Shown here one piece after another: positions 1-32,000 of a stretch of DNA of 32,000 nt (its first letter is position 1; every line of letters starts with the position of its first letter). The translations under genes were made by a program, and so were the position numbers. The notes under the pieces were generated by a model that made no database searches, was not told where the DNA came from, and saw only the letters and a program-made list of their open reading frames with translations. Location: assembly GCF_003351905.1 (NCBI RefSeq), contig NZ_CP022339.1:90001-122000 (forward strand), in the 5' to 3' direction. Source of the stretch: Candidatus Saccharimonadota bacterium. GTDB taxonomy: Bacteria > Bacteroidota > Bacteroidia > Cytophagales > Amoebophilaceae.

Positions 1-2960
1 AGTTATTTGGAGCAGATTACTATATAGAATTACAACGGCATGGTATCCAAGAACAAGAAGTTTGTAATGCCGTATTGCTGCGCTGGGCAGAAAAGTATAA
101 TGTACCAGTCATTGCTACCAATGATGTCCATTACACTACGCAACAAGATAGCCTTGCGCAGGATGTATTGCTCTGTTTACAAACTGGCAAAGATTACAAC
201 GATCCCAATCGGATGCGTTTTAGCAACGATCAATTCTTTTTAAAGTCACCAGAAGAGATGGCGCTGCTTTTTGCAGACGTACCCGCGGCTATTACCAATA
301 CACTTGCCTTGGTAGAAAAAATAGAAACGCCCTCTTTGACGCGCGATGTGCTGCTGCCTATTTTTCAACTGCCTAGCGGCTTTTCAGATGCCAATCGCTA
401 TCTAAGCCATTTGGCTTTTTCCGGTGCCCGTGTTAAGTATGGAGCCATTTCTATGGAAGTAGAAAGCAGACTGAATTATGAATTGGCCATTATTGCTCAA
501 ACCGGTTTTGCAGGCTACTTTTTAATTGTACAAGACTTTATTGAAGCAGCGGTACAATTAGGGGTTATCGTAGGTCCAGGAAGAGGGTCTGTAGCAGGTT
601 CCCTAGTGGCTTTTTGTATAGGGATTACTAAAATAGATCCCCTGCGTTATAATTTACTTTTTGAACGCTTTCTGAATCCAGAGCGGGTTTCTATGCCCGA
701 TATAGATGTAGACTTTGATGATGAAGGTCGTAGAAAGGTAATCGATTATGTAGTTCAAAAATATGGTCGCAACCAAGTTGCCTCTATTATTACTTTTGGT
801 AGCATGGCGGCTAAGTCGGCTATACGTGATGTAGCACGTGTCTTGGGTCTCCCTTTGGCACGCGCCAACTATTTAACCAAGTTGATACCAGATAGGTTAG
901 GCATTACTTTATCAGAAGCCTTTGAAGAGGTAGGGGAACTCGCTGAGCTTAAAAAAGCCATTGCCACGCCAGAAGGTAAAGTACTTGATTTAGCTGAAAC
1001 CCTGGAAGGCTTGGTGCGTCATACCGGTATCCATGCCGCAGGCATCATCATTGCACCTAATGATATTATAGATTATATCCCAATAAAAACAGATAAAAAC
1101 GCTGACTTATTGGTAACCCAATATGATGGGTCGGTATTGGAAAAGGTGGGTATGCTGAAAATGGATTTCTTAGGACTCAAGACGCTAAGTATTATTAAAG
1201 ATGCCCTGCTATTGATCCAACAAAATAGAGCCATTACCATAGATATAGATCTGATTCCATTAGATGATCCACTTACTTTTCAATTGTACCAGTCCGGTAG
1301 TACCAAAGGCACCTTTCAATTTGAATCAGAAGGCATGCGCCAATGGTTGATGAAACTGCAACCTACTACGATGGAGGAGCTTATTGCTATGAATGCACTC
1401 TATAGGCCCGGTCCTATGCAGTTTATTCCCAATTTTATTGCGCGTAAGCATGGCAAAGAAGCCATTGAATATCCACATCCACTTTTGGAAACCATTTTAA
1501 AGCCCACTTATGGCATTATGATTTACCAAGAGCAAATCATCCAAACGGCGCAAGCCATGGCAGGTTATACGCTAGCTGGTGCCGATTTATTGCGTAAGGC
1601 TATGGGTAAAAAAAATGCGACAGAAATGGCAAGGCAACGCGATGTCTTTGTAACAGGAGCAGCAAAAAAACATCAGATTCCTAAAGAAAAAGCATTGGCT
1701 ATTTTTGAGATTATGGAAAAATTTGCGCAATATGGCTTTAATCGTTCACATGCAGCGGCTTATTCGCTTATTGCCTACCAGACCGCTTATTTAAAGGCCC
1801 ATTACCCTACCGAATATATGGCTGCGGTATTGACGCATAACCAGGGTGATATGGATAAAATTACTTTCTTTATGGAAGAGAGCCGCCAGCAAGGGCTCTC
1901 TGTATTAGGCCCTGATATCAATGCAAGTCAAGTAAATTTTAGTGCTGGTCTCCATAAAGAAATACGATTTGGATTGGGGGCGATTAAAGGAGCGGGCGAA
2001 GCAGCGGTCACCGCTATTATAGCAGCAAGAGCGCAAAAAGGCGCTTTTAAAGATATTTTTGATTTTGTAGAAGCGGTCCAACTCAAAACGGTCAACAAGA
2101 AAACCATGGAAGCCCTTGCCTTATCTGGTGCGTTTGATACCTTTAAGGGCTTGCATAGAAGGCAGTATGTCTATGAGGCATCTGGTAGCAGTTTTATAGA
2201 AAAAGTCATACAATACCGCAACCGCATTCAAAAAGAGCGCACCGAAGCGCTTCAATCACTCTTTGCAGCGAGTGCGTATAGTCAAATTAAAAGGCCAGAA
2301 CCAGTTGATTGTCCACCTTATGAGCCATTGGAACAATTGCGTATAGAGAAAGAACTGGTTGGTTTTTATATTTCTGGTCATCCATTAGATCCATTTAAAG
2401 TGGATATAGCTAGTTTCTGCAATGCCACCACACAAAATATATTGGGTACTAGTCGAAAAGCAGTAACCATAGCGGGTATGCTTACCGCTGCTACCATTAA
2501 GCAAAATGGTAAAGGCAATGCCTATGCTTTACTTACATTAGATGATTATTGTGGCTCGCTTAACTTTGCTCTTTTTGGAGAAGACTACTTAAAGTACAAA
2601 CATCTATTAGCAGTCGGCACCCTACTCTTTTTGACAGGTAGTGTAGCCCCACGCTATGGAAGCCAAGCCATGCAAACCTTTAAGCCACAAACCATGCACC
2701 TATTGGAAGAGATGCGGGAGCGCATGGCCAAAGGTGTCCATTTAACGCTGGAACAACACCATATCAATCCGCTATTGGTACATGAGTTGGAAGCTGGTAT
2801 CAAACGTTATCCAGGTAAATATTTGATAAAGATATCCATTGTAGATCACGACGCGCAAATCACCATTCCCACCCTTTCTACCCAATATCGTGTGGCACTT
2901 ACAAATGAGCTATTGGATTGGCTCAACCAGTTGTCTATCGATTTTCATCTGTTTATGTAA
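1..2960 (+). CDS. dnaE: DNA polymerase III alpha subunit (DnaE), 5'-partial; the reading frame is open from the window edge
   Basis: The frame containing nt 3 reads LFGADYYIELQRHGIQEQE..VIATNDVHY upstream of the listed Met. Pol IIIa motifs are present: PGRGSVAGSLVAFCIGIT, MPDIDVDF (catalytic Asp pair), FNRSHAAAYS and a C-terminal OB-fold region. Stop codon ends at 2960. Confidence 0.95.
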   Translation, partial: LFGADYYIELQRHGIQEQEVCNAVLLRWAEKYNVPVIATNDVHYTTQQDSLAQDVLLCLQTGKDYNDPNRMRFSNDQFFLKSPEEMALLFADVPAAITNTLALVEKIETPSLTRDVLLPIFQLPSGFSDANRYLSHLAFSGARVKYGAISMEVESRLNYELAIIAQTGFAGYFLIVQDFIEAAVQLGVIVGPGRGSVAGSLVAFCIGITKIDPLRYNLLFERFLNPERVSMPDIDVDFDDEGRRKVIDYVVQKYGRNQVASIITFGSMAAKSAIRDVARVLGLPLARANYLTKLIPDRLGITLSEAFEEVGELAELKKAIATPEGKVLDLAETLEGLVRHTGIHAAGIIIAPNDIIDYIPIKTDKNADLLVTQYDGSVLEKVGMLKMDFLGLKTLSIIKDALLLIQQNRAITIDIDLIPLDDPLTFQLYQSGSTKGTFQFESEGMRQWLMKLQPTTMEELIAMNALYRPGPMQFIPNFIARKHGKEAIEYPHPLLETILKPTYGIMIYQEQIIQTAQAMAGYTLAGADLLRKAMGKKNATEMARQRDVFVTGAAKKHQIPKEKALAIFEIMEKFAQYGFNRSHAAAYSLIAYQTAYLKAHYPTEYMAAVLTHNQGDMDKITFFMEESRQQGLSVLGPDINASQVNFSAGLHKEIRFGLGAIKGAGEAAVTAIIAARAQKGAFKDIFDFVEAVQLKTVNKKTMEALALSGAFDTFKGLHRRQYVYEASGSSFIEKVIQYRNRIQKERTEALQSLFAASAYSQIKRPEPVDCPPYEPLEQLRIEKELVGFYISGHPLDPFKVDIASFCNATTQNILGTSRKAVTIAGMLTAATIKQNGKGNAYALLTLDDYCGSLNFALFGEDYLKYKHLLAVGTLLFLTGSVAPRYGSQAMQTFKPQTMHLLEEMRERMAKGVHLTLEQHHINPLLVHELEAGIKRYPGKYLIKISIVDHDAQITIPTLSTQYRVALTNELLDWLNQLSIDFHLFM

Positions 2961-3242
2961 GCATATACATAATATGTATGGATCTTACGGTGGTTGGTAT
3001 TGTATGTTTGATCTATAAAGCTTAAATTAACATAGAAATAGAATAAACTGGTTTTTTTCTATTTCATTCGGTTTGCACTACTATTCAAGTAGGGGAGCCA
3101 GATAAAAGTATAGATATGGGTGCGGGGAATCATAGAACTTTTGTCTTGGCTTTATTAGGCAGCAGATGGTACAAAACGATTTTTTTGCATCTCAATACTC
3201 CTTCTAAATCTATGCAATGGGCCGTTAAATACAAATATTGAT

Positions 3243-3728
3243 ATGCATACGAATACCGCTAAAGATTTTTCTTTTACCTTATTAGATGGCACTTTATTTA
3301 AGTTTTCTAATCAAGATGTTTTGGTAGTCAATACGGCTTCACAGTGTGGATTTGCCCGTCAGTTTAATGCATTACAGGAACTACATGATCGTTATCATGC
3401 CCAAGGCTTTACCGTGCTTGGGGTATCCTCCCAAAGCTTTCGTAAGCAAGAATTTGATCAGCCTTGTGAGATAGCTGCTGCTATAAAAAATAAATGTAAT
3501 AGGGTTACTTTTCCTATTACGCAGCTAGCAGCTGTTCGTGGAAAATCCATTCATCCATTTTATGCATGGGCTGCTACCCAAGTCTCTTTATTGGGGCGCC
3601 CAAAGTGGAACTTCCATAAGTATTTGATAGGTAAAGATGGCAGGTGCATCACATGGTTTTCTTCCGTAACTGATCCTTTAGCTCCAAACGTCATAGACGC
3701 AGTAGAAGCGGCACTAGCCAACCAGTAG
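3243..3728 (+). CDS. Glutathione peroxidase family protein (Cys-type)
   Basis: 161 aa. VNTASQCGF carries the peroxidatic Cys in the GPx context. SSQSFRKQE matches the NQFG.QEP region. WNFHKYLIGKDG matches the WNF.KFL signature. Confidence 0.85.
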   Translation: MHTNTAKDFSFTLLDGTLFKFSNQDVLVVNTASQCGFARQFNALQELHDRYHAQGFTVLGVSSQSFRKQEFDQPCEIAAAIKNKCNRVTFPITQLAAVRGKSIHPFYAWAATQVSLLGRPKWNFHKYLIGKDGRCITWFSSVTDPLAPNVIDAVEAALANQ

Positions 3729-3812
3729 TGCTGCGCTCAATAGCCTCAATTTAAGAACGATATATTATTGATTATTCAATCAAATAGCATTTTTTATCGT
3801 ATCTGTTCAAAC

Positions 3813-3960
3813 CACTGTTTTTTACATTAAAAAAACAACGCCCTTGTAAGATGGCACTTTCAGTGGATTTTTACCGAGGGGTTGATTTTTTGTCCACTTT
3901 TTTATCAAGAAAAAAGTGGGATATAACTCATTATTAACCAGTATCGTGAACGACAGATAC
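3813..3960. repeat. Dispersed intergenic repeat, copy A (short form), with internal palindrome ccactttttt-atcaag-aaaaaagtgg
   Basis: Near-identical to 18652-18764 over about 110 bp (actttcag.g..tttttaccgagggg.ttgattttttgtccacttttttatcaagaaaaaagtgg....tcattattaaccagtatcgtgaacg..acagatac). The upstream part (cactgtttttt..aaaaaacaacgcccttgtaa) also matches 18517-18556. Confidence 0.8.
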
Positions 3961-4051
3961 TAAACAAGTATAAGAATTTGGAATTTTAAATAAAAAAATA
4001 TACGATTTAAGAACAGCGTTTATGTTGTTTTGAATCCGTAAAATCGAATAT

Positions 4052-6145
4052 ATGACCTATGATGATGCTTCTAAAATCTACGTAAGCAATCGTAAGGACA
4101 CTATTGTTTGTTCCAGTTGTATCGCTTCTTTGGTTCAAAAGTTGTTCTCTACAATTTTTTTCATTGTACTATGTCGCAGTTGTCTGTTATACATTGTAGG
4201 CTTCAGCTGTAACTGCAACAATAGTGATGCAACCTCTGCGGCTGATATTACTCCATCACGACATCATGTGACCCAACCCCACTGTTTAGGCACTGTAACT
4301 ACGTTGGGCACAAATGACCCAATTGGCTATATTATAGAAGAGCGTCGCCTACTTGATCCAAAAAGTAAATGGAAGCAAGACCAACTAAAAAGCACCCCAA
4401 AAGTAATATTCCATCTGCATGATCAGGAATCCATCGCGCTCCCTGATGGTGCAGTGCCCAATTGGCAAGCGTATGGGATAGCGCCCTTTATGTTTTGTCA
4501 GATCAAAAGTTTAGGCGATAAACATATTGTTGCTTTGGATTTGAATGGCGCTAAATTTCAAAATGGTGAACAATTGGGTTTTATATTCGTGAAAAATAAC
4601 CGAACGCTAGTTGATGTGATGCAGCATTTGATAGGGTGTCCTGATCAATCCTATGCCTGTAGGCAGATCAAAGATGGTTTGATCCTCCCTGGCGTTGTCA
4701 GCGGATATCTATTGCAATCTGAATCTATTTTAAATAGATCTATAGATTTAAATAGTTATTCGAATGGCTATTGCTATATTAAAAAAGGTGATCATTACTG
4801 TTTTATTCCCTTAAAAAATAGCGTTCCTGAAGTTAAACTAGTACAGCCAGTAGCTGGTTCATCGTATAACAGCATACTCCCAACAAACATACAACCATCA
4901 TTATTAGAAAATAGGATAGATGCACCGCCTGTACGTCCTTTATTTTTAAAAAATGACGCGCCATCGGCTGCCTTATCTATGGTTCATGAGGAAGCTGTTA
5001 CAGATAGGTCTATGCAAACGAATGATATAGAATCCGCTCCGCTCAACCTATTAGGAGGTGTAGGTGGCGGTCTGTATAGTGATAAGGCAGCGCACAATAA
5101 TGGTTTATCCGAAGCCATGCGCGCAGAAAAAATCATCCAGATGAAGCAAAAAGCCTTGAATAAGATAGTAAAAAAGATAGCAACCTATACCATCATCCAC
5201 GAGCAAGTTATAAAAACCATACAAAAAATAAATTTAGACAAGGTCGTATTAAATGATATAGTGCAAAACCACTTTAAACCAAATGTTGGCAGCACGTTAC
5301 AATTGGTGTTCAATCCGGTATTGCAAGCGATAAGCCAATTGCAAGCTGCATTGATATTAGAAAAAAGTTGCCAACTCGGTATAGAATATAGTAGGCCCAC
5401 CTATCTTAGCGATCAATGCAGTGCACTAATAAAACAATTAAGAAATTTAGAAGTAGCTATATGTGAGGAATATTTCGAAATCTTATCTACAGAAATCTTA
5501 CTGCATCAGGTAATAGAATTTTTCGAAAGTATGTATGATTTACTCCTTTACATCAGACGCTTATACATTCTGAATCCAACAGATCGCATGCGGCAATGTG
5601 TCAAACAATTGTACATTGAAGATGATAGGCAATCCAAAACGGCGCAAGTCATCATAGAACAGCTAGAAAAACTAGAAGATGAGCAACTCAGTATGGTCCG
5701 AGAGGTAAGAAAAATAGCCTCAAAAAGAGCAGGAACACTAGTAGCGATACAAGATGCCGTCACCTTAGTACGTAATCCATTGGAAAATGCAATACATACC
5801 ATACGCGCATTAGATTTAAGAATCAAGCTGAGGCTAAACTTAAACGTTATAGTAGGGAAGGTGAAAAACCTTAAGCGCCTCAAAGAGATTATAGCAGATT
5901 TAGACTTAGCCAAGGAGTATATATGCGCCATACGAGTGCGTGTACATGATCCCACTTTAAAGATACTAAAAGCAGCCATAGCAAAACAGATACAAACAGC
6001 CACAAATGAGGCATTAAAGCTAGCAAATAAACTTGAAACAAATTTGCGATCAAAAACAAATAGTATGGTCGATCAGGAAAAAGTACTTAAAACACTATTG
6101 CCAACAATAGATGCCTGTGATGATGCTGGGTATGAAGCAGCATAA
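4052..6145 (+). CDS. Hypothetical protein, probable lipoprotein with a long C-terminal helical/coiled-coil half
   Basis: 697-aa ORF. The N-terminus has a hydrophobic stretch ending in a lipobox-like IVGFSC. The C-terminal roughly 350 aa are rich in heptad-like L/I/K/E/Q. No recognisable catalytic motif. Antisense ORFs inside it are shadows. Confidence 0.6.
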   Translation: MTYDDASKIYVSNRKDTIVCSSCIASLVQKLFSTIFFIVLCRSCLLYIVGFSCNCNNSDATSAADITPSRHHVTQPHCLGTVTTLGTNDPIGYIIEERRLLDPKSKWKQDQLKSTPKVIFHLHDQESIALPDGAVPNWQAYGIAPFMFCQIKSLGDKHIVALDLNGAKFQNGEQLGFIFVKNNRTLVDVMQHLIGCPDQSYACRQIKDGLILPGVVSGYLLQSESILNRSIDLNSYSNGYCYIKKGDHYCFIPLKNSVPEVKLVQPVAGSSYNSILPTNIQPSLLENRIDAPPVRPLFLKNDAPSAALSMVHEEAVTDRSMQTNDIESAPLNLLGGVGGGLYSDKAAHNNGLSEAMRAEKIIQMKQKALNKIVKKIATYTIIHEQVIKTIQKINLDKVVLNDIVQNHFKPNVGSTLQLVFNPVLQAISQLQAALILEKSCQLGIEYSRPTYLSDQCSALIKQLRNLEVAICEEYFEILSTEILLHQVIEFFESMYDLLLYIRRLYILNPTDRMRQCVKQLYIEDDRQSKTAQVIIEQLEKLEDEQLSMVREVRKIASKRAGTLVAIQDAVTLVRNPLENAIHTIRALDLRIKLRLNLNVIVGKVKNLKRLKEIIADLDLAKEYICAIRVRVHDPTLKILKAAIAKQIQTATNEALKLANKLETNLRSKTNSMVDQEKVLKTLLPTIDACDDAGYEAA

Positions 6146-6153
6146 AACCCGTT

Positions 6154-6188
6154 GGGCCAGTTTGGTATAAGTATGGCCTATTTTTTTC
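6154..6188 (+). terminator. Candidate intrinsic terminator after the 697-aa ORF
   Basis: Stem gggcca (6154-6159) pairs with tggcct (6174-6179), including one G-U pair. The loop is 14 nt, followed by tattttttt. Starts 9 nt after the stop codon. The large loop makes it weak. Confidence 0.35.
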
Positions 6189-6475
6189 GTAGTCTAGCCA
6201 GTTCGTATGAACCGGTAAGTGCTCATAAAGTTTTTGATTTTATTGTAAAAAATGTTTACAATTGTAGTTTGAATAACCCTGAGGAATAGATATAAGGTTC
6301 ATTTAACAAGATAGGTGTAAAAGGTTCTTCTTAAAAAGAAGCACACTTTGGTCAGTCATTATTTAGATGAATTTCTAAAAATTAAATTTAATTATCAGCA
6401 TAAAAAACTATATTCTATATAGTACCATATGCATAAGGTATCGGTTGGGATTGTTGAATTTAAGTAGTTGTATCT

Positions 6476-7873
6476 ATGGGTGTTTTAAATCTACCTCTGT
6501 TGATGGTAGCGACTTTTTTGTTATTAACCTTGGGTATAGGGCTATGTTTTACGAAGATCTCTACTTCATTTCGGGAATATGCTTTAGGGGATCAAACGTG
6601 GCATACGGCACCTTTGATGGGTACATTATTGACGCTTATCTATGGAGGAGGGAGGTTAATGGTTGGCGTAGAGCAGGTACATAATTTTGGACTTGCTTGG
6701 GTCTTTTTTATACTTTTTACTAGTTTTTTGCCACATTGGGTAATCAGCTGGTTGGCATTACGTATGACACCATTTATGCGTAACCTCTCTATGTCAGAGA
6801 GTATAGGCCGTGTGTATGGTACCTATCCGAGAATAATTACTGGGTTAGCTAATATTTGTTTTGCCATTGCTACCATTGCTATTCAAATCAATGTAATGTC
6901 TCGGTCCATCAGTATGTGTATAGATGTCGAGCATTCGCGTATGATCACCAGTTTGGTTATCTTGGTTTTGTTTATCTATTCCCGTATTGGCGGCATGCGT
7001 ATTATTACTTTTATAGATATCGCACAAACCTTTGTCTTTTTTCTGATTATTCCCTTTCTTGCTTTCTCGATATTTGAGGCAACGGGTAGACCTGACGTGC
7101 TCTCTTTTTTGCGCACGCAAGAAAGTTTTCAGTTTCATACGTTGTTTCAATTTGAACCCAACCAATTGGCCATTTTTACCCTCTTCCTCTCTAGTCTGGT
7201 GTCCAGTATCAATCCTCCGATTATACAGAGAATTTATATGTCTGCCGATTGCTTTCAAGCCGGTATGGTTTTCTTTTTCACCGGTTGTTTGAGTCTGTTT
7301 ATCGCTTTATTTATCATATTGCTGGGTCTATATACTTTTGTCGCTGCACCGCATCTATCAGTGGCAGAGGTTTGGCACTATATCATAGCTCATATTTCAC
7401 CTGTTTGTAAAGGTTTTGTGGTTATAGGCTTGCTGGCTATGGCTATGTCTACAGCTGATACTTACTTAAATAGTTGTGCTGTTATGTTTAGTAATGATAT
7501 AGCAAGCAGTATGATGGCTAAAAAGTCATTTCCCTACCCTATTCAGCTTAGGTTAGCTAAGGTAATTGCACTTTTTATAGGCATTATTACGGTGCTATTC
7601 AGTTTGTATTGTAGTGATCTATTTGCCTTATTGAAGTTTCGTTTTGATTGTTTTATTCCTATCGTAATTGCTCCTTTTATCTTAGCTGTTTTGGGGTTTA
7701 GGGGTGGTTCATCTACTGCTTTGATGGGCATGGCTGCAGGCACCGTGACCATTTTGGCTTGGAATAGGTGGGTTGAGCCAGCTACAGCTATGAATGGTTC
7801 TTTTATAGCTATGGTAGTTAATGGGCTTGTTATGAGGGTTGTACATTATGTGTCTCTTAAACTAAAAACATAA
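6476..7873 (+). CDS. Sodium:solute symporter (SSS) family transporter, paralog 1 (transporter only)
   Basis: 465 aa with about 12-13 hydrophobic segments. Shares FREYALG, YSRIGGMRIITFIDIAQ (compare Y.t.GG.RA...D..Q of PutP/PanF) and AMAMSTADTYLNSCAVMFSNDI. Collinear similarity to the N-terminal 465 aa of the next gene. Confidence 0.8.
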   Translation: MGVLNLPLLMVATFLLLTLGIGLCFTKISTSFREYALGDQTWHTAPLMGTLLTLIYGGGRLMVGVEQVHNFGLAWVFFILFTSFLPHWVISWLALRMTPFMRNLSMSESIGRVYGTYPRIITGLANICFAIATIAIQINVMSRSISMCIDVEHSRMITSLVILVLFIYSRIGGMRIITFIDIAQTFVFFLIIPFLAFSIFEATGRPDVLSFLRTQESFQFHTLFQFEPNQLAIFTLFLSSLVSSINPPIIQRIYMSADCFQAGMVFFFTGCLSLFIALFIILLGLYTFVAAPHLSVAEVWHYIIAHISPVCKGFVVIGLLAMAMSTADTYLNSCAVMFSNDIASSMMAKKSFPYPIQLRLAKVIALFIGIITVLFSLYCSDLFALLKFRFDCFIPIVIAPFILAVLGFRGGSSTALMGMAAGTVTILAWNRWVEPATAMNGSFIAMVVNGLVMRVVHYVSLKLKT

Positions 7874-8098
7874 ATCGTGGAAGTCCAGTTTGGTAGGTTG
7901 CGTAGGTTGGTTGCTGAGTTGCCTTCTTTGAGGAGGTACGTATAGTAATTTTTTATATCATGGTTTGCGTGTATGTGATTTTGGGTCTAGGAAAAAGTAG
8001 CGTATAAAGCTCTATGTTTGATTTTTAACTAGAAATACGTACCATTAAATGTAGCAACCGCTATCATTTATATTATAATCTTTTTAATTGTTTGCTTT

Positions 8099-11000
8099 AT
8101 GATCTGTTTGAATATGTCCCTATTTATAGTGGCTGCTTTTTTATTATTAACCTTAATAGTAGGTGGCTACTTTAGTAGAAAAAAAACCACCTTTCGAGAA
8201 TATGCAGTGGGGCATAAACAGTTTGCGACGGCTACTTTGGTAGCTACCGTATTGGCTACTTTTTTTCAAGGGGGTGGGTTGGTACGTAATATAGAATGTG
8301 TCTATGATCTTGGCTTGTGGTTTACAGTTATTTTGCTTTTGGTGCCTCTTGGCATGTGGAGCACTAGCAGATTTGCATTGCGTATGGGGCCATTTATGCA
8401 ACACCTCTCTCTGGCAGAAACAATAGGTAGTATTTATGGTACGTATGCAAAGGTTATCACTGTTTTGGTTAGCATTTGTTGTAATATCCTCCTAATTACT
8501 TCTCAAATCGTCATTGTCTCCCAAACTATTGGCATTTGTGTAACTTTAGATAACCCTTATGTAATTCCTGTTCTTTCCACCTCAATCCTTATTTTTTATT
8601 CTACCTTTGGGGGGGGCCGCGCGGTTACCTTGACAGATGTGTTCCAATTTATCACTTTTTCCATTGTTATTCCTTTGCTTTGTTGGTTTGCCTTTGCAAA
8701 AATAGGAAAACCAGTTGCAACCATTGTTCCTATACTACAGAGTCACACTAAGTTTCAGTTTACCCACTTATTTCACTCTAATAACCAGCTAATTCATATA
8801 GTACTACTGTTGTTAGCTGATATACCGAGTAGTATAGTAGCTTCTCCTCTTACGCAACGGGTCTATATGGCTGCTAGTCCTATTCAAGCCCAAAAAGTTT
8901 TTTCGTATGCTGCTATTTTTAGTTTTATTATTCAGGTTTTTATAGTTTTAATTGGTCTATTTATTTTTGTCGGGGCATCAAACTTACCCAAAGTAGAAAT
9001 TTGGCCCTATATAATGGGCCATATCCCTCCTCTTTTTAAAGGATTTGTTGCCAGTATACTCGCTATGGTGATGTCTACTGCTGATTCTTGCTTAAATACT
9101 TGTGCGGTTATGGTCAGCCATGATATAGCAAAAAGCCTAATAAAACAAAAAAAGATTAGTGATTCCACTCAGCTTAAAATAGCCAGGTGGACTACACTAA
9201 CGGTGGGCCTATTATCTATGGTCATAACTTTTAAGTATAATGATTTGTTAAAATTAATGTATTGGGGCCTTAACTGTCGGGTACCTATACTAACCGCTCC
9301 TTTTATTTTAGCTGTTTTTGGTTTTCGGGGTACTCCTCGAACGGCTTTAGTAGGTATGACTACAGGTGCATGCACTATTTTAGCGTGGAACAAATGGATT
9401 AAACCTGCAATAGAGATAGATGGTTCTTTTATGGCTATGGTGGCCAATGGATTAGCGATGCTAGCGGCCCATTATCTACTGAAGCAGCCAAAAAGTGCTG
9501 GGTGGGTGAAACCAGATCATGAGTTTAAACAAGTACAACAAGCCCATGCGCGCAATAGAGCGGAGCGAAGGGAGATGATTAAAAATGGTTGGGCCAATAG
9601 AAAATCCACTTTGTCTAAGCTGATACCTAGTGATGCTGCCTTACGTTTAACAGGGCTTTATGTGGTCATTACGGCTATTCTAGGTTATTGGTTTATTAGG
9701 CCAGATCATATCTATTGGGCGATATGTCAAGGCCTTGTGGGTGCCCTGCTTACATCTTCTAAAACCTTTTTTAGCAGCGCAATTCCCGCCTGGTGTATTG
9801 GTTTGGGCTGGCTTATAGGGTTAGTGGTTTATCTGCCTCTGAGTCTGCTTGGACACTGGTGGTATCTTGTAGATCCGATCTTTACCGCATCTTTGTCTTT
9901 GGCCCATTGTGCTGTAATCCTATGGGTTTTGCCACTCCATCTGGGCATAGGGGTTGTTACCACTACCTTATTAATAGCCATTTATCCTATGGCTATTGGA
10001 TTGACTTTGCCAGTATTGTCTGCTTTATTTCCGCTGTTCATAGCAGGCTTAGTGGTATTTGCTATGGCTATTTACTTTAAGGTAAAGGTACGCAATTACA
10101 CCACTCAAATTCTTTACTTAAAAGATCAAGAAGGGATTAGAGAAGCACAACAACTGAAAGCCTCTCTTTATGATTCGGGTACGGTTCCTGCTACTATAGT
10201 TAATAAGTCTAAGGGTTATGGCGCTATTTTAACACAAGTAGTCGGTAAGATTGAAGAATCTATTTCTTTTTTAGATAGCAATGTGCCACTTTATAAGCAA
10301 GATTTTCAGAGTATTATTAATAAATTGTATGATTGGGTGGCCTATTTTAATAGAAGAGAAAGGGCCAAAAAACATGCCCTGCTGCAGCCTACTAAAATTA
10401 CTTTAGATAAACTGATACGTAAGGTAGAATTGGCGTTAGGCCAAGAGGTAGCGCATCCGCCTAGGTTGTTGATAGAAAAGATAAACGATTCCAATGGAGC
10501 GCCATCTCCGCATATGGTATGTGATATCAATCAAATTGCCTATTTACTGGTGCAGGCTGTGTTACGTGTTGGTAAACGAGCGGGTACATCAATTGTTCAT
10601 ATACGTTTCCATAATACTGCTTTACAGTTTAAGCAAGCCGATGCTATTGACAACAGCTATCCTCTATCCATGCTTTTTCAAGCTACTGCCCTGGTAGTCA
10701 GTCAGGCTACTACTCTCCCTGAAGTGATGGTCAAAGTAAAACCTGTCTATGATGATGAGATAGATATGATGGGCCATCAAGGAAAACAGGACACACCACC
10801 CTCTATAGATCTTCAACAGGAAACCATATCCAGTATTGTGGGGGGGCATTATGGCCATTTAGAAATCTTCGATGGCGAGCAGCAGCCAGCTATGCTACTG
10901 GTATTGCCTAGTAATGTCACTGATATTCTTAGTAAAATAACGATTAACTTACCTCTAGATGAGTTAACCTTAGAGACCCCTGTCACCCCTAAGGAACAAG

Positions 11001-11644
11001 CCGATTCCATGATGGCATTAATGCAGTTCCATGATCATGTTAGTAGATCTTCTCATCGAGCGGATCCTATTGATATAGGTATTATTTCAGGGTTGCTTTT
11101 ATTGCTGCGGCAGCATTTTGGCTTTAAGCGACATGCTTCGGGTCAATTGTTTTATGTACGTGCGGTAGGTATTGCGGAAATAGTCGTAAAATGGGTATTT
11201 CACTCTCCTAAGGTGATTTATGCTGCTTTGCTCTATGAGTTGGTGCGTCGTACCTGTTTGCCGCTTTCTTATGTCAAGGAACATTATAATTTAGGCGTAT
11301 ATGCTTTTGTATTGAATGTAGTAGGCATAGATAAACGGCAAGCATTGGATCATCCTTCTTTGCTGTATGTGCAAAATCGATTGCAAGAAGCAATTAAGGA
11401 GGAACATGTACAGCTTTCCGTTCTTTTTATCAAACTAGCCGAGCGGCTCTATGACCTACGTCATGCAGCAGGTTATAGCCATCTCTCAGAAGTACAACAT
11501 ATGGCGCAAGAAACCCTGACCATAGATGTGGAGTTAGCCAATGCCTACTTGGGCCCAGAGATAGGCGTGGCACTAGAAAAAGCAGCCAAACAGGCATTAG
11601 AACTGGGCAAACATAGACGAAAGGATCAAGATAATGAGCTATGA
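8099..11644 (+). CDS. SSS-family transporter domain fused to an extra TM block, a degenerate histidine-kinase-like module and a degenerate RelA/SpoT-type HD domain
   Basis: 1181 aa (alternative start at the ATG at 8114, MSLFIV). SSS motifs: FREYAVG, YSTFGGGRAVTLTDVFQ, AMVMSTADSCLNTCAVMVSHDI. A second TM cluster lies at about 9640-10080. HK-like tail: VCDINQIAYLLVQAVLRVGKRAG ... ISSIVGGHYGHLEIFDGEQQPAMLLVLP. SpoT-like region: HASGQLFYVRAVGIAEIV..AALLYELVRRT..FIKLAERLYDLRH..AQETLTIDVELANAYLG. Confidence 0.8.
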   Translation: MICLNMSLFIVAAFLLLTLIVGGYFSRKKTTFREYAVGHKQFATATLVATVLATFFQGGGLVRNIECVYDLGLWFTVILLLVPLGMWSTSRFALRMGPFMQHLSLAETIGSIYGTYAKVITVLVSICCNILLITSQIVIVSQTIGICVTLDNPYVIPVLSTSILIFYSTFGGGRAVTLTDVFQFITFSIVIPLLCWFAFAKIGKPVATIVPILQSHTKFQFTHLFHSNNQLIHIVLLLLADIPSSIVASPLTQRVYMAASPIQAQKVFSYAAIFSFIIQVFIVLIGLFIFVGASNLPKVEIWPYIMGHIPPLFKGFVASILAMVMSTADSCLNTCAVMVSHDIAKSLIKQKKISDSTQLKIARWTTLTVGLLSMVITFKYNDLLKLMYWGLNCRVPILTAPFILAVFGFRGTPRTALVGMTTGACTILAWNKWIKPAIEIDGSFMAMVANGLAMLAAHYLLKQPKSAGWVKPDHEFKQVQQAHARNRAERREMIKNGWANRKSTLSKLIPSDAALRLTGLYVVITAILGYWFIRPDHIYWAICQGLVGALLTSSKTFFSSAIPAWCIGLGWLIGLVVYLPLSLLGHWWYLVDPIFTASLSLAHCAVILWVLPLHLGIGVVTTTLLIAIYPMAIGLTLPVLSALFPLFIAGLVVFAMAIYFKVKVRNYTTQILYLKDQEGIREAQQLKASLYDSGTVPATIVNKSKGYGAILTQVVGKIEESISFLDSNVPLYKQDFQSIINKLYDWVAYFNRRERAKKHALLQPTKITLDKLIRKVELALGQEVAHPPRLLIEKINDSNGAPSPHMVCDINQIAYLLVQAVLRVGKRAGTSIVHIRFHNTALQFKQADAIDNSYPLSMLFQATALVVSQATTLPEVMVKVKPVYDDEIDMMGHQGKQDTPPSIDLQQETISSIVGGHYGHLEIFDGEQQPAMLLVLPSNVTDILSKITINLPLDELTLETPVTPKEQADSMMALMQFHDHVSRSSHRADPIDIGIISGLLLLLRQHFGFKRHASGQLFYVRAVGIAEIVVKWVFHSPKVIYAALLYELVRRTCLPLSYVKEHYNLGVYAFVLNVVGIDKRQALDHPSLLYVQNRLQEAIKEEHVQLSVLFIKLAERLYDLRHAAGYSHLSEVQHMAQETLTIDVELANAYLGPEIGVALEKAAKQALELGKHRRKDQDNEL

Positions 11645-11753
11645 TCAGGTGGCTGGTAACCGTCAGCTGACCTGTTGGCGCCATGCTTTGATCTATTTTT
11701 AAGGCCACTATACTTTATAACTATTTTCGAACCATTTTTTCTATTAGAAACAA

Positions 11754-14219
11754 ATGACTACACCCACTTTACCACCACATTACAACTTTGTAGAACGAGA
11801 AACATATTGGCAACATTTTTGGGAAGCAGCAGCGCTATATAGTTGGGACCCAACTGATCCAGATACTTTTGTGGTAGATACACCTCCCCCTACCATTTCC
11901 GGACAGCTGCACGTAGGCCATGCTTGTAGCTATGCACAAGCCGATTTTATCGTTCGATTTCAACGCATGTTGGGTAAAAATATTTTTTATCCAATGGGTT
12001 TTGATGACAATGGGTTACCCACGGAGCGGTTGGTAGAAAAACAAAAAGGTGTTCGCGCAGCCCATATGGATAGAACGGCTTTCATAAAATTATGTCAGGA
12101 AGTAGTGGATAGGGAAGAAGAAAAGTTTAGGCATCTTTTTAAGGCCATGGCGCTTTCTGTGGATTGGAGTTTAGAATACCAGACGATTAGTCCACTATCT
12201 CGTAAGCTTTCACAGATGTCTTTTTTGGACCTTTTGAAAAAAGGGGAGGTATACCGTAGTGCGCAACCGATGTTGTGGGATCCAGTAGATGGTACTGCTT
12301 TGGCACAAGCTGATATTGAAGACCAGGAGCGCACCACCTATATGAATGACATTCTATTTCTACATGAAGCGACGCAAGCCCCTTTACCCATTGCTACGAC
12401 TCGACCTGAATTATTGCCTGCCTGCGTGGCCTTATTCTACCATCCGGATGATATGCGTTACCAACATTTGGCGCACACCTATGCCCTGACACCTATATTT
12501 AATATGAGGGTGCCTATTTTAGCAGATGTGCTTGTGCAGCCCAATAAGGGAACCGGTTTGGTGATGTGTTGCACCTTTGGAGACCAAACCGATATAGTGT
12601 GGTGGAAGAAACACCAATTGCCTACTTGTATCATCCTAAATAAACAAGGCAGGGTAACCCATGTTGGTCCATTGCAAGGCCTTAAGGTAACAGAAGCACG
12701 CGAAAAAATCATTCAAATCTTAAAGGATCAGTCGTTGTTGGTTAAGCAAACGCTTGTGCAGCAATCTGTCAAGTGTGCAGAACGTTCTGGTGCACCTTTA
12801 GAAATACGCACTACACCTCAGTGGTTTGTGCGTACCATAGATCATAAAGCCGCCCTTTTAGCTAAGGTCAAACAACTCAAATGGCACCCTGCTGCCATGC
12901 AGCATAGGCTGGAGGAATGGATTGCTGGCATCGCTTGGGATTGGTCTATAAGCCGTCAGCGCTATTTTGGGGTGCCTTTTCCGGTTTGGTATTCTAAACG
13001 TTCTGGGGAAGAAGGAAAGATATTGGTGCCCACTGTAGATCAGTTGCCTGTAAACCCACTTGAAGATCTACCCATAGGCTATACCCGTGAAGAGGTAGAA
13101 CCAGACTATGATGTAATGGATACTTGGGCAACGAGCAGTATTTCGCCCCAACTCTCTTCGCATGCGATTAATAAGGAGTCTAGCGTAGACTATAATAGGC
13201 ACCTGCAGTTGTTCCCTATGGATTTGCGCCCACAAGCCCATGAGATTATACGGACTTGGGCTTTCTATACTTTACTCAAAGCCCATTTGCATGAGGATAG
13301 TCTGCCCTGGAACCATATTATGATCCATGGATGGTGCCTAGCGTCAGATAAGCAAAAGATGTCTAAGTCTAAAGGTAATGTGTTGCTGCCTGAAAAGCTT
13401 TTAACTACCTATGGGGCGGATGTCATCCGCTATTGGGCCGCTAACGCCCGTTTGGGTGCAGATACTTGTTATTGTGAAAATGTGATGAAAAATGGCAAAC
13501 GGTTGGTGACTAAATTATGGAATGCCGGTAAGTTTATCTTGGGCCATTTTGATAAAATAGAAGGTTTAGGTCAACCACTTCAGTGGCAAAAAGTCACCCA
13601 TACCCTAGATCGATGGCTCTTAGAATCCCTAGCCGCACTGACTGATAAGGTGCATGCACATTTGTTAGCCTATGGCTATGCAGAGGCGTTGGAACAGGTA
13701 GAAAAATTCTTTTGGTCTGTTTTTTGTGATGACTATCTAGAGCTTAGTAAAGCTAGGGTTTATAATGCACTGCAGCAAGATCCGCAAGGTCAGTATAGTG
13801 CTATGGTAACACTTTACCATGCTTTTTATGGTCTATTGCAACTTTTTGCTCCTATTTTGCCTCATATTACAGAGGAACTGTCTCAGGGATTGTATCCCCA
13901 TAAAGGTTCTATTCATCAAAGAGGCAATTGGCCCACGTGGAGATTAGAGACGACCATTCCTCAAGCGCAAGTGGATCAAGTCGTGCACCTTAGGGAAATC
14001 ATTGGATTGGTACGTAAAGCCAAAGCAGATGGTCAACTTTCTATAAAAGCGCCGATTCAGTTGCTTACCATTAGCGGTACAGTTTTAGATGAAGATATAT
14101 ATCAAGACCTTAAAGCGGTCACTGCTGCTACCGAGATCGTATTCGGCGATCTAACCTCAAGCCCTATGGATATACAAGTAGTGGGTAAGCAGTGTGGCAT
14201 AGGGGTAGTGTGGGGGTAG
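11754..14219 (+). CDS. valS: Valine--tRNA ligase, short archaeal/rickettsial-like type
   Basis: 821 aa. HIGH motif: [17 protein letters not shown]. Also [13 protein letters not shown], editing-domain motif [30 protein letters not shown] and KMSKSKGN. It lacks the long C-terminal coiled coil of canonical bacterial ValRS. Confidence 0.9.
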
Positions 14220-14251
14220 GGAAGGTATCTGTTCAATTCACTACACATCAG

Positions 14252-15412
14252 ATGCCATTGAGCAAAGCACAAACAAATAGCCAGGCGGGCATCTACCTGC
14301 ACATCCCATTTTGCAAGCAAGCTTGCCACTATTGTGACTTCCATTTTAGTACTAATTTGTCTTTTAAGTCATTAATGGTCCATAGCATCCAAAAAGAACT
14401 TGCATTACGTCAAGATTATTTGAAAGGCATACCCATTACCAGTATTTATTTTGGTGGTGGTACTCCTTCGTTATTAACGCTTGTAGAAATAGAGCAGCTG
14501 CTCAACCAAGTGGTACGTTGTTTTCCTATAGCGCCAGCAGCAGAGATCACATTAGAGGCCAATCCTGATGACTTAACGCTTGAAAAATTGCAAGGATTGA
14601 ACCATATGGGTGTAAATAGGCTTAGCATAGGCATACAGTCTTTTAATGATCAGGCACTGCGTTATATGAATAGGGCCCATACCAGTTCCATGGCCCAAAA
14701 TAGTGTAGCGTGGGCACGTACTGCTGGCTTTGATAACTTAAGTATAGATCTTATCTATGCCATTCCTGGTACTACTATGTGCGATTGGCATGCTGATTTA
14801 ACACAAGCCCTATTGTTGGAACCAGCGCATATTTCTACCTATTGTTTGACCATTAAACCTAAAACTGTATTTGGCTATTGGCATAAACAAGGTAGTCTGG
14901 TGGAGCTAGATGAAACTTTCGCAGCAGAACAATTTGAACGAACTGTAGCAGCTTGTGCTCAACAAGGTTATCTACATTATGAAATTTCTAATTTTTGCAA
15001 GCCAGAAAAATATTCTAGACACAATACAAATTACTGGAAATCAGGTCCATATATAGGTGTCGGACCAGGGGCACATGCCTATAATGGGCAGCAAAGACAA
15101 TGGAATATTGCTCATAATGCATTATATATTAAAGCCATTCAAAATGGGAAGCTACCTTATACGGAAGAAACCTTAACGGTAGCCAATCATGTAAATGAAT
15201 ATATGATGACCAGTCTAAGAACTTGTTGGGGATGTGATTTTGATTGGATTTATGCACAATATGGGATTGACCTTATGGCCATACAAAAAGATTATTTAGA
15301 AAAAATTATGCAATGGAAATTGGCCTATTTGACCGGCCATATACTTTATTTAACAAATAGTGGTAAATTACTAGCCGATAAAATAGCGAGTGATCTTTTT
15401 GTAGATGGATGA
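14252..15412 (+). CDS. hemW: Radical SAM heme chaperone HemW / oxygen-independent coproporphyrinogen-III oxidase-like protein
   Basis: Radical SAM cluster motif: GIYLHIPFCKQACHYCDF (CxxxCxxC). Also YFGGGTPS and the HemN-like C-terminal region. I place the start at the ATG at 14252 (MPLSKAQ..) rather than the listed 14192, which overlaps valS. Confidence 0.85.
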   Translation: MPLSKAQTNSQAGIYLHIPFCKQACHYCDFHFSTNLSFKSLMVHSIQKELALRQDYLKGIPITSIYFGGGTPSLLTLVEIEQLLNQVVRCFPIAPAAEITLEANPDDLTLEKLQGLNHMGVNRLSIGIQSFNDQALRYMNRAHTSSMAQNSVAWARTAGFDNLSIDLIYAIPGTTMCDWHADLTQALLLEPAHISTYCLTIKPKTVFGYWHKQGSLVELDETFAAEQFERTVAACAQQGYLHYEISNFCKPEKYSRHNTNYWKSGPYIGVGPGAHAYNGQQRQWNIAHNALYIKAIQNGKLPYTEETLTVANHVNEYMMTSLRTCWGCDFDWIYAQYGIDLMAIQKDYLEKIMQWKLAYLTGHILYLTNSGKLLADKIASDLFVDG

Positions 15413-15506
15413 TCGCTCCATGGCATCATGGTAAGAAAAATAACCATTGATCCAACCATACAAATTCCTTTGATTAAGTTTAAGGTATGGTATAAAATCC
15501 TCTTCA

Positions 15507-17339
15507 ATGCGTATTTATTCTAGGATTTTAGGTTACGCAGGGCCTTTATGGCCGTGCGCTTTTTATTATTTTTCTGCTATTCTCTTATCCATTGTTTTTG
15601 GATTGGCGACCTATGGCTTGGTTATTCCCTTGCTTAAGGTACTATTTAATCAAGAGGAGTTGAACCGGTTGTTATGGGAAGACCAAGTAATGCCCACATG
15701 GCAGCTAAATATGCACTACCTTACGAGTTTATTTAATTACTTTTTTATAAAAATTATTATCGATTACGGTAAAATACGTGCACTCTGTTTGTTGGCATTT
15801 TTATTTATGTGCGCTAATGCCATAAGTGGGTTTTTTAGGTATATAGCAGATGTTACTATGGCTAAAGTCCGTATCCATCTTGTCCATAATTTGCGCCTGG
15901 CTCTCTTTAAAAAAAGTTTAACGTTGCCTGTGGAGTATTTTACTGATCACAAGAAAGGAGATATAATAGCGCGTATTACTATTGATATTCAGGAGGTAGA
16001 GCATGCAGTTGCTGATACGTTGCGTCTATTTTTAAAAGAACCCACTCAACTTTTTTGTTACATTGTGGTGCTGTTTTACATGTCACCAAGTCTTAGTATT
16101 TTTACCTTATTATTTCTACCTATTGTAGGGTGGGCCATAGCTCAGCTTATACAATCCCTCCGTAAATGGACAGATGCAACGCAGCAGTCACTGGGTCATT
16201 TAATGCATTTAATTGAAGGTACCGTCAGTGGCATCCGTATCATTAAGCTTTTTGGTGCTCAAAAATATGCTATTGATCAGTTTAAAAAAGAGGGGAAGGT
16301 ATATGCCTCTACCCATATGGATGTAGCTAAAAAGTCCTATATGCTTGCACCAGTTTCTGCCTCATTAAGTGTGGTGGCGGTGTCTATTGTATTGGCCTAT
16401 GGTGGCCATTTAATCCTTTTGGACCGTAGCCTACTTACGCCCAGTACGTTTATTGCTTACATCATTATTTGCTCCCAAGCGCTTATACCGATCAAAATGA
16501 TTGCGCGGTCTATTGGCCATATTCAACGGGGGATAGCTGCCGGGAGACGTATTTTTGATGTATTAGATGAAAAATATGCGTTTAAGCGTTATTCAGGAGC
16601 ATCTATGTCTATCACATTTAAAGATAAGATTGTATTTAAAAACATTTCTTTTGCCTATAATGAGGGCAAGGAGGTTTTACATCAAATCAATTTTACGATT
16701 CAAAAAGGCGAAATGATCGCGTTGGTTGGTGCTTCTGGTTCAGGAAAGTCTACACTTTTATCCCTTTTGTCAGGACTTTATCAACCCAATAGTGGCGTTA
16801 TTGAGATAGATGATCTACCCATTTCCCAGATGAGTGAAGCATCACTTCGTCATTTAATGGGCGTGGTCACGCAGGAATCTATTGTATTCAACGATACAAT
16901 CTATAATAACATTCTTTTGAATAGAACAGGGTTCCATAAGGAAGCAGTCCTACAAGCTGCCCAGATAGCTTGTGCGCATGATTTTATTATGGCGTTACCT
17001 GAAGCCTACTATACCATTATTGGAGACAATGGCAGCAAGCTTTCGGGTGGGCAAAGGCAACGCATTTGTATGGCTAGAGCGCTATTAGGGAATCCACCTA
17101 TCTTAATATTAGATGAAGCCACTTCCGCTTTAGACATGGTTGCTGAGCGCAACCTACAGAGAGGTGCGCTGCTTAAAGATAAGACCTCTATTGTAGTAGC
17201 CCATAGGTTAACTACCATTTGTGATGCGGATAGAATTATTGTATTGGAACAAGGAAAGATAGTAGAAGAGGGTACCCATGCCAGTCTACTGGCGCAAGGA
17301 GGGGTCTATAAGCAATTGTTGGTTGGGCAACAGAGGTAG
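15507..17339 (+). CDS. ABC transporter permease/ATP-binding fusion protein, MsbA-like exporter
   Basis: 610 aa. N-terminal six-TM exporter domain. Walker A GASGSGKST, signature LSGGQRQR, Walker B ILILDEATSALD, H-loop VVAHRL. Confidence 0.88.
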   Translation: MRIYSRILGYAGPLWPCAFYYFSAILLSIVFGLATYGLVIPLLKVLFNQEELNRLLWEDQVMPTWQLNMHYLTSLFNYFFIKIIIDYGKIRALCLLAFLFMCANAISGFFRYIADVTMAKVRIHLVHNLRLALFKKSLTLPVEYFTDHKKGDIIARITIDIQEVEHAVADTLRLFLKEPTQLFCYIVVLFYMSPSLSIFTLLFLPIVGWAIAQLIQSLRKWTDATQQSLGHLMHLIEGTVSGIRIIKLFGAQKYAIDQFKKEGKVYASTHMDVAKKSYMLAPVSASLSVVAVSIVLAYGGHLILLDRSLLTPSTFIAYIIICSQALIPIKMIARSIGHIQRGIAAGRRIFDVLDEKYAFKRYSGASMSITFKDKIVFKNISFAYNEGKEVLHQINFTIQKGEMIALVGASGSGKSTLLSLLSGLYQPNSGVIEIDDLPISQMSEASLRHLMGVVTQESIVFNDTIYNNILLNRTGFHKEAVLQAAQIACAHDFIMALPEAYYTIIGDNGSKLSGGQRQRICMARALLGNPPILILDEATSALDMVAERNLQRGALLKDKTSIVVAHRLTTICDADRIIVLEQGKIVEEGTHASLLAQGGVYKQLLVGQQR

Positions 17340-17516
17340 ATTGGAGTATCTTAAATAGATAAAAAAATTTGTATAGCACAATAAAGCTTTGTAGACCAGC
17401 AAAAGTTTTAATATATTAAAAATATTAGGTGGTAGCCTTGTATATCTGTTTGTCTCTATTAGGCCCTTCTACTTAAATGGATAGACTTATTATAGGAGCT
17501 CGAAAGAGGAACCAAA

Positions 17517-18374
17517 ATGAACATGTTAAGGAGCTCTTTGTTGCTTTGTTTTTTTACACTGTTTTTCTTATCCGGATGTAGATGGCTACGCCGTGGTTCG
17601 AAATTCGAGCTATTAAAACTTGATAAAACAGAGACTGCACCAGTGTCATTAGAACCTGACAAAACAGAGCCCGCACCAGTGCCATTAAAACCTGAGCAAA
17701 CAAAGACCGCATCAGTACCATTAAAACCTGACAAAACAGAGGGCATTCCACGTGTAAATGCGCATCATCAACAACAAAAGCCAGTTGATCCAAAGCAGCC
17801 ATCTGATCATCCTTCTACCTATTTTCCTATGCATCAGGAAGCCGGTCCCAATAATATGCTACAGCAGAAGGTTGAGCAGATAATAAAGCAGAAGAAGCAT
17901 CAAGAGGAGTTGACCTATAAGCAAAAAGAGGAGTTGCTCAATCAAGCATATGAGCAGGCAAAGCAGGAGTTGGAGGAGAATAAAAAACAGATGCAAGGTA
18001 AGTTGGGGGAGCAGGAACAGGCGTATGAGAAGGTATGTAAGGAGGTAGACGACCTGACGGAGCAAGAGGAGAAAAAGAAGAAGGAATTGGATAAGTTGAA
18101 TAATATCAACAGGCAGAAGCAGTCGAAGAATATGAATAAGCGGAAGAAGAAGTTGCAGAAGAAGCAGAAAGATGAACAGCAGGAAAAGGTGGAGGAGCTG
18201 TCTACGGAAATAAAGAAGCTGCAGGGAGATAAAAAAGACAAAGAGCAGGAGTCGGGGAAGCTGCGTGATGAAATAAACAAGCTGAACGACCAGATGAAGG
18301 ATCTGGAACAAGAATTGAACAATCTGGACCAAGAGCGGGAGGAGATAAAGCAAATGATAGCGAATGAGGCATGA
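17517..18374 (+). CDS. Lipoprotein with a 12-aa tandem repeat region and a K/E/Q-rich coiled-coil tail
   Basis: Signal peptide plus lipobox: MNMLRSSLLLCFFTLFFLSGC. Repeats: LDKTETAPVSLE/PDKTEPAPVPLK/PEQTKTASVPLK/PDKTEG. The rest is highly charged and low-complexity (KKQMQGKLGEQEQAYEK...). Confidence 0.7.
   Translation: MNMLRSSLLLCFFTLFFLSGCRWLRRGSKFELLKLDKTETAPVSLEPDKTEPAPVPLKPEQTKTASVPLKPDKTEGIPRVNAHHQQQKPVDPKQPSDHPSTYFPMHQEAGPNNMLQQKVEQIIKQKKHQEELTYKQKEELLNQAYEQAKQELEENKKQMQGKLGEQEQAYEKVCKEVDDLTEQEEKKKKELDKLNNINRQKQSKNMNKRKKKLQKKQKDEQQEKVEELSTEIKKLQGDKKDKEQESGKLRDEINKLNDQMKDLEQELNNLDQEREEIKQMIANEA
17616..17744 (+). repeat. 36-bp tandem repeat, about 3.6 copies, in-frame inside the lipoprotein gene
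   Basis: Units: aaacttgataaaacagagactgcaccagtgtcatta / gaacctgacaaaacagagcccgcaccagtgccatta / aaacctgagcaaacaaagaccgcatcagtaccatta / aaacctgacaaaacagagggc. Confidence 0.85.
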
Positions 18375-18516
18375 CAGGGTCAGCTAGTAAAACATCATAA
18401 CCAGTAATTTGTTTGGTAGTCAGTAAAATATACTCTTTAAGTTGACGCTATTGGATGAGCGGAAATAGGGAGGAAGCTAAGTGAAGTGCGCAAAGAGCCG
18501 TTGTATCTATTCCAGG

Positions 18517-18764
18517 CACTGGTTTTTGTGTGCAAAGAAAAACACCCCTGTAAAAAGTTGCGGTATGGAAAGTGGCATTATACAGATGATTTGGAAAAAC
18601 AGTTTCCTTTGAAGCCCCAAATGGGGTGCTTTTTGTTTTTCCATCTATAGGATGTCACTTTCAGCGACTTTTTACCGAGGGCTTGATTTTTTGTCCACTT
18701 TTTTATCAAGAAAAAAGTGGACAAAAATCATTATTAACCAGTATCGTGAACGTATGACAGATAC
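18517..18764. repeat. Dispersed intergenic repeat, copy B (long form), with a perfect 14-bp palindrome ttgtccactttttt-atcaag-aaaaaagtggacaa
   Basis: Both ends match copy A (3813-3960). It carries about 95 extra internal bp (18557-18651) that are absent from copy A. Confidence 0.8.
18612..18640 (+). terminator. Candidate intrinsic terminator inside repeat copy B
   Basis: aagcccc-aaat-ggggtgctt forms a GC-rich 5-7 bp stem (one bulge or wobble), followed by ttttgttttt. It lies about 240 nt downstream of the lipoprotein stop. Confidence 0.4.
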
Positions 18765-18802
18765 AACAAACTAACCTACAATGATTGACCATTTAAAATT
18801 CC

Positions 18803-19255
18803 ATGGATACAACTGATAAAAAGCCTTTTTGGATGGATACACCGCTGGACAAAATGACACCTTCACAATGGGAGTCTTTATGTGATGGCTGTGGTAAGTG
18901 TTGCTTGCTTAAAATACAAGAAGCAGCAACCCAGAAACTGCATACCACAAAGATTTGTTGCCGGCTACTCAATACGCGCACCTGCCAGTGCTCCAACTAT
19001 AAAGAACGGTTTCGCTATGTAGATGATTGCATCAAACTAAATCCTACCAATGTGCAAACGATCACCTGGTTACCTAAAAGTTGCGCCTACCGGCTGGTTA
19101 AAGAAAAAAAAACATTGCCTGACTGGCATCCATTGATCACCAAAGATCCGCAATCTACGGTCAAAAGTGGCCATTCTGTTAAAGGCTTTGTTGTACACCC
19201 AGCATTGGTCAACAAACCCATTATAACCTATTTACTAGAAGAAACTACGCCCTAA
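18803..19255 (+). CDS. ycgN: YcgN-like UPF0260 family protein (Cys-rich, putative Fe-S/zinc binding)
   Basis: 150 aa. FWMDTPLDKMTPSQWESLCDGCGKCCL..CRLLNTRTCQCSNYKERF..DCIKL..WLPKSCAYRL..LPDWHPL is collinear with E. coli YcgN as I recall it (WESLCDGCGQCCL..CRQLN..TCQCRNYERRF..DCIKL..WLP.TCAYRL..LPAWHPL). Confidence 0.8.
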   Translation: MDTTDKKPFWMDTPLDKMTPSQWESLCDGCGKCCLLKIQEAATQKLHTTKICCRLLNTRTCQCSNYKERFRYVDDCIKLNPTNVQTITWLPKSCAYRLVKEKKTLPDWHPLITKDPQSTVKSGHSVKGFVVHPALVNKPIITYLLEETTP

Positions 19256-19296
19256 CCTTCTATGCAGCCAATATCCGTTTTGCCGCGTGTCATAAA

Positions 19297-21312
19297 TCAT
19301 TTTCCCTGTATATAACTTTCCTCAATGTTTTTCATTTTTTTTGGTAAGACAGTCATATTTATAGGTACCCGCTCACTCCATATAAGTTCATTTTTATATT
19401 GCATCCAATAACTAATATATACGTTGTCACACTTAACAGGCTCATCAGCCTTACGAGGATTAACTTTCTGGTATAGACGATGTAAATAATTCTCTAGATT
19501 CTCTTTTTCAACCTCCTCTTTAAAGATTAATACGACCTTCTCTTTATTTTTATTCTCGTTGATTAGATATAGATTCTTCTTACTATGCTCAGTTATATAC
19601 TTACTGATATCTTCCTTTATATTTGTATCGTCTATAAATACTATAAAACCTCGATGTCTGCGCGCATCTATATCAAACCCACTAGGTGTTATATGAACGG
19701 TAGGAAGTTTATAAAAAACATCATCTGGCTCAAAAAACCCAGTTTTGATGATCGTAACATGCGTTTTTGTATGGTCTAATGTTATCTTTGGCTTATCCGG
19801 CTTTGCTGCTTCCTTTAATTCCGGTTTTGGTGGCTTCGTTTCGTTTACTTCATCTACTTCTATACTTAATGGTTCTCTTTGTCTGTAAAACTTAAGCTTA
19901 TGATCTATAAATAGACAAACCATATATTCGTAATCTGTTCCATGACTAAAAAAGTCGATGCAAGATGAATCAAGTGGTTTCCGTACATCTGTTACAAGAC
20001 AGATGGTGCCATCATCTGTCACACTCGTATTGCTATGGGATCTAGGTGATGCTTCAAATAAAGTTTCCAGCTTATCGGTCCTCCAAATCGTATCTTTTGG
20101 TAAAAAGAATAAAGCTACTTCTGCGTTTGGAGGTAGTGGGGTGACTTGATCATTAACGGTATACTCAATGGTACAATCAGATAATTTTACAGCTCGAACC
20201 TGGCCTGATGCTTGTTCACGGTAAAGCTTTAAATCCAATACTTTTAAACTATGACTATTACCCGTAAAGGTAATAGAAGGCGGGACACTTTCTTGAACCA
20301 ATGGGCTTTCTGTAACATTAGATAGGATATCTCCCATTTGACTCAAATAATAGTGCGGACCTTGAATCAAATAACAAAGTATCTTAAACTTACCCCCTTG
20401 AATAGGGGATTGGCTGTTGCACAATGTACCTATTATCGGAGGATCCATTCTCCTTAACCTACCTGGAATAACAATCATCTCATCATTAAATGATGTAACT
20501 TGAGTAGGCCATTCATCTCCAGAAGTTATGATTTGCTGCACCAAATGATAAGGGTTGATCCCTTCTTTAACTAATAGGAAACCTACTTTTTCATCTTTTG
20601 GGTAAAAATTAGTCAGCCCACCTTTTAAGAACCAACCTGTACCATTTTTTCCCTGGTTTTCAATAGCATCCATAGCTTCCAGTCTGATACCTCGATAATT
20701 TGGCAACGATGGATGCGTTTCTGTGCGATCCATTTGGAAGGGAGTAGTAGAAACTACATAATCTTGGGCAGATGCACCACTTGGTGCATATATCATATGC
20801 ATGGTATATTTTTTTGAGGTTAATTTTTTATAGGTTTCCTCCTCTGCTTGAATCGTCCATTCTATTGGACCCGCACCAACTTTATTGATTTTATTCCAAT
20901 AGATAAAACGATCTTTATCTAGCCATATAAACTTTTCAACCTCATTTTTAACATCCATAGCACTTTTTACTAAGGATAATAGTTCCGTATCGAAGGTAGC
21001 AGGTTCATGGCATGTAGCACCATCTAGACACCCTATAAAGGCTACCTGACCTTTTGATGCAGGCGCTACATTAGAGATATGCCCCTTAAACCGGAAGAAC
21101 CAATCTGTTTTAGCTCCCCCCATACAACTGAGACTGCCTAGTGGCCTACAAAAAGAGCAAGCAACCACTGGCTTATTAGGAAGCGCCGAATCTTGACTAT
21201 CTACAATAGATGCAATAGGAGCCTGCGTACACCGGGGACATCCTCCTCCCCATAGGCTATAAATAAATGATAATGATAAATAACGTAAGTGTTTATGCAA
21301 CATGTTGATCAT
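19297..21312 (-). CDS. Hypothetical 671-aa protein; the Cys-rich N-terminal roughly 100 aa may be PAAR-like (DUF4280-like); C-terminal domains unknown
   Basis: Long uninterrupted ORF, co-oriented with and 110 bp downstream of the 1496-aa ORF. N-terminus: SLWGGGCPRCTQAPIASIV..VVACSFCRPLGSLSCMGGAKTDWFF..VAFIGCLDGATC. K/P-rich linker: ETKPPKPELKEAAKPDKPK. No Walker or other catalytic motif seen. Confidence 0.6.
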   Translation of the reverse strand: MINMLHKHLRYLSLSFIYSLWGGGCPRCTQAPIASIVDSQDSALPNKPVVACSFCRPLGSLSCMGGAKTDWFFRFKGHISNVAPASKGQVAFIGCLDGATCHEPATFDTELLSLVKSAMDVKNEVEKFIWLDKDRFIYWNKINKVGAGPIEWTIQAEEETYKKLTSKKYTMHMIYAPSGASAQDYVVSTTPFQMDRTETHPSLPNYRGIRLEAMDAIENQGKNGTGWFLKGGLTNFYPKDEKVGFLLVKEGINPYHLVQQIITSGDEWPTQVTSFNDEMIVIPGRLRRMDPPIIGTLCNSQSPIQGGKFKILCYLIQGPHYYLSQMGDILSNVTESPLVQESVPPSITFTGNSHSLKVLDLKLYREQASGQVRAVKLSDCTIEYTVNDQVTPLPPNAEVALFFLPKDTIWRTDKLETLFEASPRSHSNTSVTDDGTICLVTDVRKPLDSSCIDFFSHGTDYEYMVCLFIDHKLKFYRQREPLSIEVDEVNETKPPKPELKEAAKPDKPKITLDHTKTHVTIIKTGFFEPDDVFYKLPTVHITPSGFDIDARRHRGFIVFIDDTNIKEDISKYITEHSKKNLYLINENKNKEKVVLIFKEEVEKENLENYLHRLYQKVNPRKADEPVKCDNVYISYWMQYKNELIWSERVPINMTVLPKKMKNIEESYIQGK

Positions 21313-21422
21313 GAATGAAATAAATTAACCTTTGCCTAAAGGTAGTACGTAGGATAGATGATACTACAAATAGTAGACATTATGAATAACATATCATTAT
21401 AGAATTATTATATGGCTTGGTA

Positions 21423-24400
21423 CTACTCAGGTATCCAAAATAAAATAATTTCTTCTTGCATCCAAGGTAATTTAAGCTTATTCATAGACCAAGGAGGCAG
21501 TAAATCACCTGTATCGTGGTCCTGATGCATCATCGTTAAATGCCAAAATTTTTTCTCTGTAGTGTCATCAGCTTGGTGGCTGGTTAAAATACCTAATCTA
21601 TTTAAGAAATAGTCTTTTACTATCCTTTCCAGGGTAGCGTTTTGAAATGCATCGGTTTCTTGCAGTTTTGTTATGCTTTTCCAACGCTTTAGGACTTTTT
21701 CCATAAGCAGTTGGCTATTGGCTGATAGGATTGCCATTGTGTTACTAGATGTGGATGTTTCTGTTTCTATTTCTATTTTTGATGTAGTCCCGTCTTGGGA
21801 CGCTTGGAGCTGTTGGTCTGACGTAGTGCCCTTTTCTTCTACTTGATCATATATATCCTCCGTTTCATCTATAGGCTTATAGGGTAGCAATACTGCATCA
21901 TAAGATAATCCACAAAGTAGTTTAGGAAGGGTAAGCTGCCATTCGGGACTCTTTAGCTTACCTGTAACCAAATATTGTAAGAGATAGACTGCATTATGGG
22001 CTGCTTGGTCACAGAAAAATTGGTCGTCAACCATAAGATTGTTTAACTTGAAAAAATCATACAAAAAGGGCCATAGAAATACCAAGCCTGTATTTTTTGT
22101 ATATACCTGAACCGATGCTTCTGGTAGACGAACTTTTTGAGGTGATGTTTTTAGTGGCGCTTTTTCTAATGACTGATGGACTAAAGCTGACTGGGATGGG
22201 TGCATGTGCTTAATTAATGGCTTAAGTAAGGTGATCAGCTGATCTGCTTCCTGGTTCGTAGCCTTTGTATCGACAATTGAGGTAATGATTTTGTAAATAG
22301 TTCCTTGAGTATAGCAAGTGGTCAGTAAGGTACTGTGTACAAACTCTTGGGCTGCAAATGACTTTTTTGAAATTAAATAATGCATAATAGAAATGCAGAG
22401 TTCCTTTTTCCATGTGGATGGATGATGGAAGGGTATAGTTGTATCTAGCAATGGATGGTTTAAAAGAGTTAGGTAGTGCATGACAAATGGAGCGTTGTCT
22501 TTTGCTAAACAGGTTATAATTTTTGTAGTCACTTCTTCGCTAAAATAGTGGACTATGCGCCTGGCTGTTACTTGATGATTGTCCTGATCTGCTAGAAGTT
22601 TTGGTAATTCAAGTGGTTGGTCTTCCATAAATTGAATCAACTCATCGCCTAATCGCTCTATTGTTAGATGATACTGCTGGGCAAAAAGAGATAAGTTGCC
22701 ATTAAGCAGTAGATAAAGCTTGATTAAGATAGGTGCGTGGTATCCACGCTGCCTAGCTTGTTGTTGGAATACTTGACTATATTTTTCTTGTAGCCTGTTC
22801 AATGAAGCAGTTAACGTTTCTGGTATCTCCTTGGTATCAAGTAGTTGAAAAGTTGTTAGTAGGGTAGTTGGTGTAACTTCCAGTACGTTACTCAATTCAG
22901 TAGTAAGGTCCGCAAGCCAATCATCTGGTGCAATAGATGTCTGAGGTAGTGTTTTTAATACACCATCCCAAAATAAATTTTTAGTCATATTTTGCTCGCC
23001 TAGTGCACCTTGTGTGTCACACCACCATTGATAGCTCCCTTGTATGAAGGTTGTTAACGTTTTACCTATTGCACTATGTCTTTGAATCAATTGCATCAGT
23101 TGCGTATGGGTAAAATTTGCGATAAGGCGTTGCCGCACATGTGCTTTATCTTGGGCTAAAGAAAAAGTAGAAAGGTGTGTGAGCACATCACTTAACAAGG
23201 CTGTTGCATCTGTATAATTTCCAAGCTTACCCGTATGCAAAAAGAGGTGCCATCTTTCTATAATCCTCTTTTTTTTGCCTAGTATCACATCGGCAATCTG
23301 TTTGTAGAGCGTGATGCGCATCGTTTCCTGTAATGGTAGGTTGGGTAAGTGTTGTGCAACCAATTGGTCGATGATGGAGGGAGATAGCTCAACAGATTGG
23401 CGTACCATCTCTTTAATAGCTGGTAGTAGCCTACTATAGTAAAGTGGTACAAGAGCTTGGTCTAATGTTTCATGTGTAGATAGAAACATTAGATCCACTT
23501 CATCTATTTTAGTTAGTTTTAATGGCGTTAACTTCTCTTTGAGGAAAGAAAAAATCTCTACCAGCTGGTAATCGGTTTCCTCTCTGGCTGCATCAATTAA
23601 CGCATCACATAAACGGGTTGGGGGAGATGCAGTTTGTGCGCTCAGATGGAATACGATACGCTCTATATATTGTTTTTCTGGTGGAGTTTCTCTAATTGCG
23701 GCAGCAATAAAAATTTCTTTAATGGAACGGATATGGCCCTGTTGCTGGGTGCGCTGCAACACTTGCATCATGACCCTTTCTAGGCGATCCAGCATCTGAT
23801 GGGAACAAGGGACAAAGGCCTGCAATAGTTTGGCTACAGTGATCTCTGTAGCATGTTGCATGAGCTTTTTTAAAATGGTTGCTTCTTGGCACCAAGGTGC
23901 TAATTGATCTCTTATCTGTTTGGGTGTGGCACGCTCCAAACACTTAGCTATGAAGTAGGCTGGCACCAACTGATCATTTGGCAATACATTATCAACAAGA
24001 AAATCCACTACATCTGCCAATGGATGGTTATGGGTACCATCTAAACGAGTGGTGTGCTGCTTGGTTTGCGATGCGTCAACCGGTTTTGATGTGCTATAGG
24101 TTTGTACTATATAGCTCTCTTGGTCTACTTTAGGTGACACACGCGCCAAACATGCTGCTAGATCTGGATAGGCTTTCTGTTCTGCTATATCAGATAGTCG
24201 GTCACATAATGCGTCAGCAGATAAGGAGGTATAAGGCGCTAGATAACCTATCACACGTCCTATATATTGCCTAGTAGATGGCGCATCCACGGCTGCTGTA
24301 ATAAACATATTTTTGAGATGGTCTATGTTTGCTTGGCATTCAGTAGATTCAAGGAATGCAATCAGAACGGTTTCGAGTTTAGGTAGCCACTCCATTGAAA

Positions 24401-25913
24401 GAGGAATGGATGCTGGCAAGCTGTGCTGTATGATAGGCGGCTGCATAGCCGCTTTGTTATTTGCATCAGGCATAACAGGCCAAAGGCACGTGGTCTCCTT
24501 GGGCATCTCTGATGATAAGGTCGATATGGATACCAGTGGGGCTATTATAGCTTTTATAGCTGGGTTATAGGTTTGAGTAGTTAGCAATTTGGCGCATTGT
24601 TGCGGGCTGATTACACCATTGGCCATATGTGTTCTAAACAACGCGTGCATCTCTTCAAGATAAAATGTTTTAGAATGTTCAAAGGCACAATAGGCTAAAG
24701 TCATAGCTTTAATCGCACAAGCAGGTGTGGTGGCAGCAGTAGTAGCCGTTGCGATTTGCATACAATCAGAAAATATACCTACAATAGAAGGATCTATAGA
24801 GGCTAAGCAGGCAACAAAGAGCCTATCAGGTAAGTTTTGAACCAACTTTTCCCTATTTTTTGCTTCCTGCAGCCAGCTTTTTACTAGAGGTCGTATACCT
24901 GTTCGGTCCATTGCCCGTTTCATACTACCTATAGCGGCTGATAGTTGATGGGGCGCCATGCCATTATTGGCTATTTTGTCCAATTCTTTTACTATTTGTT
25001 CCTTATTTTTGATACTTTCATACCCGAATTTTAGTGGCGTTATCGCTAGGTCACGCAACTGAAGCACCAATGCTTTCGTAGTGGAGTCAAATGAGGGTTT
25101 TTTTTCATTTTGTGCGTAATAAATCTGTAATGCTTCTAGCATTTTTTCGTAGCTGGTAGAGGTTTGTAGGGCGACTTGCTTGAGGAGCATGCGCAAAAAA
25201 CCCATTCGGTCTACTTTGCCTCTTGGTTGGTTGATGATACTCAATAGAGTCGTTGCAAACAATTGCTTCGTATCTAACAAGTTGGTTGCAACCCTCTTTT
25301 GTTGTAACAATATTCCTATTTCAGTTAGGATAGGCTTAAAGTAAGCTATAGGTTGTTTCAATAAGCAGGAAAGAGTTCGCTCTACAGTAGACCGAGCAAA
25401 AAATGTCATACAACGTTGGACAGCTTTTTCCTTTTTATGCAGATCATACCAAAGCTGTTCTATAAGCAGAGGCGTGTAGTGCAGCAATTCTAGATATATT
25501 TTTTCAATTTGTTTTTCAGAACGTTCGATCATCCACCACGCCAAATGACCTTCTGATAAATAGTGTGCTATGGCTTGCCGTTTTGCCTCTGGTAGTGGGA
25601 TTACTGCAGTAGGGTTATGGATGACCTTACGCATCTGTTCTTGTAATTTAAGCATTAACACCTGTTCTACCTGACAAGGGAGTTGTTTGTCAAGGGTAGA
25701 TAGATATACGTCACCTCCATCTATAACCAGCTTGTCTAAATGGATGACTACATCACTAGGCACATATTGAGCAAAGAGTTTGGATAAAATGGGTATAATT
25801 CGTTTTTGGACAGCTTGCTGAACGGTGTGATAGAGCATGCTATTTTGACTATGCTGATCAATAGTTACTTCAATCCGACTACGTAGAATGACATGATGAT
25901 TTTTTGTAGGCAT
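21423..25913 (-). CDS. Giant helical protein resembling contractile-injection-system tape measure proteins (Afp14/Pvc14-like)
   Basis: 1496-aa ORF. N-terminus: HHVILRSRIEVTIDQ..IIPILSKLFAQYVPSDVVIHLDKLVIDGGDV. C-terminus: RLGILT..WHLTMM..DLLPPWSMNKLKLPWMQEEIILFW. Both match my recollection of the conserved termini of this family. Internal repeated helical modules are present. Family assignment is from memory and was not computed. Confidence 0.55.
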   Translation of the reverse strand: MPTKNHHVILRSRIEVTIDQHSQNSMLYHTVQQAVQKRIIPILSKLFAQYVPSDVVIHLDKLVIDGGDVYLSTLDKQLPCQVEQVLMLKLQEQMRKVIHNPTAVIPLPEAKRQAIAHYLSEGHLAWWMIERSEKQIEKIYLELLHYTPLLIEQLWYDLHKKEKAVQRCMTFFARSTVERTLSCLLKQPIAYFKPILTEIGILLQQKRVATNLLDTKQLFATTLLSIINQPRGKVDRMGFLRMLLKQVALQTSTSYEKMLEALQIYYAQNEKKPSFDSTTKALVLQLRDLAITPLKFGYESIKNKEQIVKELDKIANNGMAPHQLSAAIGSMKRAMDRTGIRPLVKSWLQEAKNREKLVQNLPDRLFVACLASIDPSIVGIFSDCMQIATATTAATTPACAIKAMTLAYCAFEHSKTFYLEEMHALFRTHMANGVISPQQCAKLLTTQTYNPAIKAIIAPLVSISTLSSEMPKETTCLWPVMPDANNKAAMQPPIIQHSLPASIPLSMEWLPKLETVLIAFLESTECQANIDHLKNMFITAAVDAPSTRQYIGRVIGYLAPYTSLSADALCDRLSDIAEQKAYPDLAACLARVSPKVDQESYIVQTYSTSKPVDASQTKQHTTRLDGTHNHPLADVVDFLVDNVLPNDQLVPAYFIAKCLERATPKQIRDQLAPWCQEATILKKLMQHATEITVAKLLQAFVPCSHQMLDRLERVMMQVLQRTQQQGHIRSIKEIFIAAAIRETPPEKQYIERIVFHLSAQTASPPTRLCDALIDAAREETDYQLVEIFSFLKEKLTPLKLTKIDEVDLMFLSTHETLDQALVPLYYSRLLPAIKEMVRQSVELSPSIIDQLVAQHLPNLPLQETMRITLYKQIADVILGKKKRIIERWHLFLHTGKLGNYTDATALLSDVLTHLSTFSLAQDKAHVRQRLIANFTHTQLMQLIQRHSAIGKTLTTFIQGSYQWWCDTQGALGEQNMTKNLFWDGVLKTLPQTSIAPDDWLADLTTELSNVLEVTPTTLLTTFQLLDTKEIPETLTASLNRLQEKYSQVFQQQARQRGYHAPILIKLYLLLNGNLSLFAQQYHLTIERLGDELIQFMEDQPLELPKLLADQDNHQVTARRIVHYFSEEVTTKIITCLAKDNAPFVMHYLTLLNHPLLDTTIPFHHPSTWKKELCISIMHYLISKKSFAAQEFVHSTLLTTCYTQGTIYKIITSIVDTKATNQEADQLITLLKPLIKHMHPSQSALVHQSLEKAPLKTSPQKVRLPEASVQVYTKNTGLVFLWPFLYDFFKLNNLMVDDQFFCDQAAHNAVYLLQYLVTGKLKSPEWQLTLPKLLCGLSYDAVLLPYKPIDETEDIYDQVEEKGTTSDQQLQASQDGTTSKIEIETETSTSSNTMAILSANSQLLMEKVLKRWKSITKLQETDAFQNATLERIVKDYFLNRLGILTSHQADDTTEKKFWHLTMMHQDHDTGDLLPPWSMNKLKLPWMQEEIILFWIPE

Positions 25914-25974
25914 AATTGGTTCTATTAGATAAGTAGACCACTACCTTGATGTAAGGGAGTTTCCATCAGTTTTC

Positions 25975-26007
25975 TCTGGCTTTTTACCAAAAATTTAAAA
26001 AGCCAGA
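25975..26007. repeat. 12-bp perfect inverted repeat (tctggcttttta-N9-taaaaagccaga) between the mpg stop and the start of the 1496-aa ORF
   Basis: The arms at 25975-25986 and 25996-26007 are exact reverse complements. It could be the mpg transcript terminator or an operator for the downstream giant gene. No clean T-run follows on either strand. Confidence 0.5.

Positions 26008-32000: not shown

Follow-up and report, generated by a model that had tools for sequence, protein, structure and literature searches.

Several described proteins join an N-terminal SLC5/SSS transporter domain to a cytoplasmic module with the histidine kinase fold. The SLC5/STAC kinases CbrA, CrbS, and RpuS follow a transceptor logic, linking signaling to the binding or transport of a solute, and CbrA is reported to transport as well as signal (PMC7096432, PMC9100948). 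Another such group, the "SLC5sbd+HK" proteins of Rickettsiales (Driscoll et al. 2017), has multiplied in bacteria with an obligate intracellular life, and SLC5+HK has been proposed to have reached Amoebophilus and Cardinium by lateral transfer (PMC5615194). Two further groups bear on the locus analyzed here, namely, RetS and DivL, which have a DHp-CA fold without normal autokinase chemistry and signal via protein contacts, and the small alarmone hydrolases (rickSpo, Mesh1, and Rel/SpoT), which have the HD_4 fold; the HD expansion of Amoebophilus was placed in the "rickSpo" subgroup (Atkinson 2011). Genome papers name pieces of this repertoire as "putative sodium/solute symporters," as a "rickSpo" small-alarmone-hydrolase expansion, or as "spoT/sodium glucose cotransporter" (PMC5698495, PMC8831229, PMC3153485, PMC6232779). 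Such "symporters" number 12 in Cardinium cEper1, where all 12 copies are expressed and two rank within the top 25 genes (PMC5698495), and 19 in Amoebophilus, where 5 of them belong to the 11 transporters with the strongest expression (PMC8831229).

The open reading frame (ORF) at positions 8099 to 11644 of the forward strand of the window, i.e., the whole 32,000-nucleotide stretch of DNA that was analyzed, is complete at exactly these coordinates and encodes a fusion of an SSS transporter, a six-transmembrane (TM)-helix bundle, a pseudo-histidine-kinase, and a pseudo-SpoT HD domain. Its product (1181 residues plus stop) matches at 100% identity a protein annotated at NCBI for the Cardinium endosymbiont of Sogatella furcifera (cSfur), carried on a 1.10-Mb contig; the sequence-only reading had guessed an organism with a reduced regulatory repertoire, and the source is indeed a reduced endosymbiont. 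A full-length AlphaFold model (pLDDT 78, pTM 0.66) contains 19 TM helices, 13 in the symporter core followed by 6 in the bundle, the last of which extends into a coiled signaling helix that leads to a hairpin resembling DHp, then to a CA-like domain, and finally, at the C terminus, to an HD domain of Rel/SpoT type. The gene is a member of a large paralogous family typical of Amoebophilaceae (Cardinium, Amoebophilus, and relatives), with at least five copies in this genome and ORFs of about 1180 codons retained across many paralogs and species. A profile of the middle region finds 367 clusters (50% identity), the full-length ones having one common layout, and since this four-part layout is common to more than 100 full-length homologues, chance is no explanation for it. 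The same reading had called the architecture unusual. We found no paper on the four-part layout, on the pseudo-kinase, or on the dead hydrolase, nor any test of function, but the architecture is not rare within its own lineage.

The N-terminal SSS/SLC5 core (residues 1 to 465; 8099 to 9493, forward strand) is matched by Pfam SSF (PF00474) over residues 101 to 423 (E = 4.9e-12, 45.9 bits against a cutoff of 22.8) and by TIGR00813 over residues 35 to 423 (E = 2e-19, 70 bits, under the curated cutoff of 184). A family profile of this core retrieves CHT1 (E = 1e-21) and SiaT (E = 3e-19) from the PDB, and its model, with 13 TM helices at residues 6 to 460, superposes on SiaT (5nva) in Foldseek with a TM-score of 0.82 and an rmsd of 3.4 Å; CHT1 is matched by the model as well (E = 1e-13). 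The MSTADS motif in TM9 (residues 325 to 330) is near-invariant across the family, including M325, S326, and T327. This motif may supply the Ser/Thr pair of the Na2 site, corresponding to PutP S340/T341, within its M-S-T motif, and to vSGLT S364/S365. The protein may well be a working and abundant Na+-coupled importer of a host metabolite, a reading for which the high expression of the family counts as indirect evidence. Upstream, on the same strand, lies a paralog restricted to the SSS core (6476 to 7873, 465 residues, identified by translation, Pfam, and alignment), which is 43% identical to residues 4 to 466 and ends directly after TM13; the 225-bp spacer that follows it is too short to encode the C-terminal part. 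This neighbor, other SSS-only paralogs, and many shortened copies indicate that at least some functions of the family do not require the C-terminal module.

Between the core and the kinase-like region, residues 466 to 700 are without a Pfam match, and in the model a basic helix precedes six TM helices in this stretch. The linker (residues 466 to 510; 9494 to 9628, forward strand) is basic and cytoplasmic, with an amphipathic helix at residues 474 to 499. The additional bundle (residues 511 to 660; 9629 to 10078, forward strand), for which a Pfam scan of the 1181-residue protein returned no family, is supported by hydropathy and by the model, whose helices span residues 512 to 532, 535 to 558, 564 to 589, 593 to 610, 613 to 634, and 637 to 692. 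In contrast to CbrA, CrbS, and RpuS, the connector is therefore a six-helix TM bundle, and neither STAC nor PAS was detected in it with a Pfam copy that may lack a STAC model.

The kinase-like module (residues about 661 to 945) comprises a signaling helix with a DHp-like helical hairpin (residues 661 to 760; 10079 to 10378, forward strand), delimited by the model and by profile alignment to ThkA (3a0r), and a CA-like pseudo-ATPase of the Bergerat/GHKL fold (residues 761 to 945; 10379 to 10933, forward strand), delimited by Foldseek and a column census. In this protein and in eight distant homologues, Pfam detects neither HisKA nor HATPase_c at E ≤ 1, whereas RetS and DivL keep recognizable signatures of both. 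Nonetheless, a profile built from 33 family members matches the sensor kinases ThkA (3a0r, E = 1e-5) and ZraS (E = 1.5e-3) in the PDB, and the model of residues 660 to 1000, in which the CA part reaches pLDDT 80 to 94, retrieves histidine kinase DHp-CA structures in all of its top 50 Foldseek matches to the PDB (best E = 9e-10), with RetS and DivL among the closest. No phosphoacceptor His was found: the ThkA H-box aligns to a variable, gapped stretch lacking His (residues 688 to 706, of low confidence in the model), and between residues 661 and 765 His reaches 30% or more of the sequences in one column only, 759, where helix 2 ends. Among 100 sequences, the N-box Asn position (823) carries Arg in 55, Tyr in 18, and His in 11, Asn not being among its six commonest residues, and no conserved Gly occurs in the G1-equivalent (864 to 872) or G2-equivalent (901 to 907) segments. 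Other positions are strongly retained in the same census, namely, D809 in 98 of the 100 and H917-Y918-G919, within an AHYG motif at 916 to 919, in 97 to 100. Lacking a phosphoacceptor His and ATP-binding motifs, in contrast to the SLC5/STAC kinases, the kinase part counts as a pseudo-kinase throughout the Amoebophilaceae family.

A partly helical linker in the model (residues 946 to 995; 10934 to 11083, forward strand) connects the CA-like domain to the C-terminal Rel/SpoT-type fold (residues 996 to 1165; 11084 to 11593, forward strand), which was assigned by Pfam, alignment, motif census, and profile. HD_4 (PF13328) matches residues 1005 to 1148 (E = 1.1e-8, 35.4 bits against a cutoff of 27.2), and a family profile of the domain matches Rel/SpoT hydrolase domains (E = 5e-37) and Mesh1 (E = 6e-15) in the PDB and gives 137 bits to a stand-alone HD protein of Rickettsia. 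The metal-binding and catalytic residues have all been substituted, so that this gene cannot be filed as a hydrolase: HP became RA (R1022/A1023), HD became YE (Y1047/E1048), ED became RR (R1050/R1051), and ADRLHN became AERLYD (E1115, Y1118/D1119). In a motif census of 218 family proteins, 72 had all hydrolase motifs and 99 had one fixed replacement pattern, and the dead type groups as one clade (84 plus 1 proteins) in a tree from which the HD region was omitted. Among the 84, the HD-like domain has a mean pairwise identity of 0.65, compared with 0.55 for the SSS core and 0.35 to 0.49 for the other parts; when four paralogs from this genome are compared, identity is 0.82 in the HD-like domain and 0.58 in the SSS core. 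An active-type copy with every hydrolase motif is carried by a Cardinium plasmid. The HD part thus appears to be an intact small-alarmone-hydrolase domain in one family clade and a catalytically dead one in the clade of the 8099 to 11644 gene. As the best-conserved domain among the dead-type paralogs, it offers a clean case for studying the change from an enzyme to a binding module.

All four parts proposed by the sequence-only reading were therefore borne out, the transporter by its Pfam, TIGR00813, and CHT1/SiaT matches, the bundle by hydropathy and the model, and the pseudo-kinase and pseudo-SpoT domains by profile searches (ThkA, 1e-5; Rel, 5e-37) together with the Foldseek and HD_4 results and the loss of their motifs. 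Its description of the output as "doubly inactivated" stands for the clade of this gene but not for sister members, which keep an intact hydrolase. Its further suggestion, a transceptor coupling solute flux to alarmone binding or to protein-protein signaling, is a hypothesis. The closest described systems differ accordingly. Signal output in CbrA, CrbS, and RpuS is phosphotransfer to a response regulator, whereas the output domain here is a Rel/SpoT-type HD domain, and no receiver-domain protein was found among the scanned ORFs of the window (all but those at 27556 to 28620, 29282 to 30019, and 30436 to 31674). Small alarmone hydrolases are small soluble enzymes, in contrast to the HD domain at the C terminus of this 19-TM protein, although active-type relatives share all of their catalytic motifs. 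Unlike RetS and DivL, the pseudo-kinase module sits between a transporter and an HD domain.

As to function, we consider the chances roughly even that the protein is a dimeric Na+/solute importer whose noncatalytic C-terminal module regulates or reports transport, by a mechanism that we infer. The dimer would be held together by the DHp-like hairpin (the available model is a monomer). The ancestral, active-type form may have relayed the transporter state to the hydrolase via the six-TM bundle and the signaling helix, such that nutrient uptake would control the degradation of (p)ppGpp or (p)ppApp; a transporter-coupled alarmone hydrolase is our best reading of the origin of this protein. In the Cardinium chromosomal clade, the hydrolase would have turned into a noncatalytic binding module, with Arg and Tyr occupying the former Mn2+ site, that may sense a phosphorylated nucleotide or bind a partner protein and thereby regulate or report transport. 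Should this Cardinium genome be without a (p)ppGpp synthetase, a role in alarmone sensing would be unlikely, and binding of a protein or a solely structural function would gain in likelihood.

Other explanations have to be weighed against that of an importer with a noncatalytic regulatory module. The HD-like domain could still be an enzyme with altered chemistry, either metal independent or using a different metal, acting on another phosphorylated substrate. Its strong conservation and the persistence of two acidic positions as Glu (E1048 and E1115) would fit such an activity; however, both His metal ligands are gone (H to R and H to Y), the catalytic ED pair has become RR, RH, or RY, and the HN pair has become YD. 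No HD-superfamily enzyme is known to work without the His/Asp metal site, and we regard this possibility as highly improbable. The 520 C-terminal residues could instead be a functionless kinase/hydrolase remnant that a plain transporter is losing in a shrinking genome, as the removal of all catalytic residues from both modules, the frequency of SSS-only and shortened copies (including the 465-residue neighbor), and the many family fragments reported in another Cardinium (PMC12039267) might suggest. Decay is nevertheless difficult to reconcile with a dead HD domain that is the most conserved part of 84 proteins diverged to 40 to 70% identity and is 82% conserved among the paralogs of this genome, and with a replacement pattern that is fixed rather than random. 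The maintenance of ORFs of about 1180 codons in many paralogs and species, along with confident models for both folds, likewise speaks against it, and a decaying relic seems quite unlikely to us.

A pure sensor, that is, a transceptor without net transport in which the SSS core only binds solute and the dead module signals by direct protein contact in the manner of RetS and DivL, is also unlikely in our judgment. It would accord with RetS and DivL being among the structures most similar to the middle region, with a clade that retains no catalytic output, and with the existence of SLC5-fused sensors, namely, CbrA, CrbS, and RpuS. A very high copy number (at least 5 here, 12 in cEper1, and 19 in Amoebophilus) with top-level expression would, however, be unusual for sensors, and conservation is strong in the putative Na+-site motif as well as throughout the LeuT-fold core. 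Moreover, CbrA is reported to transport its own ligand (PMC7096432), and neither a response regulator nor an obvious partner gene was present among the scanned ORFs of the window.

A broader extension of the regulated-importer reading, which we put forward tentatively and consider doubtful, is that an SLC5 transporter, a kinase-fold transducer, and a SpoT-like hydrolase constitute one functional unit in Amoebophilaceae and Rickettsiales, in which nutrient uptake would switch alarmone degradation at the membrane, and which, in the chromosomal clade of Cardinium, would have been inverted to act as an import-gating receptor for an alarmone or nucleotide. The fusion would then serve as a "Rosetta stone" for this unit, the pseudo-hydrolase binding its ligand via the Arg and Tyr that have taken the place of the metal site. 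If true, such a unit would explain the joint proliferation of both gene families in obligately intracellular bacteria (Orientia and Rickettsia RAGE elements, Amoebophilus, and Cardinium). Whereas sensors fused to transporters (CbrA/CrbS) have been described, as have small alarmone hydrolases, we found no earlier description of a transporter physically linked to an alarmone hydrolase via a kinase-fold transducer, a link that would wire nutrient uptake directly to the messenger of the stringent response. In Cardinium and Amoebophilus, few gene sets are as expanded or as highly expressed as this family, which also has relatives on mobile elements of Rickettsiales, and it therefore probably matters for the way in which these unculturable symbionts read and exploit the cytoplasm of their hosts. 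Each of the annotations now in use ("sodium:solute symporter," "PutP," "HD domain-containing protein," and "spoT") covers one fragment and misleads metabolic reconstructions.

The module probably descends from a Rickettsiales-type SLC5+6TM+histidine-kinase protein that was joined to a rickSpo-type hydrolase. The SLC5sbd+HK proteins share with it the SSS core, the extra six-TM module, and a kinase module at the same position, and the order of SSS core, six TM helices, and kinase fold is the same in the Megaera and pREIP proteins as here. The family SSS profile (residues 1 to 465) matches both end to end (448 to 472 bits), and a profile of residues 466 to 665 matches both over its full length (51 to 64 bits). 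In contrast to the Amoebophilaceae family, the Megaera and Orientia versions retain a canonical kinase, the Megaera plasmid protein consisting of SSF, HisKA, and HATPase_c with all kinase motifs present and the Orientia "PutP" (HisKA, HATPase_c) having a REC domain as well. The protein of the Rickettsiales plasmid pREIP, which aligns with the Megaera kinases over residues 2 to 838 at 36% identity, has the same pseudo-kinase as the Amoebophilaceae family (hhalign probability 91%, E = 1e-6). None of the Rickettsiales proteins carries a C-terminal HD domain; the HD protein of pREIP is encoded by a separate neighboring gene, a stand-alone HD_4 (SpoT-like) gene located about 1 kb away. Across the family, a graded series can be seen that runs from a canonical kinase to a pseudo-kinase, to a pseudo-kinase with a live hydrolase, and to a pseudo-kinase with a dead hydrolase.

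The ORF at 8099-11644 (+) is uninterrupted, and its product of 1181 residues matches, at 100% identity, a protein of Cardinium cSfur (the endosymbiont of Sogatella furcifera; 1.10-Mb contig) whose annotation reads "sodium:solute symporter family protein". Because of this identity, the source can be taken as a reduced intracellular Bacteroidota symbiont of the Amoebophilaceae, as the sequence-only reading had guessed. That reading had also proposed four successive parts, i.e., an SSS transporter core, an extra transmembrane (TM) bundle, a pseudo-histidine-kinase, and a pseudo-SpoT HD domain, and the Pfam SSF and HD_4 matches, family profiles, AlphaFold model, and Foldseek comparisons agree on this architecture, with the core at residues 1 to 465, the bundle (six helices, 6-TM) at 511 to 660, the kinase-like part at about 661 to 945, and the HD domain at 996 to 1165. 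For the transporter core, the SSF match exceeded the curated cut-off (E 4.9e-12), while a TIGR00813 match (E 2e-19, 70 bits) stayed below its cut-off of 184. A 49-member family profile matched solved SLC5 transporters, with CHT1 (1e-21) and SiaT (3e-19) followed by vSGLT, SGLT1/2, NIS, and SMCT. The AlphaFold prediction, suggested by the earlier reading as a check, yielded a full-length model (pLDDT 78, pTM 0.66) with 13 TM helices within residues 6 to 460 and a kinase fold behind them, and it superposed on SiaT (TM-score 0.82, rmsd 3.4 Å) and also on CHT1. The TM9 motif M325-S326-T327-A328-D329-S330 is nearly invariant family-wide and may be the equivalent of the Ser/Thr at the Na2 site in PutP and vSGLT.

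A basic amphipathic helix (474 to 499) precedes the six extra TM helices (512-532, 535-558, 564-589, 593-610, 613-634, and 637 to about 660), the last of which continues unbroken into a cytoplasmic helix up to residue 692. Because their number is even, the C-terminal domains stay cytoplasmic. The six-helix part matched no Pfam family. Since a profile of residues 466 to 665 matched Rickettsiales proteins along its whole length (51 to 64 bits), the extra bundle is a conserved module and not low-complexity filler.

No Pfam or NCBIfam kinase domain was found in the protein, nor any Pfam kinase domain in eight distant homologues, and the kinase-fold assignment required a family profile together with a structure model. 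The profile of the middle-region alignment (33 sequences) matched the sensor kinase ThkA in the PDB (3a0r, E 1e-5) from the DHp into the first part of the CA domain, followed by ZraS (1.5e-3) and a VicK-like protein (0.014). The model of residues 660 to 1000 (pLDDT 74.7 overall, 80 to 94 in the alpha/beta part) combines a long helix with a helical hairpin and an alpha/beta sandwich; all 50 of its 50 best Foldseek matches in the PDB were histidine-kinase DHp-CA structures, including ZraS (9e-10), RetS, CckA, HK853, CpxA, and DivL, which recurred with the full-length model. The kinase signature itself is gone: the H-box has no conserved His, its equivalent being a variable, gapped, low-confidence loop, the N-box Asn is replaced by Arg, Tyr, or His, and neither the G1 nor the G2 region has a conserved glycine. 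Residues marking the fold are retained (D809 in 98 of 100 sequences; A-H-Y-G at 916 to 919 in 93 to 100 of 100). This loss extends to the whole Amoebophilaceae family, members with a live hydrolase included; the kinase fold there is probably a scaffold or transducer and not an enzyme.

The C-terminal domain matched Pfam HD_4 above cut-off (residues 1005 to 1148). A family profile matched Rel hydrolase domains (E 5e-37) and Mesh1 (6e-15) in the PDB; the single sequence gave only a weak phmmer match to Mesh1 (E 0.089), and anything beyond it needed family profiles. In the alignment, distant relatives (25 to 30% identical over their full length) keep all Rel/SpoT/Mesh1 catalytic motifs, namely R-x-SGEPY-x-x-HP, LLHD-x-VEDT, and KLADRLHNMRT, where the 8099-11644 protein has KRHASGQLFYVRA, LLYELVRRT, and KLAERLYDLRH. 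The replacements thus take in both His and both Asp metal ligands as well as the catalytic Glu-Asp and His-Asn pairs, which bears out the pseudo-SpoT assignment just as the missing kinase boxes bear out the pseudo-kinase.

A motif census of 218 family proteins found 72 with all motifs intact (the active type) and 99 with one fixed pattern (the dead type: H to R, P to A/S, H to Y, D to D/E/G, E to R, D to Y/H/R, D to E, H to Y, and N to D); among the other 47 are several that degenerated in part, independently of one another. In a neighbor-joining tree built from residues 1 to 990 only, leaving out the HD region, the 84 dead-type proteins and one near-variant fell into a single clade, apart from the active clade. 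This single clade points to one ancient loss as the probable origin of the dead-type pattern and not to ongoing decay. Partial losses of HD catalytic residues, each its own, were seen in P0114, P0167, P0192, P0195, P0234, P0249, and P0253; P0114, the only one of these seven homologues placed in the tree, falls inside the active-type clade. As these members differ in what they lost, the hydrolase site disappeared more than once in the family. Pairwise identity within the set of 84 dead-type proteins of full length averaged 0.65 for the HD-like domain, 0.55 for the SSS core, and 0.35 to 0.49 elsewhere; for four paralogs from the Cardinium cSfur genome, the corresponding values were 0.82 for the HD-like domain and 0.58 for the core. 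Since the HD domain is the best-conserved part of a family diverged to 40 to 70% identity, despite having lost all catalytic residues, the constraint on it is the signature of a putative pseudoenzyme with a retained noncatalytic role. Two or three Arg and two Tyr occupy the former Mn2+ site; such a pocket would be suited to hold a phosphorylated ligand without any metal.

The sequence-only reading did not know this combination as a described architecture. In the literature we found neither an account of the four-part layout, of the pseudo-kinase, or of the lost hydrolase site, nor a functional test, and to this extent that reading stands; the protein is nevertheless not a singular oddity but belongs to a large, lineage-typical, and partly noticed family. 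A first search returned 190 relatives, and the 120 matches listed were nearly all from Cardinium. Single genomes contribute several paralogs, five or more in Cardinium cSfur (P0001, P0010, P0038, P0049, and P0057) and at least 12 in one C. hertigii strain. An exhaustive middle-region profile search of 1.84 billion cluster representatives yielded 367 proteins at E<=1e-3, of which 239 reached E<=1e-10. All full-length matches have 1110 to 1245 residues with the middle region at about 660 to 1000, so the layout is fixed, and its recurrence in more than 100 proteins from many assemblies led us to reject a recent fusion artefact or a pseudogene. The literature handles the family piecemeal: Amoebophilus has been credited with 19 putative sodium/solute symporters of currently unknown function (PMC8831229), with 18 spoT/sodium glucose cotransporter homologs (PMC6232779), and with a "rickSpo" expansion of small alarmone hydrolases plus a long Rel (PMC3153485).

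The taxonomic placement of the active type draws on a few NCBI names and on the gene context of two contigs, L085 and L086; active-type contigs carry ankyrin-repeat, contractile-injection, and DUF1703-type genes, a context typical of Amoebophilaceae symbionts. On L086, two active-type genes (8001-11486 and 11492-14998, both +) lie in direct tandem 5 bp apart, which argues that local duplication drives family expansion. The active-type HD domain is 40 to 47% identical to ordinary RSH HD regions in matches that span the HD only. Of 80 loci from a contig scan based on the universal Rel/SpoT motifs, 79 belonged to unrelated bacteria and were ordinary RSH genes; the single relevant one (L001) came from an Amoebophilaceae MAG.

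By tblastn against plasmids, the closest non-Cardinium relatives were on Rickettsiales plasmids. A Megaera polyxenophila protein of 931 residues combines SSF, HisKA, and HATPase_c; its H-box (HETRTP) is of the textbook form, and the N, G1, F, and G2 boxes are present as well. The Rickettsia plasmid pREIP encodes a 981-residue SSS-6TM-pseudo-kinase protein (L082, 4001-6946, +) that aligns to Megaera kinases over residues 2 to 838 (36% identity) and carries the same pseudo-kinase as the Cardinium family (hhalign probability 91%, E 1e-6), with AHFG for AHYG. Because hhalign of the middle-region profile against a single Megaera kinase sequence matched the last 44 columns only (probability 10%), the family's link to canonical kinases runs via pREIP and structure. 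About 1 kb from this gene, beyond a GNAT gene, pREIP carries a stand-alone SpoT-like HD_4 gene (L082, 2460-3080, -; 206 residues) with all hydrolase motifs, whose product scores 137 bits against the Cardinium family's HD profile. This gene pair, a single case on one plasmid, corresponds to the Cardinium/Amoebophilus fusion in unfused form. Together, the Megaera, pREIP, active-type, and dead-type data form a four-stage series: a canonical SLC5-6TM-kinase, an SLC5-6TM-pseudo-kinase beside a separate SpoT-like hydrolase, the fused SLC5-6TM-pseudo-kinase-hydrolase, and the same fusion with a dead hydrolase, as in 8099-11644. An active-type gene with all hydrolase motifs (L084, 4001-7468, +; 1155 residues), divergently adjoined by a NUDIX hydrolase gene (3103-3852, -), lies on plasmid p_A of the Cardinium strain of D. 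farinae, so that live and dead forms can coexist in the genus. Driscoll et al. noted Rickettsiales transporters of the types "SLC5sbd" and "SLC5sbd+HK" and proposed that these had passed laterally to Amoebophilus and Cardinium (PMC5615194), and Orientia has "PutP" copies with HisKA, HATPase_c, and REC (PMC10732058). The "SLC5sbd" versus "SLC5sbd+HK" pairs reported in Rickettsia have a parallel in the window, where an SSS-only paralog (6476-7873, +; 465 residues, 43% identical to residues 4 to 466) lies 225 bp upstream of the four-part gene, a spacer too short for a C-terminal module. The paralog keeps the MSTAD motif and ends directly after TM13; it and many truncated copies show that the SSS core can exist without the C-terminal module.

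CbrA/CrbS membership was rejected, as the protein has neither H-box nor ATP motifs, its linker differs, and no response regulator was found among the scanned ORFs of the window. A functional histidine kinase and a functional alarmone hydrolase were likewise rejected, their defining features being absent, and the protein stands outside all three classes. It fits best as a variation on the theme of transporter-fused sensors, with an output that derives from an alarmone hydrolase.

The data show the folds and their order, the loss of catalytic residues, a dead domain under constraint, a family that has expanded and is expressed, and homology to Rickettsiales kinase fusions. To a combined reading that goes beyond this we give an even chance: a dimeric importer of transporter-coupled hydrolase ancestry, with the dead hydrolase as a binding module. 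Kinases dimerize through the DHp hairpin, and the protein would do so through its DHp-like counterpart. High expression, many diversified paralogs, and the conserved, putative Na+-site motif suggest that the core works as an Na+-coupled importer for some host metabolite; a pure sensor, for which the transporter-fused sensor theme could speak, is on this evidence unlikely. Conformational changes of the transporter would reach the cytoplasmic module via the 6-TM bundle and the continuous helix. In the active type, the simplest reading is that nutrient uptake would control (p)ppGpp or (p)ppApp degradation at the membrane. In the dead-type clade the hydrolase would have turned into a binding module with one of two roles, nucleotide sensing with feedback on transport or the docking of a partner protein.

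A plain transporter carrying a functionless relic would fit the loss of both catalytic sites, and set beside the strong conservation of the dead domain we consider it rather improbable. Altered catalysis in the HD-like domain could also go with that conservation; with every catalytic residue replaced, it seems very improbable.

Around 8099-11644 lie housekeeping or symbiont-typical genes, among them those for DNA polymerase III alpha, glutathione peroxidase, and an ABC exporter. Immediately downstream lies a class-I aminoacyl-tRNA synthetase gene (11754-14219, +; 821 residues), whose last 28 nt are overlapped by the listed start of a radical-SAM/HemN_C gene (14192-15412, +). A 697-residue ORF at 4052-6145 (+), with a helical-looking C-terminal half, matched no Pfam family apart from a subthreshold HisKA_2 hit (E 0.011) and may encode a symbiont-specific or effector protein. 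The gene at 21423-25913 (-) encodes a 1496-residue protein with a contractile-injection-system tape-measure domain (CIS_TMP, E 2.4e-61), presumably a component of the secretion system of phage origin that is known from Cardinium and Amoebophilus. A CIS_TMP gene also directly adjoins an active-type family member on the symbiont contig L085.

What the first reader, a model, noticed from the sequence alone, without database searches (positions are those of the whole stretch)
19297..25913. Two-gene orphan module: CIS tape-measure-like giant protein plus a 671-aa partner, embedded among housekeeping genes
These are the two largest unexplained ORFs in the window (1496 aa and 671 aa). They are co-oriented on the minus strand with a 110-bp gap. 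The flanks are ycgN on one side and mpg on the other. The first ORF looks like the length-ruler of a contractile injection system, but no sheath, tube, spike, baseplate or cap gene lies within 32 kb. One possibility is that the ruler, and perhaps a spike-tip or cargo protein, of a CIS encoded elsewhere has been split off. The other is that the fold has been co-opted for something different. A split CIS locus in an intracellular symbiont would affect how such machines are regulated and loaded. This is my top candidate for the novel system.
Basis: partly seen in the sequence, partly recalled or inferred. Interest (0 to 1): 0.8.

Follow-up and report, generated by a model that had tools for sequence, protein, structure and literature searches.

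The report
Known Cardinium injection-system ruler plus lipoprotein
The large gene is the already annotated length-ruler (Afp14-like tape measure) of the phage-tail-like secretion system of the insect symbiont Cardinium, whose genes are known to be scattered around the genome. Its 671-aa neighbour is a lineage-restricted predicted lipoprotein that is probably not part of that machine.

Summary
Two co-oriented minus-strand ORFs of 1496 aa (21423-25913) and 671 aa (19297-21312) lie 110 bp apart, between mpg and a CxxCxxCC (ycgN-like) gene. No other CIS gene is in the 32 kb.

The window is from Cardinium endosymbiont of Sogatella furcifera (cSfur). The 1496-aa protein matches Pfam CIS_TMP (E 2.4e-61) and is already named "Afp14-like protein" in NCBI.

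The "split locus" is published. Penz et al. 2012 found the Cardinium AFP-like (now T6SSiv) genes in five genome regions, with the Afp14 homologue (CAHE_0118 / Aasi_1806) in a locus apart from the sheath/tube and spike/baseplate gene runs. Later papers report the system in all sequenced Cardinium, cSfur included.

The partner is a small orphan family: 20 hits among 1.84 billion representatives, and every one with a named source is Cardinium or an Amoebophilaceae MAG. It has a lipoprotein-type signal and generic tandem beta-sandwich domains, so it should be exported rather than loaded as cytoplasmic cargo or spike tip.

TMP-partner adjacency is limited to part of Cardinium. In an Amoebophilaceae MAG and in cCpun the two genes are on different contigs. 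The partner is split in two strains and missing from the locus in two others, while the TMP stays intact.

Verdict: already known and ordinary. A low-probability reading remains that the lipoprotein is an envelope accessory.

The parts
21423..25913 (-). Afp14-like tape-measure protein (TMP) of the Cardinium T6SSiv / AFP-like contractile injection system, 1496 aa
   Evidence: PF19268 CIS_TMP, E 2.4e-61. 100% identical to NCBI 'Afp14-like protein [Cardinium endosymbiont of Sogatella furcifera]' (P0001). Orthologues of 1255-1800 aa are found across Cardinium and Amoebophilaceae MAGs.
25245..25898 (-). TMP N-terminal conserved module (residues ~6-223)
   Evidence: Matches CIS_TMP profile positions 1-214, E 1.2e-25. 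It holds many invariant residues across 14 orthologues (A2).
22197..25244 (-). TMP middle region (residues ~224-1239), an expansion between the N- and C-terminal Pfam modules
   Evidence: Fragments 251-480 and 481-700 have no Pfam match, and 701-1000 has only sub-threshold matches to unrelated families. Residues ~1032-1239 weakly match CIS_TMP profile positions 79-240. An internal ~85-residue duplication pairs residues ~498-580 with ~696-779 (local score 137; shuffles 30.5 +/- 5). BLASTP coverage of only 58-70% for most orthologues points to a variable middle.
21426..22112 (-). TMP C-terminal conserved module (residues ~1268-1496), including the invariant C-terminal PPW...KLPWM motif
   Evidence: Residues 1268-1351 match CIS_TMP profile positions 299-382, E 1.3e-25. 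Invariant columns cluster at 1271-1345 and 1409-1492.
21313..21422 (-). 110-bp intergenic gap between the TMP and the partner
   Evidence: Sequence read. No terminator-like hairpin was scored there; there is one weak sigma-70-like match (9/12) at 21386-21358 and no Bacteroidetes TAnnTTTG motif on this strand. Co-transcription is possible but untested.
19297..21312 (-). 671-aa partner: Amoebophilaceae-restricted predicted lipoprotein with tandem beta-sandwich domains
   Evidence: No Pfam, NCBIfam, PHROG or PDB sequence family. Only 20 hits among 1.84e9 representatives. Signal peptide plus lipobox Cys is conserved across the family. AF2 models have pLDDT 70.5 (whole) and 77.8 with pTM 0.76 (residues 46-342); fold searches return only generic Ig/FN3 arrays.
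25976..26006 (-). perfect 11-bp hairpin between the mpg stop and the TMP start
   Evidence: CTGGCTTTTTA-(9 nt)-TAAAAAGCCAG read directly. It is not a canonical intrinsic terminator (no T tract after it) and was not scored. It may separate mpg from the TMP unit.

Best explanation
The 1496-aa gene encodes the tape-measure protein (Afp14 / Aasi_1806 / CAHE_0118 orthologue) of the Cardinium T6SSiv. This is the phage-tail-like, cytoplasm-anchored contractile injection system thought to form the microfilament-like arrays typical of Cardinium.

Inferred mechanism, by homology with Afp14 and phage tape measures: the conserved C-terminal module docks in the spike/baseplate hub. The extended polypeptide fills the lumen of the growing inner tube. 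When tube and sheath reach the N-terminal end, the Afp16-like cap binds and stops elongation, so the roughly 1000-residue expansion of the protein sets a long tube.

The gene lies apart from the sheath/tube and baseplate clusters because T6SSiv genes are dispersed in several loci throughout the Amoebophilaceae. That arrangement predates Cardinium.

The 671-aa neighbour is a separate matter. It is a Sec/SPII-exported lipoprotein built of beta-sandwich modules, specific to the Amoebophilaceae. It came to lie downstream of the TMP gene only in one part of Cardinium and is dispensable in several strains. Most likely it is a cell-envelope or host-facing lipoprotein that is not a structural part of the injection machine.
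For: TMP identity:
- CIS_TMP at 208.9 bits. Both terminal modules of the profile are present.
- NCBI name 'Afp14-like' and a family of Cardinium proteins named CIS tape measure.

Dispersed system (literature):
- 16 AFP-like genes in five regions in cEper1, with Afp14 = CAHE_0118 = Aasi_1806 outside the CAHE_0456-0461 and 0760-0763 runs.
- Afp-like clusters compared in seven Amoebophilaceae genomes, cSfur among them.
- All AFP-like genes are transcribed in cEper1, with CAHE_0118 at about 556 in the supplementary expression table (units not stated in the passage read).
- Afp14 acts as a tape measure (Rybakova 2015, as cited).

Solitary TMP is old: in Amoebophilaceae MAGs the TMP sits among housekeeping genes (L017-L019).

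Partner:
- K/R n-region, hydrophobic h-region and a Cys at position 17-29 in nearly all full-length members, e.g. ALGC, LAGC, VSSC, LFGC.
- Only generic Ig-like fold matches, TM 0.1-0.25.
- Adjacent to the TMP in cSfur, TP, Nabis, cEhis1, cEina3 and cBtQ1.
- On a different contig from the TMP in Amoebophilaceae MAG SMAG_U10578, next to mutS-dciA, and on a different scaffold in cCpun.
- Not at the locus in the Oedothorax and Tipula strains.
- Split into 514+125 aa in Nabis and 259+285 aa in the D. farinae strain, while the Nabis TMP is intact.
- A second predicted lipoprotein in this window (4052-6145) shares the partner's most conserved domain and has no CIS neighbour (hhalign 94%, E 1.2e-7).
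Against: - The rest of the T6SSiv in cSfur was not seen here; that rests on the literature.
- The TMP-partner pair stayed adjacent while both flanks changed (cBtQ1 versus cSfur). No terminator is predicted in the 110-bp gap. The partner is under purifying selection in cSfur versus TP (dN/dS 0.45). A functional link therefore cannot be excluded.
- The lipoprotein call is by inspection only, not by SignalP or LipoP. In cSfur the h-region is weak (10-residue Kyte-Doolittle mean 1.41), and some clade A members have N or E at position -1.
- Which flank of CAHE_0118 is the partner orthologue in cEper1 was not established.
Confidence: 0.82

Rival explanations
1. The partner is a lineage-specific envelope accessory of the T6SSiv, co-transcribed with the TMP. 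It could be a periplasmic or outer-membrane lipoprotein that anchors or guides the apparatus through the envelope, a functional analogue of TssJ/TssQ. No TssJLM-type membrane-complex genes are among the AFP-like genes listed for these genomes.
For: - Tight co-oriented adjacency (110-124 bp) in six Cardinium genomes despite rearranged flanks.
- No terminator scored in the gap.
- Lipoprotein signal.
- The family has been found only in a clade whose members all carry T6SSiv.
- Both genes flanking CAHE_0118 are transcribed in cEper1.
Against: - The genes are unlinked in an Amoebophilaceae MAG and in cCpun.
- The partner is absent from the locus in the Oedothorax and Tipula strains.
- It is split in the Nabis and D. 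farinae strains while the TMP is kept.
- No hit named Amoebophilus asiaticus appears among the 20 family members.
- It is not among the 15-16 AFP-like genes listed in the literature.
- A paralogous domain occurs in an unrelated lipoprotein of the same window.
Confidence: 0.12
2. The partner is a spike-tip protein or cargo loaded onto or into the T6SSiv together with the TMP.
For: Only the adjacency to the TMP gene, plus the fact that T6SSiv substrates are unknown.
Against: - The signal peptide and lipobox predict export by Sec and lipidation, whereas CIS cargo and spike tips are loaded in the cytoplasm.
- There is no PAAR, VgrG or toxin domain.
- PAAR and VgrG homologues are already assigned elsewhere in the genome (CAHE_0762 and CAHE_0763).
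- The gene is dispensable in several strains.
Confidence: 0.03
3. The tape-measure fold has been co-opted for a role unrelated to a CIS, in a genome that has no CIS.
For: No CIS gene lies within the 32-kb window.
Against: - The literature reports the complete Afp-like/T6SSiv set in cSfur and in all other Cardinium.
- Both terminal CIS_TMP modules and the C-terminal motif are conserved across Amoebophilaceae.
- The gene is listed as part of the system in cEper1 and is transcribed there with the other AFP-like genes.
Confidence: 0.02

Closest known systems
Aasi_1806 (Amoebophilus asiaticus T6SSiv) and CAHE_0118 (Cardinium hertigii cEper1), the Afp14 homologues
   Same: Same protein family, and the same placement apart from the sheath/tube and spike/baseplate clusters in an Amoebophilaceae genome. 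The NCBI name of the window protein is 'Afp14-like'.
   Different: Strain-level differences only: orthologues are 1255-1800 aa, with a variable middle region. In Amoebophilus the gene numbered next to it (Aasi_1805) is a putative ubiquitin-specific protease, not the lipoprotein.
Afp14 / Pvc14 tape-measure proteins of extracellular CIS (Serratia Afp, Photorhabdus PVC); Pfam PF19268
   Same: Profile match well above the cut-off, to both the N- and C-terminal parts of the model. The inferred role is tube and sheath length determination.
   Different: In Afp the gene sits inside the operon, in the numbered order afp14-afp15 (ATPase)-afp16 (Table 1). Here it is solitary. About 1000 residues lie between the strong terminal profile matches, against a 463-position model. 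The system is cell-anchored (T6SSiv) rather than released.
TMP-AAA+ ATPase pair in Amoebophilaceae MAG GFS_4065 (L004/L005/L019)
   Same: An orthologous TMP (35% identity) lying among housekeeping genes.
   Different: Its downstream gene is a 457-aa AAA ATPase, which resembles the Afp14-Afp15 order. In cSfur that position is occupied by the unrelated lipoprotein.
TssJ / TssQ outer-membrane lipoproteins of T6SS membrane complexes (functional analogy for the partner only; recalled from general knowledge, not tested)
   Same: A predicted lipoprotein encoded next to a contractile-system gene.
   Different: No sequence or fold similarity was found. Linkage to the TMP is confined to part of Cardinium, and the gene is dispensable in some strains.

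Membership tests
CIS tape-measure protein (Pfam PF19268; Afp14/Pvc14/Aasi_1806) | Profile match above the curated gathering score | tested here: met
   208.9 bits against a 27.8-bit cut-off, E 2.4e-61
CIS tape-measure protein (Pfam PF19268; Afp14/Pvc14/Aasi_1806) | Both the N-terminal and the C-terminal conserved modules of the family are present | tested here: met
   Residues 6-223 match profile positions 1-214; residues 1268-1351 match positions 299-382
CIS tape-measure protein (Pfam PF19268; Afp14/Pvc14/Aasi_1806) | Orthology to the TMPs assigned to the Amoebophilaceae T6SSiv | tested here: met
   34-87% identical full-length orthologues in Cardinium and Amoebophilaceae MAGs, named CIS tape-measure or Afp14-like. 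A direct comparison with Aasi_1806 was not run; that link rests on Penz 2012.
CIS tape-measure protein (Pfam PF19268; Afp14/Pvc14/Aasi_1806) | Encoded within or beside a sheath/tube/baseplate cluster | tested here: not met
   No such gene in 32 kb. This is the published state for the Amoebophilaceae, so it does not define membership in this clade.
CIS tape-measure protein (Pfam PF19268; Afp14/Pvc14/Aasi_1806) | Sheath, tube, spike, baseplate and cap genes present elsewhere in the same genome | not testable with these tools
   Only the window is held. The literature reports the Afp-like set in cSfur and in all Cardinium.
CIS tape-measure protein (Pfam PF19268; Afp14/Pvc14/Aasi_1806) | Determines tube and sheath length; found inside the tube lumen | not testable with these tools
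   Needs genetics or cryo-EM. Shown for Afp14 (Rybakova 2015, as cited).
Bacterial lipoprotein (SPII substrate), for the 671-aa partner | Positively charged n-region, hydrophobic h-region and a lipobox ending in Cys within about 30 residues | tested here: met
   Seen by inspection in nearly all full-length family members (LWGGGC in cSfur; ALGC, LAGC, VSSC, LFGC elsewhere). No dedicated predictor was available, and position -1 is atypical (N or E) in some clade A members.
CIS spike tip / PAAR or CIS cargo, for the partner | PAAR, VgrG-binding or toxin domain, and cytoplasmic loading | tested here: not met
   No such Pfam, NCBIfam or PHROG hit; a predicted export signal; only generic Ig-like folds.
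Afp15-type AAA+ ATPase (the usual downstream neighbour of afp14), for the partner | AAA+ domain | tested here: not met
   No AAA hit. The AAA protein that follows the TMP in L004 has no tblastn match in the window.

The most novel reading that the evidence does not exclude
The lipoprotein, and perhaps the wider family that shares its conserved domain (including ORF 4052-6145), is an Amoebophilaceae-specific envelope factor. It would have been recruited next to the TMP gene in one Cardinium lineage to anchor or guide the T6SSiv through the cell envelope. That would supply the membrane component this system is not known to have.
Probability: 0.1. Interest if true: 0.55.

Novelty: already known. 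Interest (0 to 1): 0.15.

Why it matters
It matters mostly as a negative result. The first stage's top candidate for a novel system is the published, dispersed T6SSiv of Cardinium, and the giant ORF is already annotated as Afp14-like.

Three minor new points come out of the work:
- The TMP carries a large lineage-variable expansion with an internal duplication, which fits a long ruler.
- A small orphan lipoprotein family sits immediately downstream of the TMP in part of Cardinium, but is unlinked or decayed elsewhere.
- That family's core domain recurs in another predicted lipoprotein in the same window.

These proteins may interest people looking for Cardinium surface or host-interaction factors. 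They do not change how contractile injection systems are understood.

Tried and rejected
- Exact-sequence look-ups of the window TMP and of P0033 found nothing on record.
- Sequence searches for the partner gave only noise: Pfam, NCBIfam, PHROGs, PDB by profile, and a per-member Pfam scan. The weak DUF2103, DotA and FdhE hits are all below cut-off.
- A PDB sequence search with the TMP returned only a chance hit to a colicin immunity protein.
- Self-BLAST of the TMP reported no off-diagonal repeat. A targeted local alignment did find the duplication.
- Promoter and terminator scans and a Bacteroidetes -7 motif search were uninformative, with counts at or below chance.
- tRNA and Rfam scans of the window were empty. 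The repeat search around the pair found nothing meaningful.
- Bock et al. 2017 (PMC6485382) could not be read, and 'Aasi_1806' occurs in no searchable paper.
- The pattern-based genome scan did not recover Amoebophilus asiaticus 5a2 itself.
- Rejected readings: spike tip or cargo, Afp15-like ATPase, and co-option of the fold. The reasons are given under the rival explanations.


Full report
**Observation.** The two ORFs exist exactly as described: 21423-25913 (-) of 1496 aa and 19297-21312 (-) of 671 aa, separated by 110 bp. Upstream is a methylpurine-DNA glycosylase gene (26029-26583, PF02245). Downstream, and convergent, is a CxxCxxCC (PF03692, ycgN-like) gene. The other ORFs scanned in the window are dnaE, a glutathione peroxidase, two sodium:solute symporters (one fused to an HD_4 domain), leuS, a HemN-like radical SAM enzyme, an ABC exporter, a Vut_1-like transporter, a YhcG nuclease, IS110 and Mutator transposases, and a few ORFs with no family. 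No sheath, tube, spike, baseplate or cap domain was found in 32 kb.

**Source and identity.** The 1496-aa protein is 100% identical to the NCBI protein 'Afp14-like protein [Cardinium endosymbiont of Sogatella furcifera]', on a 1,103,593-bp contig. The partner is 100% identical to a hypothetical protein of the same genome. The window is therefore from Cardinium cSfur.

The large protein matches Pfam PF19268 (CIS tape-measure protein) at 208.9 bits, E 2.4e-61. Scanning fragments gives the following map:
- Residues 6-223 match profile positions 1-214.
- Residues 1268-1351 match profile positions 299-382.
- Residues ~1032-1239 match weakly.
- Residues 251-1000 have no match to the family.

Roughly 1000 residues thus separate the two strong terminal matches, against a 463-position model. 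This stretch contains an ~85-residue internal duplication, residues ~498-580 against ~696-779 (score 137; shuffles 30.5 +/- 5). In BLASTP most orthologues cover only 58-70% of the query, which points to a variable middle. An alignment of 14 orthologues shows dense invariant positions at both ends, including the C-terminal PPW...KLPWM motif. No solved structure is related by sequence.

**What is already known.** Penz et al. 2012 (PMC3486910) reported 16 AFP-like genes in five genome regions of Cardinium cEper1. Their Table S5 pairs CAHE_0118 with Amoebophilus Aasi_1806 as the Afp14 homologue. It lies outside the sheath/tube run (CAHE_0456-0461) and the VgrG/PAAR/gp25/Afp12 run (CAHE_0760-0763).

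Later work adds the following:
- Siozios et al. 2019 compared the Afp-like clusters (15 proteins) in seven Amoebophilaceae genomes, including cSfur.
- A 2025 review and a 2025 comparative paper state that all sequenced Cardinium carry homologues of the T6SSiv characterised in Amoebophilus.
- Mann et al. 2017 found all AFP-like genes transcribed in cEper1. In the supplementary expression table (units not stated in the passage read), CAHE_0118 is at about 556 and its two neighbours at about 350 and 137.
- Afp14 is the experimentally supported tape measure of Afp (Rybakova 2015, as cited).

I could not scan the rest of the cSfur genome myself, so that step rests on the literature.

**The split is ancestral.** A genome-collection scan with the TMP alignment returned 12 loci. 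In Amoebophilaceae MAGs the TMP also lies among housekeeping genes (L017-L019). In one MAG it is followed by a 457-aa AAA ATPase, which recalls the afp14-afp15 order of Afp. Within Cardinium, a Vut1-like-mpg-TMP arrangement is shared by cSfur, TP, Nabis and cBcalN2. cBtQ1 has different flanks.

**The partner.** It has no Pfam, NCBIfam, PHROG or PDB relative. A word-indexed search found 13 homologues; every one that carries a source name is from Cardinium. An exhaustive profile search of 1.84 billion representatives found only 20 proteins. Cluster look-ups assign the named ones to Cardinium strains and an Amoebophilaceae MAG; the rest are unnamed metagenome or read-archive proteins. None is named Amoebophilus asiaticus.

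The alignment and the N-termini show a K/R-containing n-region, a hydrophobic h-region, and a cysteine at position 17-29 in nearly all full-length members. Several members have canonical lipoboxes (ALGC, LAGC, VSSC, LFGC); cSfur has LWGGGC. This indicates an SPII-type lipoprotein, although no dedicated predictor was available.

AlphaFold2 gives a beta-rich multidomain model: pLDDT 70.5 for the whole protein, and 77.8 with pTM 0.76 for residues 46-342. Foldseek against PDB and BFVD returns only generic tandem Ig/FN3-like arrays (mastigoneme, contactins, Fabs, integrin legs, MG-domain proteins, phage Ig-like proteins) at TM 0.1-0.25. An exported lipoprotein is not compatible with cytoplasmic loading as cargo or spike tip, and PAAR and VgrG homologues are already assigned elsewhere.

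**Is it a module?** tblastn of the partner against all fetched loci gives this picture:

| Genome | TMP and partner |
|---|---|
| cSfur, TP, cEhis1, cEina3, cBtQ1 | partner immediately downstream of the TMP |
| Nabis limbatus strain | adjacent, but partner split into 514 + 125 aa; TMP intact |
| D. farinae strain | partner split into 259 + 285 aa; adjacency not examined |
| Oedothorax strain | no partner at the locus; an IS follows the TMP |
| Tipula strain | no partner at the locus; transposase debris follows the TMP |
| cCpun | different scaffolds (116 kb and 105 kb) |
| Amoebophilaceae MAG SMAG_U10578 | different contigs; partner homologue next to mutS-dciA |
| Unassigned metagenome contigs (L006/L007) | distant partner homologue near mutS, no TMP on the contig |
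| Unassigned read-archive contigs (L008, L023) | distant partner homologue, no TMP on the contig |
| Amoebophilus asiaticus | the gene numbered next to the TMP (Aasi_1805) is a ubiquitin-specific protease |

Adjacency is thus derived within Cardinium, and the partner can be lost while the TMP is kept. That argues against a core structural role.

Some points do favour a link. The pair has stayed together through rearrangement of both flanks. No terminator is predicted in the gap. In cSfur versus TP the partner is under purifying selection (dN/dS 0.45), comparable with the TMP at 0.37 and mpg at 0.39. I therefore keep about a 10% chance that it is a lineage-specific envelope accessory of a system for which no membrane complex is listed.

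**A side observation bearing on this.** The orphan 697-aa ORF at 4052-6145 also has a lipobox-like N-terminus. It shares the partner's most conserved domain: partner residues 179-335 against ORF residues 116-263, hhalign probability 94%, E 1.2e-7. The partner's core domain is therefore used in at least two predicted envelope proteins of this genome, and only one of them lies beside a CIS gene.

**Verdict.** The finding is real, but it is explained and already known. It is the Afp14-like ruler of the dispersed Cardinium T6SSiv, together with a neighbouring Amoebophilaceae-specific lipoprotein whose link to the machine is probably positional. Interest is low.

Noticed in passing
window 4052-6145 (+): An orphan 697-aa ORF with only one homologue in 5.8 billion proteins (37% identity). 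Its N-terminus is lipobox-like (IVGFSC) and its C-terminal half looks like a coiled coil by eye. Residues 116-263 share the partner's most conserved domain (hhalign 94%, E 1.2e-7), which suggests a small Cardinium-specific family of envelope proteins.
   Followed up: partly
window 17517-18374 (+): A 285-aa ORF with no Pfam family. It has a canonical lipobox (FLSGC), then DKTExAPVPLKP-type repeats and a Lys/Glu-rich tail that looks like a coiled coil. It is a third predicted lipoprotein in the window.
   Followed up: no
window 8099-11644 (+): A 1181-aa fusion of a sodium:solute symporter domain with a C-terminal HD_4 (RelA/SpoT-type HD) domain. A similar 1138-aa HD_4 protein lies near the partner homologue in an Amoebophilaceae MAG (L021 6273-9689). 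A 545-aa HD_4 gene sits just upstream of the TMP in the Tipula strain (L003 7986-9623).
   Followed up: no
L004 11268-12641; L005/L019 8727-10100: In Amoebophilaceae MAG GFS_4065 the TMP is followed directly by a 457-aa AAA ATPase. This may be a remnant of the afp14-afp15 order that Cardinium has lost.
   Followed up: partly
L011 14513-16448; D. farinae Cardinium proteins P0055 and P0034: The partner gene is interrupted in two strains: 514 + 125 aa in the Nabis limbatus strain and 259 + 285 aa in the D. farinae strain. In Nabis the adjacent TMP remains intact.
   Followed up: yes
window 18688-18727: A perfect 17-nt inverted repeat (TTTTTGTCCACTTTTTT / AAAAAAGTGGACAAAAA, 6-nt spacer) in the intergenic region upstream of the ycgN-like gene. 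It may be a bidirectional terminator or an operator.
   Followed up: no
window 25976-26006 (-): A perfect 11-bp hairpin (CTGGCTTTTTA / TAAAAAGCCAG) lies 23 nt after the mpg stop codon and about 63 nt before the TMP start codon.
   Followed up: no
window 27556-31674: A YhcG/DUF1016 PDDEXK nuclease gene, an IS110-family transposase gene (29282-30019) and a Mutator-family transposase gene (30436-31674) lie close to the pair. Mobile elements also flank or follow the TMP in the Oedothorax and Tipula strains, which fits IS-driven shuffling of this neighbourhood.
   Followed up: no

What the first reader, a model, noticed from the sequence alone, without database searches (positions are those of the whole stretch)
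21423..25913. 1496-aa ORF has tape-measure-family termini (N-terminal DKLVIDGGD block, C-terminal LPWM block)
The N-terminal roughly 100 aa read HHVILRSRIEVTIDQHSQNS..VQKRIIPILSKLFAQYVPSDVVIHLDKLVIDGGDVYL. This follows a pattern I recall for Afp14/Pvc14-type proteins: H.I..q..el.v......q..v......l.P.l..lFd.l...d..i.iD.LelDlG.i. The last roughly 50 aa read RLGILT..WHLTMM..DLLPPWSMNKLKLPWMQEEIILFW. This follows the recalled C-terminal pattern: G.L.....w.L.v....D.LL..LPW....ikLPWM....V.W. The rest is long, helical and low in Gly/Pro, as expected of a ruler.
Basis: partly seen in the sequence, partly recalled or inferred. Interest (0 to 1): 0.7.

Follow-up and report, generated by a model that had tools for sequence, protein, structure and literature searches.

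The report
Cardinium injection-system tape measure gene

Summary
The ORF is real: window 21423..25913, minus strand, ATG start, 1496 aa. The quoted terminal strings are present exactly.

It matches Pfam PF19268 (contractile injection system tape measure protein) at E=2.4e-61, 208.9 bits against a cut-off of 27.8. The N-terminal 208 aa alone score E=3.9e-25. The C-terminal 225 aa align with experimentally studied Serratia Afp14 (hhalign E=2e-7; BLASTP E=2e-6).

An exact look-up identifies it as AXI23926.1 / WP_114909686.1. It is annotated "Afp14-like protein" / "contractile injection system tape measure protein" of the Cardinium endosymbiont of Sogatella furcifera. It is collinear with Amoebophilus Aasi_1806, the T6SS-iv tape measure, which has been linked to Afp14 since 2010-2012.

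- The gene stands alone among housekeeping genes. Scattered CIS genes are known for Cardinium.
- It is about 2.8 times longer than Afp14 (535 aa).
- All length variation among 18 Cardinium-clade orthologues (1255-1800 aa) lies in the N-proximal centre and comes from independent tandem module duplications.
- A conserved Cardinium-only lipoprotein-like gene follows it.
- Published CIS coefficients (0.216-0.229 nm per residue) predict a structure about 320-345 nm long.

Two details did not hold: no NCBIfam model matches, and proline content is not low (5.0%).

The parts
21423..25913 (-). Complete CDS of the tape measure protein (1496 aa plus stop). It equals AXI23926.1 / WP_114909686.1 of the Cardinium endosymbiont of Sogatella furcifera.
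   Evidence: ORF. PF19268 at E=2.4e-61. Exact-sequence look-up. dN/dS is 0.37 against the 87%-identical orthologue of Cardinium sp. TP.
25356..25898 (-). N-terminal conserved domain (aa 6-186). It holds the HHVILRSRIEV start, the IHLDKLVIDGG motif (aa 57-67, nt 25713-25745) and the AIAHYLSEGHLAWWM motif (aa 114-128).
   Evidence: Scanned alone, it matches PF19268 profile positions 1-185 at E=3.9e-25. The direct hhalign to Afp14 covers only 17 columns.
22134..25583 (-). Central, almost purely alpha-helical region (aa 111-1260). It is the presumed ruler: about 60 short helices with disordered linkers at aa 464-505, 594-628 and 1238-1266.
   Evidence: AlphaFold2 with DSSP gives 69% helix and 0% strand. 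All length variation among orthologues maps to the part aligned to aa 1-760.
24126..24458 (-). Internal repeat, copy 1 (aa 486-596).
   Evidence: Self-BLAST: aa 486-596 is similar to aa 676-795, up to 38% identity, E=4e-14.
23529..23888 (-). Internal repeat, copy 2 (aa 676-795).
   Evidence: Same self-BLAST result. The same old duplication is present in P0005, P0006 and P0014.
21879..22103 (-). Most conserved block of the family (aa 1271-1345): YTKNTGLVFLWPFLYDFFK...QAAHNAVYLLQYLVTGKLKSPEWQLTLPKLLCGLSYD.
   Evidence: 39% identity to Afp14 aa 370-444, E=2e-6. hhalign probability 93.6%. Dense run of invariant columns.
21762..21902 (-). Acidic, Ser/Thr-rich, poorly conserved linker (aa 1338-1384) between the two C-terminal conserved blocks.
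   Evidence: pLDDT is below 50 with no secondary structure. The columns are variable in A1.
21435..21608 (-). C-terminal tail block (aa 1436-1493): FLNRLGILT...WHLTMMHQDHD..LLPPWSMNKLKLPWMQEEIILFW.
   Evidence: Aligns with Afp14 aa 445-528. The family consensus FLQR.G.L..W.L.V..YD.LL..LPWS...IKLPWM...L.VEW is. Two beta strands are predicted.
19297..21312 (-). Downstream gene on the same strand (671 aa, AXI23925.1). It belongs to a Cardinium-only family with a lipoprotein-like N-terminus and is a conserved neighbour of the tape measure gene. Whether it belongs to the system is not shown.
   Evidence: No family hit. 13 homologues, all Cardinium. The gene pair is kept in L001 and L003. Cys28 is nearly invariant.

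Best explanation
[quoted passage not shown] This is the phage-tail-like contractile apparatus thought to form the "microfilament-like" arrays typical of Cardinium cells.

**Shown here**
- Family membership.
- Orthology with Amoebophilus Aasi_1806.
- An intact gene under purifying selection.
- A three-part architecture: a conserved mixed alpha/beta N-terminal domain, a very long helical centre, and a conserved C-terminal domain.

**Inferred from work on Afp14, Alg14 and phage tape measures**
- The C-terminal domain docks in the baseplate/spike hub.
- The helical centre runs through the lumen while tube and sheath polymerise around it.
- Growth stops when the tube reaches the N-terminal end and the cap binds. 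The number of residues therefore sets the length.

With the published coefficients of 0.216-0.229 nm per residue, 1496 aa predicts a structure about 320-345 nm long. This is far longer than extracellular systems (about 110-120 nm with about 530 aa). It is in the range of the 420 nm Aureispira T6SS-iv.

The gene is transcribed away from the other structural genes, which are scattered in Cardinium genomes.
For: - **Family membership:** PF19268 at E=2.4e-61 over the whole protein. The N-terminal domain alone gives E=3.9e-25.
- **Afp14 homology:** BLASTP E=2e-6 and 0.011, collinear. hhalign gives probability 93.6%, E=2e-7, for aa 1272-1493 against Afp14 aa 368-528.
- **Afp14 itself:** it is in the same Pfam family (E=1.9e-49). 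It is named a tape measure in pADAP, next to the afp15 ATPase.
- **Aasi_1806:** collinear match, E=3e-61 and 7e-36. Aasi_1806 was identified through.
- **Existing annotation:** "Afp14-like protein".
- **Orthologues:** 18 orthologues, all carrying PF19268.
- **Selection:** dN/dS is 0.37 overall and 0.29-0.34 at the termini.
- **Helical centre:** with beta elements only at the ends. This is the layout described for eCIS tape measures in bioRxiv 10.64898/2026.05.27.728243.
- **Ruler function in relatives:**
  - Alg14 duplications and deletions change AlgoCIS length as predicted.
  - Afp14 is cited as the length regulator.
  - Aureispira T6SS-iv has a uniform 420 +/- 8 nm length and is lost on IS insertion into cis14.
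- **Cardinium context:**
  - 16 AFP-like genes lie in five regions, including the Afp14 homologue CAHE_0118 (PMC3486910).
  - The Afp-like system is compared across seven Amoebophilaceae genomes, including cSfur (PMC6387759).
  - The arrays are equated with T6SS-iv (PMC12342168).
Against: - No sheath, tube, baseplate or cap gene lies within the 32-kb window. Association with the machine therefore rests on homology and on literature for other strains.
- No solved structure exists for any member of this family. The docking and lumen steps are inferred.
- The AlphaFold models show many short helices (mean 14.5 aa) packed as bundles, not one long rod, and confidence is moderate (pLDDT 63-72). How 1496 residues are laid out in a narrow lumen is unknown.
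- The nm-per-residue coefficient was derived from ~500-aa proteins and may not extrapolate.
- In AlgoCIS the tape measure was not detected in mature particles.
- No length measurement for Cardinium or Amoebophilus structures could be retrieved.
Confidence: 0.85

Rival explanations
1. The protein is a required assembly scaffold or initiator of tube-sheath polymerisation. It does not set the length. Length would be set by the cap protein, by subunit supply or by cell geometry, as in classical T6SS.
For: - Classical T6SS length follows cell width and Hcp supply (PMC6450956; PMC5924787).
- The predicted helices are short and bundle-like.
- IS disruption of cis14 in Aureispira abolishes the system altogether, which shows an assembly role but does not by itself show a ruler role.
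Against: - Classical T6SS lack this family entirely.
- Engineered lengthening and shortening of Alg14 shifts particle length as predicted.
- Aureispira T6SS-iv has a uniform length.
- The conserved-ends, expandable-centre architecture is what a ruler needs.
Confidence: 0.08
2. Besides or instead of measuring, the long central region is cargo. The protein sits in the tube lumen, is expelled into the host cell on contraction and acts there as an effector. The strain-specific module duplications would then reflect host adaptation.
For: - Phage tape measures are ejected through the tube (PMC5924787).
- A tape-measure-related CIS effector is reported in Streptomyces davawensis (PMC11126660, title and abstract).
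- Cardinium AFP-like loci lack the known toxin genes (PMC3486910).
- The centre evolves fastest (dN/dS 0.50 in aa 481-630) and by recent duplications (96-99% identical copies in P0007 and P0008).
Against: - No enzymatic or eukaryote-like domain was found in the centre.
- There is no structural similarity to any effector.
- dN/dS stays below 1 everywhere.
- Duplication of helical modules is exactly how a ruler would change length.
Confidence: 0.05
3. The gene is a stranded relic. It was separated from the rest of the system by IS-driven rearrangement and is decaying.
For: - The gene is isolated among housekeeping genes.
- IS copies lie nearby in this and other strains.
- The genome is undergoing reduction.
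Against: - The reading frame of 1496 codons is uninterrupted.
- Full-length orthologues exist in every Cardinium lineage found.
- There are many invariant residues.
- dN/dS is 0.37.
- The scattered arrangement is the conserved norm in Amoebophilaceae (PMC3486910, PMC6387759).
Confidence: 0.02

Closest known systems
Aasi_1806 of Candidatus Amoebophilus asiaticus 5a2 (T6SS-iv tape measure, 1561-1569 aa) and its Cardinium hertigii cEper1 counterpart CAHE_0118
   Same: - Collinear similarity over both the N-terminal (aa 7-424) and C-terminal (aa 635-1495) parts.
- Same size class and the same Pfam family.
- Also encoded away from the main structural gene cluster (PMC3486910 Table S5).
   Different: - Only about 24-25% identity.
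- The central region (about aa 430-630) is not alignable.
- cSfur carries its own old internal duplication (aa 486-596 and 676-795).
Afp14 of Serratia entomophila pADAP (535 aa), the experimentally studied length regulator of the antifeeding prophage
   Same: - Same Pfam family PF19268.
- Homologous C-terminal domain (aa 1272-1493 against Afp14 aa 368-528).
- Shared N-terminal IH(L/I)xKLV(I/L)xxG motif.
   Different: - The Cardinium protein is 2.8 times longer because of a roughly 1000-residue helical centre.
- It is not followed by an AAA ATPase gene, nor preceded by baseplate or fibre genes, as afp14 is.
- The system is cytoplasmic and membrane-anchored rather than released.
Alg14 of Algoriphagus machipongonensis AlgoCIS (526 aa) and cis14 of Aureispira T6SS-iv
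   Same: - Same three-part layout: mixed alpha/beta ends and a helical centre.
- Alg14 was shown to act as a ruler by duplication and deletion of central helices.
- Aureispira cis14 goes with a uniform 420 nm T6SS-iv.
   Different: - Sequences of these two were not available for direct comparison here.
- Alg14 is one third the size.
Phage tail tape measure proteins (for example T4 gp29, lambda gpH)
   Same: Analogous role and a helical central region. Published tables list Afp14 as the gp29 counterpart (PMC6899500).
   Different: No detectable sequence similarity here: no PHROG family matches. No muralytic or other accessory domains.

Membership tests
Pfam PF19268 CIS_TMP (Afp14 / Pvc14 / Cis14 tape measure family) | Whole-protein score above the curated gathering threshold. 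| tested here: met
   208.9 bits against a cut-off of 27.8, E=2.4e-61.
Pfam PF19268 CIS_TMP (Afp14 / Pvc14 / Cis14 tape measure family) | N-terminal domain with the H.I..Q..E start, the ID.LEIDLG motif and the YFL.TG.LPWW motif. | tested here: met
   The N-terminal 208 aa alone give E=3.9e-25 against profile positions 1-185. The motifs align with 12 ordinary family members. The pairwise match to Afp14 itself is weak (17 columns).
Pfam PF19268 CIS_TMP (Afp14 / Pvc14 / Cis14 tape measure family) | C-terminal domain: hydrophobic GLVLLWPFL...LLQYLV.G...LNKLLCG block followed by FLQR.G...LPWS...IKLPWM...VEW at the very C-terminus. | tested here: met
   BLASTP against Afp14 gives E=2e-6 and 0.011. 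hhalign gives E=2e-7. 4829 clusters match, and among the 150 best listed the match nearly always ends at the hit's C-terminus. Consensus. The last 118 aa alone are only E=0.061.
Pfam PF19268 CIS_TMP (Afp14 / Pvc14 / Cis14 tape measure family) | Central region almost exclusively alpha-helical. | tested here: met
   AlphaFold2 with DSSP: 69% helix and no strand in aa 111-1260. This is a prediction of moderate confidence.
Pfam PF19268 CIS_TMP (Afp14 / Pvc14 / Cis14 tape measure family) | Encoded within or next to a CIS structural gene cluster (sheath, tube, baseplate, AAA ATPase, cap). | tested here: not met
   No such gene lies in the 32-kb window. This is a usual but not defining feature. Scattered loci are documented for Cardinium and Amoebophilus (PMC3486910). 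Distant Amoebophilaceae relatives keep the tape measure and AAA ATPase gene pair.
Pfam PF19268 CIS_TMP (Afp14 / Pvc14 / Cis14 tape measure family) | The protein determines tube and sheath length. | not testable with these tools
   Needs in situ length measurements or genetics. The host is an unculturable endosymbiont.
T6SS-iv tape measure of Amoebophilaceae (Aasi_1806 orthologue group) | Full-length collinear similarity to Aasi_1806, and the >1200-aa size class. | tested here: met
   (E=3e-61 and 7e-36). Identity of Aasi_1806. Orthologue lengths are 1255-1800 aa.
T6SS-iv tape measure of Amoebophilaceae (Aasi_1806 orthologue group) | The same genome encodes the other T6SS-iv components. | not tested
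   Only this window was available. The literature reports the Afp-like system in all seven Amoebophilaceae genomes compared, including cSfur (PMC6387759 Fig. 3).
   No NCBIfam family at E<=0.01. No NCBIfam model accounts for the RefSeq name; PF19268 carries the same description.
Phage tail tape measure proteins | Sequence match to a phage tape measure family. | tested here: not met
   No PHROG hit at E<=0.01.

The most novel reading that the evidence does not exclude
Cardinium strains may form a natural length series for testing the ruler mechanism in a membrane-anchored contractile system.

- Their tape measures range from 1255 to 1800 aa.
- The ends are of near-constant length. The part aligned to cSfur aa 741-1496 is 739-793 aa in all 18 orthologues.
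- The length differences come from independent tandem duplications of ~100-200-aa helical modules, some very recent (96-99% identical copies).

If the ruler model holds, the characteristic "microfilament" arrays should differ in length between strains in steps of about 25-45 nm per module, spanning roughly 270-410 nm. A further possibility is that the conserved downstream lipoprotein-like gene is an unrecognised Cardinium-specific partner of the system.
Probability: 0.4. Interest if true: 0.45.

Novelty: already known. Interest (0 to 1): 0.2.

Why it matters
The tape measure is the component that would fix the length, and hence the reach and cargo volume, of the contractile injection apparatus. 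Cardinium, a widespread reproductive manipulator of arthropods, is thought to use this apparatus to deliver proteins into host cells.

The identification adds nothing new for this genome, because the gene is already annotated as such. Modest added value comes from three comparative observations:
- This clade carries tape measures about three times longer than those of extracellular systems.
- Their length evolves by module duplication while the ends stay fixed.
- A lineage-specific lipoprotein-like gene travels with the tape measure gene.

These give concrete, testable predictions for cryo-electron tomography of different Cardinium strains.

Tried and rejected
- **PDB by sequence:** searches with the protein, with an 18-sequence profile and with Afp14 itself found no solved relative.
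- **PDB by fold:** Foldseek with both AlphaFold half-models found nothing at E<=0.001. The only hits were generic alpha-solenoids such as Pumilio, with TM-scores of 0.28 or less. I do not read these as homology.
- **PHROGs:** no phage tape measure match.
- **N-terminal profile comparison with Afp14:** only 17 aligned columns, probability 6%. The N-terminal relation therefore rests on the Pfam profile and the multi-sequence alignment, not on the pairwise comparison.
- **Genome-contig scan:** run with the single protein, it returned only one close locus. Contexts were obtained through the look-up of encoding contigs instead.
- **Promoter and terminator scan:** fewer sigma-70-like sites than shuffled controls, and no terminator between the tape measure gene and the downstream gene. 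It is uninformative for a Bacteroidota organism.
- **Bock et al. 2017 (PMC6485382):** could not be read, so no measured Amoebophilus sheath length is cited.
- **tRNA scan:** none in the window.
- **Pseudogene, effector-only and chance-motif readings:** considered and ranked low (see rivals).

Full report
**1. The observation**

The window holds an uninterrupted ORF at 21423..25913 on the minus strand, 1496 codons with an ATG start. Both quoted strings are present exactly, at aa 6-70 and aa 1439-1493. Composition is Gly 2.3% and Pro 5.0%. "Low Gly" therefore holds and "low Pro" does not. GC content of the gene (40.5%) matches the window (39.2%).

**2. Identity**

- Pfam gives one family, PF19268 "Contractile injection system tape measure protein", at E=2.4e-61 and 208.9 bits against a cut-off of 27.8.
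- Scanned separately, the first 208 aa match profile positions 1-185 at E=3.9e-25. The last 118 aa match positions 388-463 only weakly, at E=0.061.
- NCBIfam has no match, and neither does PHROGs.
- An exact-sequence look-up identifies the protein as AXI23926.1 / WP_114909686.1. It is annotated "Afp14-like protein" and "contractile injection system tape measure protein" of the Cardinium endosymbiont of Sogatella furcifera, on a 1,103,593-bp contig.

**3. Relation to verified and characterised relatives**

- *Afp14.* I took Afp14 from Serratia entomophila pADAP (NC_002523, L008:27620-29227, 535 aa). It is annotated as a tape measure and is followed by the AAA ATPase gene. It hits PF19268 at E=1.9e-49.
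  - BLASTP of the Cardinium protein against it gives two collinear matches. aa 1274-1348 align with Afp14 aa 370-444 (39% identity, E=2e-6). aa 1413-1493 align with Afp14 aa 445-528 (E=0.011).
  - A profile of 18 orthologues against Afp14 gives hhalign probability 93.6% and E=2e-7 over aa 1272-1493.
  - The N-terminal profile aligns to Afp14 only across IHLDKLVID.G / IHITKLVLNLG (17 columns).
- *Wider family.* An alignment with twelve ordinary ~500-aa family members, Afp14 and Aasi_1806 shows three family consensus strings.
  - H.I..Q..E...ID.LEIDLG
  - LE.L.YFL.TG.LPWW
  - FLQR.G.L...W.L.V...YD.LL..LPWS...IKLPWM...L.VEW at the C-terminus
- *Family size.* A search of 1.84 billion representative proteins with aa 1255-1496 finds 4829 clusters at E<=1e-3. 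Among the 150 best listed, the match nearly always ends at the hit's C-terminus.
- *Aasi_1806.* The protein is collinear with Amoebophilus asiaticus Aasi_1806 (1561-1569 aa). The matches are E=3e-61 for aa 635-1495 and E=7e-36 for aa 7-424.
- *Prior literature.* Penz et al. 2012 list Aasi_1806, CAHE_0118 and Afp14 as counterparts. They report 16 AFP-like genes in five regions of the C. hertigii genome (PMC3486910). Siozios et al. 2019 compare the Afp-like system in seven Amoebophilaceae genomes, including cSfur (PMC6387759). A 2025 review equates the system (T6SS-iv) with the microfilament-like arrays that characterise Cardinium (PMC12342168).

**4. Anatomy**

- *Secondary structure.* AlphaFold2 models of aa 1-760 (pLDDT 72) and aa 741-1496 (pLDDT 63) were built with the 18-sequence alignment. 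They give 63% helix overall. In aa 111-1260 they give 69% helix and no strand, as 64 helices averaging 14.5 residues.
- *Strands and linkers.* Strands occur only at aa 55-57, 104-106, 1267-1271 and 1439-1463. Low-confidence linkers lie at aa 464-505, 594-628, 1238-1266 and 1338-1384.
- *Comparison with eCIS.* This mixed-ends, helical-centre layout is the one described for eCIS tape measures (bioRxiv 10.64898/2026.05.27.728243).
- *Solved structures.* Neither half resembles any solved structure. No family member has been solved.
- *Internal repeat.* aa 486-596 resembles aa 676-795, with up to 38% identity and E=4e-14.
- *Selection.* Against the 87%-identical orthologue of Cardinium sp. TP, dN/dS is 0.37 overall. 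It is 0.29-0.34 at the termini and 0.50 in aa 481-630. The gene is under purifying selection.

**5. Comparative picture**

- *Orthologues.* All 18 are from Cardinium or related Amoebophilaceae and measure 1255-1800 aa.
- *Where length varies.* The part aligned to cSfur aa 741-1496 is 739-793 aa in all of them. The part aligned to aa 1-760 ranges from 514 to 1053 aa.
- *How length varies.* Self-comparisons show independent tandem duplications.
  - cBtQ1: 96% identical copies (aa 426-617 and 630-822).
  - One C. hertigii genome: three ~206-aa units at 99% identity.
  - A second C. hertigii genome: 81% identical copies.
  - The Tipula strain: a different ~104-aa module at 62% identity.
- *Size classes.* In the representative search, the nearest full-length hits are about 950-1650 aa. 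More distant ones are mostly 440-750 aa, the size of Afp14.

The Amoebophilaceae clade therefore has tape measures about three times the usual length, and their centre expands by module duplication.

**6. Surroundings**

- *Rest of the window.* It is housekeeping:
  - dnaE fragment
  - glutathione peroxidase
  - two sodium:solute symporter-family proteins
  - a class I aminoacyl-tRNA synthetase (read as valS)
  - a HemN-like radical SAM protein
  - an ABC transporter
  - YcgN
  - 3-methyladenine glycosylase
  - a YhcG nuclease
  - IS110-like and IS256-like transposases
- *What is absent.* There are no tRNA genes. No sheath, tube, baseplate, cap or AAA gene is present.
- *Downstream gene.* 110 nt downstream on the same strand lies a 671-aa gene (19297..21312).
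  - It has no family hit.
  - It belongs to a family found only in Cardinium.
  - It has a hydrophobic N-terminus and a nearly invariant cysteine, which suggests a lipoprotein.
  - The gene pair is kept in Cardinium sp. TP and cBtQ1.
- *Other contexts.* In two more distant Amoebophilaceae contigs the tape measure gene is followed by a double-AAA ATPase, the afp14-afp15 order. In other Cardinium strains the gene is flanked by IS copies.

**7. Mechanism**

- *Shown.* Family membership, orthology, an intact gene under purifying selection, and the architecture.
- *Inferred from relatives.*
  - The C-terminal domain anchors in the baseplate hub.
  - The helical centre occupies the tube lumen during polymerisation.
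  - The N-terminal end marks where capping stops growth.
- *Support from relatives.*
  - Engineered duplications and deletions in Alg14 shift AlgoCIS length as predicted: 0.229 nm per residue, with a cross-system slope of 0.2156.
  - Afp14 is cited as the length regulator.
  - Aureispira T6SS-iv has a uniform 420 +/- 8 nm length and is lost when IS elements insert into cis14.
- *Prediction.* Applying the coefficients gives 322-343 nm for cSfur, and 270-412 nm across the 1255-1800-aa range. This extrapolation is untested.

**8. Verdict**

The added comparative points are modest leads rather than a discovery. They are the long-ruler clade, length change by module duplication with fixed ends, and the conserved lipoprotein-like neighbour.

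Noticed in passing
window 19297..21312 (-): A 671-aa gene lies 110 nt downstream of the tape measure gene. It belongs to a Cardinium-only orphan family (13 homologues). It has no Pfam, NCBIfam or PHROG hit. Its hydrophobic N-terminus is followed by a nearly invariant Cys (probable lipoprotein). The tape measure + this gene pair is conserved in Cardinium sp. TP and cBtQ1, and homologues of both lie on contigs of matching length in several C. hertigii assemblies.
   Followed up: partly
P0007 (cBtQ1), P0008 and P0011 (C. hertigii), P0017 (Tipula Cardinium); loci L003, L004: Tape measure orthologues differ by independent tandem duplications of ~100-200-aa helical modules. Some copies are 96-99% identical, giving lengths of 1255-1800 aa while the C-terminal ~755 aa keep a constant length. 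The near-identical copies could also be assembly artefacts.
   Followed up: partly
L005 11268-12641 and L006 8727-10100: In distant Amoebophilaceae metagenome contigs the tape measure gene is directly followed by a 457-aa double-AAA ATPase (PF07724/PF00004). This is the afp14-afp15 order of pADAP. The linkage is absent in the Cardinium loci examined.
   Followed up: partly
L002 and L004; window 29282..30019 (+) and 30436..31674 (-): The tape measure genes of the Oedothorax and Tipula Cardinium strains are flanked by transposase genes. The window carries IS110-family and IS256-family (Mutator) transposase genes 3.4-5.8 kb upstream of the gene. This fits IS-driven scattering of the system's genes.
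   Followed up: no
window 4052..6145 (+): A 697-aa ORF with no significant hit in Pfam or PHROGs. It is another uncharacterised protein in an otherwise housekeeping stretch.
   Followed up: no
window 17517..18374 (+), with antisense ORFs at 17859..18353 and 17942..18322: A 285-aa protein with a signal/lipobox-like N-terminus (FLSGC) followed by a Lys/Glu-rich coiled-coil region. The overlapping antisense ORFs are Leu/Phe-rich low-complexity translations and look like artefacts of the repetitive coding strand.
   Followed up: no
window 8099..11644 (+): An unusual 1181-aa fusion of a sodium:solute symporter-family domain (aa 101-423) with a C-terminal HD_4 domain (aa 1005-1148). In the Tipula Cardinium locus a separate HD_4 protein lies just upstream of the tape measure gene (L004 7986-9623).
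   Followed up: no
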